Origin: a virus
Lineage: Duplodnaviria; Caudoviricetes
Direction: 5' to 3' (one strand)
Length of the DNA: 40,771 nucleotides
IMG/VR virus record: IMGVR_UViG_3300037424_003028
Coordinates: 1 to 40,771 of that record
The notes below the pieces were generated by a model. It was not told where the DNA came from. It worked only from the letters and a program-made list of their open reading frames with translations, and did not search any database. Shown one piece after another: positions 1-40,771 of the stretch; the stretch's first letter is position 1; the number at the start of each line of letters is the position of its first letter. The position numbers and the translations under genes are program-made.

Positions 1-1314
1 CTAACCAATCGCCGCCGCGATCGCCACGGCCTTACCCTGGTCGCGCTCGGCATAGACCGCATCGGTTACGCGAGCCGAGCAGTGTCCCAGTAGGATCTGT
101 GCCGCCTCCAATCCGTAGTGCTTGCGCACGTTGGTCGCGTAGTTGTGCCGCAACTGGTAGGGGTTCCATCGGTGCGTTCGCCGCCACGCGATCACCGCGG
201 CCCAATCCTCCCGGCTGACTCGAGCGCGCCATTCCTCCGGGGTCTCATCACCCCGGCGTACCAGCTCCACCAGCTCGTCAGGCAACGGCCACGCCTTGTC
301 GCAGGCCCGCCAGATGGCCTGTCGGTAGCTGTCGCGTGTGTACCTGTCGCCCGGCTGATTGAGCGGATCGTCCGAGCGGTTGGACCCCGGCTTGTTGCCA
401 CAACTCAGCGGGGTTTTTCGAGCGGCGTGCTTGTGCTCTCTGCGTTTTTGCTCGGATTCGGACGGCGAAAAACAATACGCCTCGGCTGGACGCAGCAGGT
501 AGGGGGCCAAGATGGCTTGAGCCTGCGGCCCCACGTACAACGTCCGCGCCTTGCCCTTGCCGGCGGTTTTATGTTTTTCGACCACGATCCGCCAGACCGC
601 CTCGGTGCGGTCCACCGCCGACGGCCGCAGCTCCAGCAACTCGCTGGGGCGGGCACCGGTGGTAAGTTGCAGTTGGATGACCGCCCAAACCTGCTCGCTC
701 ACAAACGGCTTGACCGCATCGACGGCGGCTTGATCTACCGGCATGACCTTACGCCGATGGATGCCCTTGACTGGCTTGATCGTCAGCAGGGCTTGGTGGA
801 CGGCCGGCTGCAAGGCTTCCTCGGCCACCGCCCAGCGAAACATGTCCAGGATCAGGGCCACCCGCTCGTTGACCGTGCGCGGCGACCACGCCTTGCGATC
901 CGCCGATCCCATCAGCATCGCCGACTGCAGCAACCGCAGCGACCGGGGTCCGAAGTCGGCGGCCGGCGTCTCGCCGTAGTGGTCGCGGAGTACCCGCAGC
1001 GCATGGCAGGCACAGTCCAGACGGCGTCTCGCAGCGCTTCGCTGGACCTCGTCCAGGTAGGCGGCGGCAATCTGGGAGATGGTGGGGCCGCCCAGGCAGC
1101 GACGGATGCTCACTTGATCCGGCAACCGGCGGCCACGGGCTTCCCAGTCAGCCAACAGCCGGGCGTAGTATTGCCGACTCTCTGGGCTGCCGTAAGAGCC
1201 GAGGTAAATGTCGCGGCGGGCCTTGGATTCGCAGTCGGAAAGGGTAACGACGGCAACCTCCTTGCCGCGGCAGATTTTGCGACGATAAACCGGCGGGTTT
1301 TTGGCGTTGGACAT
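1..1314 (-). CDS. int: Tyrosine recombinase / phage integrase
   Basis: TGARPSEL (R), KHKT (K), YQLRH, LGH, VYAE catalytic motifs; ATG at 1314 preceded by AAAGGAGG (1323-1330), so preferred over the 1380 start. Confidence 0.95.
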   Translation of the reverse strand: MSNAKNPPVYRRKICRGKEVAVVTLSDCESKARRDIYLGSYGSPESRQYYARLLADWEARGRRLPDQVSIRRCLGGPTISQIAAAYLDEVQRSAARRRLDCACHALRVLRDHYGETPAADFGPRSLRLLQSAMLMGSADRKAWSPRTVNERVALILDMFRWAVAEEALQPAVHQALLTIKPVKGIHRRKVMPVDQAAVDAVKPFVSEQVWAVIQLQLTTGARPSELLELRPSAVDRTEAVWRIVVEKHKTAGKGKARTLYVGPQAQAILAPYLLRPAEAYCFSPSESEQKRREHKHAARKTPLSCGNKPGSNRSDDPLNQPGDRYTRDSYRQAIWRACDKAWPLPDELVELVRRGDETPEEWRARVSREDWAAVIAWRRTHRWNPYQLRHNYATNVRKHYGLEAAQILLGHCSARVTDAVYAERDQGKAVAIAAAIG

Positions 1315-1426
1315 AGATAGGTCCTCCTTTGCGGTACAACATCCGCGCTGTGCGGCTAAAAAACCTGGGCTTTCCGACACCTTTACTTAATTCTAAACGC
1401 CTCTCAACGCTCACTTTATGGATCAC

Positions 1427-1467
1427 TGGGCGATACAGGACTCGAACCTGCGACCTTCTCGGTGTAA
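1427..1467 (-). other. att core: 3' half of tRNA-Val(TAC)
   Basis: Minus strand TTACACCGAGAAGGTCGCAGGTTCGAGTCCTGTATCGCCCA = anticodon loop, T-arm (GTTCGA) and acceptor 3' strand; the 5' anticodon stem and D-arm are absent. Confidence 0.85.
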
Positions 1468-1527
1468 GGCACTCGCCTTATCGGCAAACCCTGTTTTTAG
1501 CCTCAAAAACGACACCCTAGCTCCGCA

Positions 1528-1555
1528 AATATAGCACTTTCTGTGCCTGTGTCAA
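1528..1555 (-). promoter_or_regulatory. Sigma70-type promoter facing the att core and integrase
   Basis: TTGACA (1555-1550), 16 bp spacer ending TGC, TATATT (1533-1528): extended -10. Confidence 0.65.
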
Positions 1556-1747
1556 TAGGATGCGCGGTGCGTACCGCGCAAGACTGTTTTACTGATTGCA
1601 AAAAACGACACACCCTAAAACGCGAATAGAAGCCCGCTGCTGCGTCGCGGGTGCCTCTACCGACTTCCCATGCGTTTGCAGGGCTTTGACCACGGCAGAC
1701 GCGGGCTGTACGCAACGGCGGACTAATTGCGAAGCCGTCGCCCTCGA

Positions 1748-1786
1748 ATAAAACAACCCCCGCCGATCATCCGTTATCGGCGGGGG
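1748..1786 (-). terminator. Rho-independent terminator closing the late operon
   Basis: CCCCCGCCGAT...ATCGGCGGGGG stem followed on the minus strand by TTGTTTTAT. Confidence 0.75.
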
Positions 1787-1827
1787 CTATGTGGGGCGCG
1801 CCAATCTACTCAATATACTCGATGCAG

Positions 1828-2451
1828 TTAAGGAGGCTGCGAATATCGCGGCGGGATTCGGAGTACTGGAGCGATGCCGCCGTTGCGGCGGATATTTTTC
1901 ACGCGGCGGCGCTTCTTTCGCCACCTGCTCACCCAGCCCCATACCGACCACTTCAGCGGCGGATTAACAAACAGGGCGACTACCGCCACCAGCGGCCACG
2001 GGCTGTTCTGGGAGATCCTGGTTTTGACGTCTCGGCCGGCGGCGACATCTTTCAGTTCAGTGGCCAGCTTTTGCTGATCTGACTTTAGGGCGGCGACCTC
2101 GGCCTGCATCGTCTCGGCCTGCACGCCGCCGGCCGCCTTGATCGTGGCGTTGGCTTCCAGGCGAGCTTCGATGCTGGCCCGGAGTTCAGCTCGTAGACTA
2201 GCGACGGCCTTGACCAACTCGCGGTCAAACTGTGCTCGAAGATCGGCGAGCAGGTTTACCAGACCAGCCGCCGATTGGCCGCTTGCGTTTGTCGGCTCAG
2301 AATCGGCGGACGGTTGACTGCCCGGCGGTCGCACCCCCTGATTCGCAATGGTCAGCCCGGTTTGACTGGCACACCCGACCTGCAGGCAGGTAGTGACCAC
2401 GCCGAGCACAATCGCCACCACGCACATTATCAGGATTGCCGCCCGTCGCAT
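1828..2451 (-). CDS. Membrane protein/lipoprotein with coiled coil and C-terminal hydrophobic segment (possible spanin)
   Basis: Hydrophobic N-terminus ending LQVGC, Ala-rich helical middle, C-terminal WPLVAVVALFV followed by RKKRRR; last gene of the late operon. Confidence 0.55.
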   Translation of the reverse strand: MRRAAILIMCVVAIVLGVVTTCLQVGCASQTGLTIANQGVRPPGSQPSADSEPTNASGQSAAGLVNLLADLRAQFDRELVKAVASLRAELRASIEARLEANATIKAAGGVQAETMQAEVAALKSDQQKLATELKDVAAGRDVKTRISQNSPWPLVAVVALFVNPPLKWSVWGWVSRWRKKRRRVKNIRRNGGIAPVLRIPPRYSQPP

Positions 2452-2576
2452 GGTTTATCCTCTCGATACCATTCCATCAGAAACGCCGTCCCGAAGGTGG
2501 CGACGAATATCCCGCCACCGGTTTTCCATCCGACCGCCGCCCACGCCGCCGATCCGGTCGTCGCCGCCACGATCAA
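2430..2576 (-). CDS. Small membrane protein missed by the ORF track (48 aa from TTG)
   Basis: Open frame LIVAATTGSAAWAAVGWKTGGGIFVATFGTAFLMEWYREDKPCDGRQS fills the gap between two genes; hydrophobic, GC-rich third positions. Confidence 0.5.
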   Translation of the reverse strand: MIVAATTGSAAWAAVGWKTGGGIFVATFGTAFLMEWYREDKPCDGRQS

Positions 2577-2612
2577 CTTGCCCTTGTGGCTGGCGAACCA
2601 ACCCAGGATGGT

Positions 2613-3071
2613 CTACTGAGCCTCCTGGGTTGCGGGCTTGGGCTTAATGGCCGCGTCTGCCTGCTTCTTTGCCCACCAGTTCGCAATACCCTGAGCCGCC
2701 AAGCTTTTTCGTTGCTCAGCACCGATGTCCGCTCGACTCATAGTGTCGTAAACCATTTTTCTCAGTTCAGGATCGGCACCAGGTTTGCCCGAGCCGCCGC
2801 CCATCATTCGCACGTCGCCATCGACACCAATCACGCCAACCTCGCCCTCGGCCAGAAATCCGGTGCCCACAAATCCCTTGAAATAGTATTTGGGGTTGTG
2901 GACCGATCCGCCCGCCGACATGTTGCCCTGGTCAATGTCGATTTTGTCTGCGAGGGTCAGCATCACGCTCTTGGACTCCTCGCGCATGGTCCGCATCTGC
3001 TTCTGGGCTTCACAGCCGACGCTGCAGATAAATATGAAACACACCCCTACCAACAAAATCCTTTTATTCAT
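2613..3071 (-). CDS. Predicted lipoprotein, unknown function
   Basis: MNKRILLVGVCFIFICSVGC signal with lipobox-like SVGC; GGAG RBS. Confidence 0.7.
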   Translation of the reverse strand: MNKRILLVGVCFIFICSVGCEAQKQMRTMREESKSVMLTLADKIDIDQGNMSAGGSVHNPKYYFKGFVGTGFLAEGEVGVIGVDGDVRMMGGGSGKPGADPELRKMVYDTMSRADIGAEQRKSLAAQGIANWWAKKQADAAIKPKPATQEAQ

Positions 3072-3083
3072 AACAACACTCCG

Positions 3084-3281
3084 TTAATCGTAGTCCCTGG
3101 TCAGTTCGCGCCGCTGTTCGCAGACGGCATCGACTAGTTTCAATTCACTGTGCAGCCCGGCGACGCACTGTATAATGTCGTCGCGTATCTTCAACACCAC
3201 GGGGTCCACCGGCAGAGCCTCGGCGGGTAGGTCCACTGCCAATAAAATGCGACCGTCTGGGCTGGTATGTGATATTCTCAT
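3084..3281 (-). CDS. Hypothetical protein
   Basis: 65 aa ORF abutting the upstream gene in the operon. Confidence 0.6.
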   Translation of the reverse strand: MRISHTSPDGRILLAVDLPAEALPVDPVVLKIRDDIIQCVAGLHSELKLVDAVCEQRRELTRDYD

Positions 3282-3572
3282 TCAATCCTCGTAATCTACG
3301 TTTGGCGGCGGATCCATGAACGCGCAGACATCCTCATTGAAACATGGCCGCGACTTTAACAACCGCATCTGCTGCCGCTGGGCGGCCTCTATGTGTTCGA
3401 GCCGGCTCATAATCGCGTCGCGGTCGCCGCGGATTCGCCAGGCCAACACCACCGATCCGACGACGCCGGCGATGAATAGCCCCAGGGCCACGGTGGTATT
3501 CTCGCCGTGGATCTCAGTTGCCCCGGCGATGACGCCGACCATGACCGGATAGAACGCTGCTGTGCGGAACAT
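3282..3572 (-). CDS. Holin-like small membrane protein
   Basis: Hydrophobic segment VALGLFIAGVVGSVVLAW followed by a charged coiled tail; lies just after the tail genes; GAGG RBS. Confidence 0.5.
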   Translation of the reverse strand: MFRTAAFYPVMVGVIAGATEIHGENTTVALGLFIAGVVGSVVLAWRIRGDRDAIMSRLEHIEAAQRQQMRLLKSRPCFNEDVCAFMDPPPNVDYED

Positions 3573-3595
3573 TGTTTACCTCGCAAATTCTCAAA

Positions 3596-5017
3596 TCACG
3601 CATTTCTCTGCCACGTTTTCGATGGTGCACCGCCAACGAGAATAGTTCCGTCGCTACAACAGCATACGTCGCTTATTACTCCCGTCTCGGTTATGCCATC
3701 GCTCAGATTCCACGTCCAATCTGTGGTCCACTCTCCACCCGCGAAAACCTTTCGTACCAGTTGGCGTCCAACGATCAGGTAAACGCGGCCCTCGGAATCG
3801 CAGTCCATGCCGCGGCCGACGCCGGTATAGGCAGACTCGGCAATGGGATGCGATTCGCCGGGGGAACAGTCAGGAGATACGATCGTCAGACCACTGCCGG
3901 AAGGATAAGCACCCCACACAACCAGGTCGCCTGATGGGAGACGGGCAGCTTTGCGATGATTATACAAATCATTCCATGCCTCATAAAACGTGTTGTACGG
4001 ACCGCCCCCCGTGTTTGCCCACTTAGTCATCTGATAGTAGTTGTCCACGCCATTAATGATTACGCCGTCGGAATTCCAAGCGAGCAATCCGTGCCAGTTC
4101 AAGTCGGTGGTATTCCACCAATTGTCCGGAAAGTAATATACGTAGTGCGCCTGCCCACTAACTCCAGCAACAAACCCGTCGCCGGCAACGACGGCAAACC
4201 CCACACCAATCGACTGACCCATAGTGGCAAAGCTGAGGCGGCGGGAAAAAGGTGGCGTTAATAGTTGCGTCACCCCTTGGGGGGGATTGGCAACCGACAT
4301 ATCTAAGAGGGCGACGGTTGCGTAGCCCCACGCAGATATCTCGTTGGCGGACGAAAGACTGCCGCGGACAAGCACCTTTCCATTCGGCAGTATGCCTGCA
4401 ATCATGGGCGAAAGTAGGGCGCTGACCTCATAGTACAACCATCCGCCGCCCCCATAATACATCCGCTTTCCAAGATTCCTTTTGTAAACAACCTCGCCGG
4501 TTACGGCATTCAATAACGTCATGGTCGGGAACGATGCGGCCGGGTTGTAAAAGCCTGAATACACGGCGCCCTCGGACGATACAATCCCCTGGGGAGTTTC
4601 GATTGCTGAAATTCCGCCGGCGGACGATGTCCACAACAAGCCACCGCTGGAGTTCACTAAACGAGTTCCCATAATCGTCAGAACTGAATTTCCATTGTTG
4701 CACGGCGAGACGTGGTTGCAGCCAAACTCGCAGGAATATGCCCACTCCACTCCGGTGCCCGGCCGAATTTTCCACGCGCACGCCGGGTAAACCCGTGGAG
4801 TTAGACCAACCTGCAGATCATCGGCGGTGCGTGCGATCACTCCAATCTGCTCTGCCGCATTAAGAGTAAAGAGTCCCGCCGCGACAATCTGCCCATCGGC
4901 CGTGCGACCCTTGACGCAGTATCCGCCCGATGCCATCGACACCAATGGTCCCATCGCGGTCCGACTGCCGTCGGCCGTGCGTACCGCCAAACAATAATCC
5001 CCGTTCTGTAATGTCAT
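3596..5017 (-). CDS. Putative tail tip / receptor-binding protein (beta-rich)
   Basis: 473 aa, Gly/aromatic-rich; three RTAD repeats at the N-terminus; ATGA overlap with the upstream gene; end of the tail module. Confidence 0.55.
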   Translation of the reverse strand: MTLQNGDYCLAVRTADGSRTAMGPLVSMASGGYCVKGRTADGQIVAAGLFTLNAAEQIGVIARTADDLQVGLTPRVYPACAWKIRPGTGVEWAYSCEFGCNHVSPCNNGNSVLTIMGTRLVNSSGGLLWTSSAGGISAIETPQGIVSSEGAVYSGFYNPAASFPTMTLLNAVTGEVVYKRNLGKRMYYGGGGWLYYEVSALLSPMIAGILPNGKVLVRGSLSSANEISAWGYATVALLDMSVANPPQGVTQLLTPPFSRRLSFATMGQSIGVGFAVVAGDGFVAGVSGQAHYVYYFPDNWWNTTDLNWHGLLAWNSDGVIINGVDNYYQMTKWANTGGGPYNTFYEAWNDLYNHRKAARLPSGDLVVWGAYPSGSGLTIVSPDCSPGESHPIAESAYTGVGRGMDCDSEGRVYLIVGRQLVRKVFAGGEWTTDWTWNLSDGITETGVISDVCCCSDGTILVGGAPSKTWQRNA

Positions 5018-5241
5018 GGCAGAACCGCTAACGTAATTGCATCACCCTCGACCGAGCCGTCCGCATTTACCGCCTTGATGCTGATTGTTCCATTGACCGG
5101 GTCGGCGATGGCCTTGAAAACCTCGCCGACATCACCGCCCATCGACACCGCTCGCGGCTGGGCCACCTGGCGGGCCGTCTCGGCGTGACGGCGGGTCGCT
5201 TCCCGAGATTTATCTAGCAGGCTGTCGCTATTCATCATCAC
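5014..5241 (-). CDS. Hypothetical virion-associated protein
   Basis: 75 aa ORF overlapping both neighbours in the tail operon. Confidence 0.65.
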   Translation of the reverse strand: MMMNSDSLLDKSREATRRHAETARQVAQPRAVSMGGDVGEVFKAIADPVNGTISIKAVNADGSVEGDAITLAVLP

Positions 5242-7336
5242 CCTCGCTCACTTGCGGCGCCTCGATGGCCGCCGGTCCCTGGGCGTCCGCCGTGCCGCTT
5301 ACCGTGACGGTGTTAAGCTCTGAGTCACCGTCCGGCGAAACCGCCCGGACGCCAAACTGTACCACGGTGTCATGGGCGAACGCGGCGGAAAGGTAAATCA
5401 GCCCGTGCATCTGCGCAACCGGCGTGTCCCAATCCATCGTGCCCGTCCCGGCGTCGCTGAACACGTTAAACCGCGTCGCCCGCACCGCCTGCCCCGCTGT
5501 TGGATATTTCCAGCTCACCAGCAACTTGCCGCCGACTCGCGGACTGACCCGTAGGCTGGTCGGGGCATTGGGCACCGGGGCCAACGGCAAGCCGTTCGCA
5601 TCCGTGGTAATTGTGTAGGCCAAAGTGGTGTTCTGTTCCTCGACCCCGCCGGGGCTTGTCGCCCGAAGCCCGTACACGTATGTAGTGTTCGCCGCCAGCG
5701 GGCCGGGATCTGAAATAATGCCGACGCCGGGAAGTACATTGGAAACCGGATTATCATAATCGACCGTTCCAACGCCGCGATAGAGGGTATAGCACGTGTT
5801 TGCCCAAGTCGTCGCGGACGCCGCCGCACCTAGCGACGTTTCCTGAATATAGGTGCCGTCGTATCGTGCCTTGGTTTTGAGCGAGTACTCGATTTCGGGG
5901 GCGAGGCCGGTAACCGCAAGCGTCCCCCATGCCGCCGCTGTCTGCCAAATTTCGCCGGAGTCTGAGACCGATCCATCGGCCTGTACCCAATGCGTGCCTT
6001 CGGTGTAGCCGCCGCCGTCAATCGTTATCGCGTACTGCGTGTCGGAGTTATCGTCGTTATAGCCCTCGTCAATCGTGACGCTCAACGACGTCGCTGTGGG
6101 CAGGGTCAGGACCGGAGCCGCCGGAACATGGCAGCGGTAGACGAATACATTGTCCCATACTGCCCCGTAGGCGTAGGCGCCCGTAGCAGACTCGACATCA
6201 AGAAACAAGAACGTGCTCGCCCCCGCGCCCGCATTGCACCCAACGGGTCCGAGATTAGTCCACTGGTTTGGGGTGTAGCTGCTGAGGGTTTGGAGCCAAG
6301 CAGCAGGTCGAGTGATAGATGTACTAACACCAACTTGTGGATAGCTGTTCTGGTCCGTTCGAGGATAAACACGGGCGAGAATAGTAAGAGCATCACCTTC
6401 GTTGGTGGCTACTTCCTGACATACATGCGCCCAATCGCCCATGTTGTAATGCGGCTTAACCCCCTGCGCAAGCAATCCGCCGTCTTTTATTGTGGTATAG
6501 CGAGTAAACGCGCCATTACCGTCGTTATCGGCGTCAGTCCAGCCAGTTGCGACCGTTTCCCCTACTGGAAAGTCCTCAAAATCTCCATTCAACAAGTTCG
6601 CCGCCGGCATTAGCAACAGCGGCGTAGTGTGCAACTGGATCATCTGGGCCGATGATAATTTGCATGCCCACACGCCCGCCATTGCCAGGAGGACGCCAGC
6701 CGATTCCCCGTTGACTAATCCCAAGGCCCATCCATCGGGATCGCTGGCGATGTCGCCTGCGTGGAACCAGTCAAGGTCTATCGCCGCGCCGTCGAAAACG
6801 AATATGTCCTCGGCAAAATCGGCCGAGTGACTGTAGCCTAGACAGTGCCACTCATTGTCATTCCACCCCACGGGCGGCGTGATTCTGGAGTTCAGGTAAT
6901 TATACAAATACCCGTCGGCAGGAGCGGGCGCGGCAATAACAAGCCCGCAGCCTTCGGATTCAGGAGTGGCGGATGGGTTGCCGATTAAATAGTGACTAGC
7001 TCCCGTCGACGGATTGCCAACCCGCCTAAACCAAATCACTATCGAGTAGGCATCCGCCTTTCCCGTCTCAACGGCATCTAATGCCGACTCATAGAAGATG
7101 CCATCATCGTCGCCCGTATCCGCGACGGTGGTTAATACCATGTTGCCGTCGCCATCGTCTACCCACTTGGTCGCGGCGGACGCAGTAATCATGTCCGCCG
7201 CGTCGTCGGCAACCTTACGCTGATCGCGTGCCCGCGTACCGCTGCCGTCGTTGCACGGCCAATACGCGACCGGCTCCGGGAAGTCTCGGTACGGCCGGTA
7301 CGGCGTGCCCAGTGGTGGTAATTCAAACGCCGCCAT
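5228..7336 (-). CDS. Multidomain virion protein: LamG/concanavalin-like, CBM-like and FN3-like domains
   Basis: PVAYWPCNDGSGT and WNDNEWH (LamG-like); NLLNGDFE (CBM4/9-like); VTGLAPEIEYSL and PNAPTSLRV (FN3-like). Confidence 0.7.
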   Translation of the reverse strand: MAAFELPPLGTPYRPYRDFPEPVAYWPCNDGSGTRARDQRKVADDAADMITASAATKWVDDGDGNMVLTTVADTGDDDGIFYESALDAVETGKADAYSIVIWFRRVGNPSTGASHYLIGNPSATPESEGCGLVIAAPAPADGYLYNYLNSRITPPVGWNDNEWHCLGYSHSADFAEDIFVFDGAAIDLDWFHAGDIASDPDGWALGLVNGESAGVLLAMAGVWACKLSSAQMIQLHTTPLLLMPAANLLNGDFEDFPVGETVATGWTDADNDGNGAFTRYTTIKDGGLLAQGVKPHYNMGDWAHVCQEVATNEGDALTILARVYPRTDQNSYPQVGVSTSITRPAAWLQTLSSYTPNQWTNLGPVGCNAGAGASTFLFLDVESATGAYAYGAVWDNVFVYRCHVPAAPVLTLPTATSLSVTIDEGYNDDNSDTQYAITIDGGGYTEGTHWVQADGSVSDSGEIWQTAAAWGTLAVTGLAPEIEYSLKTKARYDGTYIQETSLGAAASATTWANTCYTLYRGVGTVDYDNPVSNVLPGVGIISDPGPLAANTTYVYGLRATSPGGVEEQNTTLAYTITTDANGLPLAPVPNAPTSLRVSPRVGGKLLVSWKYPTAGQAVRATRFNVFSDAGTGTMDWDTPVAQMHGLIYLSAAFAHDTVVQFGVRAVSPDGDSELNTVTVSGTADAQGPAAIEAPQVSEGDDE

Positions 7337-9007
7337 TTATGTACTTGCCGTCCAATTGTTGTAGTCGATACAGGCGATCCATTCGGTTGCGTTAATCGCC
7401 ACAAGCCGCAAATAGTCGCCCACTACAATACTCTCTACGTACCCGCCCGCCGGCGTTATGTTGCCCGCTATCAACAAGCGAATAGTGTCGCCCGTGGCGG
7501 CTTGCACCCGGATGCCGTTGATATTGTGAACGTAGAATTCCATACTTCCACCGGCGACCGCAGATGGAAGGGTTAGCGTGACTAATGCACTCGCGCCTTC
7601 GTTGGTATGAAACTTTCCTTTATCAGCATTAGAAAGGTCGCCGCTGGTTGTGTGGGCGACAACGGGTGGCCCGACGGCACTAACCACCACGGTATTACCT
7701 GGATCAATTTCCTCTACTGCAACTCCAGTGCCGGCCGTCACGGTACGGGCGCCCAGCGAAGCTCGGGCGGTGGCTCCGGATTCAGTCACGAAGGTTGTCC
7801 CGTCGCCCACGATGATATTGCCATCTGTCGGCGTCAACGCGGCAATCGCGGCCAGCAGGGCGTTGTACGCCTGTACATGCGTGCCGATGGTCAAACCCAG
7901 CGAAGCTCGGGCGGTAGCCCCGGATTCAGTCACGAAGGTTGTGTCGTCGCCGACGATGATGTTGCCATCATCCGGCGTCAACGCGGCAATCGCGGCCACC
8001 GTCGCCCCGGACTCTGTCACCCAGGTTGTGCCGTCGCCGACGATGATGTTGCCACTTGTCGGCGTCAACGCGGCAATCGCGGCCAGCAGGTCGCTGTACG
8101 CCTGCACGTTGGTGCCGATGGTCAGCCCCAGCGAAGTACGAGCGGTAGATCCGGATTCAGCCACGAAGGTTGTGCCGTCGCCCACGATGATGTTGCCATC
8201 TGTCGGCGTCAACGCCGCGATCGCGGCCAGCAGGGCGTTGTACGCCTGCACATGCGTGCCGATGGTCAGACCCAGCGAAGTACGAGCGGTAGCCCCGGAT
8301 TCAGCCACGAAGGTTGTGCCGTCGCCGACGATGATGTTGCCATCTGTCGGCGTCAACGCCGCGATCGCGGCCAGCAGGGCGTTGTACGCCTGCACATGCG
8401 TGCCGATGGTCAGCCCCAGCGAAGCTCGGGCGGTGGATCCGGATTCAGCCACGAAGGTTGTGCCGTCGCCGACGATGATGTTCCCGTCCGTCGGCGTCAG
8501 CAAACTGATAGCCGCCAGGGCGGCATTGAGCGCGTTGGCGCTGAACACCACTCGCCCACGCACATCGGTCACTGTCGAAATCACGCCGTCGGCTACCGTC
8601 ACCACGGCGATGGGCACGTAAGATAATATATCCGCCGGCCAGCCCACCGCATCAGTCACCACCGTCGCCGTCGCCGCGCTGGTCAGGTAAACGTAATAGG
8701 TGTCCGGCGAAGTGCTGATGGCGATAGACGCCTCGCCCGCGTATGCGTAGCCGTCTACGCCCAGCCGATAGTCGCCCGGAAAGATGCCGATATGAGTATC
8801 ATCCACCTGCACCGGCCGCAACGCGGCAACGACCGAAATGATCGCCAGCATCCGAGCCAGCATCCGGTCAATCTGCTGCTGCAGCGGCGGCGTCGAAGCC
8901 GGCGAAGTGGCGGCGGGGACAAACGGCACCCCGGTGCCCGGGTCGATCGTTCCGTTCAAAGCCTCAATATCGCCGGCCGCCGGCCATTGTTCCACTGGTA
9001 CGGGCAT
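7337..9007 (-). CDS. Tail fibre protein with 48-aa repeats
   Basis: Repeated LTPTDGNIIVGDGTTFVAESGATARASLG; C-terminal TLTLPSAVAGG fibre-type motif. Confidence 0.8.
   Translation of the reverse strand: MPVPVEQWPAAGDIEALNGTIDPGTGVPFVPAATSPASTPPLQQQIDRMLARMLAIISVVAALRPVQVDDTHIGIFPGDYRLGVDGYAYAGEASIAISTSPDTYYVYLTSAATATVVTDAVGWPADILSYVPIAVVTVADGVISTVTDVRGRVVFSANALNAALAAISLLTPTDGNIIVGDGTTFVAESGSTARASLGLTIGTHVQAYNALLAAIAALTPTDGNIIVGDGTTFVAESGATARTSLGLTIGTHVQAYNALLAAIAALTPTDGNIIVGDGTTFVAESGSTARTSLGLTIGTNVQAYSDLLAAIAALTPTSGNIIVGDGTTWVTESGATVAAIAALTPDDGNIIVGDDTTFVTESGATARASLGLTIGTHVQAYNALLAAIAALTPTDGNIIVGDGTTFVTESGATARASLGARTVTAGTGVAVEEIDPGNTVVVSAVGPPVVAHTTSGDLSNADKGKFHTNEGASALVTLTLPSAVAGGSMEFYVHNINGIRVQAATGDTIRLLIAGNITPAGGYVESIVVGDYLRLVAINATEWIACIDYNNWTAST
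7751..8500 (-). repeat. 144-bp tandem repeats (six GDGTT-type motifs, one unit shortened to 87 bp)
   Basis: Motif recurs at ~8465, 8321, 8177, 8033, 7946 and 7802. Confidence 0.95.
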
Positions 9008-9471
9008 TAAGGTATCTCCTCAAGCTGAGCACTCGGCTCGAACGAAAACACCAACGAGCCGTCACTGATCCCCACATAGCGCAGACCAGTCGGGGCCCGC
9101 GGAGCGGAGTTGACAAACAGACTCACTTCGGCGGGTGGATCGGCCTGCTGATTGCCGAGCGCATCCATCGCCACCGCCGCGATCCGCACCGTTCCGAAAC
9201 ATACCGGCGGGGTTTCAAGCCGCACATCCACCACGTGCTTGCCGTTCGCGTTACGCGGTAGGTTGTCGCTCCATACCAGCGTGCCCCAGGGCGTCACACC
9301 CCAGACGGGCTGCTCGCCACCTTCGGGCCACAGTCGCAGCGGGGCGGTGTTGATCGGCAACGTCGGCTCGCCGGCGGCGATACCGCGCACATCCACGTTC
9401 CAAAAAAAACAGACCACTGCCTCGGGATCGCTCAGCGACGTTTCAGCCAGGGATAGCGATAGCTTAACCAT
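9007..9471 (-). CDS. Putative tail/baseplate protein
   Basis: 154 aa with 1-bp overlaps to both neighbours; WGVTPWG motif and APRAPTGL FN3-like start. Confidence 0.6.
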   Translation of the reverse strand: MVKLSLSLAETSLSDPEAVVCFFWNVDVRGIAAGEPTLPINTAPLRLWPEGGEQPVWGVTPWGTLVWSDNLPRNANGKHVVDVRLETPPVCFGTVRIAAVAMDALGNQQADPPAEVSLFVNSAPRAPTGLRYVGISDGSLVFSFEPSAQLEEIP

Positions 9472-11807
9472 CAGCCCACCTCCCGCGCACGTTTGCCCAT
9501 GCGTCCCCGGGCGGCGTTCTTGACCAGCTTGGGCACCGCCCGCACCTCGACACGATCGTCACCGATGGTCAGGTGGGTAGTCTGATTGTTGGGGGTGTTG
9601 ACCCACATTACCCGCACGATTTGCGGCCAGCCCGCACCGTTCTGGGTGGCCTCGAAGCGGATGCCGCGTGGGTCGATGCCCACCAAGGCGTCACCCGGCC
9701 GCCAGTGGTCGGCCAGCCGAGGCATAACCACCGTCCCGCTATACCGGCGGTTTTGTTCCGAATCGACAATCATCCTGGCCAACGCCATCGCCCGGGTCAG
9801 CTCGTCCAGGGTTGCCGCCGTCGCCCCGGCAATGGCGGCATCCTTGACGTTGGTGTCCGTGCAATTCTCGTAGCGGATAGCGGCGCGCACGTTCACATCC
9901 ACATGATGGGCGGGCTTGCCCACGGCGTTGGTTGACTCGTAAGTAGCCTGGGCCACTTCGTCACTCTCCACGCAACAGCGGACCGCCAAACGAAACGTGC
10001 CCCGGATGATCGCTTCCCACACGGATTTGCCGACGGTGGCATCGACGGCCCGGATGCCCTTATTTTTGATCTCCGCAAGGTTGGAATCGGACAGGTACAC
10101 GGCAAAGCGGTCTTCGAGAAAATGATAATTGCCGGGATAAGCGTACCAATGTCCGCCGCTATCTAATGAACACTCGACAATCGGACGCATCTGCACACCT
10201 TGGTCCAGCCGAGTAATCAGCGGCAGTATCTTGCGGCGGCGGGCGATCCACTCGGTCGTGCGTTGACCGGCGGTATCGAACACCCGCTTGGTGCCCAGCG
10301 AAGCCCATTTATAATTAGAATCATAAATGCTCTGACCCCAGCACGATGTGTCGCCGTTGGTATGCGCGTAGTCCGCACCCGCCAGCTCCCGAGACTCGTT
10401 TAAGCCCCACAGCCGCCCGACGTACATGTACTGGGCATGTTCCGCGCCGCCGGTGGTATATCGTGCGGTCATGGTGCCGGGGTCGCCGGTCTGGTTTTCC
10501 TCGCCGACCCCCTTGGTGCTATTGATCTTCGCCGTCATCGTCTCGCCACTGAGATCGTCGCCGAACATGGTGTCCGGCTTCCACAACGGCAGCATGATGT
10601 CGCGTGAGGCCGGCCCCTTGCCGACCTGTACCTCGTACAGCTCCGGAGTACCCAGCACGCGGCAGGAAGTAATCACGTTGCCACCGTCGCGGACAATCTC
10701 GCCCTGATACACTTCCAAGTATTGGTGGGCATCCACCGGCGACAGAACGTCCACGTGAACGCCGGGCGGTAGTAACTGCAGGGCACGCGGGGCGGGGATC
10801 GGCGTAGCCAGGGTAGGTCGCAGGGTACGATCGTCGCCCGATAGTGCATGGTCGCCGTAGATGCCGGCTTCCCGGTTCAAATGAAACAGCGCGTTGGTGT
10901 CCGGCGTCGATCCGCTGCCGAAGGTATATTGGTGCATCGAGCATCCGAACGCCTCACACCACATCAGCATCGCCTTGACCACCGGCATACCATCGCAGGC
11001 CAGCGGATCGGCCTTACACTTCAACACGTCGCTCAGGGCGAACAGTGCCGAGGGCACCTCATTCAGCGGGGCGGCGTTGCTCTCCACGATGTCGGCGAAC
11101 AGTGCGACGATCTGTGCTAGTGAGATTCCGGCATCCTCCGGCAGTTTTCGCCAATAGAAAACATACAGATACTTGAGGATGTCCGCGGCCTTCCAGTACA
11201 CCGCATCCGGCGTGTCGTCGTCGGTGAACACCGGTGTAGATTCGATAGTTTCGTAGGTGAGCAAATCCGGGTGTCGATTGGGTCGCCCGCCGACATTGAA
11301 AATGCACGGCAACGCCCGGACCAGGGCCACCTTCTTATCATCCGCGGTCTGCCCGCGATCGCGCATATACCGGCCGGCAATCCAGCTCGCGCGTTGCTTG
11401 CCCACCCATTCAAGTTTAGAGGTGCACGCAATGGTCGCCGTCAGACTGTCCGGCGAAAACCTCAATGTATCCACCGCGAAATAGCCGTGGAACAGGAAAC
11501 GGCGTTGTCCGTCCGACTCGGCGAAGATGACTACCTCGGTATTGAGCGCCACCGCCGCGTAAACCTCACCCTCGCTCAGGGGATATTCATAATCGACGCC
11601 ATCCTCGCGGGCACCGGACAAGTCGATGGATAGCTCGGCTCGCGGAAAGTCCCTATTCAACCCGACGGACACGGAATCGACCCGCAGCCGCGGGGCCAGC
11701 CAATCGCTAGCCCAATCGAAATCGAACCCCTCGCCCGCCTTGCGCGTAGCCACCAGCAGGTCATACCCCGCGAATTCCAGACTTGTCGGAGTAGCCAGCG
11801 GCTTCAT
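9471..11807 (-). CDS. Putative baseplate hub / tail tip protein
   Basis: 778 aa, second gene after the tape measure; C-terminal WRPGD...QTTHLTIG resembles hub/Tal proteins. Confidence 0.6.
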   Translation of the reverse strand: MKPLATPTSLEFAGYDLLVATRKAGEGFDFDWASDWLAPRLRVDSVSVGLNRDFPRAELSIDLSGAREDGVDYEYPLSEGEVYAAVALNTEVVIFAESDGQRRFLFHGYFAVDTLRFSPDSLTATIACTSKLEWVGKQRASWIAGRYMRDRGQTADDKKVALVRALPCIFNVGGRPNRHPDLLTYETIESTPVFTDDDTPDAVYWKAADILKYLYVFYWRKLPEDAGISLAQIVALFADIVESNAAPLNEVPSALFALSDVLKCKADPLACDGMPVVKAMLMWCEAFGCSMHQYTFGSGSTPDTNALFHLNREAGIYGDHALSGDDRTLRPTLATPIPAPRALQLLPPGVHVDVLSPVDAHQYLEVYQGEIVRDGGNVITSCRVLGTPELYEVQVGKGPASRDIMLPLWKPDTMFGDDLSGETMTAKINSTKGVGEENQTGDPGTMTARYTTGGAEHAQYMYVGRLWGLNESRELAGADYAHTNGDTSCWGQSIYDSNYKWASLGTKRVFDTAGQRTTEWIARRRKILPLITRLDQGVQMRPIVECSLDSGGHWYAYPGNYHFLEDRFAVYLSDSNLAEIKNKGIRAVDATVGKSVWEAIIRGTFRLAVRCCVESDEVAQATYESTNAVGKPAHHVDVNVRAAIRYENCTDTNVKDAAIAGATAATLDELTRAMALARMIVDSEQNRRYSGTVVMPRLADHWRPGDALVGIDPRGIRFEATQNGAGWPQIVRVMWVNTPNNQTTHLTIGDDRVEVRAVPKLVKNAARGRMGKRAREVG

Positions 11808-12217
11808 GGCCTCAACTCCCTGAAAGTCAACGCATATCTGCCGATGAATGAAAACGTTCCACCCACGCCACCCACCGGTTCGGTGGACACGAAATCCACC
11901 AGCTCGACGTTGTATATCGTGCGACCGTGCAAGGTCATGGTGTAGCCGCCATCCTGCAGCTTGGCTTCGATGGCATCCTCCAACGCCGTTAGACTGGCCA
12001 GAGTCTCCGACAACACCGTCAGCGTCCAGACTATCTGTCGCCCGCCCTTGCCTAGGTACTGAACCATGACCCCATGCACGCCGGGGTAAACGAACTCTGC
12101 CCGGCGGTTTTCAATCGGTCCACGATAAACGTGTACGAACGAACGGTAGGCCGATTGATCGGTCCCATTCAGGCCGAAATTTATGTCTGCCCAAGTTGGC
12201 GGAATGATACTCGGCAT
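11804..12217 (-). CDS. Putative distal tail protein
   Basis: Immediately follows the tape measure; YPGVHG...LGKGGRQI...YALTFREL pattern. Confidence 0.55.
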   Translation of the reverse strand: MPSIIPPTWADINFGLNGTDQSAYRSFVHVYRGPIENRRAEFVYPGVHGVMVQYLGKGGRQIVWTLTVLSETLASLTALEDAIEAKLQDGGYTMTLHGRTIYNVELVDFVSTEPVGGVGGTFSFIGRYALTFRELRP

Positions 12218-12225
12218 ATCACGTC

Positions 12226-13941
12226 CTACTTGCGAATCTGCGGCGCACTGGCCGGCAACTGAGTCCGATCCGACGAACTCATGTACGTATCGCCGTACTG
12301 TATATTGTTAATTACCGTGCCCATCTCTCCCGAGAGCGGTTTATCGTTCCACACTCGTTCTCCCTGTTCCTCGGTTAAATTCTCAGTATTAAACCGTCGG
12401 CCCATCGGTCGAATAATACGTTGTGGGCCGCTTATATCTTTCACCTTGCCATCGCGGCTAAAGAATTTGCCACCGCTACCCACAACCCCGTTGTTTCCGC
12501 GACGGGTATCAGAGATCCCGGTCTCATACAAAGCCGCATCTAGTTGTGCCTGCAGTCGCTCGGCAGAACCGCTTCTGCCCGGCACCGCCCACAATTCGGT
12601 AATTCCCAGCCGGTTTAATTGTTCGGCCAACGCGAACGATTCAATTTGTGTCGATTCGAGTTGAAATTTATTCGCCCACCATCCCACATGCCGCCGCTCG
12701 TCACGGGTTGCACGGGCTGCACTAAGTTTTGAGACGGCAGTTTCATCTAATCTCCCAATTGCGGCATCGTAGGCATCGAGATTTGCTTGACGACTGGTTT
12801 TAGCAGCCTCAGAAATGTTGGTTTGTGCAACATTTTCCTTTATAAAGCCGCTGTTTTCATCAAGATACGCTTTGCCCCCGGGAGCCGCAGCCACCGTTTT
12901 CAGGGCATCCTTGTAAGCCTGCCGCCCAACCGCAGCCACCGCAAACTCGCGTACCCTTTCTCTTTCTGCCGGGTTCGGAATTTCCCCAAAGAATTCATCC
13001 ATTGCCGCAGGATCATCTTGCCGTTTGGCTACTGCCGACTGGAATGCCTCGAACCTTTCATCATAGCTGAGCGACAAATACGACCGCCCCGTCTCGGCCT
13101 CAATGGCGTCGCGTGCCGATTGTTTTTTCATGGCGACGTTCATCTGTCCCATCAACCGCATGGACTGCATCTGGCTATTGGTAACGGCGCGGGCTTGAGC
13201 CATTCGCGCCAGTATTTTTTCAAAATTTGCCCCCTCAAGAAACCCACCCATGCCGCCACGCGCCGTTGCTTGGGCGATCTCGCCGGGCGAGGCGAAGTAG
13301 GTAACGCCCATAACCTTTTCCATTTTCGAGAAAATAGCGGCGGCGGCCTCTTTTGAGTCTGTCGCCCCTGGAATACGGGACAACATTTCAGATGAGGCCG
13401 TGGCTTGATCGGCGTCCCCGCCAGTGCGGGCTAATGCACCGGCAATCACATTTTGAATTTCCTTTTTCAGCCCCTCATCACCGCCCATGACCGAATGCAC
13501 CGCCCGCCGAGATTCCGCCGCCAACTCATAACTAGCACCGGTGTCTGAAGATGTTTGTGCGATGCGCGCCGCCTCAACCCCGACGGACACGCCTTCCTGG
13601 GTAGCCGCCGCCAATGTTTTTTGCTGGGCTCCAGCGGAGGCTGTCGCCATTTCCCCCAACCGAACTTTCATCTCTAAAATGTGTTGGTTCCATGCCATGA
13701 ACTCGCTGGTGATTTTCATCACCGCGCCGACAATTCCGCCCCCAATCAAAATGCCTTTCACATCTTCAAACGAGCGAGTTAAGGCACCCCCAAAAGCAGT
13801 CAGCGACCCGTGTGCATCCTTGCTGGTTTTGCCCAAATCCATTGACGCCAGTTCAGCCTTACGCTGGGCCTGGGTGAGATTTAGGAACGCGCGCACCGCG
13901 CTGGCGTCGTCGCCTTCTAGTCTGAATTGAACAGTGCCCAA
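12226..13941 (-). CDS. Tail tape measure protein (short, 571 aa)
   Basis: Ala-rich helical protein directly after the frameshift chaperone; N-terminal VQFRLEGDD, C-terminal VINNIQYGD. Confidence 0.75.
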   Translation of the reverse strand: MGTVQFRLEGDDASAVRAFLNLTQAQRKAELASMDLGKTSKDAHGSLTAFGGALTRSFEDVKGILIGGGIVGAVMKITSEFMAWNQHILEMKVRLGEMATASAGAQQKTLAAATQEGVSVGVEAARIAQTSSDTGASYELAAESRRAVHSVMGGDEGLKKEIQNVIAGALARTGGDADQATASSEMLSRIPGATDSKEAAAAIFSKMEKVMGVTYFASPGEIAQATARGGMGGFLEGANFEKILARMAQARAVTNSQMQSMRLMGQMNVAMKKQSARDAIEAETGRSYLSLSYDERFEAFQSAVAKRQDDPAAMDEFFGEIPNPAERERVREFAVAAVGRQAYKDALKTVAAAPGGKAYLDENSGFIKENVAQTNISEAAKTSRQANLDAYDAAIGRLDETAVSKLSAARATRDERRHVGWWANKFQLESTQIESFALAEQLNRLGITELWAVPGRSGSAERLQAQLDAALYETGISDTRRGNNGVVGSGGKFFSRDGKVKDISGPQRIIRPMGRRFNTENLTEEQGERVWNDKPLSGEMGTVINNIQYGDTYMSSSDRTQLPASAPQIRK

Positions 13942-14021
13942 AAATCACCCCGCCAGGAAACTCATATCCGCACAGGTCGGCCGATAGCCGGGCGACAAAC
14001 CGCGCCGCCACATTTCATAGA

Positions 14022-14762
14022 TCAGCCAGCGGTTGCCGGCGTTTTTTTTTGATCGTCGCCCAGCATCGCCCGCCCGATGGCCAGAATGCCGGGCACATCC
14101 ACCAAGGCTTCTAACACCGTCTTGATGCTCTTGGTAGTCAACAGCCGCAGCACCGATACCTCCGCCGCACCAATCCGGTAATTGAGAGCCAACGCCGCGA
14201 TCGCCGCCGCCCATTCCTCATCATCGCTCAGCGGCTGGACCTTGACGCCTTCGGACGTCGGCCCCTGCTGAGCCGCCTTGATCACCTCCCACACCCGCAA
14301 CGTCGTCGCCCATATCCCCGCGTAGCGGTCACACACCTGCCGCTCCAACTTTCCGGAGTCGCCCAGGGTAATGTTTTGATCCAGGGCGATAGTGTCATCG
14401 CACATCCGTGCGACCGGACACAGCCACTGGCGGCCGTCGCCCAGCGTCAGCATATAACCCGGCAAACCCTCCGATCGCATCAGGTCCGCCGGCCCCGGCG
14501 GGGCATCATTCCACCAGCCCAGCCAGTGCGATCCGCCCGGCGCTCGCCGCCAGCTTTGCTTGAGCGGGTAAAATCCAACCGGACGATCCGGCTGCATACT
14601 GACCACCAGCCCGCCGCCGGCACCGTCGATGTCGTCCGGGCCGGCTCCCTCGACCAGCCGTTGTTGGGCGGTCATGTCCACGATGCCGCTCAGCCCGTTC
14701 GCGTCGATCGCGGTTGGGCTGAGCATGGTTATCCTCGGCAGCCAATACAAAAAGTCCGCCAC
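14022..14762 (-). CDS. Tail assembly chaperone (gpG-like), with a -1 frameshift extension to 13945
   Basis: Between tube and tape measure; A9 slippery run near the end; -1 frame stays open to 13945. Confidence 0.75.
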   Translation of the reverse strand: MADFLYWLPRITMLSPTAIDANGLSGIVDMTAQQRLVEGAGPDDIDGAGGGLVVSMQPDRPVGFYPLKQSWRRAPGGSHWLGWWNDAPPGPADLMRSEGLPGYMLTLGDGRQWLCPVARMCDDTIALDQNITLGDSGKLERQVCDRYAGIWATTLRVWEVIKAAQQGPTSEGVKVQPLSDDEEWAAAIAALALNYRIGAAEVSVLRLLTTKSIKTVLEALVDVPGILAIGRAMLGDDQKKTPATAG

Positions 14763-14807
14763 AAAAGCACCTCGATTGGATAATCGACCAATTAGGTGAT
14801 CGGTCGA

Positions 14808-15722
14808 TCAGGTGATCGGAACGCCGGTAGCGATGCCCAGCAAGGCATTGCCGGTGCCGTCCCATGCTGGAGTAATGGTCAGTTCCGACGCCGTCTGATC
14901 GTCGCTCGCCGCCCAGCTCTTAACCGCGACCTTGCCGGCCGATACGCTCAGGGCGATATGACTGTTACTGTTCGCCGCCGCCAACCCGCCCGGTGCCACC
15001 ATGCGCATCAGATAGAGGCCGCTGGCCTCCGCACCGGTCAAGGCCCCGCCGAACAGCCCCAGGCTGTAATGGTTGGTCTGGGTCAGGCAGCTTATGGTGA
15101 TCTTCGGCTGGCGGGACTTGATGGCGATGTACGTCGGCCACACGTCGCCGTCGCTGGACTGCATAATCAGCTCGATGCCGAAGTCCACGCGGGCGCTGAT
15201 TATGCCAGGCAACTGGACGCCGTTGATCTTCACCGGCCCCAGGGTGTAACTCTCTACCGGCACATTGATCGCCGGATAAGCCACGCCGTTGGCGATGGCG
15301 AACGGCGGATACAAATCGTTACCGCCCCAATAGGGTATAACATCCACCGACAGCTTGGCCCGCTGGCCCTGCTGCACATCCAGCGTTCGCGGCACGAACA
15401 AGCCGTTCAGCATGGTGTAGGCAATACTGGCGGCGGCATCGCGGCCGGCACATATTGCCATCTTGCGCAGGTACAGGGTGGCACCGGGCGTGGCCACCGC
15501 CAGACCCATGCCGATCTTGGCCAGCGCACTGCCCACGCCGATGCTGCTGAAGCTAAACTTCGGCTTCTGGTCGATGGCATGTACGGCCGTGGGATCAACA
15601 TTGCCGTCGGCAATCAACAGCATATCGACCAAACCATCGTTGAAGTTGCTCCCCTCGATGCCGTTAAGGTATGAATTGTCGGGCAGTCGAATGCCGCCCA
15701 GGGTGAACATTTCACCGGTCAT
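14808..15722 (-). CDS. Major tail tube protein
   Basis: 304 aa beta-rich ORF positioned before the chaperone and tape measure. Confidence 0.65.
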   Translation of the reverse strand: MTGEMFTLGGIRLPDNSYLNGIEGSNFNDGLVDMLLIADGNVDPTAVHAIDQKPKFSFSSIGVGSALAKIGMGLAVATPGATLYLRKMAICAGRDAAASIAYTMLNGLFVPRTLDVQQGQRAKLSVDVIPYWGGNDLYPPFAIANGVAYPAINVPVESYTLGPVKINGVQLPGIISARVDFGIELIMQSSDGDVWPTYIAIKSRQPKITISCLTQTNHYSLGLFGGALTGAEASGLYLMRMVAPGGLAAANSNSHIALSVSAGKVAVKSWAASDDQTASELTITPAWDGTGNALLGIATGVPIT

Positions 15723-16204
15723 GTCAATGTCCTCCGTTCGGTAGTCATCTTCAAGTTCATCGCCCGCGCCGATTCACGATCCACCAACTTGGCCAACGTC
15801 CGCCGCTCATCATGTACCGTGGTGGTCAACTCACCGGCCTTGTACGGCTGCTTAAAATTCTTCTGGTAGGCGTACAACTGCTTCGGCCCACGCATCCGCA
15901 AGGTCGCCCCGCGTGCCGACACGTTGGTGATAATGCGCTCGGCCTGTACCATTCGCCGCGTCTCGCCCGACCACACCAACGGGTTTTGATGCCCATATCG
16001 CTTTTGCTTCCGCTTCTGGTAGGCCCGCGTGCGCGTCTGGTAGTGATACCGCCGGCCGCCCTCTTCGGTGAAATGCACCGGCAGCACGAACCGGTGCCAG
16101 TATTCCAGGGCGTGCATCCAGCCGCCGCGCTGGGCCTTCTCGCGTAGCCGGGCCACCTGCCGCGGGCTGCCCTGCTCGATGATCTCGCATCTGATCCGCG
16201 GCAT
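15719..16204 (-). CDS. Neck / tail completion protein (basic)
   Basis: Arg/Lys-rich with PLVWSGETR motif; start chosen at MPRIRC, which overlaps the upstream stop. Confidence 0.55.
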   Translation of the reverse strand: MPRIRCEIIEQGSPRQVARLREKAQRGGWMHALEYWHRFVLPVHFTEEGGRRYHYQTRTRAYQKRKQKRYGHQNPLVWSGETRRMVQAERIITNVSARGATLRMRGPKQLYAYQKNFKQPYKAGELTTTVHDERRTLAKLVDRESARAMNLKMTTERRTLT

Positions 16205-16716
16205 CAGCCGGCCCCTCCCCAACGGACGGCGATAATTATCTCGATAAAATCGCCCTCGCCCTCGGATACCGTTTCGTCCGCCCGGTACAGATCCAGGATG
16301 GAAAACTCCCGCACCCGCATGTATTCGCCGGTCTCGGATAACGCCGACACTTCATCGAGAATATCCCCCACCACATTGCCGAAATCCAGCATGGCGTCGG
16401 CTGCGTCGGCTTTATATTGTGCATCCACATCCGCTAAAAACCGCAGGAACACCTCGCCGCTGTCCGCGTATACCGCGCCGCCGCCGCCGGCCACCGCAAT
16501 AGCATTCAGGTCGAAGCCGTGAGTAATCAGCGCGTATGGCCGAGCCGCATCATCCTGTTTGGATACCTCGACCAGATGGATAAACTCCCTCGCCGCACCG
16601 ACTGGGTCCGCCTCGTGATCTACGCCGACCCAGGCACGGAATGCCGGCGAAGCAGCCACCAGACGGCGGACCATTTCCAGCGGCATCGAAACTAATCCTC
16701 GCGGCTCAACTGCCAC
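16204..16716 (-). CDS. Putative tail terminator protein
   Basis: Acidic 170 aa, RPYALI motif, position in the neck cluster. Confidence 0.5.
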   Translation of the reverse strand: MAVEPRGLVSMPLEMVRRLVAASPAFRAWVGVDHEADPVGAAREFIHLVEVSKQDDAARPYALITHGFDLNAIAVAGGGGAVYADSGEVFLRFLADVDAQYKADAADAMLDFGNVVGDILDEVSALSETGEYMRVREFSILDLYRADETVSEGEGDFIEIIIAVRWGGAG

Positions 16717-17083
16717 GGTGCAACCTCCCTCGATCCGATCCCCGACGATTTACCTCGGCCCGACGTAGCATCAGCCGCCAGCGCGCCCCGCGTAGCCGTT
16801 CAACCGAATCCACGATCCAGCCGACCGATTCGTACACCAATCGCCCGCCGCGTTCCGGGGCGGCCAGGTCGCTGCAATCCACCGTCGCCATCGCGTGCTC
16901 AACCTGGGCGTCGGCTTCCTTGTCGACCACATGCTCGGCCCCCGGCTTGCCCAGGTGGAACGATTCCAACTCCAGGCTGACCGACTCGGCGGCCCCGACG
17001 GCGTAATAATCCACGGCGACACCGAATTCATCGCGCATCGCATCGGCCAAGCCATCCCGAACTATGTTGCTAAATTCGCCCAT
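16706..17083 (-). CDS. Head-tail joining protein (FII-like)
   Basis: ATG at 17083, 2 nt after the upstream stop; EFGVAVDY and PERGGRL...WIVDSV pattern. Confidence 0.55.
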   Translation of the reverse strand: MGEFSNIVRDGLADAMRDEFGVAVDYYAVGAAESVSLELESFHLGKPGAEHVVDKEADAQVEHAMATVDCSDLAAPERGGRLVYESVGWIVDSVERLRGARWRLMLRRAEVNRRGSDRGRLHRGS

Positions 17084-17085
17084 GG

Positions 17086-17667
17086 CTAGGAAACGCTGTC
17101 GTAAGTGCCGGCGATGGTCAGCGTGCAGCCGGCGGCCACTCCGCACGAACATTTAGCATAAGCCACTGTCTCGCCGGCCAACGGATTGTCCATCAGATTC
17201 TTGACATACAGCCAAGGTTCGTCGGCGACCAAGTCCAGGTTTTCCAAACTGACATCGTCCGCGTCGAAAAATTCCAAGCTGGCCCGCTTGGTGGCGTTAG
17301 CCACCAGCACCTGCAGCAGGTTGGCGACGAAGTCCATGTCAATAGTGGATTGCTTGGCCAGCGCGATAGCCTCGCCGGAGGTGGGCAGGGAATCGCCCAC
17401 ACCGCCGGTAAGCGGCACAGCCGTGCCGTTGACGGTGCCGACAGTACATCCGCGGCGTAGCCCGTCAGACCAATAAACATCGACCACGTCGGCCGTGAGA
17501 ATGCCATGATCCGCCGCCAGCGTTGCCGTCCCGTCGGTAATAGTCCCCTCTTTAGCCCCGGCCAGCGTGGCCTCGTGCGGAATTCCGCCGGTGGCCGGCC
17601 GATTAATCTGAGAATTCAGTGAAAAGCCGGCGACATCAATGGTCAGTACGATTTGTCCCTGTGCCAT
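17086..17667 (-). CDS. Hypothetical virion structural protein
   Basis: 193 aa beta-rich ORF with GAGG RBS, directly after the capsid gene. Confidence 0.65.
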   Translation of the reverse strand: MAQGQIVLTIDVAGFSLNSQINRPATGGIPHEATLAGAKEGTITDGTATLAADHGILTADVVDVYWSDGLRRGCTVGTVNGTAVPLTGGVGDSLPTSGEAIALAKQSTIDMDFVANLLQVLVANATKRASLEFFDADDVSLENLDLVADEPWLYVKNLMDNPLAGETVAYAKCSCGVAAGCTLTIAGTYDSVS

Positions 17668-17701
17668 GATAATTCCTCTTGTGGTCCACTAAATTTATTA
17701 T

Positions 17702-17739
17702 TCCCCGCCCGCAGCCATTACACGCACTACGGGCGGGGA
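17702..17739 (-). terminator. Stem-loop after the capsid gene (terminator/attenuator)
   Basis: TCCCCGCCCG...CGGGCGGGGA stem followed by an AT-rich tract; weak U-run. Confidence 0.5.
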
Positions 17740-17768
17740 GAATGATACGATCCAGAACCCGCCGACGA

Positions 17769-18758
17769 TTACACGTCGACGGCGGTGAGCAGATGCCCGC
17801 ACTCGGGGTAGATCAGCTTTTCCTCGACGTCGTGCAGCACGCGATAAACGTTGCCGCGGGTTTGCGGTTCCTCGTACATTTCGACGAGCAATCTGGCCTC
17901 ACCGTTGCCATTGGAACCCTCATTCCATTGGAACGTTCGCCCCAGCCCTGGCTCAAAAACATCCCTGGTTTCGGGAATCCGGGCGACCATCGCCTTAGTG
18001 CTGTCCCAGATAGTTGCGGGTGTGAAGCCATCGACGGTCGTGGCAACGTTTCCCGTTCCGCCGGCGACAATTACCTGTTTGAGTGCAAATACCGTAGCCA
18101 GTTGGGCGGCGGTAATCTTGCCCGGCTCCACGCTGCTGCCCGCACCGCTGGAGGCGATCTTGTCCACCACCTGCGCACACAGGCGCAGATGTCGGAATAA
18201 CTTCCACGAAACGATCAGCGCGTTAGGCAACAGCCCGGTGCCATCCCACACCTTGGCAAAGGCGGCCTCGATGTCGTCCAACGGCGTGGCGGTAGCATGG
18301 GTTGACCAAGGAATGCTGACAGCGGTGGTCAACGCCGCACCCGTATAGGTTGTGGCATTAAACACCGCCTCAGCCACGCGATACTCGGCTTCCTTGAGCG
18401 TGTTATGCATCGAACGCATGGATGCATATTTCTCGGCGTCCAGGTAGTCGGCATACATTTCCCGTTGACGCTTATCCACCAACTCCTCGATTCCATACTG
18501 TTGGGTGGAATAAGTTTTGGCGTCAAACCTCATTGTCGTTCGGTTGAAGCCCGACCCGGCCGCCCGCTTCATGTCAGGCCGCCTGGTGAGCAACTCCTCC
18601 TTGGGAATTACCGGATATGTCCCCGCTTGCCGGTCCACCGGCAAATGCGGAAGCACCAGGTGGCCGATGTACCCATCGCGGTCGGCGGGCAGGTTAAATT
18701 CAACATACTCCCCGAGGTCGGGTCGCAACGTTGTAAGTGCAGTTGTCGGTCGTGCCAT
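17769..18758 (-). CDS. Major capsid protein (HK97 fold, lambda gpE-like)
   Basis: 329 aa after protease and decoration genes; PWSTHATATPLDDI...PNALIVS motif; AGGAG RBS. Confidence 0.88.
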   Translation of the reverse strand: MARPTTALTTLRPDLGEYVEFNLPADRDGYIGHLVLPHLPVDRQAGTYPVIPKEELLTRRPDMKRAAGSGFNRTTMRFDAKTYSTQQYGIEELVDKRQREMYADYLDAEKYASMRSMHNTLKEAEYRVAEAVFNATTYTGAALTTAVSIPWSTHATATPLDDIEAAFAKVWDGTGLLPNALIVSWKLFRHLRLCAQVVDKIASSGAGSSVEPGKITAAQLATVFALKQVIVAGGTGNVATTVDGFTPATIWDSTKAMVARIPETRDVFEPGLGRTFQWNEGSNGNGEARLLVEMYEEPQTRGNVYRVLHDVEEKLIYPECGHLLTAVDV

Positions 18759-18840
18759 TGTTCAAGCTCCTATCTAGTGTCTTATTTGCGTCACTCGGTC
18801 CGCGTATACACTCGCGGTAGACAACCGGGCAACTGCCGTT

Positions 18841-19767
18841 CTAGCCCTTAACGTCACAGAGTCGCTGTACCGCGCCGATCTCGATCAGCTTGTTGGCGGT
18901 TCCGCCGGTATCATTGGCCACGCCGGTCAGCTCAACATCGAGCATGTCACCCGGAGCCAGACCGGACGGCGTGATGGTGAAGTCATAGTCAGCGAAGGCG
19001 TCGGTCAGGGTTTGGGCGGCGGTGGCACACAAGTCCGCGCTGACCCCCGCCTCCTTGTCTGACTTGTGCACTACGACGTCAATGGTCTGGGCCACCTCTA
19101 CGTCGCCAGTGATGCGGGCATGGACCCGCAACGTGACGGTCTGGCCGGCCACATATTCGACGGGTAGCGGGGTCAAACAGCGGCACTTGTTCGTCACTGA
19201 TGCGGCACTGGCCGCCTCGCCGACCAGTATTGGGCTGGCCGATCCGAAGGTGCCGACGGTCAGACCGAACGCGCCCGAGGGCGTGCCCGCGGAATCGCCC
19301 AACAGGGCACCGGTGCCGGTAACGCGCATTTCGGTCAGCGGGATGGAGTAGACGGCCAGATCATCCTGAGCCAGCCCAGTGCGGGCGACGGCCCCCAGGA
19401 TGGCGGCGGCGGTCTCCAATCCCTCAATCGGTTCCAGGTCGGCGGAACCCGTGGTGAGGGCCTCGCCCACCAGCACGGTGCCGCTGTCGTCGATCTTGCC
19501 GTCGGCGGCGGCATAGATCGCGTCGCCGGCATCCACGCCGGTGCCGGAACAAATATAGATGCGTTTGCCTTGGCCGTTGCGCAGCCACACCGCGACTACG
19601 TCGTCGGCGGCGAAGTTTTCATCCACCGTAGTGCCGATGCAGTCGGTGCTGGTGCTGTCGCAATAGGCGAGTTTGCCGTTGTCGTCCAGACGCACCCGCC
19701 GATTAGCCTTCAACGCGGCACTAGCCACAAAGGTCGCGGTCGGGGCGATAGAATGTGTTGGTAACAT
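18841..19767 (-). CDS. Capsid decoration/cement protein (DUF2190-like N-terminus) with an extra C-terminal domain
   Basis: TFVASAAL...RVRL...IG...AGDAIYAAADGK motif in the first ~115 aa. Confidence 0.7.
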   Translation of the reverse strand: MLPTHSIAPTATFVASAALKANRRVRLDDNGKLAYCDSTSTDCIGTTVDENFAADDVVAVWLRNGQGKRIYICSGTGVDAGDAIYAAADGKIDDSGTVLVGEALTTGSADLEPIEGLETAAAILGAVARTGLAQDDLAVYSIPLTEMRVTGTGALLGDSAGTPSGAFGLTVGTFGSASPILVGEAASAASVTNKCRCLTPLPVEYVAGQTVTLRVHARITGDVEVAQTIDVVVHKSDKEAGVSADLCATAAQTLTDAFADYDFTITPSGLAPGDMLDVELTGVANDTGGTANKLIEIGAVQRLCDVKG

Positions 19768-19853
19768 TGGTTATTTCCTCATTCAGAGTCAAAGTTTGTT
19801 CAAACCCAAGTCCACCCATCAGGGCGACTACCGTTTTTTGTGTCGCGTGAGGC

Positions 19854-20348
19854 TTACCTGTCCTTGCGCGCGGCGTTGAACTCTTCCACGTAGGCCGCGT
19901 GCAGTTCCTTCTGCTCTCGCGCCACTGTGAACAGGGCGTCGCCCCTGGACAGGCCGCCGGCCACCTTCGCAGCCACCGCGGCATTCCACTGTTCGGTCGC
20001 GCCGCCTTCAGCGTTGGCCGTGGCGGCCGCCTTCTTGACTTTTCCGCCCAGCGGCTCGACGCCGGACGCAGACTCCGCCTGCTTGGTTTGTGAAGACGAC
20101 TGGATCGCGGCCACCTTGGCCTCGGCCTCCGCGAGTTTGCCCCGCAGGTCAGTAACCTCGCCCCGTAAGTCGGTGATCTGCTTGGCTTGGACCTCGTTGA
20201 CCTTGACCAGCTCGGCCATCCAGCCATCCTTGGCATCCGCCAACGACTTGTCGGCCTCAATACAGGACAGGCGGAAATCGGCAGTGCTGCCGGGGCAGCC
20301 CGCTTTCAATTCCGCAGCCGATGCGGCGATGTTTTCGCCATTTGCCAT
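19854..20348 (-). CDS. Nested in-frame scaffolding protein (Nu3-like)
   Basis: Internal AAGGAGG RBS upstream of the ATG at 20348 (MANGENIAAS...). Confidence 0.7.
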   Translation of the reverse strand: MANGENIAASAAELKAGCPGSTADFRLSCIEADKSLADAKDGWMAELVKVNEVQAKQITDLRGEVTDLRGKLAEAEAKVAAIQSSSQTKQAESASGVEPLGGKVKKAAATANAEGGATEQWNAAVAAKVAGGLSRGDALFTVAREQKELHAAYVEEFNAARKDR

Positions 20349-21254
20349 TGCACGTACCTCCTTCGCGCGGGCTGCGCCGCGCTTACTGTTATTGGTTACC
20401 GTCAAGTCCGCCAAGACGGCATCGAAACTCTTAATTTCATCCACCAAGCCCAACGCCCGCGCGTACTCGCCGACATGCACCCGGCCGTCAGCCAGGGCGG
20501 CCACCTGCTCGGCAGTCATCCGCCGGCCACGCGACACTCGGCCCAAAAACATCTCGTTAGCCTGATGGATGGTCCGCTGCATTTCGGCAATCTGGTCGGC
20601 GGTGATCTCCGTTCCCTGAACGCCGACCCCCTTGAACGCACCGGCTCGAACTACGTGAGGCTTGACCCCCTCCTTGGCAAACAGGCCGGAGTAGTCGTAC
20701 ACCACGGCATACATGCCAATGGAGCCGACCACTGAATCAGTGCCGGCCACAATCTTGGTGCATTGAGACGCGACGATGTAGGCGGCCGAAGCTCCCAGGT
20801 CTTCGATGTACGCCACTACCGGCTTGATTGCCGCCAAAGCCCGCACGTCGTCGGCCAGGTCGCCGACGCCGGATACCGATCCGCCCGGCGAGTCGATCTT
20901 AATGGCTACCGACTTGACATCCTCGCGGCTGCTCAGCTCGCGCATCACTCGCCGCATCTGTACCGTGCCGGGAAACGACGCCAGACTGCTGGAATATTTG
21001 GTCATGGCCCCCACGAACGGTACCACCGCCACACCCTCGGGCGTAACCGAATAAAGCTCGCGGCCGCCGGTCGCGCCGTTGCCGCTGCCGACCTTGGCTT
21101 GCGACTCGGCGATATGCGCGAAGATGTCCAGGCTGTTGATCTGCGAAATGCCGGCCAGCAGCGAATCCTGATACATCGCCCACAGCCCGAGGTACTGTTC
21201 GATGTGCGGGATGGCCGGCAACGCACTGTCAAAGTTTTCGTCGCTCATGTTCAT
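19854..21254 (-). CDS. S49 prohead protease / scaffold (lambda gpC-like)
   Basis: IDSPGGSV, GASAAY and VGSIG motifs; coiled-coil C-terminus. Confidence 0.93.
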   Translation of the reverse strand: MNMSDENFDSALPAIPHIEQYLGLWAMYQDSLLAGISQINSLDIFAHIAESQAKVGSGNGATGGRELYSVTPEGVAVVPFVGAMTKYSSSLASFPGTVQMRRVMRELSSREDVKSVAIKIDSPGGSVSGVGDLADDVRALAAIKPVVAYIEDLGASAAYIVASQCTKIVAGTDSVVGSIGMYAVVYDYSGLFAKEGVKPHVVRAGAFKGVGVQGTEITADQIAEMQRTIHQANEMFLGRVSRGRRMTAEQVAALADGRVHVGEYARALGLVDEIKSFDAVLADLTVTNNSKRGAARAKEVRAMANGENIAASAAELKAGCPGSTADFRLSCIEADKSLADAKDGWMAELVKVNEVQAKQITDLRGEVTDLRGKLAEAEAKVAAIQSSSQTKQAESASGVEPLGGKVKKAAATANAEGGATEQWNAAVAAKVAGGLSRGDALFTVAREQKELHAAYVEEFNAARKDR

Positions 21255-22861
21255 TCCTTCGGGCTCTTCTTGGGTTCAGCCGCGGGGGCGGCATCATCCT
21301 TGCCGTCATCCGCCGCCAGCTTAGCCTCTTCGTCCGCATCTTGTTCCGTAGTGGGCGCCGGCGCCGGGGCGGTCAGCGGGGTTACAAATTCGTGCCAGTC
21401 AACCTTGGCTTCTGGATACTTTGTGTTCACCTTCCTAGCCGCCTCCAGACCCGCTTCAATCAGCAGCGACCGGTCGGCCACGATCTCGGGCACGATTTCA
21501 TGCCACTTGCGCCCGCGCTCGGCATGTAACCGCCGGGGCGAAATCAGGTGCTTGTCCAGCCGCAGCGTATCGGCCTCGGCATCTTTTTTCGGCTCGATGT
21601 AATCCCACGTAGGCGGGTTCCAAACGTGCTTGAAGATGGCCGGCCCCAGCCGTGCCGCCAACGCCGCTACCGCCGGATCGCTTTCAATCCACTGGCGAAC
21701 TTTCCAGCGATACACCGGCTGATGCACAAACTCGGACAGCCACCGTTGCAGTTCGCGGAAGCCTTGCCGGGCCTGGTCGATCGCCCCGCGCCAACTGGAA
21801 AAGCCGCCCTTGGTGGCGGACGGGTCCAGCAGCAGGACGGCCACCGGCAAATTCAGATTGATGGCGATGAAGGTCAAAATCATCGTCGCGTGCATGAAAA
21901 ATTCGGGGTTGGGAATGTTCGGCGAAAAGCCGGTTATTTTTTCGCCCACCGCACCGGCAATGTCCAAACCGGGGGCGATGCTTTCCAGCCTGCGGACATA
22001 GCCATCCTTGCTCTCGGTGTACTCTTCGCCCACGGCGTCAGGATCGCCGGAGTTAAATTCGCTACTCCGCTCGTGGATGATCGCAAAACAGCTCGCCACC
22101 TGCTGCTGTACCATCTTGGCAAACTGAATGCTGTCGTGCATTTCGATCGAATCGACCACCGGAGCAAACGCGGTAATGCCGCGAGTCTGAGTGAAGCGGC
22201 GGGGCAGGTAGATGTGAAACACCTGTTTGTTGCCGTCTTCGCCGCGGGCCTTATACGCCTTGATGTCCGACACCAGCGACAACGAGGCCAGCGGGCTGAT
22301 GTCATCCTTGGTAAACCAGTACTCCAAACGACGGCGATCGTCGCCCAGCAGAACGCCGCACACCACGTTTTTCCGGGTATTGGACGGCGTGCGCAGGCGA
22401 TGGCCCTCGACCGCCTCGATAGTGCCGTTTTTCAAGGGCAGTAAACAGATGTCCCCATCCACGATCGGATGCCGCATCGCCAGCCGCTCGATCTGATGCC
22501 AGGTCAACTCGCCGGCACTGTGACACTTTTCCGGGTCGGTTGACCAATCCAGCCAATTGCCGGCCAGCAGCTTGTTGGCCTCGGGATCGCCGGTCTGTGG
22601 GTCCAGGGCGAAACCACCCTGTACCACGTTGTCCACCAGCCGATTGACACCCTGGCCGATCACACAATTGTCCCGGTCGAACGCCCGGGCCTGCTCGATC
22701 ATCCGCAGATACTCGTATTCATTGCGAATGTGATAGTCTGCACTGCTGCCGGTACTACATACCCCGGTCAGCCGACGACGAAAACGAGATTGCTTGGCGG
22801 CGTTGTAATCGCCGCGCATGTGCTGGAAAACTTCAGCGAGATTCGCAATCCCCATTGCCAT
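21251..22861 (-). CDS. Portal protein, lambda family
   Basis: RFTQTRGITAFAP, FSSWRG and WDYIEPKKDAEA motifs. Confidence 0.93.
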   Translation of the reverse strand: MAMGIANLAEVFQHMRGDYNAAKQSRFRRRLTGVCSTGSSADYHIRNEYEYLRMIEQARAFDRDNCVIGQGVNRLVDNVVQGGFALDPQTGDPEANKLLAGNWLDWSTDPEKCHSAGELTWHQIERLAMRHPIVDGDICLLPLKNGTIEAVEGHRLRTPSNTRKNVVCGVLLGDDRRRLEYWFTKDDISPLASLSLVSDIKAYKARGEDGNKQVFHIYLPRRFTQTRGITAFAPVVDSIEMHDSIQFAKMVQQQVASCFAIIHERSSEFNSGDPDAVGEEYTESKDGYVRRLESIAPGLDIAGAVGEKITGFSPNIPNPEFFMHATMILTFIAINLNLPVAVLLLDPSATKGGFSSWRGAIDQARQGFRELQRWLSEFVHQPVYRWKVRQWIESDPAVAALAARLGPAIFKHVWNPPTWDYIEPKKDAEADTLRLDKHLISPRRLHAERGRKWHEIVPEIVADRSLLIEAGLEAARKVNTKYPEAKVDWHEFVTPLTAPAPAPTTEQDADEEAKLAADDGKDDAAPAAEPKKSPKE

Positions 22862-23160
22862 CAGTCACGAAACTCCGAAAAGTCCACATGCCGGACACAA
22901 CCCCGCCCACCGGTGCGATAGCTGGAATCGTTGGCCGCCAGCCATTTTTCAGCCTTGTTCAATTCGCCCTGGGTTTTCAGGTAGTTATCCGCCGAGCGCT
23001 CGCCGCCGCTTTCCAGCTCCTCCCGCGTGCGCATCAATAACATGCGGGCGGCCTGAATGAACAGCCGGCACTTGGCCGTCGAGCCGTCCAGGTCGTAGTC
23101 GCAATTGGTCGCGTAAGCGATGCGAATAGTGGCGATGGTGGCGTCGGGTGCCAAGCTCAT
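22861..23160 (-). CDS. Small head-completion protein (gpW position)
   Basis: Immediately upstream of the portal with a 1-bp overlap; start chosen at MSLAPD. Confidence 0.55.
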   Translation of the reverse strand: MSLAPDATIATIRIAYATNCDYDLDGSTAKCRLFIQAARMLLMRTREELESGGERSADNYLKTQGELNKAEKWLAANDSSYRTGGRGCVRHVDFSEFRD

Positions 23161-23248
23161 GTCTCGGACATTAGGCCAGGTGGGGGCGGGAAACAATAAC
23201 CCGAACTTCGGATTCCTCGGATTCTTCGGGCGAGAAAATAGCGGGAAT

Positions 23249-23365
23249 AGCTATCAGCTATCAGCTATCAGCCGGAAAGGGAAAGATGAGGGGGCGAGGA
23301 AAGAATGACGCGGAGACGCGGAGATGTCGGAAGACTCTCCGGCTGAAAGCTGATTGCTGACAGCT
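23249..23365. repeat. 28-bp imperfect inverted repeat made of GCTATCA heptamers
   Basis: 23249-23276 vs 23338-23365, 25/28 match. Confidence 0.9.
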
Positions 23366-23464
23366 TTGACCGGTTTACCTCTTCGCGCTCTTTGAGTTTT
23401 CAAAACTCAAATTTTTATCTCACGCAGAGCCGCAGAGGTGCGGATGAAAAACACCAGCAGTCGC

Positions 23465-23947
23465 CTATTCATGTAGCACGCGGTCAAGGAGCATCTGCAC
23501 ATCTTGCAGTGGATGCATCGGGCAGTTCCAATCGCTAAAGACGAGGCTGCGCTCTACCCAGAACACCCGCTCGGCTCCACGGTAGGGGATGGGGGTGGCC
23601 AGCCGCCGCGGATTGGCCAACTGCCAGCAGATCGGCCCGGTGGCCAGCGGATCACCGCCGCATTGGTCCGGTGAGAGACAACCCACCAGGTCGACCACGC
23701 CCACGATCGCCCCGGTGGGCAGGGTTTCGGCGGCCGGCATGTGCGGTGCCACCCGCCCGATCAGTTTGCGTTGCTGGTCAGACAACCGATAAAGGGGCTT
23801 GGCGGCATGAATGATCAGCGGCCCGCGATATTCCAGCCTGGCCGCCCCCGTTAGTATACGCCACGAACGATTCTCAAACCGTTTGATGCCCTGTAGGATC
23901 AGCCAGGGCCACGGCTGGCGGATGGTTATTGCCGGTAGGTAATCCAT
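23465..23947 (-). CDS. ASCH domain protein
   Basis: AITIRQPWPWLILQGIKRFENRSW, YRGPLIIHA and GAIVG motifs. Confidence 0.92.
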   Translation of the reverse strand: MDYLPAITIRQPWPWLILQGIKRFENRSWRILTGAARLEYRGPLIIHAAKPLYRLSDQQRKLIGRVAPHMPAAETLPTGAIVGVVDLVGCLSPDQCGGDPLATGPICWQLANPRRLATPIPYRGAERVFWVERSLVFSDWNCPMHPLQDVQMLLDRVLHE

Positions 23948-23957
23948 ATCGTATACT
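23929..23957 (+). promoter_or_regulatory. Promoter for a probably leaderless plus-strand gene
   Basis: TTGCCG, 17 bp, TATACT; ATGs at 23962 and 23965. Confidence 0.5.
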
Positions 23958-23961
23958 CCTA

Positions 23962-24222
23962 ATGATGGTAATGCTCAATTCAACCAACGTCCCTTCCGCC
24001 AACGGTCCCTCGACTCACCCATGCCCCAAGTGCGGCCGCCCGTGCAGCGAAGCCGGCGAACTAACCAGCCTGGGTCAGCCGGTGGCCTGCCGCGTCTTCG
24101 AGTGCGAAGCCTGCGCCGCTCCGGTGCTAGTCGGCGGGGTCAGCATCGGCGACGCCCCCTTCATCTTTGCGGTCACTGACGCCGGGGTCATCCTCAACGC
24201 CCAAACCTTCGAGCCGATCTAA
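23962..24222 (+). CDS. Small zinc-ribbon protein
   Basis: CPKC...CEAC; GC-rich third positions; the only credible plus-strand gene. Confidence 0.65.
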   Translation: MMVMLNSTNVPSANGPSTHPCPKCGRPCSEAGELTSLGQPVACRVFECEACAAPVLVGGVSIGDAPFIFAVTDAGVILNAQTFEPI

Positions 24223-24395
24223 CTGTCGATGTGATAACCTATTGCCGTGTACTTGTTCACGGTTCACCCGCCCTTTCTCTCAGGTCGCATCAAAATAACG
24301 AAGCACGTTTTGAGCACACTTCCAGTCGTAAGCATTGCCTGCGCCGCCGGGTCGCGTGTCGTACCGCGTTCCGAGGCGGGCGCGGGCGAGGGGAA

Positions 24396-24674
24396 TCACT
24401 GGAAAACTGCAAGCCTCGGCAAAAAGCCGCCGACCAGCTTGCCGGTCGCGCGATCCAGATGCCGATGTATTCCGCTCACGTCATGCGCAAAATTGAAGTC
24501 GTCTGCCGCCAGTAGGTCAGCTAGTCGCAGCGGGCACCCGTTGCAATGACACGCCCCCATGTCCATCATTAGGTCTAGTTTGCTAGTTATTTCATGGGGG
24601 TAGCTTTTTAAATATCTGGCGACAATCTTGCCAATCAGCACGACATCGCTCTTTGTGGTCGCAAAACTAATCAT
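24396..24674 (-). CDS. Conserved phage protein (DUF6874-like)
   Basis: MDMGACHCNGCPLRL..LL.ADDFNFAHDVSGI...FLPR signature; family name recalled, not searched. Confidence 0.7.
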   Translation of the reverse strand: MISFATTKSDVVLIGKIVARYLKSYPHEITSKLDLMMDMGACHCNGCPLRLADLLAADDFNFAHDVSGIHRHLDRATGKLVGGFLPRLAVFQ

Positions 24675-24704
24675 CGTTTCATTCTCCCGGCCCGTCAGGG
24701 CCTG

Positions 24705-24899
24705 TTAGTGTGTTCCGGTCGCGTTATACTCGCGCACACACGCTCGCAAGTCTCGCAAATTTTGCCACTGGTTTTTGGCAGTGATGGCGTGCTTTTTTGG
24801 TAGCGACCATACGCCATTTTCGCGAGTCGCTACGACGTGTTTGCCTCGAATCGACAACGGCACGCCCGTTTCGTTTCCGATGATAGCTTTCATTTCCAT
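24705..24899 (-). CDS. Hypothetical protein
   Basis: 64 aa with AAGGAG RBS. Confidence 0.55.
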   Translation of the reverse strand: MEMKAIIGNETGVPLSIRGKHVVATRENGVWSLPKKHAITAKNQWQNLRDLRACVREYNATGTH

Positions 24900-25108
24900 T
24901 CTCCTTGGCTGAAGTACCCATCTAACGCCTTGCGAATCACGTCTGATTCATTTACCCCCAGCGATTTGGCGCGCTCGGCTAATGATGCTCGCTGCTGAAC
25001 CGTCACCCGAAACGCCACCCACTCGGACAGGGACTGTTTGGAAAAGCTCGACGGCGGGTTCGGGTTCGGCTGCCGGGCTTTCCGCTGGGATCTCTTTTGT
25101 GCTGACAT
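24890..25108 (-). CDS. Ribbon-helix-helix (CopG-like) DNA-binding protein
   Basis: VAFRV...LAERAKSLGVNESDVIRKALD; GGAGG RBS. Confidence 0.7.
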   Translation of the reverse strand: MSAQKRSQRKARQPNPNPPSSFSKQSLSEWVAFRVTVQQRASLAERAKSLGVNESDVIRKALDGYFSQGEWK

Positions 25109-25319
25109 ATACGTTGCCTCCCTTTAGGGTCCACTGCATGGCCGTTTCATCCGCGACCGCCTGACAATCCCGCGGCAGGTGCTTGGGCAGACTGGCCAGG
25201 TAAATGCCCCGGTCGGTATGCCCGTAGTGTAACGGATTGCCCCGCCGGACCGCGACCAGCCGGTGATTCCACATCGACAGCGTAACGCAGTTTCCATCGC
25301 TGGCCGTACAACTGCGCAT
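24948..25319 (-). pseudogene. C-terminal remnant of a class II glutamine amidotransferase-like gene
   Basis: LVAVRRGNPLHYG...IYLASLP resembles the GlmS-type ARxGSPL...ASD segment; the N-terminal catalytic Cys region is absent. Confidence 0.45.
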
Positions 25320-25382
25320 GTAATTTTCGGCGACGATTTTTGATGTGGCGACAAAAATTTGAGCACACTTCCGGGGGATAGT

Positions 25383-25676
25383 CTAGCAGTCGCCGGATGC
25401 GCGCTCGCCGTCCTGGTTGTGGATCGCGCCGTTATACCATGCGGCCGATGTTGTTTTGCTGTCTGCCCTGCCGCTGAGACAGTGGCGGCAAGGAGTGCCT
25501 GCAATGCGGCCATGATCGCAGTAGTATCTCTGATGCTTCTGGAGGCACTTGCGTGCCGCCTCCAGGGTCTTGTGGGCATGGCCACAATGCTTGATCTCTT
25601 CCCACCGCTTATAATCTCGCGAGCAGGATCCCGATTCCACCACCGCGCTGTATGTTTCTTTTTTTGTGCTGCTCAT
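25383..25676 (-). CDS. Cys/His-rich hypothetical protein
   Basis: AAGGAG RBS before MSSTKK; CGHAHKT...AARKC motif; directly downstream of a promoter. Confidence 0.7.
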   Translation of the reverse strand: MSSTKKETYSAVVESGSCSRDYKRWEEIKHCGHAHKTLEAARKCLQKHQRYYCDHGRIAGTPCRHCLSGRADSKTTSAAWYNGAIHNQDGERASGDC

Positions 25677-25719
25677 TTTTCGTTCTCCTTGTCCGTGTGT
25701 CACTAATTGTTACACATGT

Positions 25720-25747
25720 AATATACCACGGCTTTGCCGGGGGTCAA
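25720..25747 (-). promoter_or_regulatory. Sigma70-type promoter of an internal cassette
   Basis: TTGACC, 16 bp spacer ending TGG, TATATT. Confidence 0.65.
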
Positions 25748-25936
25748 GCGATTCCAACCAAATTTTACGGCTAAACCGGTCCAGGACTGTACCCGATTGG
25801 GCTAAGTCCTTGCCGGGCGTAGACTTGCGTGGCCCAGAAAAATTAAAAAAGAGGCTAAAAGGAGGGCTGCTGACTGGAAAATTGCATCCCCCACCTGGTA
25901 GACATATATATGGCCTGCCCAGTGTCAAACCGGGCT

Positions 25937-27112
25937 TTACTCGATGTCGTCCGCCTGCCCGGTGCCGATCAGGACGCGGGCCTGCGCTTCCGGCATGGCC
26001 GGCCCCACGTAGCGAAACACCGCACACGGCCGGCCGCCGATCCGGCTCTCGGGCTTGCGGCCCACCATCCAACTCGACGCCTTCGTCGGCGTGGTCGAAA
26101 ACACTCCCGGCCGCTTACGCATCTGCCAATTAGCCGAGCGATCGTGGCTGTGCGCAAACGAGGGATGGGCCGGGTAGCTATGGAAGTGACAGCCGATCCC
26201 GCGATACGCCGCACCCAGGGTCTCGATCAGCACGAAGGCCAACCCCAAGCCCTGATAATCCGGCAGTGTCACCACCCTTGACACCCCCCAGATTTTTCGG
26301 CTGAACTTATTCCTCACGTTGCCCGGAGTGGGGCGGTACAACACTCCGCAAAACGCCGTCAGCTTGCCCTCCAGCCACAGCCCGTAGCACCTCGCCCCCT
26401 TATGCAAATTGCGGCTCATATAGTGATACGCAGCGAAGATGGGCCATGCGGAGCGTGACACTTGAGAGATGACCACGTCAAGTTCTGGCCGACGCCGAAG
26501 TGACCTCCCGGCATATTGCCCGGTTGAAGGGTCATAAACCCAGTCGGGTTGCAGCCAGTCGAGAACGTCATAGTGACAGGTGATAGCCACGAACTTTTGC
26601 CCCTTGCGCTTGCGGACGAACTTCTGCACCGCATGGCTGGCGATCTTAGCCACCTGGCGATCGACCACCGAGGTAAATTCATCCACCGCCACCAGCTCGC
26701 CGCCTTCGATCAGACGCCGGGCCAGTTCCACCCGGAACTTCTCGCCGTTGCTGAGCACGTGGAAAGGTTTCATCCATGACGGCACGGTGTTGAAGCCCAC
26801 CGCCGAGCAGGTGGCGGTGATGACCTCCATCGACAGCTTCTTGTCAAACTCGTCAACCACCGCCCGATCGCCGTGCCAGGTCAGCGGCTTATCCACCGCC
26901 TCGCCGAACAGCCGCCGGGCCACTTGCGACTTGCCGCTGCCCGAGGGCCCGACGATCAAGCCGATCTGCCAGTCGCCGGCGTCGATGGGGATGTCCACGT
27001 TCCATTCCCGCCGCAGCTTCTGCTGGGCGGGCACGTCGAACATGCCCTCCAACTGCTGCACCCGCACGGTGCGGGGCACCCTGGATTCAACTACCAGATC
27101 AAACTTGGGCAT
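25937..27112 (-). CDS. ABC-type ATPase fused to a GNAT (Mom-like) acetyltransferase
   Basis: GPSGSGKS, LSNGEKFR and VDEFTSVVDR motifs; GNAT motif A RVVTLPDYQGLGLA. Confidence 0.9.
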   Translation of the reverse strand: MPKFDLVVESRVPRTVRVQQLEGMFDVPAQQKLRREWNVDIPIDAGDWQIGLIVGPSGSGKSQVARRLFGEAVDKPLTWHGDRAVVDEFDKKLSMEVITATCSAVGFNTVPSWMKPFHVLSNGEKFRVELARRLIEGGELVAVDEFTSVVDRQVAKIASHAVQKFVRKRKGQKFVAITCHYDVLDWLQPDWVYDPSTGQYAGRSLRRRPELDVVISQVSRSAWPIFAAYHYMSRNLHKGARCYGLWLEGKLTAFCGVLYRPTPGNVRNKFSRKIWGVSRVVTLPDYQGLGLAFVLIETLGAAYRGIGCHFHSYPAHPSFAHSHDRSANWQMRKRPGVFSTTPTKASSWMVGRKPESRIGGRPCAVFRYVGPAMPEAQARVLIGTGQADDIE

Positions 27113-27434
27113 GGCTTAAATTCCTCTCAACCCGCTCGTGCGTTTGCGGATCGTACAGGCCGACGGTCTTCACGGGAGCGTTGAACTCACCCAAAACGTT
27201 CGGCGGCATCGCACAGGGGGCGATTAGATCGAACGATTCATGCGACACAACAAAGCCAAACCCATTGCGGGTGTGATCGAAGAACACCTGTTCGATCACA
27301 GCATCCGCCGGAATATCGCTGGTGCTTGCAACCACGAAGTAGTCGCAAGCGACGGCGGCCGCATGAATAAGTTTCATCATATCGAGGATGTACTGTGCAT
27401 GCACGTAGACTATCCTTACTCTTCTACCTTCCAT
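27099..27434 (-). CDS. Hypothetical phage protein
   Basis: 111 aa with AGGA RBS; IPADAVI...SHESFD. Confidence 0.65.
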   Translation of the reverse strand: MEGRRVRIVYVHAQYILDMMKLIHAAAVACDYFVVASTSDIPADAVIEQVFFDHTRNGFGFVVSHESFDLIAPCAMPPNVLGEFNAPVKTVGLYDPQTHERVERNLSHAQV

Positions 27435-27446
27435 GATCTATCCTTT

Positions 27447-27686
27447 CTAGATGATCCTCTCGAATGGAATGTTCTTGCGCCTCAGTGGCCGCGGGGGCGG
27501 CGGGGCAACGCTACGCCGGGCGATGAAGCCGGCTAGTGCTTCGGGCGTAACCCGATAGCACGGCCGGTCCTTGCCCACGGCAATATCGAACGCCAGTAGT
27601 TCACCGTTGTGAATCAGACGGCGGACATGATCCGGGTGAACGCCGAGCTGCTCGGCTACCTGGCGAACTGTGTACGGGGACTTCAT
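27447..27686 (-). CDS. Excisionase-like HTH DNA-binding protein
   Basis: YTVRQVAEQLGVHPDHVRRLIHNGELLA. Confidence 0.85.
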   Translation of the reverse strand: MKSPYTVRQVAEQLGVHPDHVRRLIHNGELLAFDIAVGKDRPCYRVTPEALAGFIARRSVAPPPPRPLRRKNIPFERII

Positions 27687-27696
27687 GGGTGTTACC

Positions 27697-28620
27697 TTAA
27701 TCTGGCCTATCTCTGAGTATCGTTTTTTGGATTTGTGGCAACTCCGCGGCGGAATCGAATTTGAAGTGACTCAAAGTGATACCTGCAATGTACACATTCC
27801 ATGCCTTGATTGTTATAGCTATTACTTGCCAGGGATTAGCTCTGCGAAACCCACTACGGACCGATCCGATCCTGTTTCGCAATATCAGACGTGGATCGTT
27901 CTTGGCCAGACATTCGCCACTGAAAAACTTCTCGTAAAAAGCATCTGCATACGTCTTATTGATTTGGGAAAATTCATACCACAGCCATCCGTGAATGGCC
28001 CCCCCACCCATTTTGATTGCAGGGTGAACACTTTTCCCTACATATTTCACCAACAGAGGGGTTGCTTTAATCATCGCAAGTGTCTCGTCTGGAGCAAGTG
28101 ATTTTGAAGCGGATTTACTGATCCCTTTGGAGTACCGCCACATGTGACCAACGGCACTCGTTACTGTGTTGCTGTTTGGAATATCATGCAAGCAAACGAC
28201 ATCCCTCGTAGCTCTAACTATGCCGCTGTTCAGGGTATCCATATTTTCATACGGAACGCCAAATTGGACCACGCTGAAAAAGTTTCGACCAGATCGAATA
28301 CAGGCTTCCAACCGGTTCTGTCCATCCATCAATAAACCGTCATGGCTGAAAATAATCGGCTCACCGTTTACCCCCCATCGCCCCTCCTCGATGGCTCTAG
28401 CGTATTTTTCAATACCGCGAATCTTCAAGTTTCTATTTGGTGCTTTGTAATATCCAAGGACAACCTCGGAAATATCGGGTGTGATCTCGCACACGGCCGA
28501 ATATATACGAACGGTCGTCAGCGGGCTTGGGAGTAACACGAACGCCTCTCTCCCTCCAAAATAATCCATAGTATCCGACATTTTGCTCGGGGTGACTTTA
28601 TTCACTACCGCCTCAGACAT
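27697..28620 (-). CDS. ParB-like N-terminal domain protein (AT-richer insertion)
   Basis: NRNL...YARAIEEGRW..NGEPIIF...DGQNRL motif; GGAG RBS before MSEAVV. Confidence 0.75.
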   Translation of the reverse strand: MSEAVVNKVTPSKMSDTMDYFGGREAFVLLPSPLTTVRIYSAVCEITPDISEVVLGYYKAPNRNLKIRGIEKYARAIEEGRWGVNGEPIIFSHDGLLMDGQNRLEACIRSGRNFFSVVQFGVPYENMDTLNSGIVRATRDVVCLHDIPNSNTVTSAVGHMWRYSKGISKSASKSLAPDETLAMIKATPLLVKYVGKSVHPAIKMGGGAIHGWLWYEFSQINKTYADAFYEKFFSGECLAKNDPRLILRNRIGSVRSGFRRANPWQVIAITIKAWNVYIAGITLSHFKFDSAAELPQIQKTILRDRPD

Positions 28621-28649
28621 TTTGCATCTCCTTTTGTTAATAGTTTCTT

Positions 28650-29315
28650 TCACGAGATTAACGCCCGGCATGGCCAGCCCTCCCGCTCAAAGCGTTCCAA
28701 CAAATTCCGCTGATGCTCTTCGCTGACGCAATTGACCACGATGCGATACTCGATGCCCTCCAACTGCGGCGAGGCATCGTTATTTTCCTCCGCAGCGGCT
28801 TCCTCAATCTGCCGGAGAATTTCATCATCGCTAAAGCCGCTCAAGGTCGCGTCGATGCTGTCATCATTCTGCAGTTCGGCCAGCAACGCACCCAAGGCGG
28901 CATCATTCCACGCACCGGCAATCTTATTCAGCGCGATGTTCAACGCCTTTTCCCGGGCTGGGGACAAGTTGACCACCGATACATCAACCTCGCTGACGGC
29001 ATACTCGCGGCGTAACACTTCCCAGCGCTGATGCCCGCCGACCAGGTTGCCGGTCTGCTCGTTCCAAATCAGCGGATCGACGTAGCCAAACTCGGCTATC
29101 GAGCGCTTGAGCTTTTCGTATTCGCTGTCGCCGGGCTTGAGCGTCATCCGCGGGTTGTACGGCGCGGGATTGATCGACCCCACCGGCAGCCGACGAATTT
29201 CCAACGTCCCCGGCACGGGCACCGCGTCCGCCGCGTCCGCCGCGATCGGCGGCGGCCGGCTCGGCGACTTGGACGCTGGTAACTTGCGTTTCTTAACCTT
29301 GGTTTTACCGGCCAT
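28650..29315 (-). CDS. ParB/Srx-like nuclease domain protein
   Basis: PAPYNPR, SIAEFGYVDPLIWN, VGGHQR and NIALNKI motifs. Confidence 0.9.
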   Translation of the reverse strand: MAGKTKVKKRKLPASKSPSRPPPIAADAADAVPVPGTLEIRRLPVGSINPAPYNPRMTLKPGDSEYEKLKRSIAEFGYVDPLIWNEQTGNLVGGHQRWEVLRREYAVSEVDVSVVNLSPAREKALNIALNKIAGAWNDAALGALLAELQNDDSIDATLSGFSDDEILRQIEEAAAEENNDASPQLEGIEYRIVVNCVSEEHQRNLLERFEREGWPCRALIS

Positions 29316-29679
29316 TAACCGCCTGACCTTCCGTGGCGTTAGCTACCTGGTCGCATATCCAGCGAACCACATCCACCGGCGACTGAACAAAAAGTCCACC
29401 AACCAACTCCTTGCCGCGTAAACCCTGAAATAGGCGTTGGAGCGCGCGAGCGCGTCTGCCCCTGAGCGTAATATCTATTCGCGGTGAACAGTATTCGCGG
29501 TCATTAACCTCGCCCACCGGCACAGAGAATTGGGCCAACCGCTTTTTGCCGGACGTCGCCGGTCCCATCGGCCCGGTGGTAATCTCGCGGGCATCTAGGG
29601 TCGGCAACTGCGTAGCCGTGGAAACTGCCGGAGGTTGAATAGCTCTACCGCTCTTGGTCCGCTGTTGGTTCTTGCTCAT
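29305..29679 (-). CDS. Hypothetical protein
   Basis: 124 aa, translationally coupled to terL. Confidence 0.65.
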   Translation of the reverse strand: MSKNQQRTKSGRAIQPPAVSTATQLPTLDAREITTGPMGPATSGKKRLAQFSVPVGEVNDREYCSPRIDITLRGRRARALQRLFQGLRGKELVGGLFVQSPVDVVRWICDQVANATEGQAVNGR

Positions 29680-31730
29680 TACTCTTGCTCCATCACAAAG
29701 AAATCGCGGCGGTCAACCTCACCATAATCATCCTCGACCGCACGCACTGTTTCGACGTTCGACCGTGGCGCCTTCCGTGGTACCTTTTCCGTTTTAAGCA
29801 GTCGAACGCCGCAGAAATTACCCGCCGCACAGGCGTTGTAGATCGCATCGAACAGGTGATTTTGTTTCCGCACCCGCTTCCAAACCCGCAAGACGCCCCT
29901 TTCAGGCACGAACTCCTCAACCTGTTTTTCAGCGGTCATGTGCTTGGCAAATTTAGTATGCTCGCCGGGCAGAGCCTGATACAACACCATTGCCCCAGGG
30001 GAGCCCACCGGCGATACCAAGCGCTCGTGCACCCAGCTCTTCCAGTGATCGGCGTTGACCTCCACCAGATACACTCGCTCCTGGTCCAGCTTGCTGACGT
30101 GGAACCCCTCGCCGATAAACCGCACCTGCTTATTCTTTGCCTTGGGCTGTTGGTAGTAGCGATTGCGTTCCTGACCGGCTCCATAACCTTTGACCGGCCG
30201 GAATCGCTGACCCGCCGACTCGCGGCAGAATAAGTACACCGCCGCCCGCGATTCGCTATAGCCCGAGTCAATCCACACCTGCCGAGCCCTGATCGTGCCG
30301 CCGTCCTCCTTCGCCCAGCCGGCGGCTATGAAATCACGGAACGTCCGCAGAGCCGCCAGCGTGGCTCTCTCGACGCCCAAATGGTCGGTATCAATCTCAA
30401 AAACGCCGTAATCCAGGACGTGCGAAGATCCATCAGCCCGCCAAGCGATGGCTACAAAATGCCCCAGCCACTTGCCCAGGTCCGCGCCTACCGTAATCAC
30501 CTGGGTATCCGCCGGGGCCACCCCCTTGGGCAACACCTGCACCCGCCGCTTGACCGCCTCAAACTCCAACGGTGTGGTTTCCAGCGCATCCGGCTGGTGG
30601 GGCAGCGCCCACACAAACTGCAACATTTCCTTGGCCGCGTTCTCCTCATCGGGATCGCGGGCCGCACGCCACTCCCTGGCTCCGATATGCCCTTGCGACC
30701 AGAACAGATTGTTGACCGCCGACCACCTGAACCCCAGCGTGCTGGTACGTGGCGACTCGCCGTGAATTACGCCGTCTGGGTCTATATCCTGCCCGCGATG
30801 CACCATCTTGCCGGCATGATTCGCGGCGGATCGCTCCGCGTCGGACCACAACACGCCGCAAGCCGGACAACAAAACTGGGCGGCCGCGCGGGCATCCAGA
30901 TCAGTGGCGGCATCCTGCCAGCCCTGCAAGTGCTCGCGCTCGGGCGCCACCCAGCAGCGACAGTGCGGGCAGGGTAGGGCGATCCGGCTTTGGGTTCCGC
31001 CGGTGTACTCCCGCCAAGTGCGGCCTTGCTCGATTGAAACCGTGCACTCCATGTAGGTCCGAGCCCGAGCGTCGTAACTTTCAGTTCGCGCCCGAAGCTG
31101 GGTAATTTTATCCGCCTCGCGGCTGGCCTCGCCCGCGGCATCCATGCCGTCAGTTTCGGTAATCACCAATACCCGCGAGGAGAAGCCGGCCCTGGATTTG
31201 TCGTCGCCGCCGCCGCTCATAAACTTCAGCGTGGCCCCGTTGTTGAACTTGATCGCGTCGAACGTGCCGCCCCGCGAGCCGGCCCCCGATCGTGGCAACA
31301 AATCGCGGTAACGAGAGCGGCTTATCACCGGCTCAATGTCCTCTCGCCATTTGTCCCGCGCCATAACCATATCAGGCAGCCCTAAAATTACCGTCTCACC
31401 AATCTCGAACAGGTGGTACACCGTCGGAATCACATAGCCGCTGAGCGTTTTACCGCTCTGCGATGGGCCAGTGGCCACATACGTCGTCCACTTGCCGGAA
31501 TCAATTGCATCAAACCACAAACCCACAAAGGGCTGGCGGTCGCAGCGGAATCGCCGCCCTTGGTACGGACCGTCGGGAATGACGATCTCGGCCTCGGCGA
31601 ATTCACGCATCGTCCTTAGCCGCGGGGCCATCGCCGCTGCGGTTGCGCCGGACGCCACCCTTTTGAACGCGCGAACCGACGCGCTCGCCGTCTTGCGGCT
31701 GGTTATCATCTCCGGCGCTATACACATCAC
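29679..31730 (-). CDS. terL: Terminase large subunit (lambda GpA family)
   Basis: Walker A GPSQSGKT, ITETD, CPHC/CPAC, GADLG, IDSGY and NHLFDA motifs; true start may be further downstream. Confidence 0.95.
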   Translation of the reverse strand: MMCIAPEMITSRKTASASVRAFKRVASGATAAAMAPRLRTMREFAEAEIVIPDGPYQGRRFRCDRQPFVGLWFDAIDSGKWTTYVATGPSQSGKTLSGYVIPTVYHLFEIGETVILGLPDMVMARDKWREDIEPVISRSRYRDLLPRSGAGSRGGTFDAIKFNNGATLKFMSGGGDDKSRAGFSSRVLVITETDGMDAAGEASREADKITQLRARTESYDARARTYMECTVSIEQGRTWREYTGGTQSRIALPCPHCRCWVAPEREHLQGWQDAATDLDARAAAQFCCPACGVLWSDAERSAANHAGKMVHRGQDIDPDGVIHGESPRTSTLGFRWSAVNNLFWSQGHIGAREWRAARDPDEENAAKEMLQFVWALPHQPDALETTPLEFEAVKRRVQVLPKGVAPADTQVITVGADLGKWLGHFVAIAWRADGSSHVLDYGVFEIDTDHLGVERATLAALRTFRDFIAAGWAKEDGGTIRARQVWIDSGYSESRAAVYLFCRESAGQRFRPVKGYGAGQERNRYYQQPKAKNKQVRFIGEGFHVSKLDQERVYLVEVNADHWKSWVHERLVSPVGSPGAMVLYQALPGEHTKFAKHMTAEKQVEEFVPERGVLRVWKRVRKQNHLFDAIYNACAAGNFCGVRLLKTEKVPRKAPRSNVETVRAVEDDYGEVDRRDFFVMEQE

Positions 31731-32544
31731 CTACGAGTTTCCATTGGCCCACTTCCCGCTTAAGCTCTGCCAACGCATCATCGAGCACCGCGAACGCCTC
31801 GGCCCCAAATTGCCGCTGCAACAAGTCGCCGGCCGACCGTACCACCGCCGCCAACTTGTGGGTGTACTGCGAAACCCAGTCGATCCGTACTAGAACACCT
31901 TCACGCTCCAACCGTTCGAGCCGAGCCAACTTGGCCCGCTCATCCCGATACCGTTCGAGCGCCGGGCTGTCGGCCCCCGAATACATATCCGCCTCATCAT
32001 CATCCGCACCCGAAAGCCGCCGCGAATTCTTAGCGATGAAATCGTGTAAGCTCCTGACCACCGCCTCCAAATCGACTACCGCACCGCCAAAGGGCATCCC
32101 GTACCGTCTGGCCTGCTCGTTCAAAATCTTGGCCTGCCGCCCGCTCATCTTGATCCAGTGAGCCTGCGGAATGCTGTGATAGATTTCCCATCGTTGCCGC
32201 TCCTCGTTGGCCTGTTCCCACCGACGCAGGGCGGCCAACTCTTGCCGCGACGGCATCTGTCCAGCCTTCCGCTTCTGCAACGCCCGCGCCGCCAACTCAC
32301 GCTCGATCTGCTGCGAGGTAGTCAGCAGTGCAGCCGATTGTGTCGTCGCTCCACCTTTGCGTTTTGCGCTTCGGTCCACGGCCGGCACGTTGCCGCGATT
32401 CCCGCTACCGTCCACGGTCGACACGTTGCCGCGCTTCCCGCTACCGCCCACGGCCGGCACGTTGCCGCGCTTCCCGCTACCGCCCACGGCCGGCACGTTT
32501 CGGTTATCCCCGGTCGAATTGCCGCCGCCCTTCGGCCGTGTCAT
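31603..32544 (-). CDS. terS: Terminase small subunit (Nu1-like)
   Basis: Upstream of terL; SPALERYRDERAKLARLERLEREGVLV motif; GAGGGAG RBS before MTRPKG. Confidence 0.8.
   Translation of the reverse strand: MTRPKGGGNSTGDNRNVPAVGGSGKRGNVPAVGGSGKRGNVSTVDGSGNRGNVPAVDRSAKRKGGATTQSAALLTTSQQIERELAARALQKRKAGQMPSRQELAALRRWEQANEERQRWEIYHSIPQAHWIKMSGRQAKILNEQARRYGMPFGGAVVDLEAVVRSLHDFIAKNSRRLSGADDDEADMYSGADSPALERYRDERAKLARLERLEREGVLVRIDWVSQYTHKLAAVVRSAGDLLQRQFGAEAFAVLDDALAELKREVGQWKLVGDVYSAGDDNQPQDGERVGSRVQKGGVRRNRSGDGPAAKDDA
32376..32499 (-). repeat. 36-bp tandem repeat (~3.4 copies) in the terS N-terminus
   Basis: Encodes NVPAVGGSGKRG-like 12-mers. Confidence 0.92.
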
Positions 32545-32789
32545 ATCCACTCCCTCAACTCGCCGCCCCTCAACTCGCCACCGACCCTTACCCTCAAAAT
32601 TACCCTCTGCACACACGTTTTTAACGCACTACTCGGTCGTCCGACCTGCGCCCCTTGTCGGCAAAGAACCTAGACCGTATCATATCCGCGCCTAAGTCCT
32701 TATTTTGCGTTGATGATGTTCTAACGTAACTCCTTTATTTGGCAACCGCTGTTCATTAGTCAGACGATTCAATTCCGCGTTGCACCGGG

Positions 32790-33044
32790 TCATCCAACCA
32801 TCAGAAGCGCCCGCAAATACGATTGCTTGACCGCCTCCAACAGTTCTTTGCGGGCCGGGCCTAATTCCTCCACCTCTCCCAGAACGGCATCCGTAACCGC
32901 CTCTGCCGTATCCATAATGGCTCGTCTAATTCTGCGTTGCGATTGATTGGGACACCCATCACTCAACTCGCTCCATAGCCGTTTGACGATCGGATGAACT
33001 AGGGCATCTACGGCATCATCGAATTCTTCCTGGGTAATACTCAC
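32790..33044 (-). CDS. Hypothetical protein
   Basis: 84 aa, GTG start. Confidence 0.6.
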   Translation of the reverse strand: MSITQEEFDDAVDALVHPIVKRLWSELSDGCPNQSQRRIRRAIMDTAEAVTDAVLGEVEELGPARKELLEAVKQSYLRALLMVG

Positions 33045-33066
33045 CTGCCGCCGCCTTTCCTAATGT

Positions 33067-33417
33067 TCAACCCTTCTTGCGATCTAACGCCCCTGGTCTC
33101 GATTTCAGCACTCGCCATACTTCATTCAGCAGGCCGGGATGCTTCCGACTTATCCAACCCTGTTCCAACATCCACCGCAGATAGCCGGTATTGACGTCGA
33201 CCAGCGGCTTGCCTTCATGTTTGCCGAACGGCATTTTGACGGCCAGCTCGCCGGCGGTTTGGCACTGACCGCCGCAGCGGGCTTTGCCGGTCGGCCGGGA
33301 TAACTGATCGGCGGTGCGGATAGCGACCCGCGCCCGCTGGAATCGGCCACGCCGAGCCGCCCCGGTTTCGATAATACCCCGCCGTCCGTTTAGCCAATTA
33401 CGCATAGGTCGACCCAT
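33067..33417 (-). CDS. DUF3820-like protein
   Basis: MPFGKHEGKPLVDVNTGYLRWM motif; start uncertain. Confidence 0.7.
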   Translation of the reverse strand: MGRPMRNWLNGRRGIIETGAARRGRFQRARVAIRTADQLSRPTGKARCGGQCQTAGELAVKMPFGKHEGKPLVDVNTGYLRWMLEQGWISRKHPGLLNEVWRVLKSRPGALDRKKG

Positions 33418-33491
33418 TGCAAACAGCAGCAGTCGAACCGCGTCCGCGTCTTTCGAGGCTCATCTCGCGCGGAATAGAGACGCCCGTAGCC

Positions 33492-34037
33492 CTATGATTG
33501 AGCAGCTCCATTGTTCACCCAATCCTCATTGTTGATGCAAAACTCAATAACAAACGTCACACGCTCGCCCACCGGCAACTTGACGGAGTAGACGAGGTAT
33601 GGAACCGACGACGATGCGATGACGATGGTCCTGCCCCTGTACGAGCAGGTAACATCCGCGATCAACATTCGGCCAGAAACAGGATGCAAAACTAACGGAG
33701 CCAGGGCAGTCACCTGCACCCATTGGGTAAGATTTTCCGGGCATGGATTCTCTGCCGTCCACAGCGCCCAGTCTGCGGGCTCGACGCTAGTCTCAACACG
33801 AACAGTTCCCGTCCAGCCTTGAGGTACGAAAATCGTCTCAGGCAGCGCAGCGTATGTTCGAGAAGCTTGCCCCTCGTTGCCAGTCAGAACCACCGAGCAC
33901 CGATTGAGCACCGCCGCGTTGAGCGCGGGTAAGTGCAGACTCTCGGCCGTGGGAACCTCGAAACCGATTTCCACCGTCTGCATGTCCGCGCAGCCGATCA
34001 AAAAAAGTAACGTAAAGGTCGCGGTTGTATTCTTCAT
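33492..34037 (-). CDS. Predicted lipoprotein
   Basis: MKNTTATFTLLFLIGC signal with lipobox; AAGGAG RBS. Confidence 0.65.
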   Translation of the reverse strand: MKNTTATFTLLFLIGCADMQTVEIGFEVPTAESLHLPALNAAVLNRCSVVLTGNEGQASRTYAALPETIFVPQGWTGTVRVETSVEPADWALWTAENPCPENLTQWVQVTALAPLVLHPVSGRMLIADVTCSYRGRTIVIASSSVPYLVYSVKLPVGERVTFVIEFCINNEDWVNNGAAQS

Positions 34038-34070
34038 GTTTTGTTCTCCTTCGCGGTTGGGCGATCCGTC

Positions 34071-34532
34071 TCAATATTTTGGCCCTTCCTCCACCGCCGG
34101 GCCTGGCTTGCGGGCAAAGACCTCAAATTGCTCCACGAGGGCCGTAATCAGGCGGACGTACCCTGGAGTACCAGCCAGAGTGCCAACCAGTCGGCAGAAT
34201 TCCTCAATGACCCGAAGCGCCGGCAACGCTTCGATCACCAGCCGCCCGCCGGCGTTATGCTGCTCACCATGAATGTGCCCACCGGTCCATGCCGCCCGCA
34301 TTACATTCTTGACCGCCTCCTGTAATTGCAGGTGTTCAGTGTTCTGGTGCGGCCGCGGTGCCATAACACTAAATTGGATGCCCTGTGGACAATCGCCGAT
34401 CATCTCCTGCAACATGGCATCCAGCCGGACCATTTCTGGCGCGGCCGGATCAAACGTGCCATCCTTCCGCCGCTCGCGGCCGCACGCCCACTCGAACCAC
34501 TGATTGAATTCATCCATGCTAGTCGCCATCAC
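34071..34532 (-). CDS. Hypothetical protein
   Basis: 153 aa with AGGAG RBS. Confidence 0.65.
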   Translation of the reverse strand: MMATSMDEFNQWFEWACGRERRKDGTFDPAAPEMVRLDAMLQEMIGDCPQGIQFSVMAPRPHQNTEHLQLQEAVKNVMRAAWTGGHIHGEQHNAGGRLVIEALPALRVIEEFCRLVGTLAGTPGYVRLITALVEQFEVFARKPGPAVEEGPKY

Positions 34533-34679
34533 TCGCTCCTATAATTTTACCCGCGCCAACGGGCCGGATCGCTACCAACATCGTTGGCTTGGGCTACGGA
34601 TTTCATAAACGAAGCTCTCAGCTATTAGCTATCAACCTTCAGCCACCACTGGTATCAGTCTTCGGCACTCGCCGACGAT

Positions 34680-34793
34680 TTATTGAGTCGGACGCCGCCC
34701 GAGCCCATGCGGTTCAATCTCTCGCTCCTCGAACACGGTAATTTTGTACTTACCGTGCTTGAGTTTTTGCACTTTTTTAACCCGTTTATTCAT
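34680..34793 (-). CDS. Small basic hypothetical protein (37 aa)
   Basis: MNKRVKKVQKLKHGKYKITVFEERE..., ATGA overlap with the upstream stop. Confidence 0.4.
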   Translation of the reverse strand: MNKRVKKVQKLKHGKYKITVFEEREIEPHGLGRRPTQ

Positions 34794-35206
34794 CTCGACA
34801 TTACCCCGCGTCTGAGCACCTCGCACTGCCAGCCACCGGATTTGCGTTTAACCACGTAAAGTTCGCAAGGTCCGTACATCGCCCACAGTTTCCGGTTTTT
34901 TTTGAATGTCTTATCCTCGAACCCTTTAACATCCTCGGCATGGACCGTGCCGTCGGTATGGATGACCACGAAGTCCGCACGGTAGGTGTTTAACGAATCG
35001 CCCAGCAAAAACGTAACCTGGCGCACCCAGCCGCGAATGTCCTTAGCCTTGACCAGCATATCCAAGTACGCCGCCCGCTGGGCCTCGGCCTTGGAGTCGT
35101 ACAGCACGCCGTTGTATGGAGTCTTCTTGGCGTGGTATTTGTTGGCCCGCGGACCCTTGGCGGCTACCAGCCGCTTGTACTCGTCAACTGTCATGGGTTC
35201 AGCCAT
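34790..35206 (-). CDS. DUF1064-family PD-(D/E)xK endonuclease
   Basis: NKYHAKKT...DSKAEAQR, YRADFV and EDVKG motifs. Confidence 0.88.
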   Translation of the reverse strand: MAEPMTVDEYKRLVAAKGPRANKYHAKKTPYNGVLYDSKAEAQRAAYLDMLVKAKDIRGWVRQVTFLLGDSLNTYRADFVVIHTDGTVHAEDVKGFEDKTFKKNRKLWAMYGPCELYVVKRKSGGWQCEVLRRGVMSR

Positions 35207-35222
35207 AAAAAGCTCTCAGCTT

Positions 35223-36209
35223 TTAGCTATCAGCTTTCAGCCGGGCGATGCCTAAAACCTCCATCACCGCCCGGATGAATTCCGCCGCGACTTGCGGAAC
35301 GATTGCATTGCCGTAACCCCGCAAGAGTCCCACGCGGCCGGGAAACCCAGCAACCAGCGGGAATGAGCCGGATTCAACACGCCGCGCTTTTCCGTCGCGG
35401 CAGGGGATGAGGTTAAATCTTGCCCACTCTGGCTCGATAGCGTGTCCGCCACGCCCCGCGAGTGCCGCATCCCCGCCGACTCCGCATCCTCGGCCCTGGG
35501 AGTCGCCCAGCCCGCCAATTTCGCATCCCACGCTAGACACGCACCGCCGCCCTTGGGGTTGTTCCGATTCCCCGCCCCGCGCGGATGTACATCGTGGACC
35601 TGCGGCGTCGTCCACCCTGCAAGGCTTGCCGCTGATGCCAAAGTTTTGCCCCGGCGACCCTCCATCTGCGATGGCGGGCAGGAAGCTTCTCGATTCGACT
35701 GCGGGGAATTGGCCGGCGTAGGCCACCCAAAACAACCGCTGCCGGATGTGCGGCGCGCCGACGCCCGCAGCGCACAGATCGGCGGCCCCGACGGCATATC
35801 CCATTCCTTCCAGGTCAGCGCGTACTCCAGCGAGCCACTCGCGGCCAGCCTTACTCGCAACCTGTTCCCCAAATGCGATTGCAGGACAGCACTCGGCGAT
35901 GAGCCGCCGGAACTCGGGCCACAGGTGCCGTTTGTCTTTTTCGCCTTCGCGTTTGCCCGCGCACGAGAACGGCTGGCAGGGACACGATCCGGTCCAAACG
36001 GGAAGATCATCTGGCCAGCCGGCAAGCCGCAAGGCGTAGGGCCAACCGCCGATGCCGGCGAAGAAGTGGCTGGTCGCTCCACAGTCGCTTGCTTGCACTT
36101 GCCTGATGTCACGTTGGTCGATCCTTCCTGATGGAATATGCCCATCCTTGGCCAACTCCGCCAGCCACGCCGCCGCACCCGCGTCGAATTCGCTATAGAA
36201 AACCATCAA
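35223..36209 (-). CDS. C5 cytosine DNA methyltransferase (circularly permuted, alpha-like chain)
   Basis: HFFAGIGG (I), GSCPCQPFS (IV), GEQV (VI), PHIRQRLF (VIII) and GYGNAIVP (X). Confidence 0.93.
   Translation of the reverse strand: MMVFYSEFDAGAAAWLAELAKDGHIPSGRIDQRDIRQVQASDCGATSHFFAGIGGWPYALRLAGWPDDLPVWTGSCPCQPFSCAGKREGEKDKRHLWPEFRRLIAECCPAIAFGEQVASKAGREWLAGVRADLEGMGYAVGAADLCAAGVGAPHIRQRLFWVAYAGQFPAVESRSFLPAIADGGSPGQNFGISGKPCRVDDAAGPRCTSARGGESEQPQGRRCVSSVGCEIGGLGDSQGRGCGVGGDAALAGRGGHAIEPEWARFNLIPCRDGKARRVESGSFPLVAGFPGRVGLLRGYGNAIVPQVAAEFIRAVMEVLGIARLKADS
35264..36178 (-). CDS. Overlapping alternate-frame methyltransferase subunit (M.EcoHK31I beta-like)
   Basis: 304-codon open alternate frame with WPTP/WTTP/WATP repeats and LNPAHSRWLLGFP (motif IX-like); start uncertain. 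Confidence 0.75.
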   Translation of the reverse strand: MRRRGWRSWPRMGIFHQEGSTNVTSGKCKQATVERPATSSPASAVGPTPCGLPAGQMIFPFGPDRVPASRSRARANAKAKKTNGTCGPSSGGSSPSAVLQSHLGNRLRVRLAASGSLEYALTWKEWDMPSGPPICALRASARRTSGSGCFGWPTPANSPQSNREASCPPSQMEGRRGKTLASAASLAGWTTPQVHDVHPRGAGNRNNPKGGGACLAWDAKLAGWATPRAEDAESAGMRHSRGVADTLSSQSGQDLTSSPAATEKRGVLNPAHSRWLLGFPAAWDSCGVTAMQSFRKSRRNSSGR

Positions 36210-36442
36210 TCGTCATCATCCACCGCCAGCACCGATCGGCTGCGGGCACCGTGTTCGTTCTTGTTCTTCAGCCGCCGACCCATGATCCGTTTGTGCAACT
36301 TGCGAATGGCCTCCGCTTGCTCGACGCTGTAGCCGTCCACCACCCGCAACAACGACCGCACTAACTCCCGGTCGGCAGGGCACAAGCCGCCCACGTCGCA
36401 CAACGAAGCGACCATGCCATCCAAATCCAACGCCATGCCCAC
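36206..36442 (-). CDS. Hypothetical protein
   Basis: 78 aa with GGAGG RBS and ATGA coupling. Confidence 0.6.
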   Translation of the reverse strand: MGMALDLDGMVASLCDVGGLCPADRELVRSLLRVVDGYSVEQAEAIRKLHKRIMGRRLKNKNEHGARSRSVLAVDDDD

Positions 36443-36444
36443 GT

Positions 36445-37404
36445 TCAGCCTCCCACCGCCGCGGCGGGGGCTACATCCAGGCCCCGTTCGCGGAGCAGCT
36501 TATTGACCGCGCTTTGCCAGACCGACCATGGATTACCCAAGCCCTTAGCCGACAACTTTTCTACGGCCAGCATGATGATCTCCGCACCCAGCGATTCACG
36601 ATGCTCATACTCGGCTATCCGGGTGGCCACCGCCTTGATCGCCGCCTGCTGGTGGTTGTAGTCCGCGCCCGAAAGGTGGCAGGCGTTGGCCAAGCCCATG
36701 CAAAAATGCTGAATGAACATCAACCCGTTGCCCTGGACTCGCCCTAGCAACGAGATGATCTCGTTGACCTGCCGCTCGCGTTGGGCGGGCTTAGACCGAC
36801 CCGGCATCCGGCCCGAACCGGCCCGGTCCTCCATTCGCGATTCAATCGCGCCGGCACCGGTACCGGTTTTAGCTACGTGGAGAGGATTACCGGGTCGGTC
36901 CGGGTTAAGATCTCCGGTATCTGTATTCTTCTCTTTTTTACTATCATGTACTGTCCTGTCCTGTGGTAACGCATTTGCAACGCTAGTCGCGTTATCCTGT
37001 AACGCACTTTGCGTGACACTGTCACGCTTTTTTGCACGATGTTTGTGCTGCCTGCGATTCTGCTTTGCCCGGTCTTTTGCACTCTCGAATAACCACTGCA
37101 AAATATTTGGGAACACCAGCGAACCGCTGGCGGCCCGCACCCAGCCGACCTCTTTCATTTTCTCGCCCAGGCCGGCAATTCCAGCTATTACATCAATCAG
37201 CTTGACCGTTGCCCCGCCAACCTTCACGTCTTTTTCGTTGGGCAGTTTCTTTCCATTCTCCGACGCCCATACCCATACCCGCCAGAGTTTGCCGATGGTT
37301 AAATCGACATTCTGGAGTCCCTCGCACTCACTGGCTATGCGCAGCACGGCCGGGTCTTTATCCAGGTTGTGCCGCATTGCGATCCAATCTCCAGCCACAC
37401 TCAA
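36445..37404 (-). CDS. Phage replication initiator-like protein
   Basis: AGDWIAMR..L..DP.V N-terminus, RQHKHRAKK basic helix, low-complexity linker. Confidence 0.7.
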   Translation of the reverse strand: MSVAGDWIAMRHNLDKDPAVLRIASECEGLQNVDLTIGKLWRVWVWASENGKKLPNEKDVKVGGATVKLIDVIAGIAGLGEKMKEVGWVRAASGSLVFPNILQWLFESAKDRAKQNRRQHKHRAKKRDSVTQSALQDNATSVANALPQDRTVHDSKKEKNTDTGDLNPDRPGNPLHVAKTGTGAGAIESRMEDRAGSGRMPGRSKPAQRERQVNEIISLLGRVQGNGLMFIQHFCMGLANACHLSGADYNHQQAAIKAVATRIAEYEHRESLGAEIIMLAVEKLSAKGLGNPWSVWQSAVNKLLRERGLDVAPAAAVGG

Positions 37405-37437
37405 CTTCCTTTTTTGCTTTTCAGCTATTAGCCAAAC

Positions 37438-38247
37438 TCACGGCTTGCCGCAGTAGACCTGCTTGAGCCCGGTATCGCTCTTGATGTTTTCGCGGATCGC
37501 CGCGTCCGTATTCTGCATCACCCGGGCCAGCTCGCCGGCCAGCGGAATCAATACGAACTTCGGCCCACCTTCGGCCAGCAGATCGCACGCCACCGCGCAC
37601 TTGACCTTGTGCCGGTACTTGTCCTCTTTCGTACCATCGCCCACCAAGTCGCGGTAGGCGTAGACGGTAAACTCAATTTCGTTAGGGACAGGCTTGCCGT
37701 CGGCGAGAATCTCATTAACCACCTTGGCGTCCAGGCGGCTCATTCCTGTGCGCACGCCGGAATCCACTGTCTTGTTCGCCGTGCTCTTGACGGCCTTGAA
37801 CAAGTATACTGTGGTCGCCTCGATGCAACCGTTGAAGGTGATGCGGAGTAGCTCGACGAACTGGGTTTGCGTCCATGCCTGCCGCTCAGCTTCGGCGTCT
37901 TGCAGCGCCTTCATTGCCGTGCTAAATGGTAAATTCAGCATGATTCGCTCCCGACGGTCGGCGTCATCGTCGAGAATTGCGGTAGTCTTGCCGTTTCCGC
38001 AGAACACCGTCGTTTTTTCCGTCTTTCGGGCGGCAACCTCCAAACAGAAGTCCTTCAGACTGAATAGATAGTCCGCCCGCGGATTGCGCAGGGCATCGAC
38101 CACCTTGAATTTCTCGCCATCGAACAGGCCGTACCGGTGTGACGGCTCTGCTGGGAGCTGGATTACACAAGGCGTGATAGCCCGAGTGGCGAGGTTACAG
38201 ACCGATTCAAAAAGTTCCTTCAGCATGTTTGCTTCTCCTGTCATCAA
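37438..38247 (-). CDS. YfdQ/DUF2303-like phage protein
   Basis: WTQTQFVELLRI and VPNEIEFTV..Y pattern; paired with the upstream small gene. Confidence 0.55.
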   Translation of the reverse strand: MMTGEANMLKELFESVCNLATRAITPCVIQLPAEPSHRYGLFDGEKFKVVDALRNPRADYLFSLKDFCLEVAARKTEKTTVFCGNGKTTAILDDDADRRERIMLNLPFSTAMKALQDAEAERQAWTQTQFVELLRITFNGCIEATTVYLFKAVKSTANKTVDSGVRTGMSRLDAKVVNEILADGKPVPNEIEFTVYAYRDLVGDGTKEDKYRHKVKCAVACDLLAEGGPKFVLIPLAGELARVMQNTDAAIRENIKSDTGLKQVYCGKP

Positions 38248-38343
38248 TGAGTACTTCTATGCCATCCTGGCCATATTTCTGCGTCGCACACGCAACACAA
38301 AAGAATTCGATTGGTCGGTCGTGTCGGTAAGCCGACTGTTCGG

Positions 38344-38871
38344 CTACTTTCCTCCTCCGACCATGCGGATCGGCTTGGGCAATACCTCGCCGGTGTCTTC
38401 GTCAACCTCGCCGTCCTTGTCGTTAGTTTTTCCGGCTTCCTGCGTCTGCATTATTTTGTTCCAGTGCGTACTGCCCAGCCGCCTACCCAGCCGGGTCAAT
38501 TCATCAACCCCGCCGTCCTTTAGGTCGGAAAAGCCCATTTGGTCGGGGTTGTCTGGACTGTCGCTGGCAAACAACAGCCTGGGCGACTCTTCGCCCGTCT
38601 CTCCAACGAAACGTAGCAGCGACTTCCCCTCTTGGCCGGGCAACTTGGTGGCAGTCTTGTATGTAAATTCGGTGTCCTCCACCTTCCCGGTGCTCAGATT
38701 TGGCTGCGGCTTAAACTCCATCACTAAGGTCAGTATCCGCTTGCGGTCATCCCCCTGTCGCCGCCCAATGTCCACGCGAATCTTTTCCAACTCGATGTTT
38801 ACAGCTTTACATACGCCCCCTTTTTGAACCCGTGCAAGTGTCTCGAATGTCAAGTCGTTTGGAGTGAGCAT
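38344..38871 (-). CDS. YfdP-like phage protein carrying an inserted duplicated segment
   Basis: GGV..AVNIELEKI..DI..R..D..KRILTLVMEFKP and VDEDTGEV motifs. Confidence 0.6.
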   Translation of the reverse strand: MLTPNDLTFETLARVQKGGVCKAVNIELEKIRVDIGRRQGDDRKRILTLVMEFKPQPNLSTGKVEDTEFTYKTATKLPGQEGKSLLRFVGETGEESPRLLFASDSPDNPDQMGFSDLKDGGVDELTRLGRRLGSTHWNKIMQTQEAGKTNDKDGEVDEDTGEVLPKPIRMVGGGK

Positions 38872-39046
38872 TGCATCCCTTTCGTTTATTGGTTTTCTTT
38901 CGTCCGTTCAACATGATCCGCAGATCGTCGTTAGTTTTTCCGGCTTCCTGCAGCCGTATTATTTTGTCCCAGTGCGTACCGCACAGCCGCCTGCCCAGCC
39001 AGGTCAATTCGCTCACACCCCTACATCCCGGCCAGCAGCAGGTCAT
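38807..39046 (-). CDS. Small zinc-finger-like protein
   Basis: CCWPGC...LCGTHW. Confidence 0.6.
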   Translation of the reverse strand: MTCCWPGCRGVSELTWLGRRLCGTHWDKIIRLQEAGKTNDDLRIMLNGRKKTNKRKGCNAHSKRLDIRDTCTGSKRGRM

Positions 39047-39068
39047 TGAAGCTCTCAGCTTTCAGCTA

Positions 39069-39266
39069 TCAGCTATCAGCGGTCAGCCGTTTGAATATCC
39101 CGCCCAGCTTCGCGGCCGTGGCCGCTACGACGCGACCGGCATCCATCACCCGATCCACGGCCGTGAAGATGCGCCAGGCCAGCACGGTGCCCAGCTCGAT
39201 GCGGTCGTGGGCCAAGTCTTCTTCGTCGTCGGCCTCTAAAATGGAAAGTTCGATTCTCTCGGACAT
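39069..39266 (-). CDS. Hypothetical protein
   Basis: 65 aa with GGAGG RBS; stop lies within a heptamer array. Confidence 0.6.
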   Translation of the reverse strand: MSERIELSILEADDEEDLAHDRIELGTVLAWRIFTAVDRVMDAGRVVAATAAKLGGIFKRLTADS

Positions 39267-39551
39267 GGCGACCTCCGTGTCGTTAAGAAGCTGTAAGCTT
39301 TAAGCCCTCAGCTATCAGTCGGACAATTAGATCCCTGCAAACTGGCGACATCTTTCTCTGCCCACACCCTCGATCGTTGTGAGGATGCGATCCTCGGACC
39401 TATTGCCGTGCGACAGGTGTCCCCACCGCACGGCGTTCCCAGTGTTTCAGACCGGCGTAACCAGCCTTGGCTGATGGGGCAGCCGGGTGCATTGTCTCAC
39501 GCGCTGCTGGAGCCGATCACCACAGAGACGCGGAGGCACAGAGAATTCAAC

Positions 39552-39767
39552 TCACGACGCGATCAGCTCGAACCACATCTCGTGGTCCCAGATTCCCAGC
39601 CGGTTAGATTGATCCAGGACCGGATAGATCACTCGCCCGCCCAGCTCGACGCGATCGGCGATTCCATCAGCTATGCGTTCGCGGAGAAACATGTCGGCCT
39701 CGACAAACACCGCTCCGCACCGAACCGGCAGGGGCAGGGATAAAAAAACTTCGGCTGTCTCGGGCAT
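39552..39767 (-). CDS. Hypothetical protein
   Basis: 71 aa with GGAG RBS. Confidence 0.6.
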   Translation of the reverse strand: MPETAEVFLSLPLPVRCGAVFVEADMFLRERIADGIADRVELGGRVIYPVLDQSNRLGIWDHEMWFELIAS

Positions 39768-39847
39768 GGTCGTATCTCCAAAATAAGTTATTGGCTAAGC
39801 GAGGCGGCCCGAGCGTCGCGTATCCCTCACCACCCGGGCCGCCGGTG

Positions 39848-40039
39848 TTAGCGAAGAATTTTACACTTGGTCAACGCGGCCAGCGGCGACACATCCACCA
39901 CCTGCGTGTCGGACAGGTAGAGCTCGGTCAGGTTGGTCAACGCGGCCAGCGGCGACACATCCACCACCTGCGTGGCGGACAGGTCGAGCGTGGTGGTTTC
40001 AGGTCCGCAGCCAGCTATTAGTTTCTCAAAATCTTTCAT
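39848..40039 (-). CDS. Mini leucine-rich-repeat protein (63 aa, two 22-aa internalin-type repeats)
   Basis: AAAGGGAG RBS before MKDFEK; LT.L.LS.TQVVDVSPLAALT twice. Confidence 0.8.
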   Translation of the reverse strand: MKDFEKLIAGCGPETTTLDLSATQVVDVSPLAALTNLTELYLSDTQVVDVSPLAALTKCKILR

Positions 40040-40124
40040 CGTCGCTCCCTTTCTTCTCTGTGCCTTCGTGCCTCTGTGGTGAATTTCCATTATCCTCATT
40101 AGATAGGCTGGCCTCAGCCCATCT

Positions 40125-40502
40125 CTATGCACCCATCTCCTGCAGCCGCAATGTCGCCGCTCGATGGTCGCGGAGTACCAGTTTGTCTGACTTAGCCAGC
40201 CTCGCCGCTTGCCGGGCAACCTGAACGTTCACAAAAAAACCATCTAGCCACTCTCGCGTGGTGTGGATGCGCTTGCCGACAAGGACATGCCTCAGAAACA
40301 CCCGCTGGTTCCGAACCTTCAGACCTTCGGTGGCCCAACGGCTGATGGTCGAAACGTGAGGATTGCCGGGCACGATGACCGCCGCCTGCTGCAACGAAAT
40401 GTACTTACTCATATCCGCGTCGGCCGGTGCCGGCGAGGCGCGATCGTATTGATCGTGGTTGCAGTCAAGCTCGGAAACTGCGTGTCTCATACGATCCTCC
40501 AT
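40125..40502 (-). CDS. DUF1580-type HTH protein (excisionase/Cox-like)
   Basis: ISLQQAA...PHVSTISRWATEGL...L.HVLVGKRIHTTREWLDGF. Confidence 0.8.
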   Translation of the reverse strand: MEDRMRHAVSELDCNHDQYDRASPAPADADMSKYISLQQAAVIVPGNPHVSTISRWATEGLKVRNQRVFLRHVLVGKRIHTTREWLDGFFVNVQVARQAARLAKSDKLVLRDHRAATLRLQEMGA

Positions 40503-40771
40503 GATCCCTTCAAAGCTCTTAGCACTGAGCTATAAGCCGGACCTTCGCACTCATCACACTTGCCGGGGCGGGGTGGTGTCGCGGGACCGCACCCATACGC
40601 CCCGGCTGCGTCGCGGATTCGGCGACGAATTTTACACTTGGTCAACGCGGCCAGCGGCGACACATCCACCACCTGTGTGCCGGACAGGCAGAGCGTGGTC
40701 AGGTTGGTCAACGCGGCCAGCGGCGACACATCCACCACCTGTGTGCCGGACAGGGCGAGCGTGGTCAGGTT
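40487..40771 (-). CDS. Leucine-rich-repeat protein, 5' end outside the window
   Basis: At least two 66-bp LRR units, frame open to the window edge. Confidence 0.75.
   Translation of the reverse strand, partial: NLTTLALSGTQVVDVSPLAALTNLTTLCLSGTQVVDVSPLAALTKCKIRRRIRDAAGAYGCGPATPPRPGKCDECEGPAYSSVLRALKGSWRIV

What the first reader, a model, noticed from the sequence alone, without database searches (positions are those of the whole stretch)
39848..40771. Two phage LRR genes whose repeats vary almost only at positions 1-2 of three exposed codons: candidate targeted-diversification system
Seen: four 66-bp units in two genes share an identical 36-nt block (CAGGTGGTGGATGTGTCGCCGCTGGCCGCGTTGACC). Apart from the N-cap junction and one silent ACA/ACG, they differ only at the x codons of LT-x-L-x-LS-x-T: ACG/GAG; GCC/TGC/GAC/TAC; GGC/GCC/GAC. 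Third bases of these codons are fixed and the changes are non-synonymous. Established: these x positions form the concave ligand-binding face of LRRs, and NNC/NNG variation is what DGR adenine mutagenesis of AAC/AAG templates produces. Inference: repeat shuffling or mutagenic retrohoming builds a variable binder library, e.g. against host defence proteins. Caveats: no reverse transcriptase is in the window, other adenines are invariant, and n=4.
Basis: partly seen in the sequence, partly recalled or inferred. Interest (0 to 1): 0.8.

Follow-up and report, generated by a model that had tools for sequence, protein, structure and literature searches.

The report
Shuffled mini-LRR binder genes in prophage
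A temperate phage carries two small genes built of almost identical 22-residue repeats that differ mainly at three predicted surface positions; they likely encode binding proteins varied by copying and swapping repeats under selection rather than by a reverse transcriptase, and an unrelated phage with no detectable reverse transcriptase shows the same design.

Summary
Four 66-nt LRR units in two genes differ, outside the N-cap, at only six columns: five non-synonymous ones in three exposed codons and one silent one. That clustering exceeds chance (p 0.003 and 0.0005).

The DGR reading is disfavoured. The record has no RT, template copy or GRNA hairpin; seven adenines per unit never change; and fixed third bases are expected in units this young. 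The best evidence is a second, unrelated lambda-like phage (G001, 43.5 kb, CheckV 100%) with the same two-gene design and nearly the same statistics. It has no RT hit, and its units are mosaic.

Best reading: young, stand-alone, internalin/Roco-type 22-residue LRR genes in the phage early region, evolving like the highly conserved sensor repeats of fungal NLRs (repeat duplication and exchange plus diversifying selection). The target is unknown; a cytoplasmic binder in host conflict is inferred.

A DGR stays possible (about 10%): the record is 55% complete, at least 10 kb upstream is unseen, and all variable columns are adenine-derivable. This scan noted similar phage LRR arrays before on other DNA.

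The parts
39848..40039 (-). LRR gene 1, 63 aa: 13-residue helical N-cap, two 22-residue LRR units, short capping strand
   Evidence: ORF; Pfam LRR_4 E 1.7e-7; AF2 pLDDT 92, strands at 17-19 and 39-41; purine-rich SD-like stretch 5 nt before the ATG
40487..40771 (-). LRR gene 2, 3' part: last two units, cap, and a tail of about 45 residues that likely reads through an intergenic palindrome; the 5' part lies beyond the contig end
   Evidence: open frame to the contig end; Pfam LRR_4 E 5.4e-8; contig depths suggest about 4 units
39935..40000 (-). gene 1 unit 1 (joined to the N-cap); codons 4/6/9/10 = ACG/GAC/GCC/ACG
39869..39934 (-). gene 1 unit 2; GAG/TAC/GAC/ACG
40706..40771 (-). gene 2 penultimate unit; ACG/GCC/GGC/ACA
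40640..40705 (-). gene 2 last unit; ACG/TGC/GGC/ACA; this unit type stands at about two copies in run X1
   Evidence: depth 26.9 against 12.1-12.2 for single-copy neighbours
40040..40098 (-). upstream module of gene 1 (REP-like motif at 40054-40082 plus ribosome-binding site); a second near-identical copy exists in both runs and is inferred to be the start of gene 2
   Evidence: X1 contig of 10,174 nt matches 40028-40098 with 3 differences; X2 contig of 932 nt matches 39954-40098 with 7
40125..40490 (-). DUF1580-like gene between the two LRR genes; its ATG overlaps the stop of gene 2 (ATGA)
   Evidence: Pfam DUF1580 E 4e-4, under the cut-off; Atlas 30 of 30 hits DUF1580-type clusters, commonest phylum Planctomycetota
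39803..39843 (.). GC-rich inverted repeat just after the stop of gene 1 (9-bp perfect stem, 23-nt spacer)
   Evidence: one of only 4 such stems in the window; fold z -1.8; no 4-nt-loop stem
40562..40606 (.). GC-rich inverted repeat after the cap of gene 2 (9-bp perfect stem, 27-nt spacer), different in sequence from the first
   Evidence: fold z -3.8; the only 4-nt loop is TCGC on a 5-bp stem, not GRNA

Best explanation
These are two recently duplicated stand-alone LRR genes in the early region of a temperate phage, likely of a Planctomycetota host, whose repeats are likely kept identical by duplication and exchange of units while selection likely favours change at the residues predicted to form the binding face. 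Shown: a shared upstream module, N-cap and C-cap; near-identical scaffolds; changes clustered at exposed codons; and the same design in a second phage without an RT hit. Inferred steps: (1) the gene was duplicated with its upstream module; (2) slippage or unequal crossing-over across the 45-nt identical stretch copies whole units within each gene; (3) short exchanges between units, or recurrent change, reassort the exposed codons; (4) selection keeps new binding faces. The proteins have no visible signal peptide and would act in the cytoplasm, most likely binding a fast-changing host or rival-phage protein during early infection or induction; the target is not shown.
For: Scaffold identity is 0.99 against 0.59 in the three codons (three internal units). 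The six tail-fibre repeats of the same phage diverge mostly silently (3.80 synonymous and 2.47 non-synonymous codon differences per pair over 22 codons), the LRR units the other way (0.67 and 2.33). The silent site sorts by gene and one unit type stands at about two copies, as concerted evolution predicts. Columns 16 and 30 show all four gametes (1 of 15 pairs), so exchange or recurrent change is needed. Comparator G001 (IMGVR_UViG_3300037462_000196) is a lambda-like temperate phage of 43,546 nt, CheckV 100%, both ends inside the repeat, sharing only terminase (25%), portal (28%) and the LRR with the window. It has two tandem stand-alone LRR genes with a duplicated upstream module and N-cap. 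Its 16 internal units (of 20; four cap units dropped) show 0.68 synonymous and 2.65 non-synonymous differences per pair, 77% of the latter at codons 4, 6, 8, 9. Codon 4 is NNG in 16 of 16, codon 6 NNC in 15 of 16, 8 adenines are invariant (one inside codon 6), 13 of 91 column pairs are incompatible, and 2 of 5 distinct units of one gene recur unchanged in the other. It has no RVT_1 hit and no further unit copy elsewhere in the record. The same regime is described for fungal NLR repeats (PMC4986451, passages) and a Flavobacterium LRR locus without mobile genes (PMC10392669, passages).
Against: Only four units were read directly, and they are not independent. In gene 2 the units seen differ only at codon 6 and always by two bases (GCC, TGC; AAC inferred in run X2), which is extreme for point mutation plus selection. 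Codon 8 (TCC, no adenine) is invariant although it is as variable as the others in homologues (2.05 bits). Third bases of all three codons are fixed in only 5 of 210 and 15 of 210 four-unit draws from two older cellular arrays. No repeat-number or allele polymorphism was shown for this phage. Of the 15 proteins whose units are closest, only 3 are known here to carry a NACHT domain, so the link to defence sensors is loose. PADLOC has no hit for either gene.
Confidence: 0.62

Rival explanations
1. Both genes are targets of a diversity-generating retroelement: a template with AAG, AAC, GAC/AAC and ACA at these codons is copied by an RT that randomises adenines.
For: All six variable columns can be derived from adenine, and five show an A allele in the window. 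Run X2 shows G to A at 39985, giving AAC at codon 6 in what is inferred to be gene 2's first unit. Codon 8, which has no adenine, is invariant. GC-rich inverted repeats follow both genes (2 of 4 in the window). The record is 55% complete, at least 10 kb upstream is unseen, and DGRs can act in trans and occur in planctomycetes (PMC10907252, passages).
Against: No RVT_1 hit in the record; no template in the window. In X1 the contig for unit positions 18-60 (in X2, 18-68) is unbroken, so no unit with another codon 9 before ACA stands in the contigs; a single template cannot then give both genes. Adenines at positions 1, 2, 7, 32 and 64, which vary in homologues, are kept in 18 of 18 places against 9 of 24 at the variable columns (units not independent, columns chosen after the fact). 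No GRNA 4-nt-loop hairpin (PMC3240598, passages). C is the commonest allele at column 11, while C was rare in Bacteroides DGRs (10.1101/2024.11.15.621889, passages). An A allele at all but one variable column is the rule in cellular arrays (203 of 210 and 197 of 210 draws). Hypervariable residues of Dictyostelium LRRs are likewise mostly Y, D, H, N and C (PMC10392669, passages). G001 shows the pattern with no RT hit.
Confidence: 0.1
2. Recent duplication under purifying selection alone: the scaffold cannot change, the exposed codons can, and no binding arms race is needed.
For: Positions 4, 6, 8 and 9 are the most tolerant in every homologous array; the sample is small.
Against: Silent sites are free too, yet 1 of 17 varies against 5 of about 7 non-synonymous sites in the three codons (p=0.003). 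Moderately tolerant positions 1, 3, 11, 20 and 22 do not vary. G001 repeats the excess with 16 units.
Confidence: 0.13
3. The units were captured from the repeat sensor of a host NLR-like or Roco protein and carry variation that arose there; gene 1, with two repeats, may be a shrunken or non-functional remnant.
For: The closest units include C-terminal arrays of NACHT proteins (P0070, P0129) and the Chlorobium Roco LRR (PDB 5il7). Gene 1 is very short and gene 2 seems to have lost its stop.
Against: Both genes have a dedicated N-cap, C-cap and ribosome-binding site. The 63-aa product is predicted to fold (pLDDT 92, a prediction leaning on known LRRs). The exact 36-nt block has 0 matches in viral and metagenome contigs, and the genome scan found one distant relative. 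Differences sort by phage gene.
Confidence: 0.1
4. A dedicated, RT-free mechanism (a recombinase or programmed gene conversion using the flanking modules and inverted repeats) reassorts the exposed codons, as in lamprey VLR assembly.
For: Mosaic units in both phages; repeated upstream modules and hairpins flank the genes in both.
Against: No recombinase other than the phage integrase is annotated in either record (the ORFs scanned were a selection). No silent cassette array was seen. The hairpins differ in sequence and in G001 belong to an intergenic module that also precedes a non-LRR gene.
Confidence: 0.05

Closest known systems
Fungal NLR sensor repeats with high internal conservation (Podospora het-d/het-e WD40; ANK and TPR arrays; PMC4986451, passages read)
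   Same: Near-identical repeats, exchange within and between gene copies, diversification at a few binding-face codons.
   Different: Those are WD40/ANK/TPR domains of large NACHT or NB-ARC receptors in fungi. Here they are 22-residue LRRs in tiny stand-alone phage genes with no NTPase; repeat-number polymorphism is not shown.
Flavobacterium psychrophilum tandem LRR locus (PMC10392669, passages read)
   Same: Tandem LRR genes, about 22-residue repeats, hypervariable residues on one face, recombination with no mobile-element genes.
   Different: Chromosomal, secreted surface proteins, up to 19 genes with many fragments. Here two genes in a phage with no visible signal peptide.
Internalin A / Chlorobium tepidum Roco LRR class (PDB 2omy, 5il7; Pfam LRR_4)
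   Same: 22-residue unit and fold (phmmer E 2e-54 for 5il7; Foldseek rmsd 0.6 A over 47 residues).
   Different: Thr instead of Asn at the ladder position; only 2 to about 4 repeats; no Roc-COR or cell-wall anchoring domain.
Prophage hypervariable repeat genes hyvI/hyvII (lasAI/lasAII) of 'Ca. Liberibacter asiaticus' (PMC3708911, passages read)
   Same: Two prophage genes with nearly identical LRR-like tandem repeats; repeat loss and gain reported there.
   Different: 44-residue repeats in autotransporters of 341-919 aa; no sequence relation tested or seen.
Diversity-generating retroelements (BPP-1 type; PMC3240598, PMC10907252, passages read)
   Same: NNC/NNG codons at the variable sites, two possible targets, GC-rich inverted repeats 3' of the genes.
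   Different: No RT, template or GRNA hairpin found; many adenines invariant; variation spread over tandem units that are also duplicated whole.

Membership tests
Diversity-generating retroelement target | DGR reverse transcriptase in the element or host | tested here: inconclusive
   0 of 1 record with RVT_1 at E<=1, but the record is 55% complete and the host is not held
Diversity-generating retroelement target | Template repeat differing from the target only at adenines | tested here: not met
   none in the window; unbroken contigs over unit positions 18-60 in X1 and 18-68 in X2 leave no such unit in the contigs. Contigs can drop variants, so this is not absolute
Diversity-generating retroelement target | Variation at template adenines in general | tested here: inconclusive
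   all 6 variable columns are A-derivable, but 7 adenines per unit are invariant, five of them at positions that vary in homologues
Diversity-generating retroelement target | 7-10 bp GC-rich hairpin with a 4-nt GRNA loop within about 34 nt of the variable repeat (phage DGRs, PMC3240598) | tested here: not met
   no such loop after either gene; the inverted repeats present have spacers of 23 and 27 nt
Diversity-generating retroelement target | Adenine-specific variation among reads of one population | not testable with these tools
   both runs are held as contigs only
High-internal-conservation repeat array (as in fungal NLRs) | Repeats over 85% identical across at least 100 aa (PMC4986451) | tested here: inconclusive
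   identity met (86-95% between internal units); length not met within one gene as read (44 aa each; gene 2 about 88 aa by depth); met in G001
High-internal-conservation repeat array (as in fungal NLRs) | Exchange within and between gene copies | tested here: met
   gene-specific silent site, a unit type at two copies, one four-gamete pair in the window and 13 of 91 in G001; recurrent mutation is not excluded
High-internal-conservation repeat array (as in fungal NLRs) | Excess non-synonymous change at a few binding-face codons | tested here: met
   count test p=0.003; strands 17-19 and 39-41 carry codons 4 and 6; no codon-model test was run
High-internal-conservation repeat array (as in fungal NLRs) | Repeat-number polymorphism among isolates | not testable with these tools
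   short-read contigs collapse the array
NLR / STAND receptor | NACHT or NB-ARC NTPase before the repeats | tested here: not met
   gene 1 is complete at 63 aa with LRR_4 only; gene 2 is inferred to start with the same N-cap
22-residue internalin/Roco-type LRR | LxxLxLxxN/T motif, 22-residue period, solenoid fold | tested here: met

The most novel reading that the evidence does not exclude
Unrelated temperate phages carry a recurrent, so far undescribed class of tiny cytoplasmic LRR binders whose binding faces are reassorted faster than the rest of the genome, by repeat exchange or, here possibly, by an RT acting on tandem LRR units. They would work as an adaptable counter-defence, mimicking or blocking the LRR sensors of bacterial NLR-like immunity.
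Probability: 0.25. Interest if true: 0.8.

Novelty: new variant of a known kind. Interest (0 to 1): 0.45.

Why it matters
Rapid reshaping of a repeat binding face is known for fungal immune receptors and some bacterial surface proteins. Finding it in minimal stand-alone genes in the early regions of two unrelated temperate phages suggests that phages use the same route to make new binders, and the proteins are small enough for simple tests of target and counter-defence. It also shows that NNC/NNG codons at LRR faces are not by themselves a sign of a DGR. My literature searches found no paper on such phage genes. The nearest is the Liberibacter prophage pair, but the library lacks most subscription papers.

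Tried and rejected
Circular closure. I supposed that the 10,174-nt X1 contig joined gene 2 to the integrase end, leaving only about 2.5 kb unseen. It does not lay on window 1-16000, so at least 10 kb upstream is unseen.

Retrieving gene 2 whole. Protein searches at near and longer lengths did not return it (best 120 of 396 listed). The same gene 1 product lies on a 43,427-nt contig, whose extra 2,656 nt could not be read.

Close relatives of this phage. Viral scans with the integrase, DUF1580 and phrog_210 proteins found none. The exact and a degenerate block found none. The cultured-phage collection gave only 12 records labelled Listeria phage, at under 60% identity. Matches reported over residues 1-62 for L003, L007 and L008 are other LRR sequence, not this N-cap; my note overstated this.

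Run X2. Its contigs show only GGC-ACA units and no cover of 39400-39850 or 40100-40650 apart from short repeat matches. At depth 3-6, with simplified contigs, this is not evidence that gene 1 differs or is missing.

Other checks. An Rfam hit to nhaA-I on the first hairpin is below its threshold (24.5 of 37 bits) and was rejected. No promoter-like site and one terminator-like site (chance level) were found near the genes. The representatives search was dominated by long LRR proteins. No complex prediction was run, as no partner is proposed.

Full report
SETTING. The window is a whole IMG/VR provirus record, CheckV 55% complete. It is a lambda-like temperate phage: integrase, tail-fibre repeats, major head protein, S49 protease, portal, gpA terminase, methylases, resolvase and replication initiator, all on the minus strand (55 selected ORFs scanned). 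The finding lies at the right end, upstream of the replication genes, in what would be the early region (inference from gene order). A DUF1580-like gene between the two LRR genes points to a Planctomycetota host (under the cut-off). Two sediment metagenome runs hold the region, one possibly the source.

OBSERVATION. Confirmed. Outside the N-cap junction the four units differ at six columns: 10 and 11 (codon 4), 16 and 17 (codon 6), 26 (codon 9) and the silent column 30. Seven adenines are invariant in the three internal units. Five of about 7 non-synonymous sites in the three codons vary, against 1 of 17 synonymous and 0 of 33 other non-synonymous sites (Fisher p=0.003 and 3e-5; codons picked after the fact). 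In 225 homologous arrays the four most variable positions are 4, 6, 8 and 9, and the chance that all five columns fall there is 5e-4. The AlphaFold model of gene 1 (pLDDT 92, 17 sequences) puts codons 4 and 6 on the strands at residues 17-19 and 39-41; that these form the ligand-binding concave face is established knowledge of LRRs. The fold matches internalin A and the Chlorobium Roco LRR. As an internal control, the tail-fibre repeats of the same phage differ mostly silently (3.80 against 2.47 per pair), unlike the LRR units (0.67 against 2.33).

WHAT LIES BEYOND THE EDGE. Only assembled contigs are held for the two runs (73% and 90% of the runs read; 16 of 160 pieces listed). In X1 a 10,174-nt contig of phage-like depth (12.2) ends in a near copy of gene 1's upstream module and first codons. 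In X2 a 932-nt contig does the same and runs into a first unit with AAC at codon 6. I infer that this is the start of gene 2, so the gene was duplicated with 59 nt of upstream sequence. From listed depths and bin totals I solved for three unlisted pieces: gene ends 28, ACA-type units 51, ACG-type 33, all units 89, against 12-14 per copy. This gives two genes and six or seven units, about four in gene 2, with the TGC unit about twice. These are estimates from noisy depths. The 10-kb contig does not match window 1-16000, so at least 10 kb upstream is unseen and could hold an RT.

DGR TEST. For: every variable column can be derived from adenine; AAC occurs in X2; the adenine-free codon 8 is invariant although variable in homologues; gene 2's units differ only by double changes in one codon; and GC-rich inverted repeats follow both genes (2 of 4 in the window). 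Against: no RT; no template in the window; the contig over unit positions 18-60 (X1) or 18-68 (X2) is unbroken, which leaves no unit with a different codon 9 before ACA; adenines at tolerant positions are kept in 18 of 18 places against 9 of 24 at variable columns (not independent); and the hairpins lack the 4-nt GRNA loop of phage DGRs (PMC3240598). The codon pattern itself is weak evidence. Changes at first and second bases leave third bases alone, and only one silent site varies anywhere. An A allele at all but one variable column appears in 203 of 210 and 197 of 210 four-unit draws from two cellular arrays, though all third bases were fixed in only 5 and 15 of those draws, as those arrays are older. 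Hypervariable residues of Dictyostelium LRRs are likewise mostly Y, D, H, N and C (PMC10392669).

COMPARATOR. The last viral scan returned 16 loci; 9 were examined. Two are the ends of one record, G001: 43,546 nt, CheckV 100%, classed linear, both ends inside the second LRR gene. It is a lambda-like temperate phage (36 selected ORFs) that shares only terminase, portal and LRR with the window at E<1e-5. It has two tandem stand-alone 22-residue LRR genes with an identical upstream module and nearly identical N-cap, outside the structural operon. Of 20 units, 16 internal ones were counted: 0.68 synonymous and 2.65 non-synonymous differences per pair, 77% of the latter at codons 4, 6, 8 and 9; codon 4 NNG in 16 of 16, codon 6 NNC in 15 of 16; 8 invariant adenines, one in the middle of codon 6. 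Thirteen of 91 column pairs are incompatible with a single tree, and 2 of 5 distinct units of one gene recur in the other. No RVT_1 hit, no YxDD-type motif in long ORFs, and all 11 DNA matches to the repeat lie in the two genes. Its hairpin belongs to an intergenic module that recurs, in variant form, before a non-LRR gene. A host RT in trans is not excluded for G001 either. Of the other loci examined, most are F-box-like LRR genes of apparent giant viruses or large multidomain proteins.

MECHANISM. Shown: duplicated gene design, near-identical scaffold, clustered non-synonymous change, mosaic units, and recurrence in a phage without an RT hit. Inferred: unit copying by slippage or unequal crossing-over across the 45-nt identical stretch, exchange between genes, and diversifying selection. 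This is the regime described for fungal NLR repeats (PMC4986451) and suggested for bacterial NLR repeats (10.1101/2020.01.06.895854). Function is inferred only. No signal peptide is visible by eye (no predictor was run), the genes sit among early genes, and close units occur in C-terminal arrays of NACHT and KAP-type NTPases. However, only 3 of the 15 closest proteins are known here to be NACHT proteins. Bacterial NACHT proteins defend against phage, one carries LRRs, and phage proteins can counter them (10.1101/2022.07.19.500537). I therefore favour a cytoplasmic binder in conflict with host defence or rival phages, at modest odds.

LITERATURE SEEN. Passages only, no supplements: PMC4986451, 10.1101/2024.11.15.621889, PMC10907252, 10.1101/2020.01.06.895854 (63), PMC3240598, 10.1101/2022.07.19.500537 (75), PMC10392669, PMC3708911. 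Searches returned no papers; 19, 38, 48, 60, 62, 76 and 101 were seen as listings. 'REP-like' for the upstream motif, the lamprey VLR comparison and the tRNA-fragment reading of the att site are my own labels. Earlier notes of this scan report similar phage LRR arrays on other DNA; I stated my reading before seeing them and did not test them.

VERDICT. Real and non-random, probably not a DGR. A new variant of a known kind: high-internal-conservation repeats, here as minimal phage genes seen in two unrelated phages. Interest 0.45.

Noticed in passing
window 1423-1468: 3' half of a tRNA gene between the last tail-side genes and the integrase, probably an att core. ARAGORN's tRNA-Tyr call at 1427-1517 looks like an over-extension, since tRNA-bearing contigs match only 1427-1468. 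Whether the integrase at 1-1380 belongs to this phage or to a neighbouring island is open.
   Followed up: partly
window 7337-9007 (-): Tail-fibre-like gene with 48-residue repeats (one shortened to 29) that diverge mostly at silent sites; collapsed at about three copies in run X1.
   Followed up: partly
window 23248, 34612, 35210, 39049-39095, 39288; 39517-39545 and 40054-40082: Two families of short intergenic motifs; the second is extremely abundant in both runs (summed depth 850-1600) and forms an inverted pair around gene 1 and a 71-aa ORF.
   Followed up: no
window 38419-38502 and 38927-39010: 84-nt direct repeat (89% identical) shared by a 175-aa ORF and the small ORF upstream of it: a second recent duplication in the early region.
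   Followed up: no
window 32359-32502: Tandem 36-nt repeats upstream of the terminase gene.
   Followed up: no
window 25937-27112 (-): ABC-type ATPase fused to a GNAT acetyltransferase domain (phrog_11143) next to an HTH gene between terminase and portal.
   Followed up: no
L015 9315-9385 and 9890-9960; L016 500-565 (G001): Repeated intergenic module (hairpin plus ribosome-binding site) before both LRR genes and, in variant form, before the sliding-clamp gene: a possible handle for gene duplication in that phage.
   Followed up: partly
L005 367-2514: KAP-type NTPase (PADLOC PifA/QatA-like hits) with a C-terminal Thr-ladder LRR array: a candidate defence sensor.
   Followed up: no
L006 5433-10162: Four tandem LRR genes with signal-peptide-like starts and a cap like that of the window's genes.
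   Followed up: no
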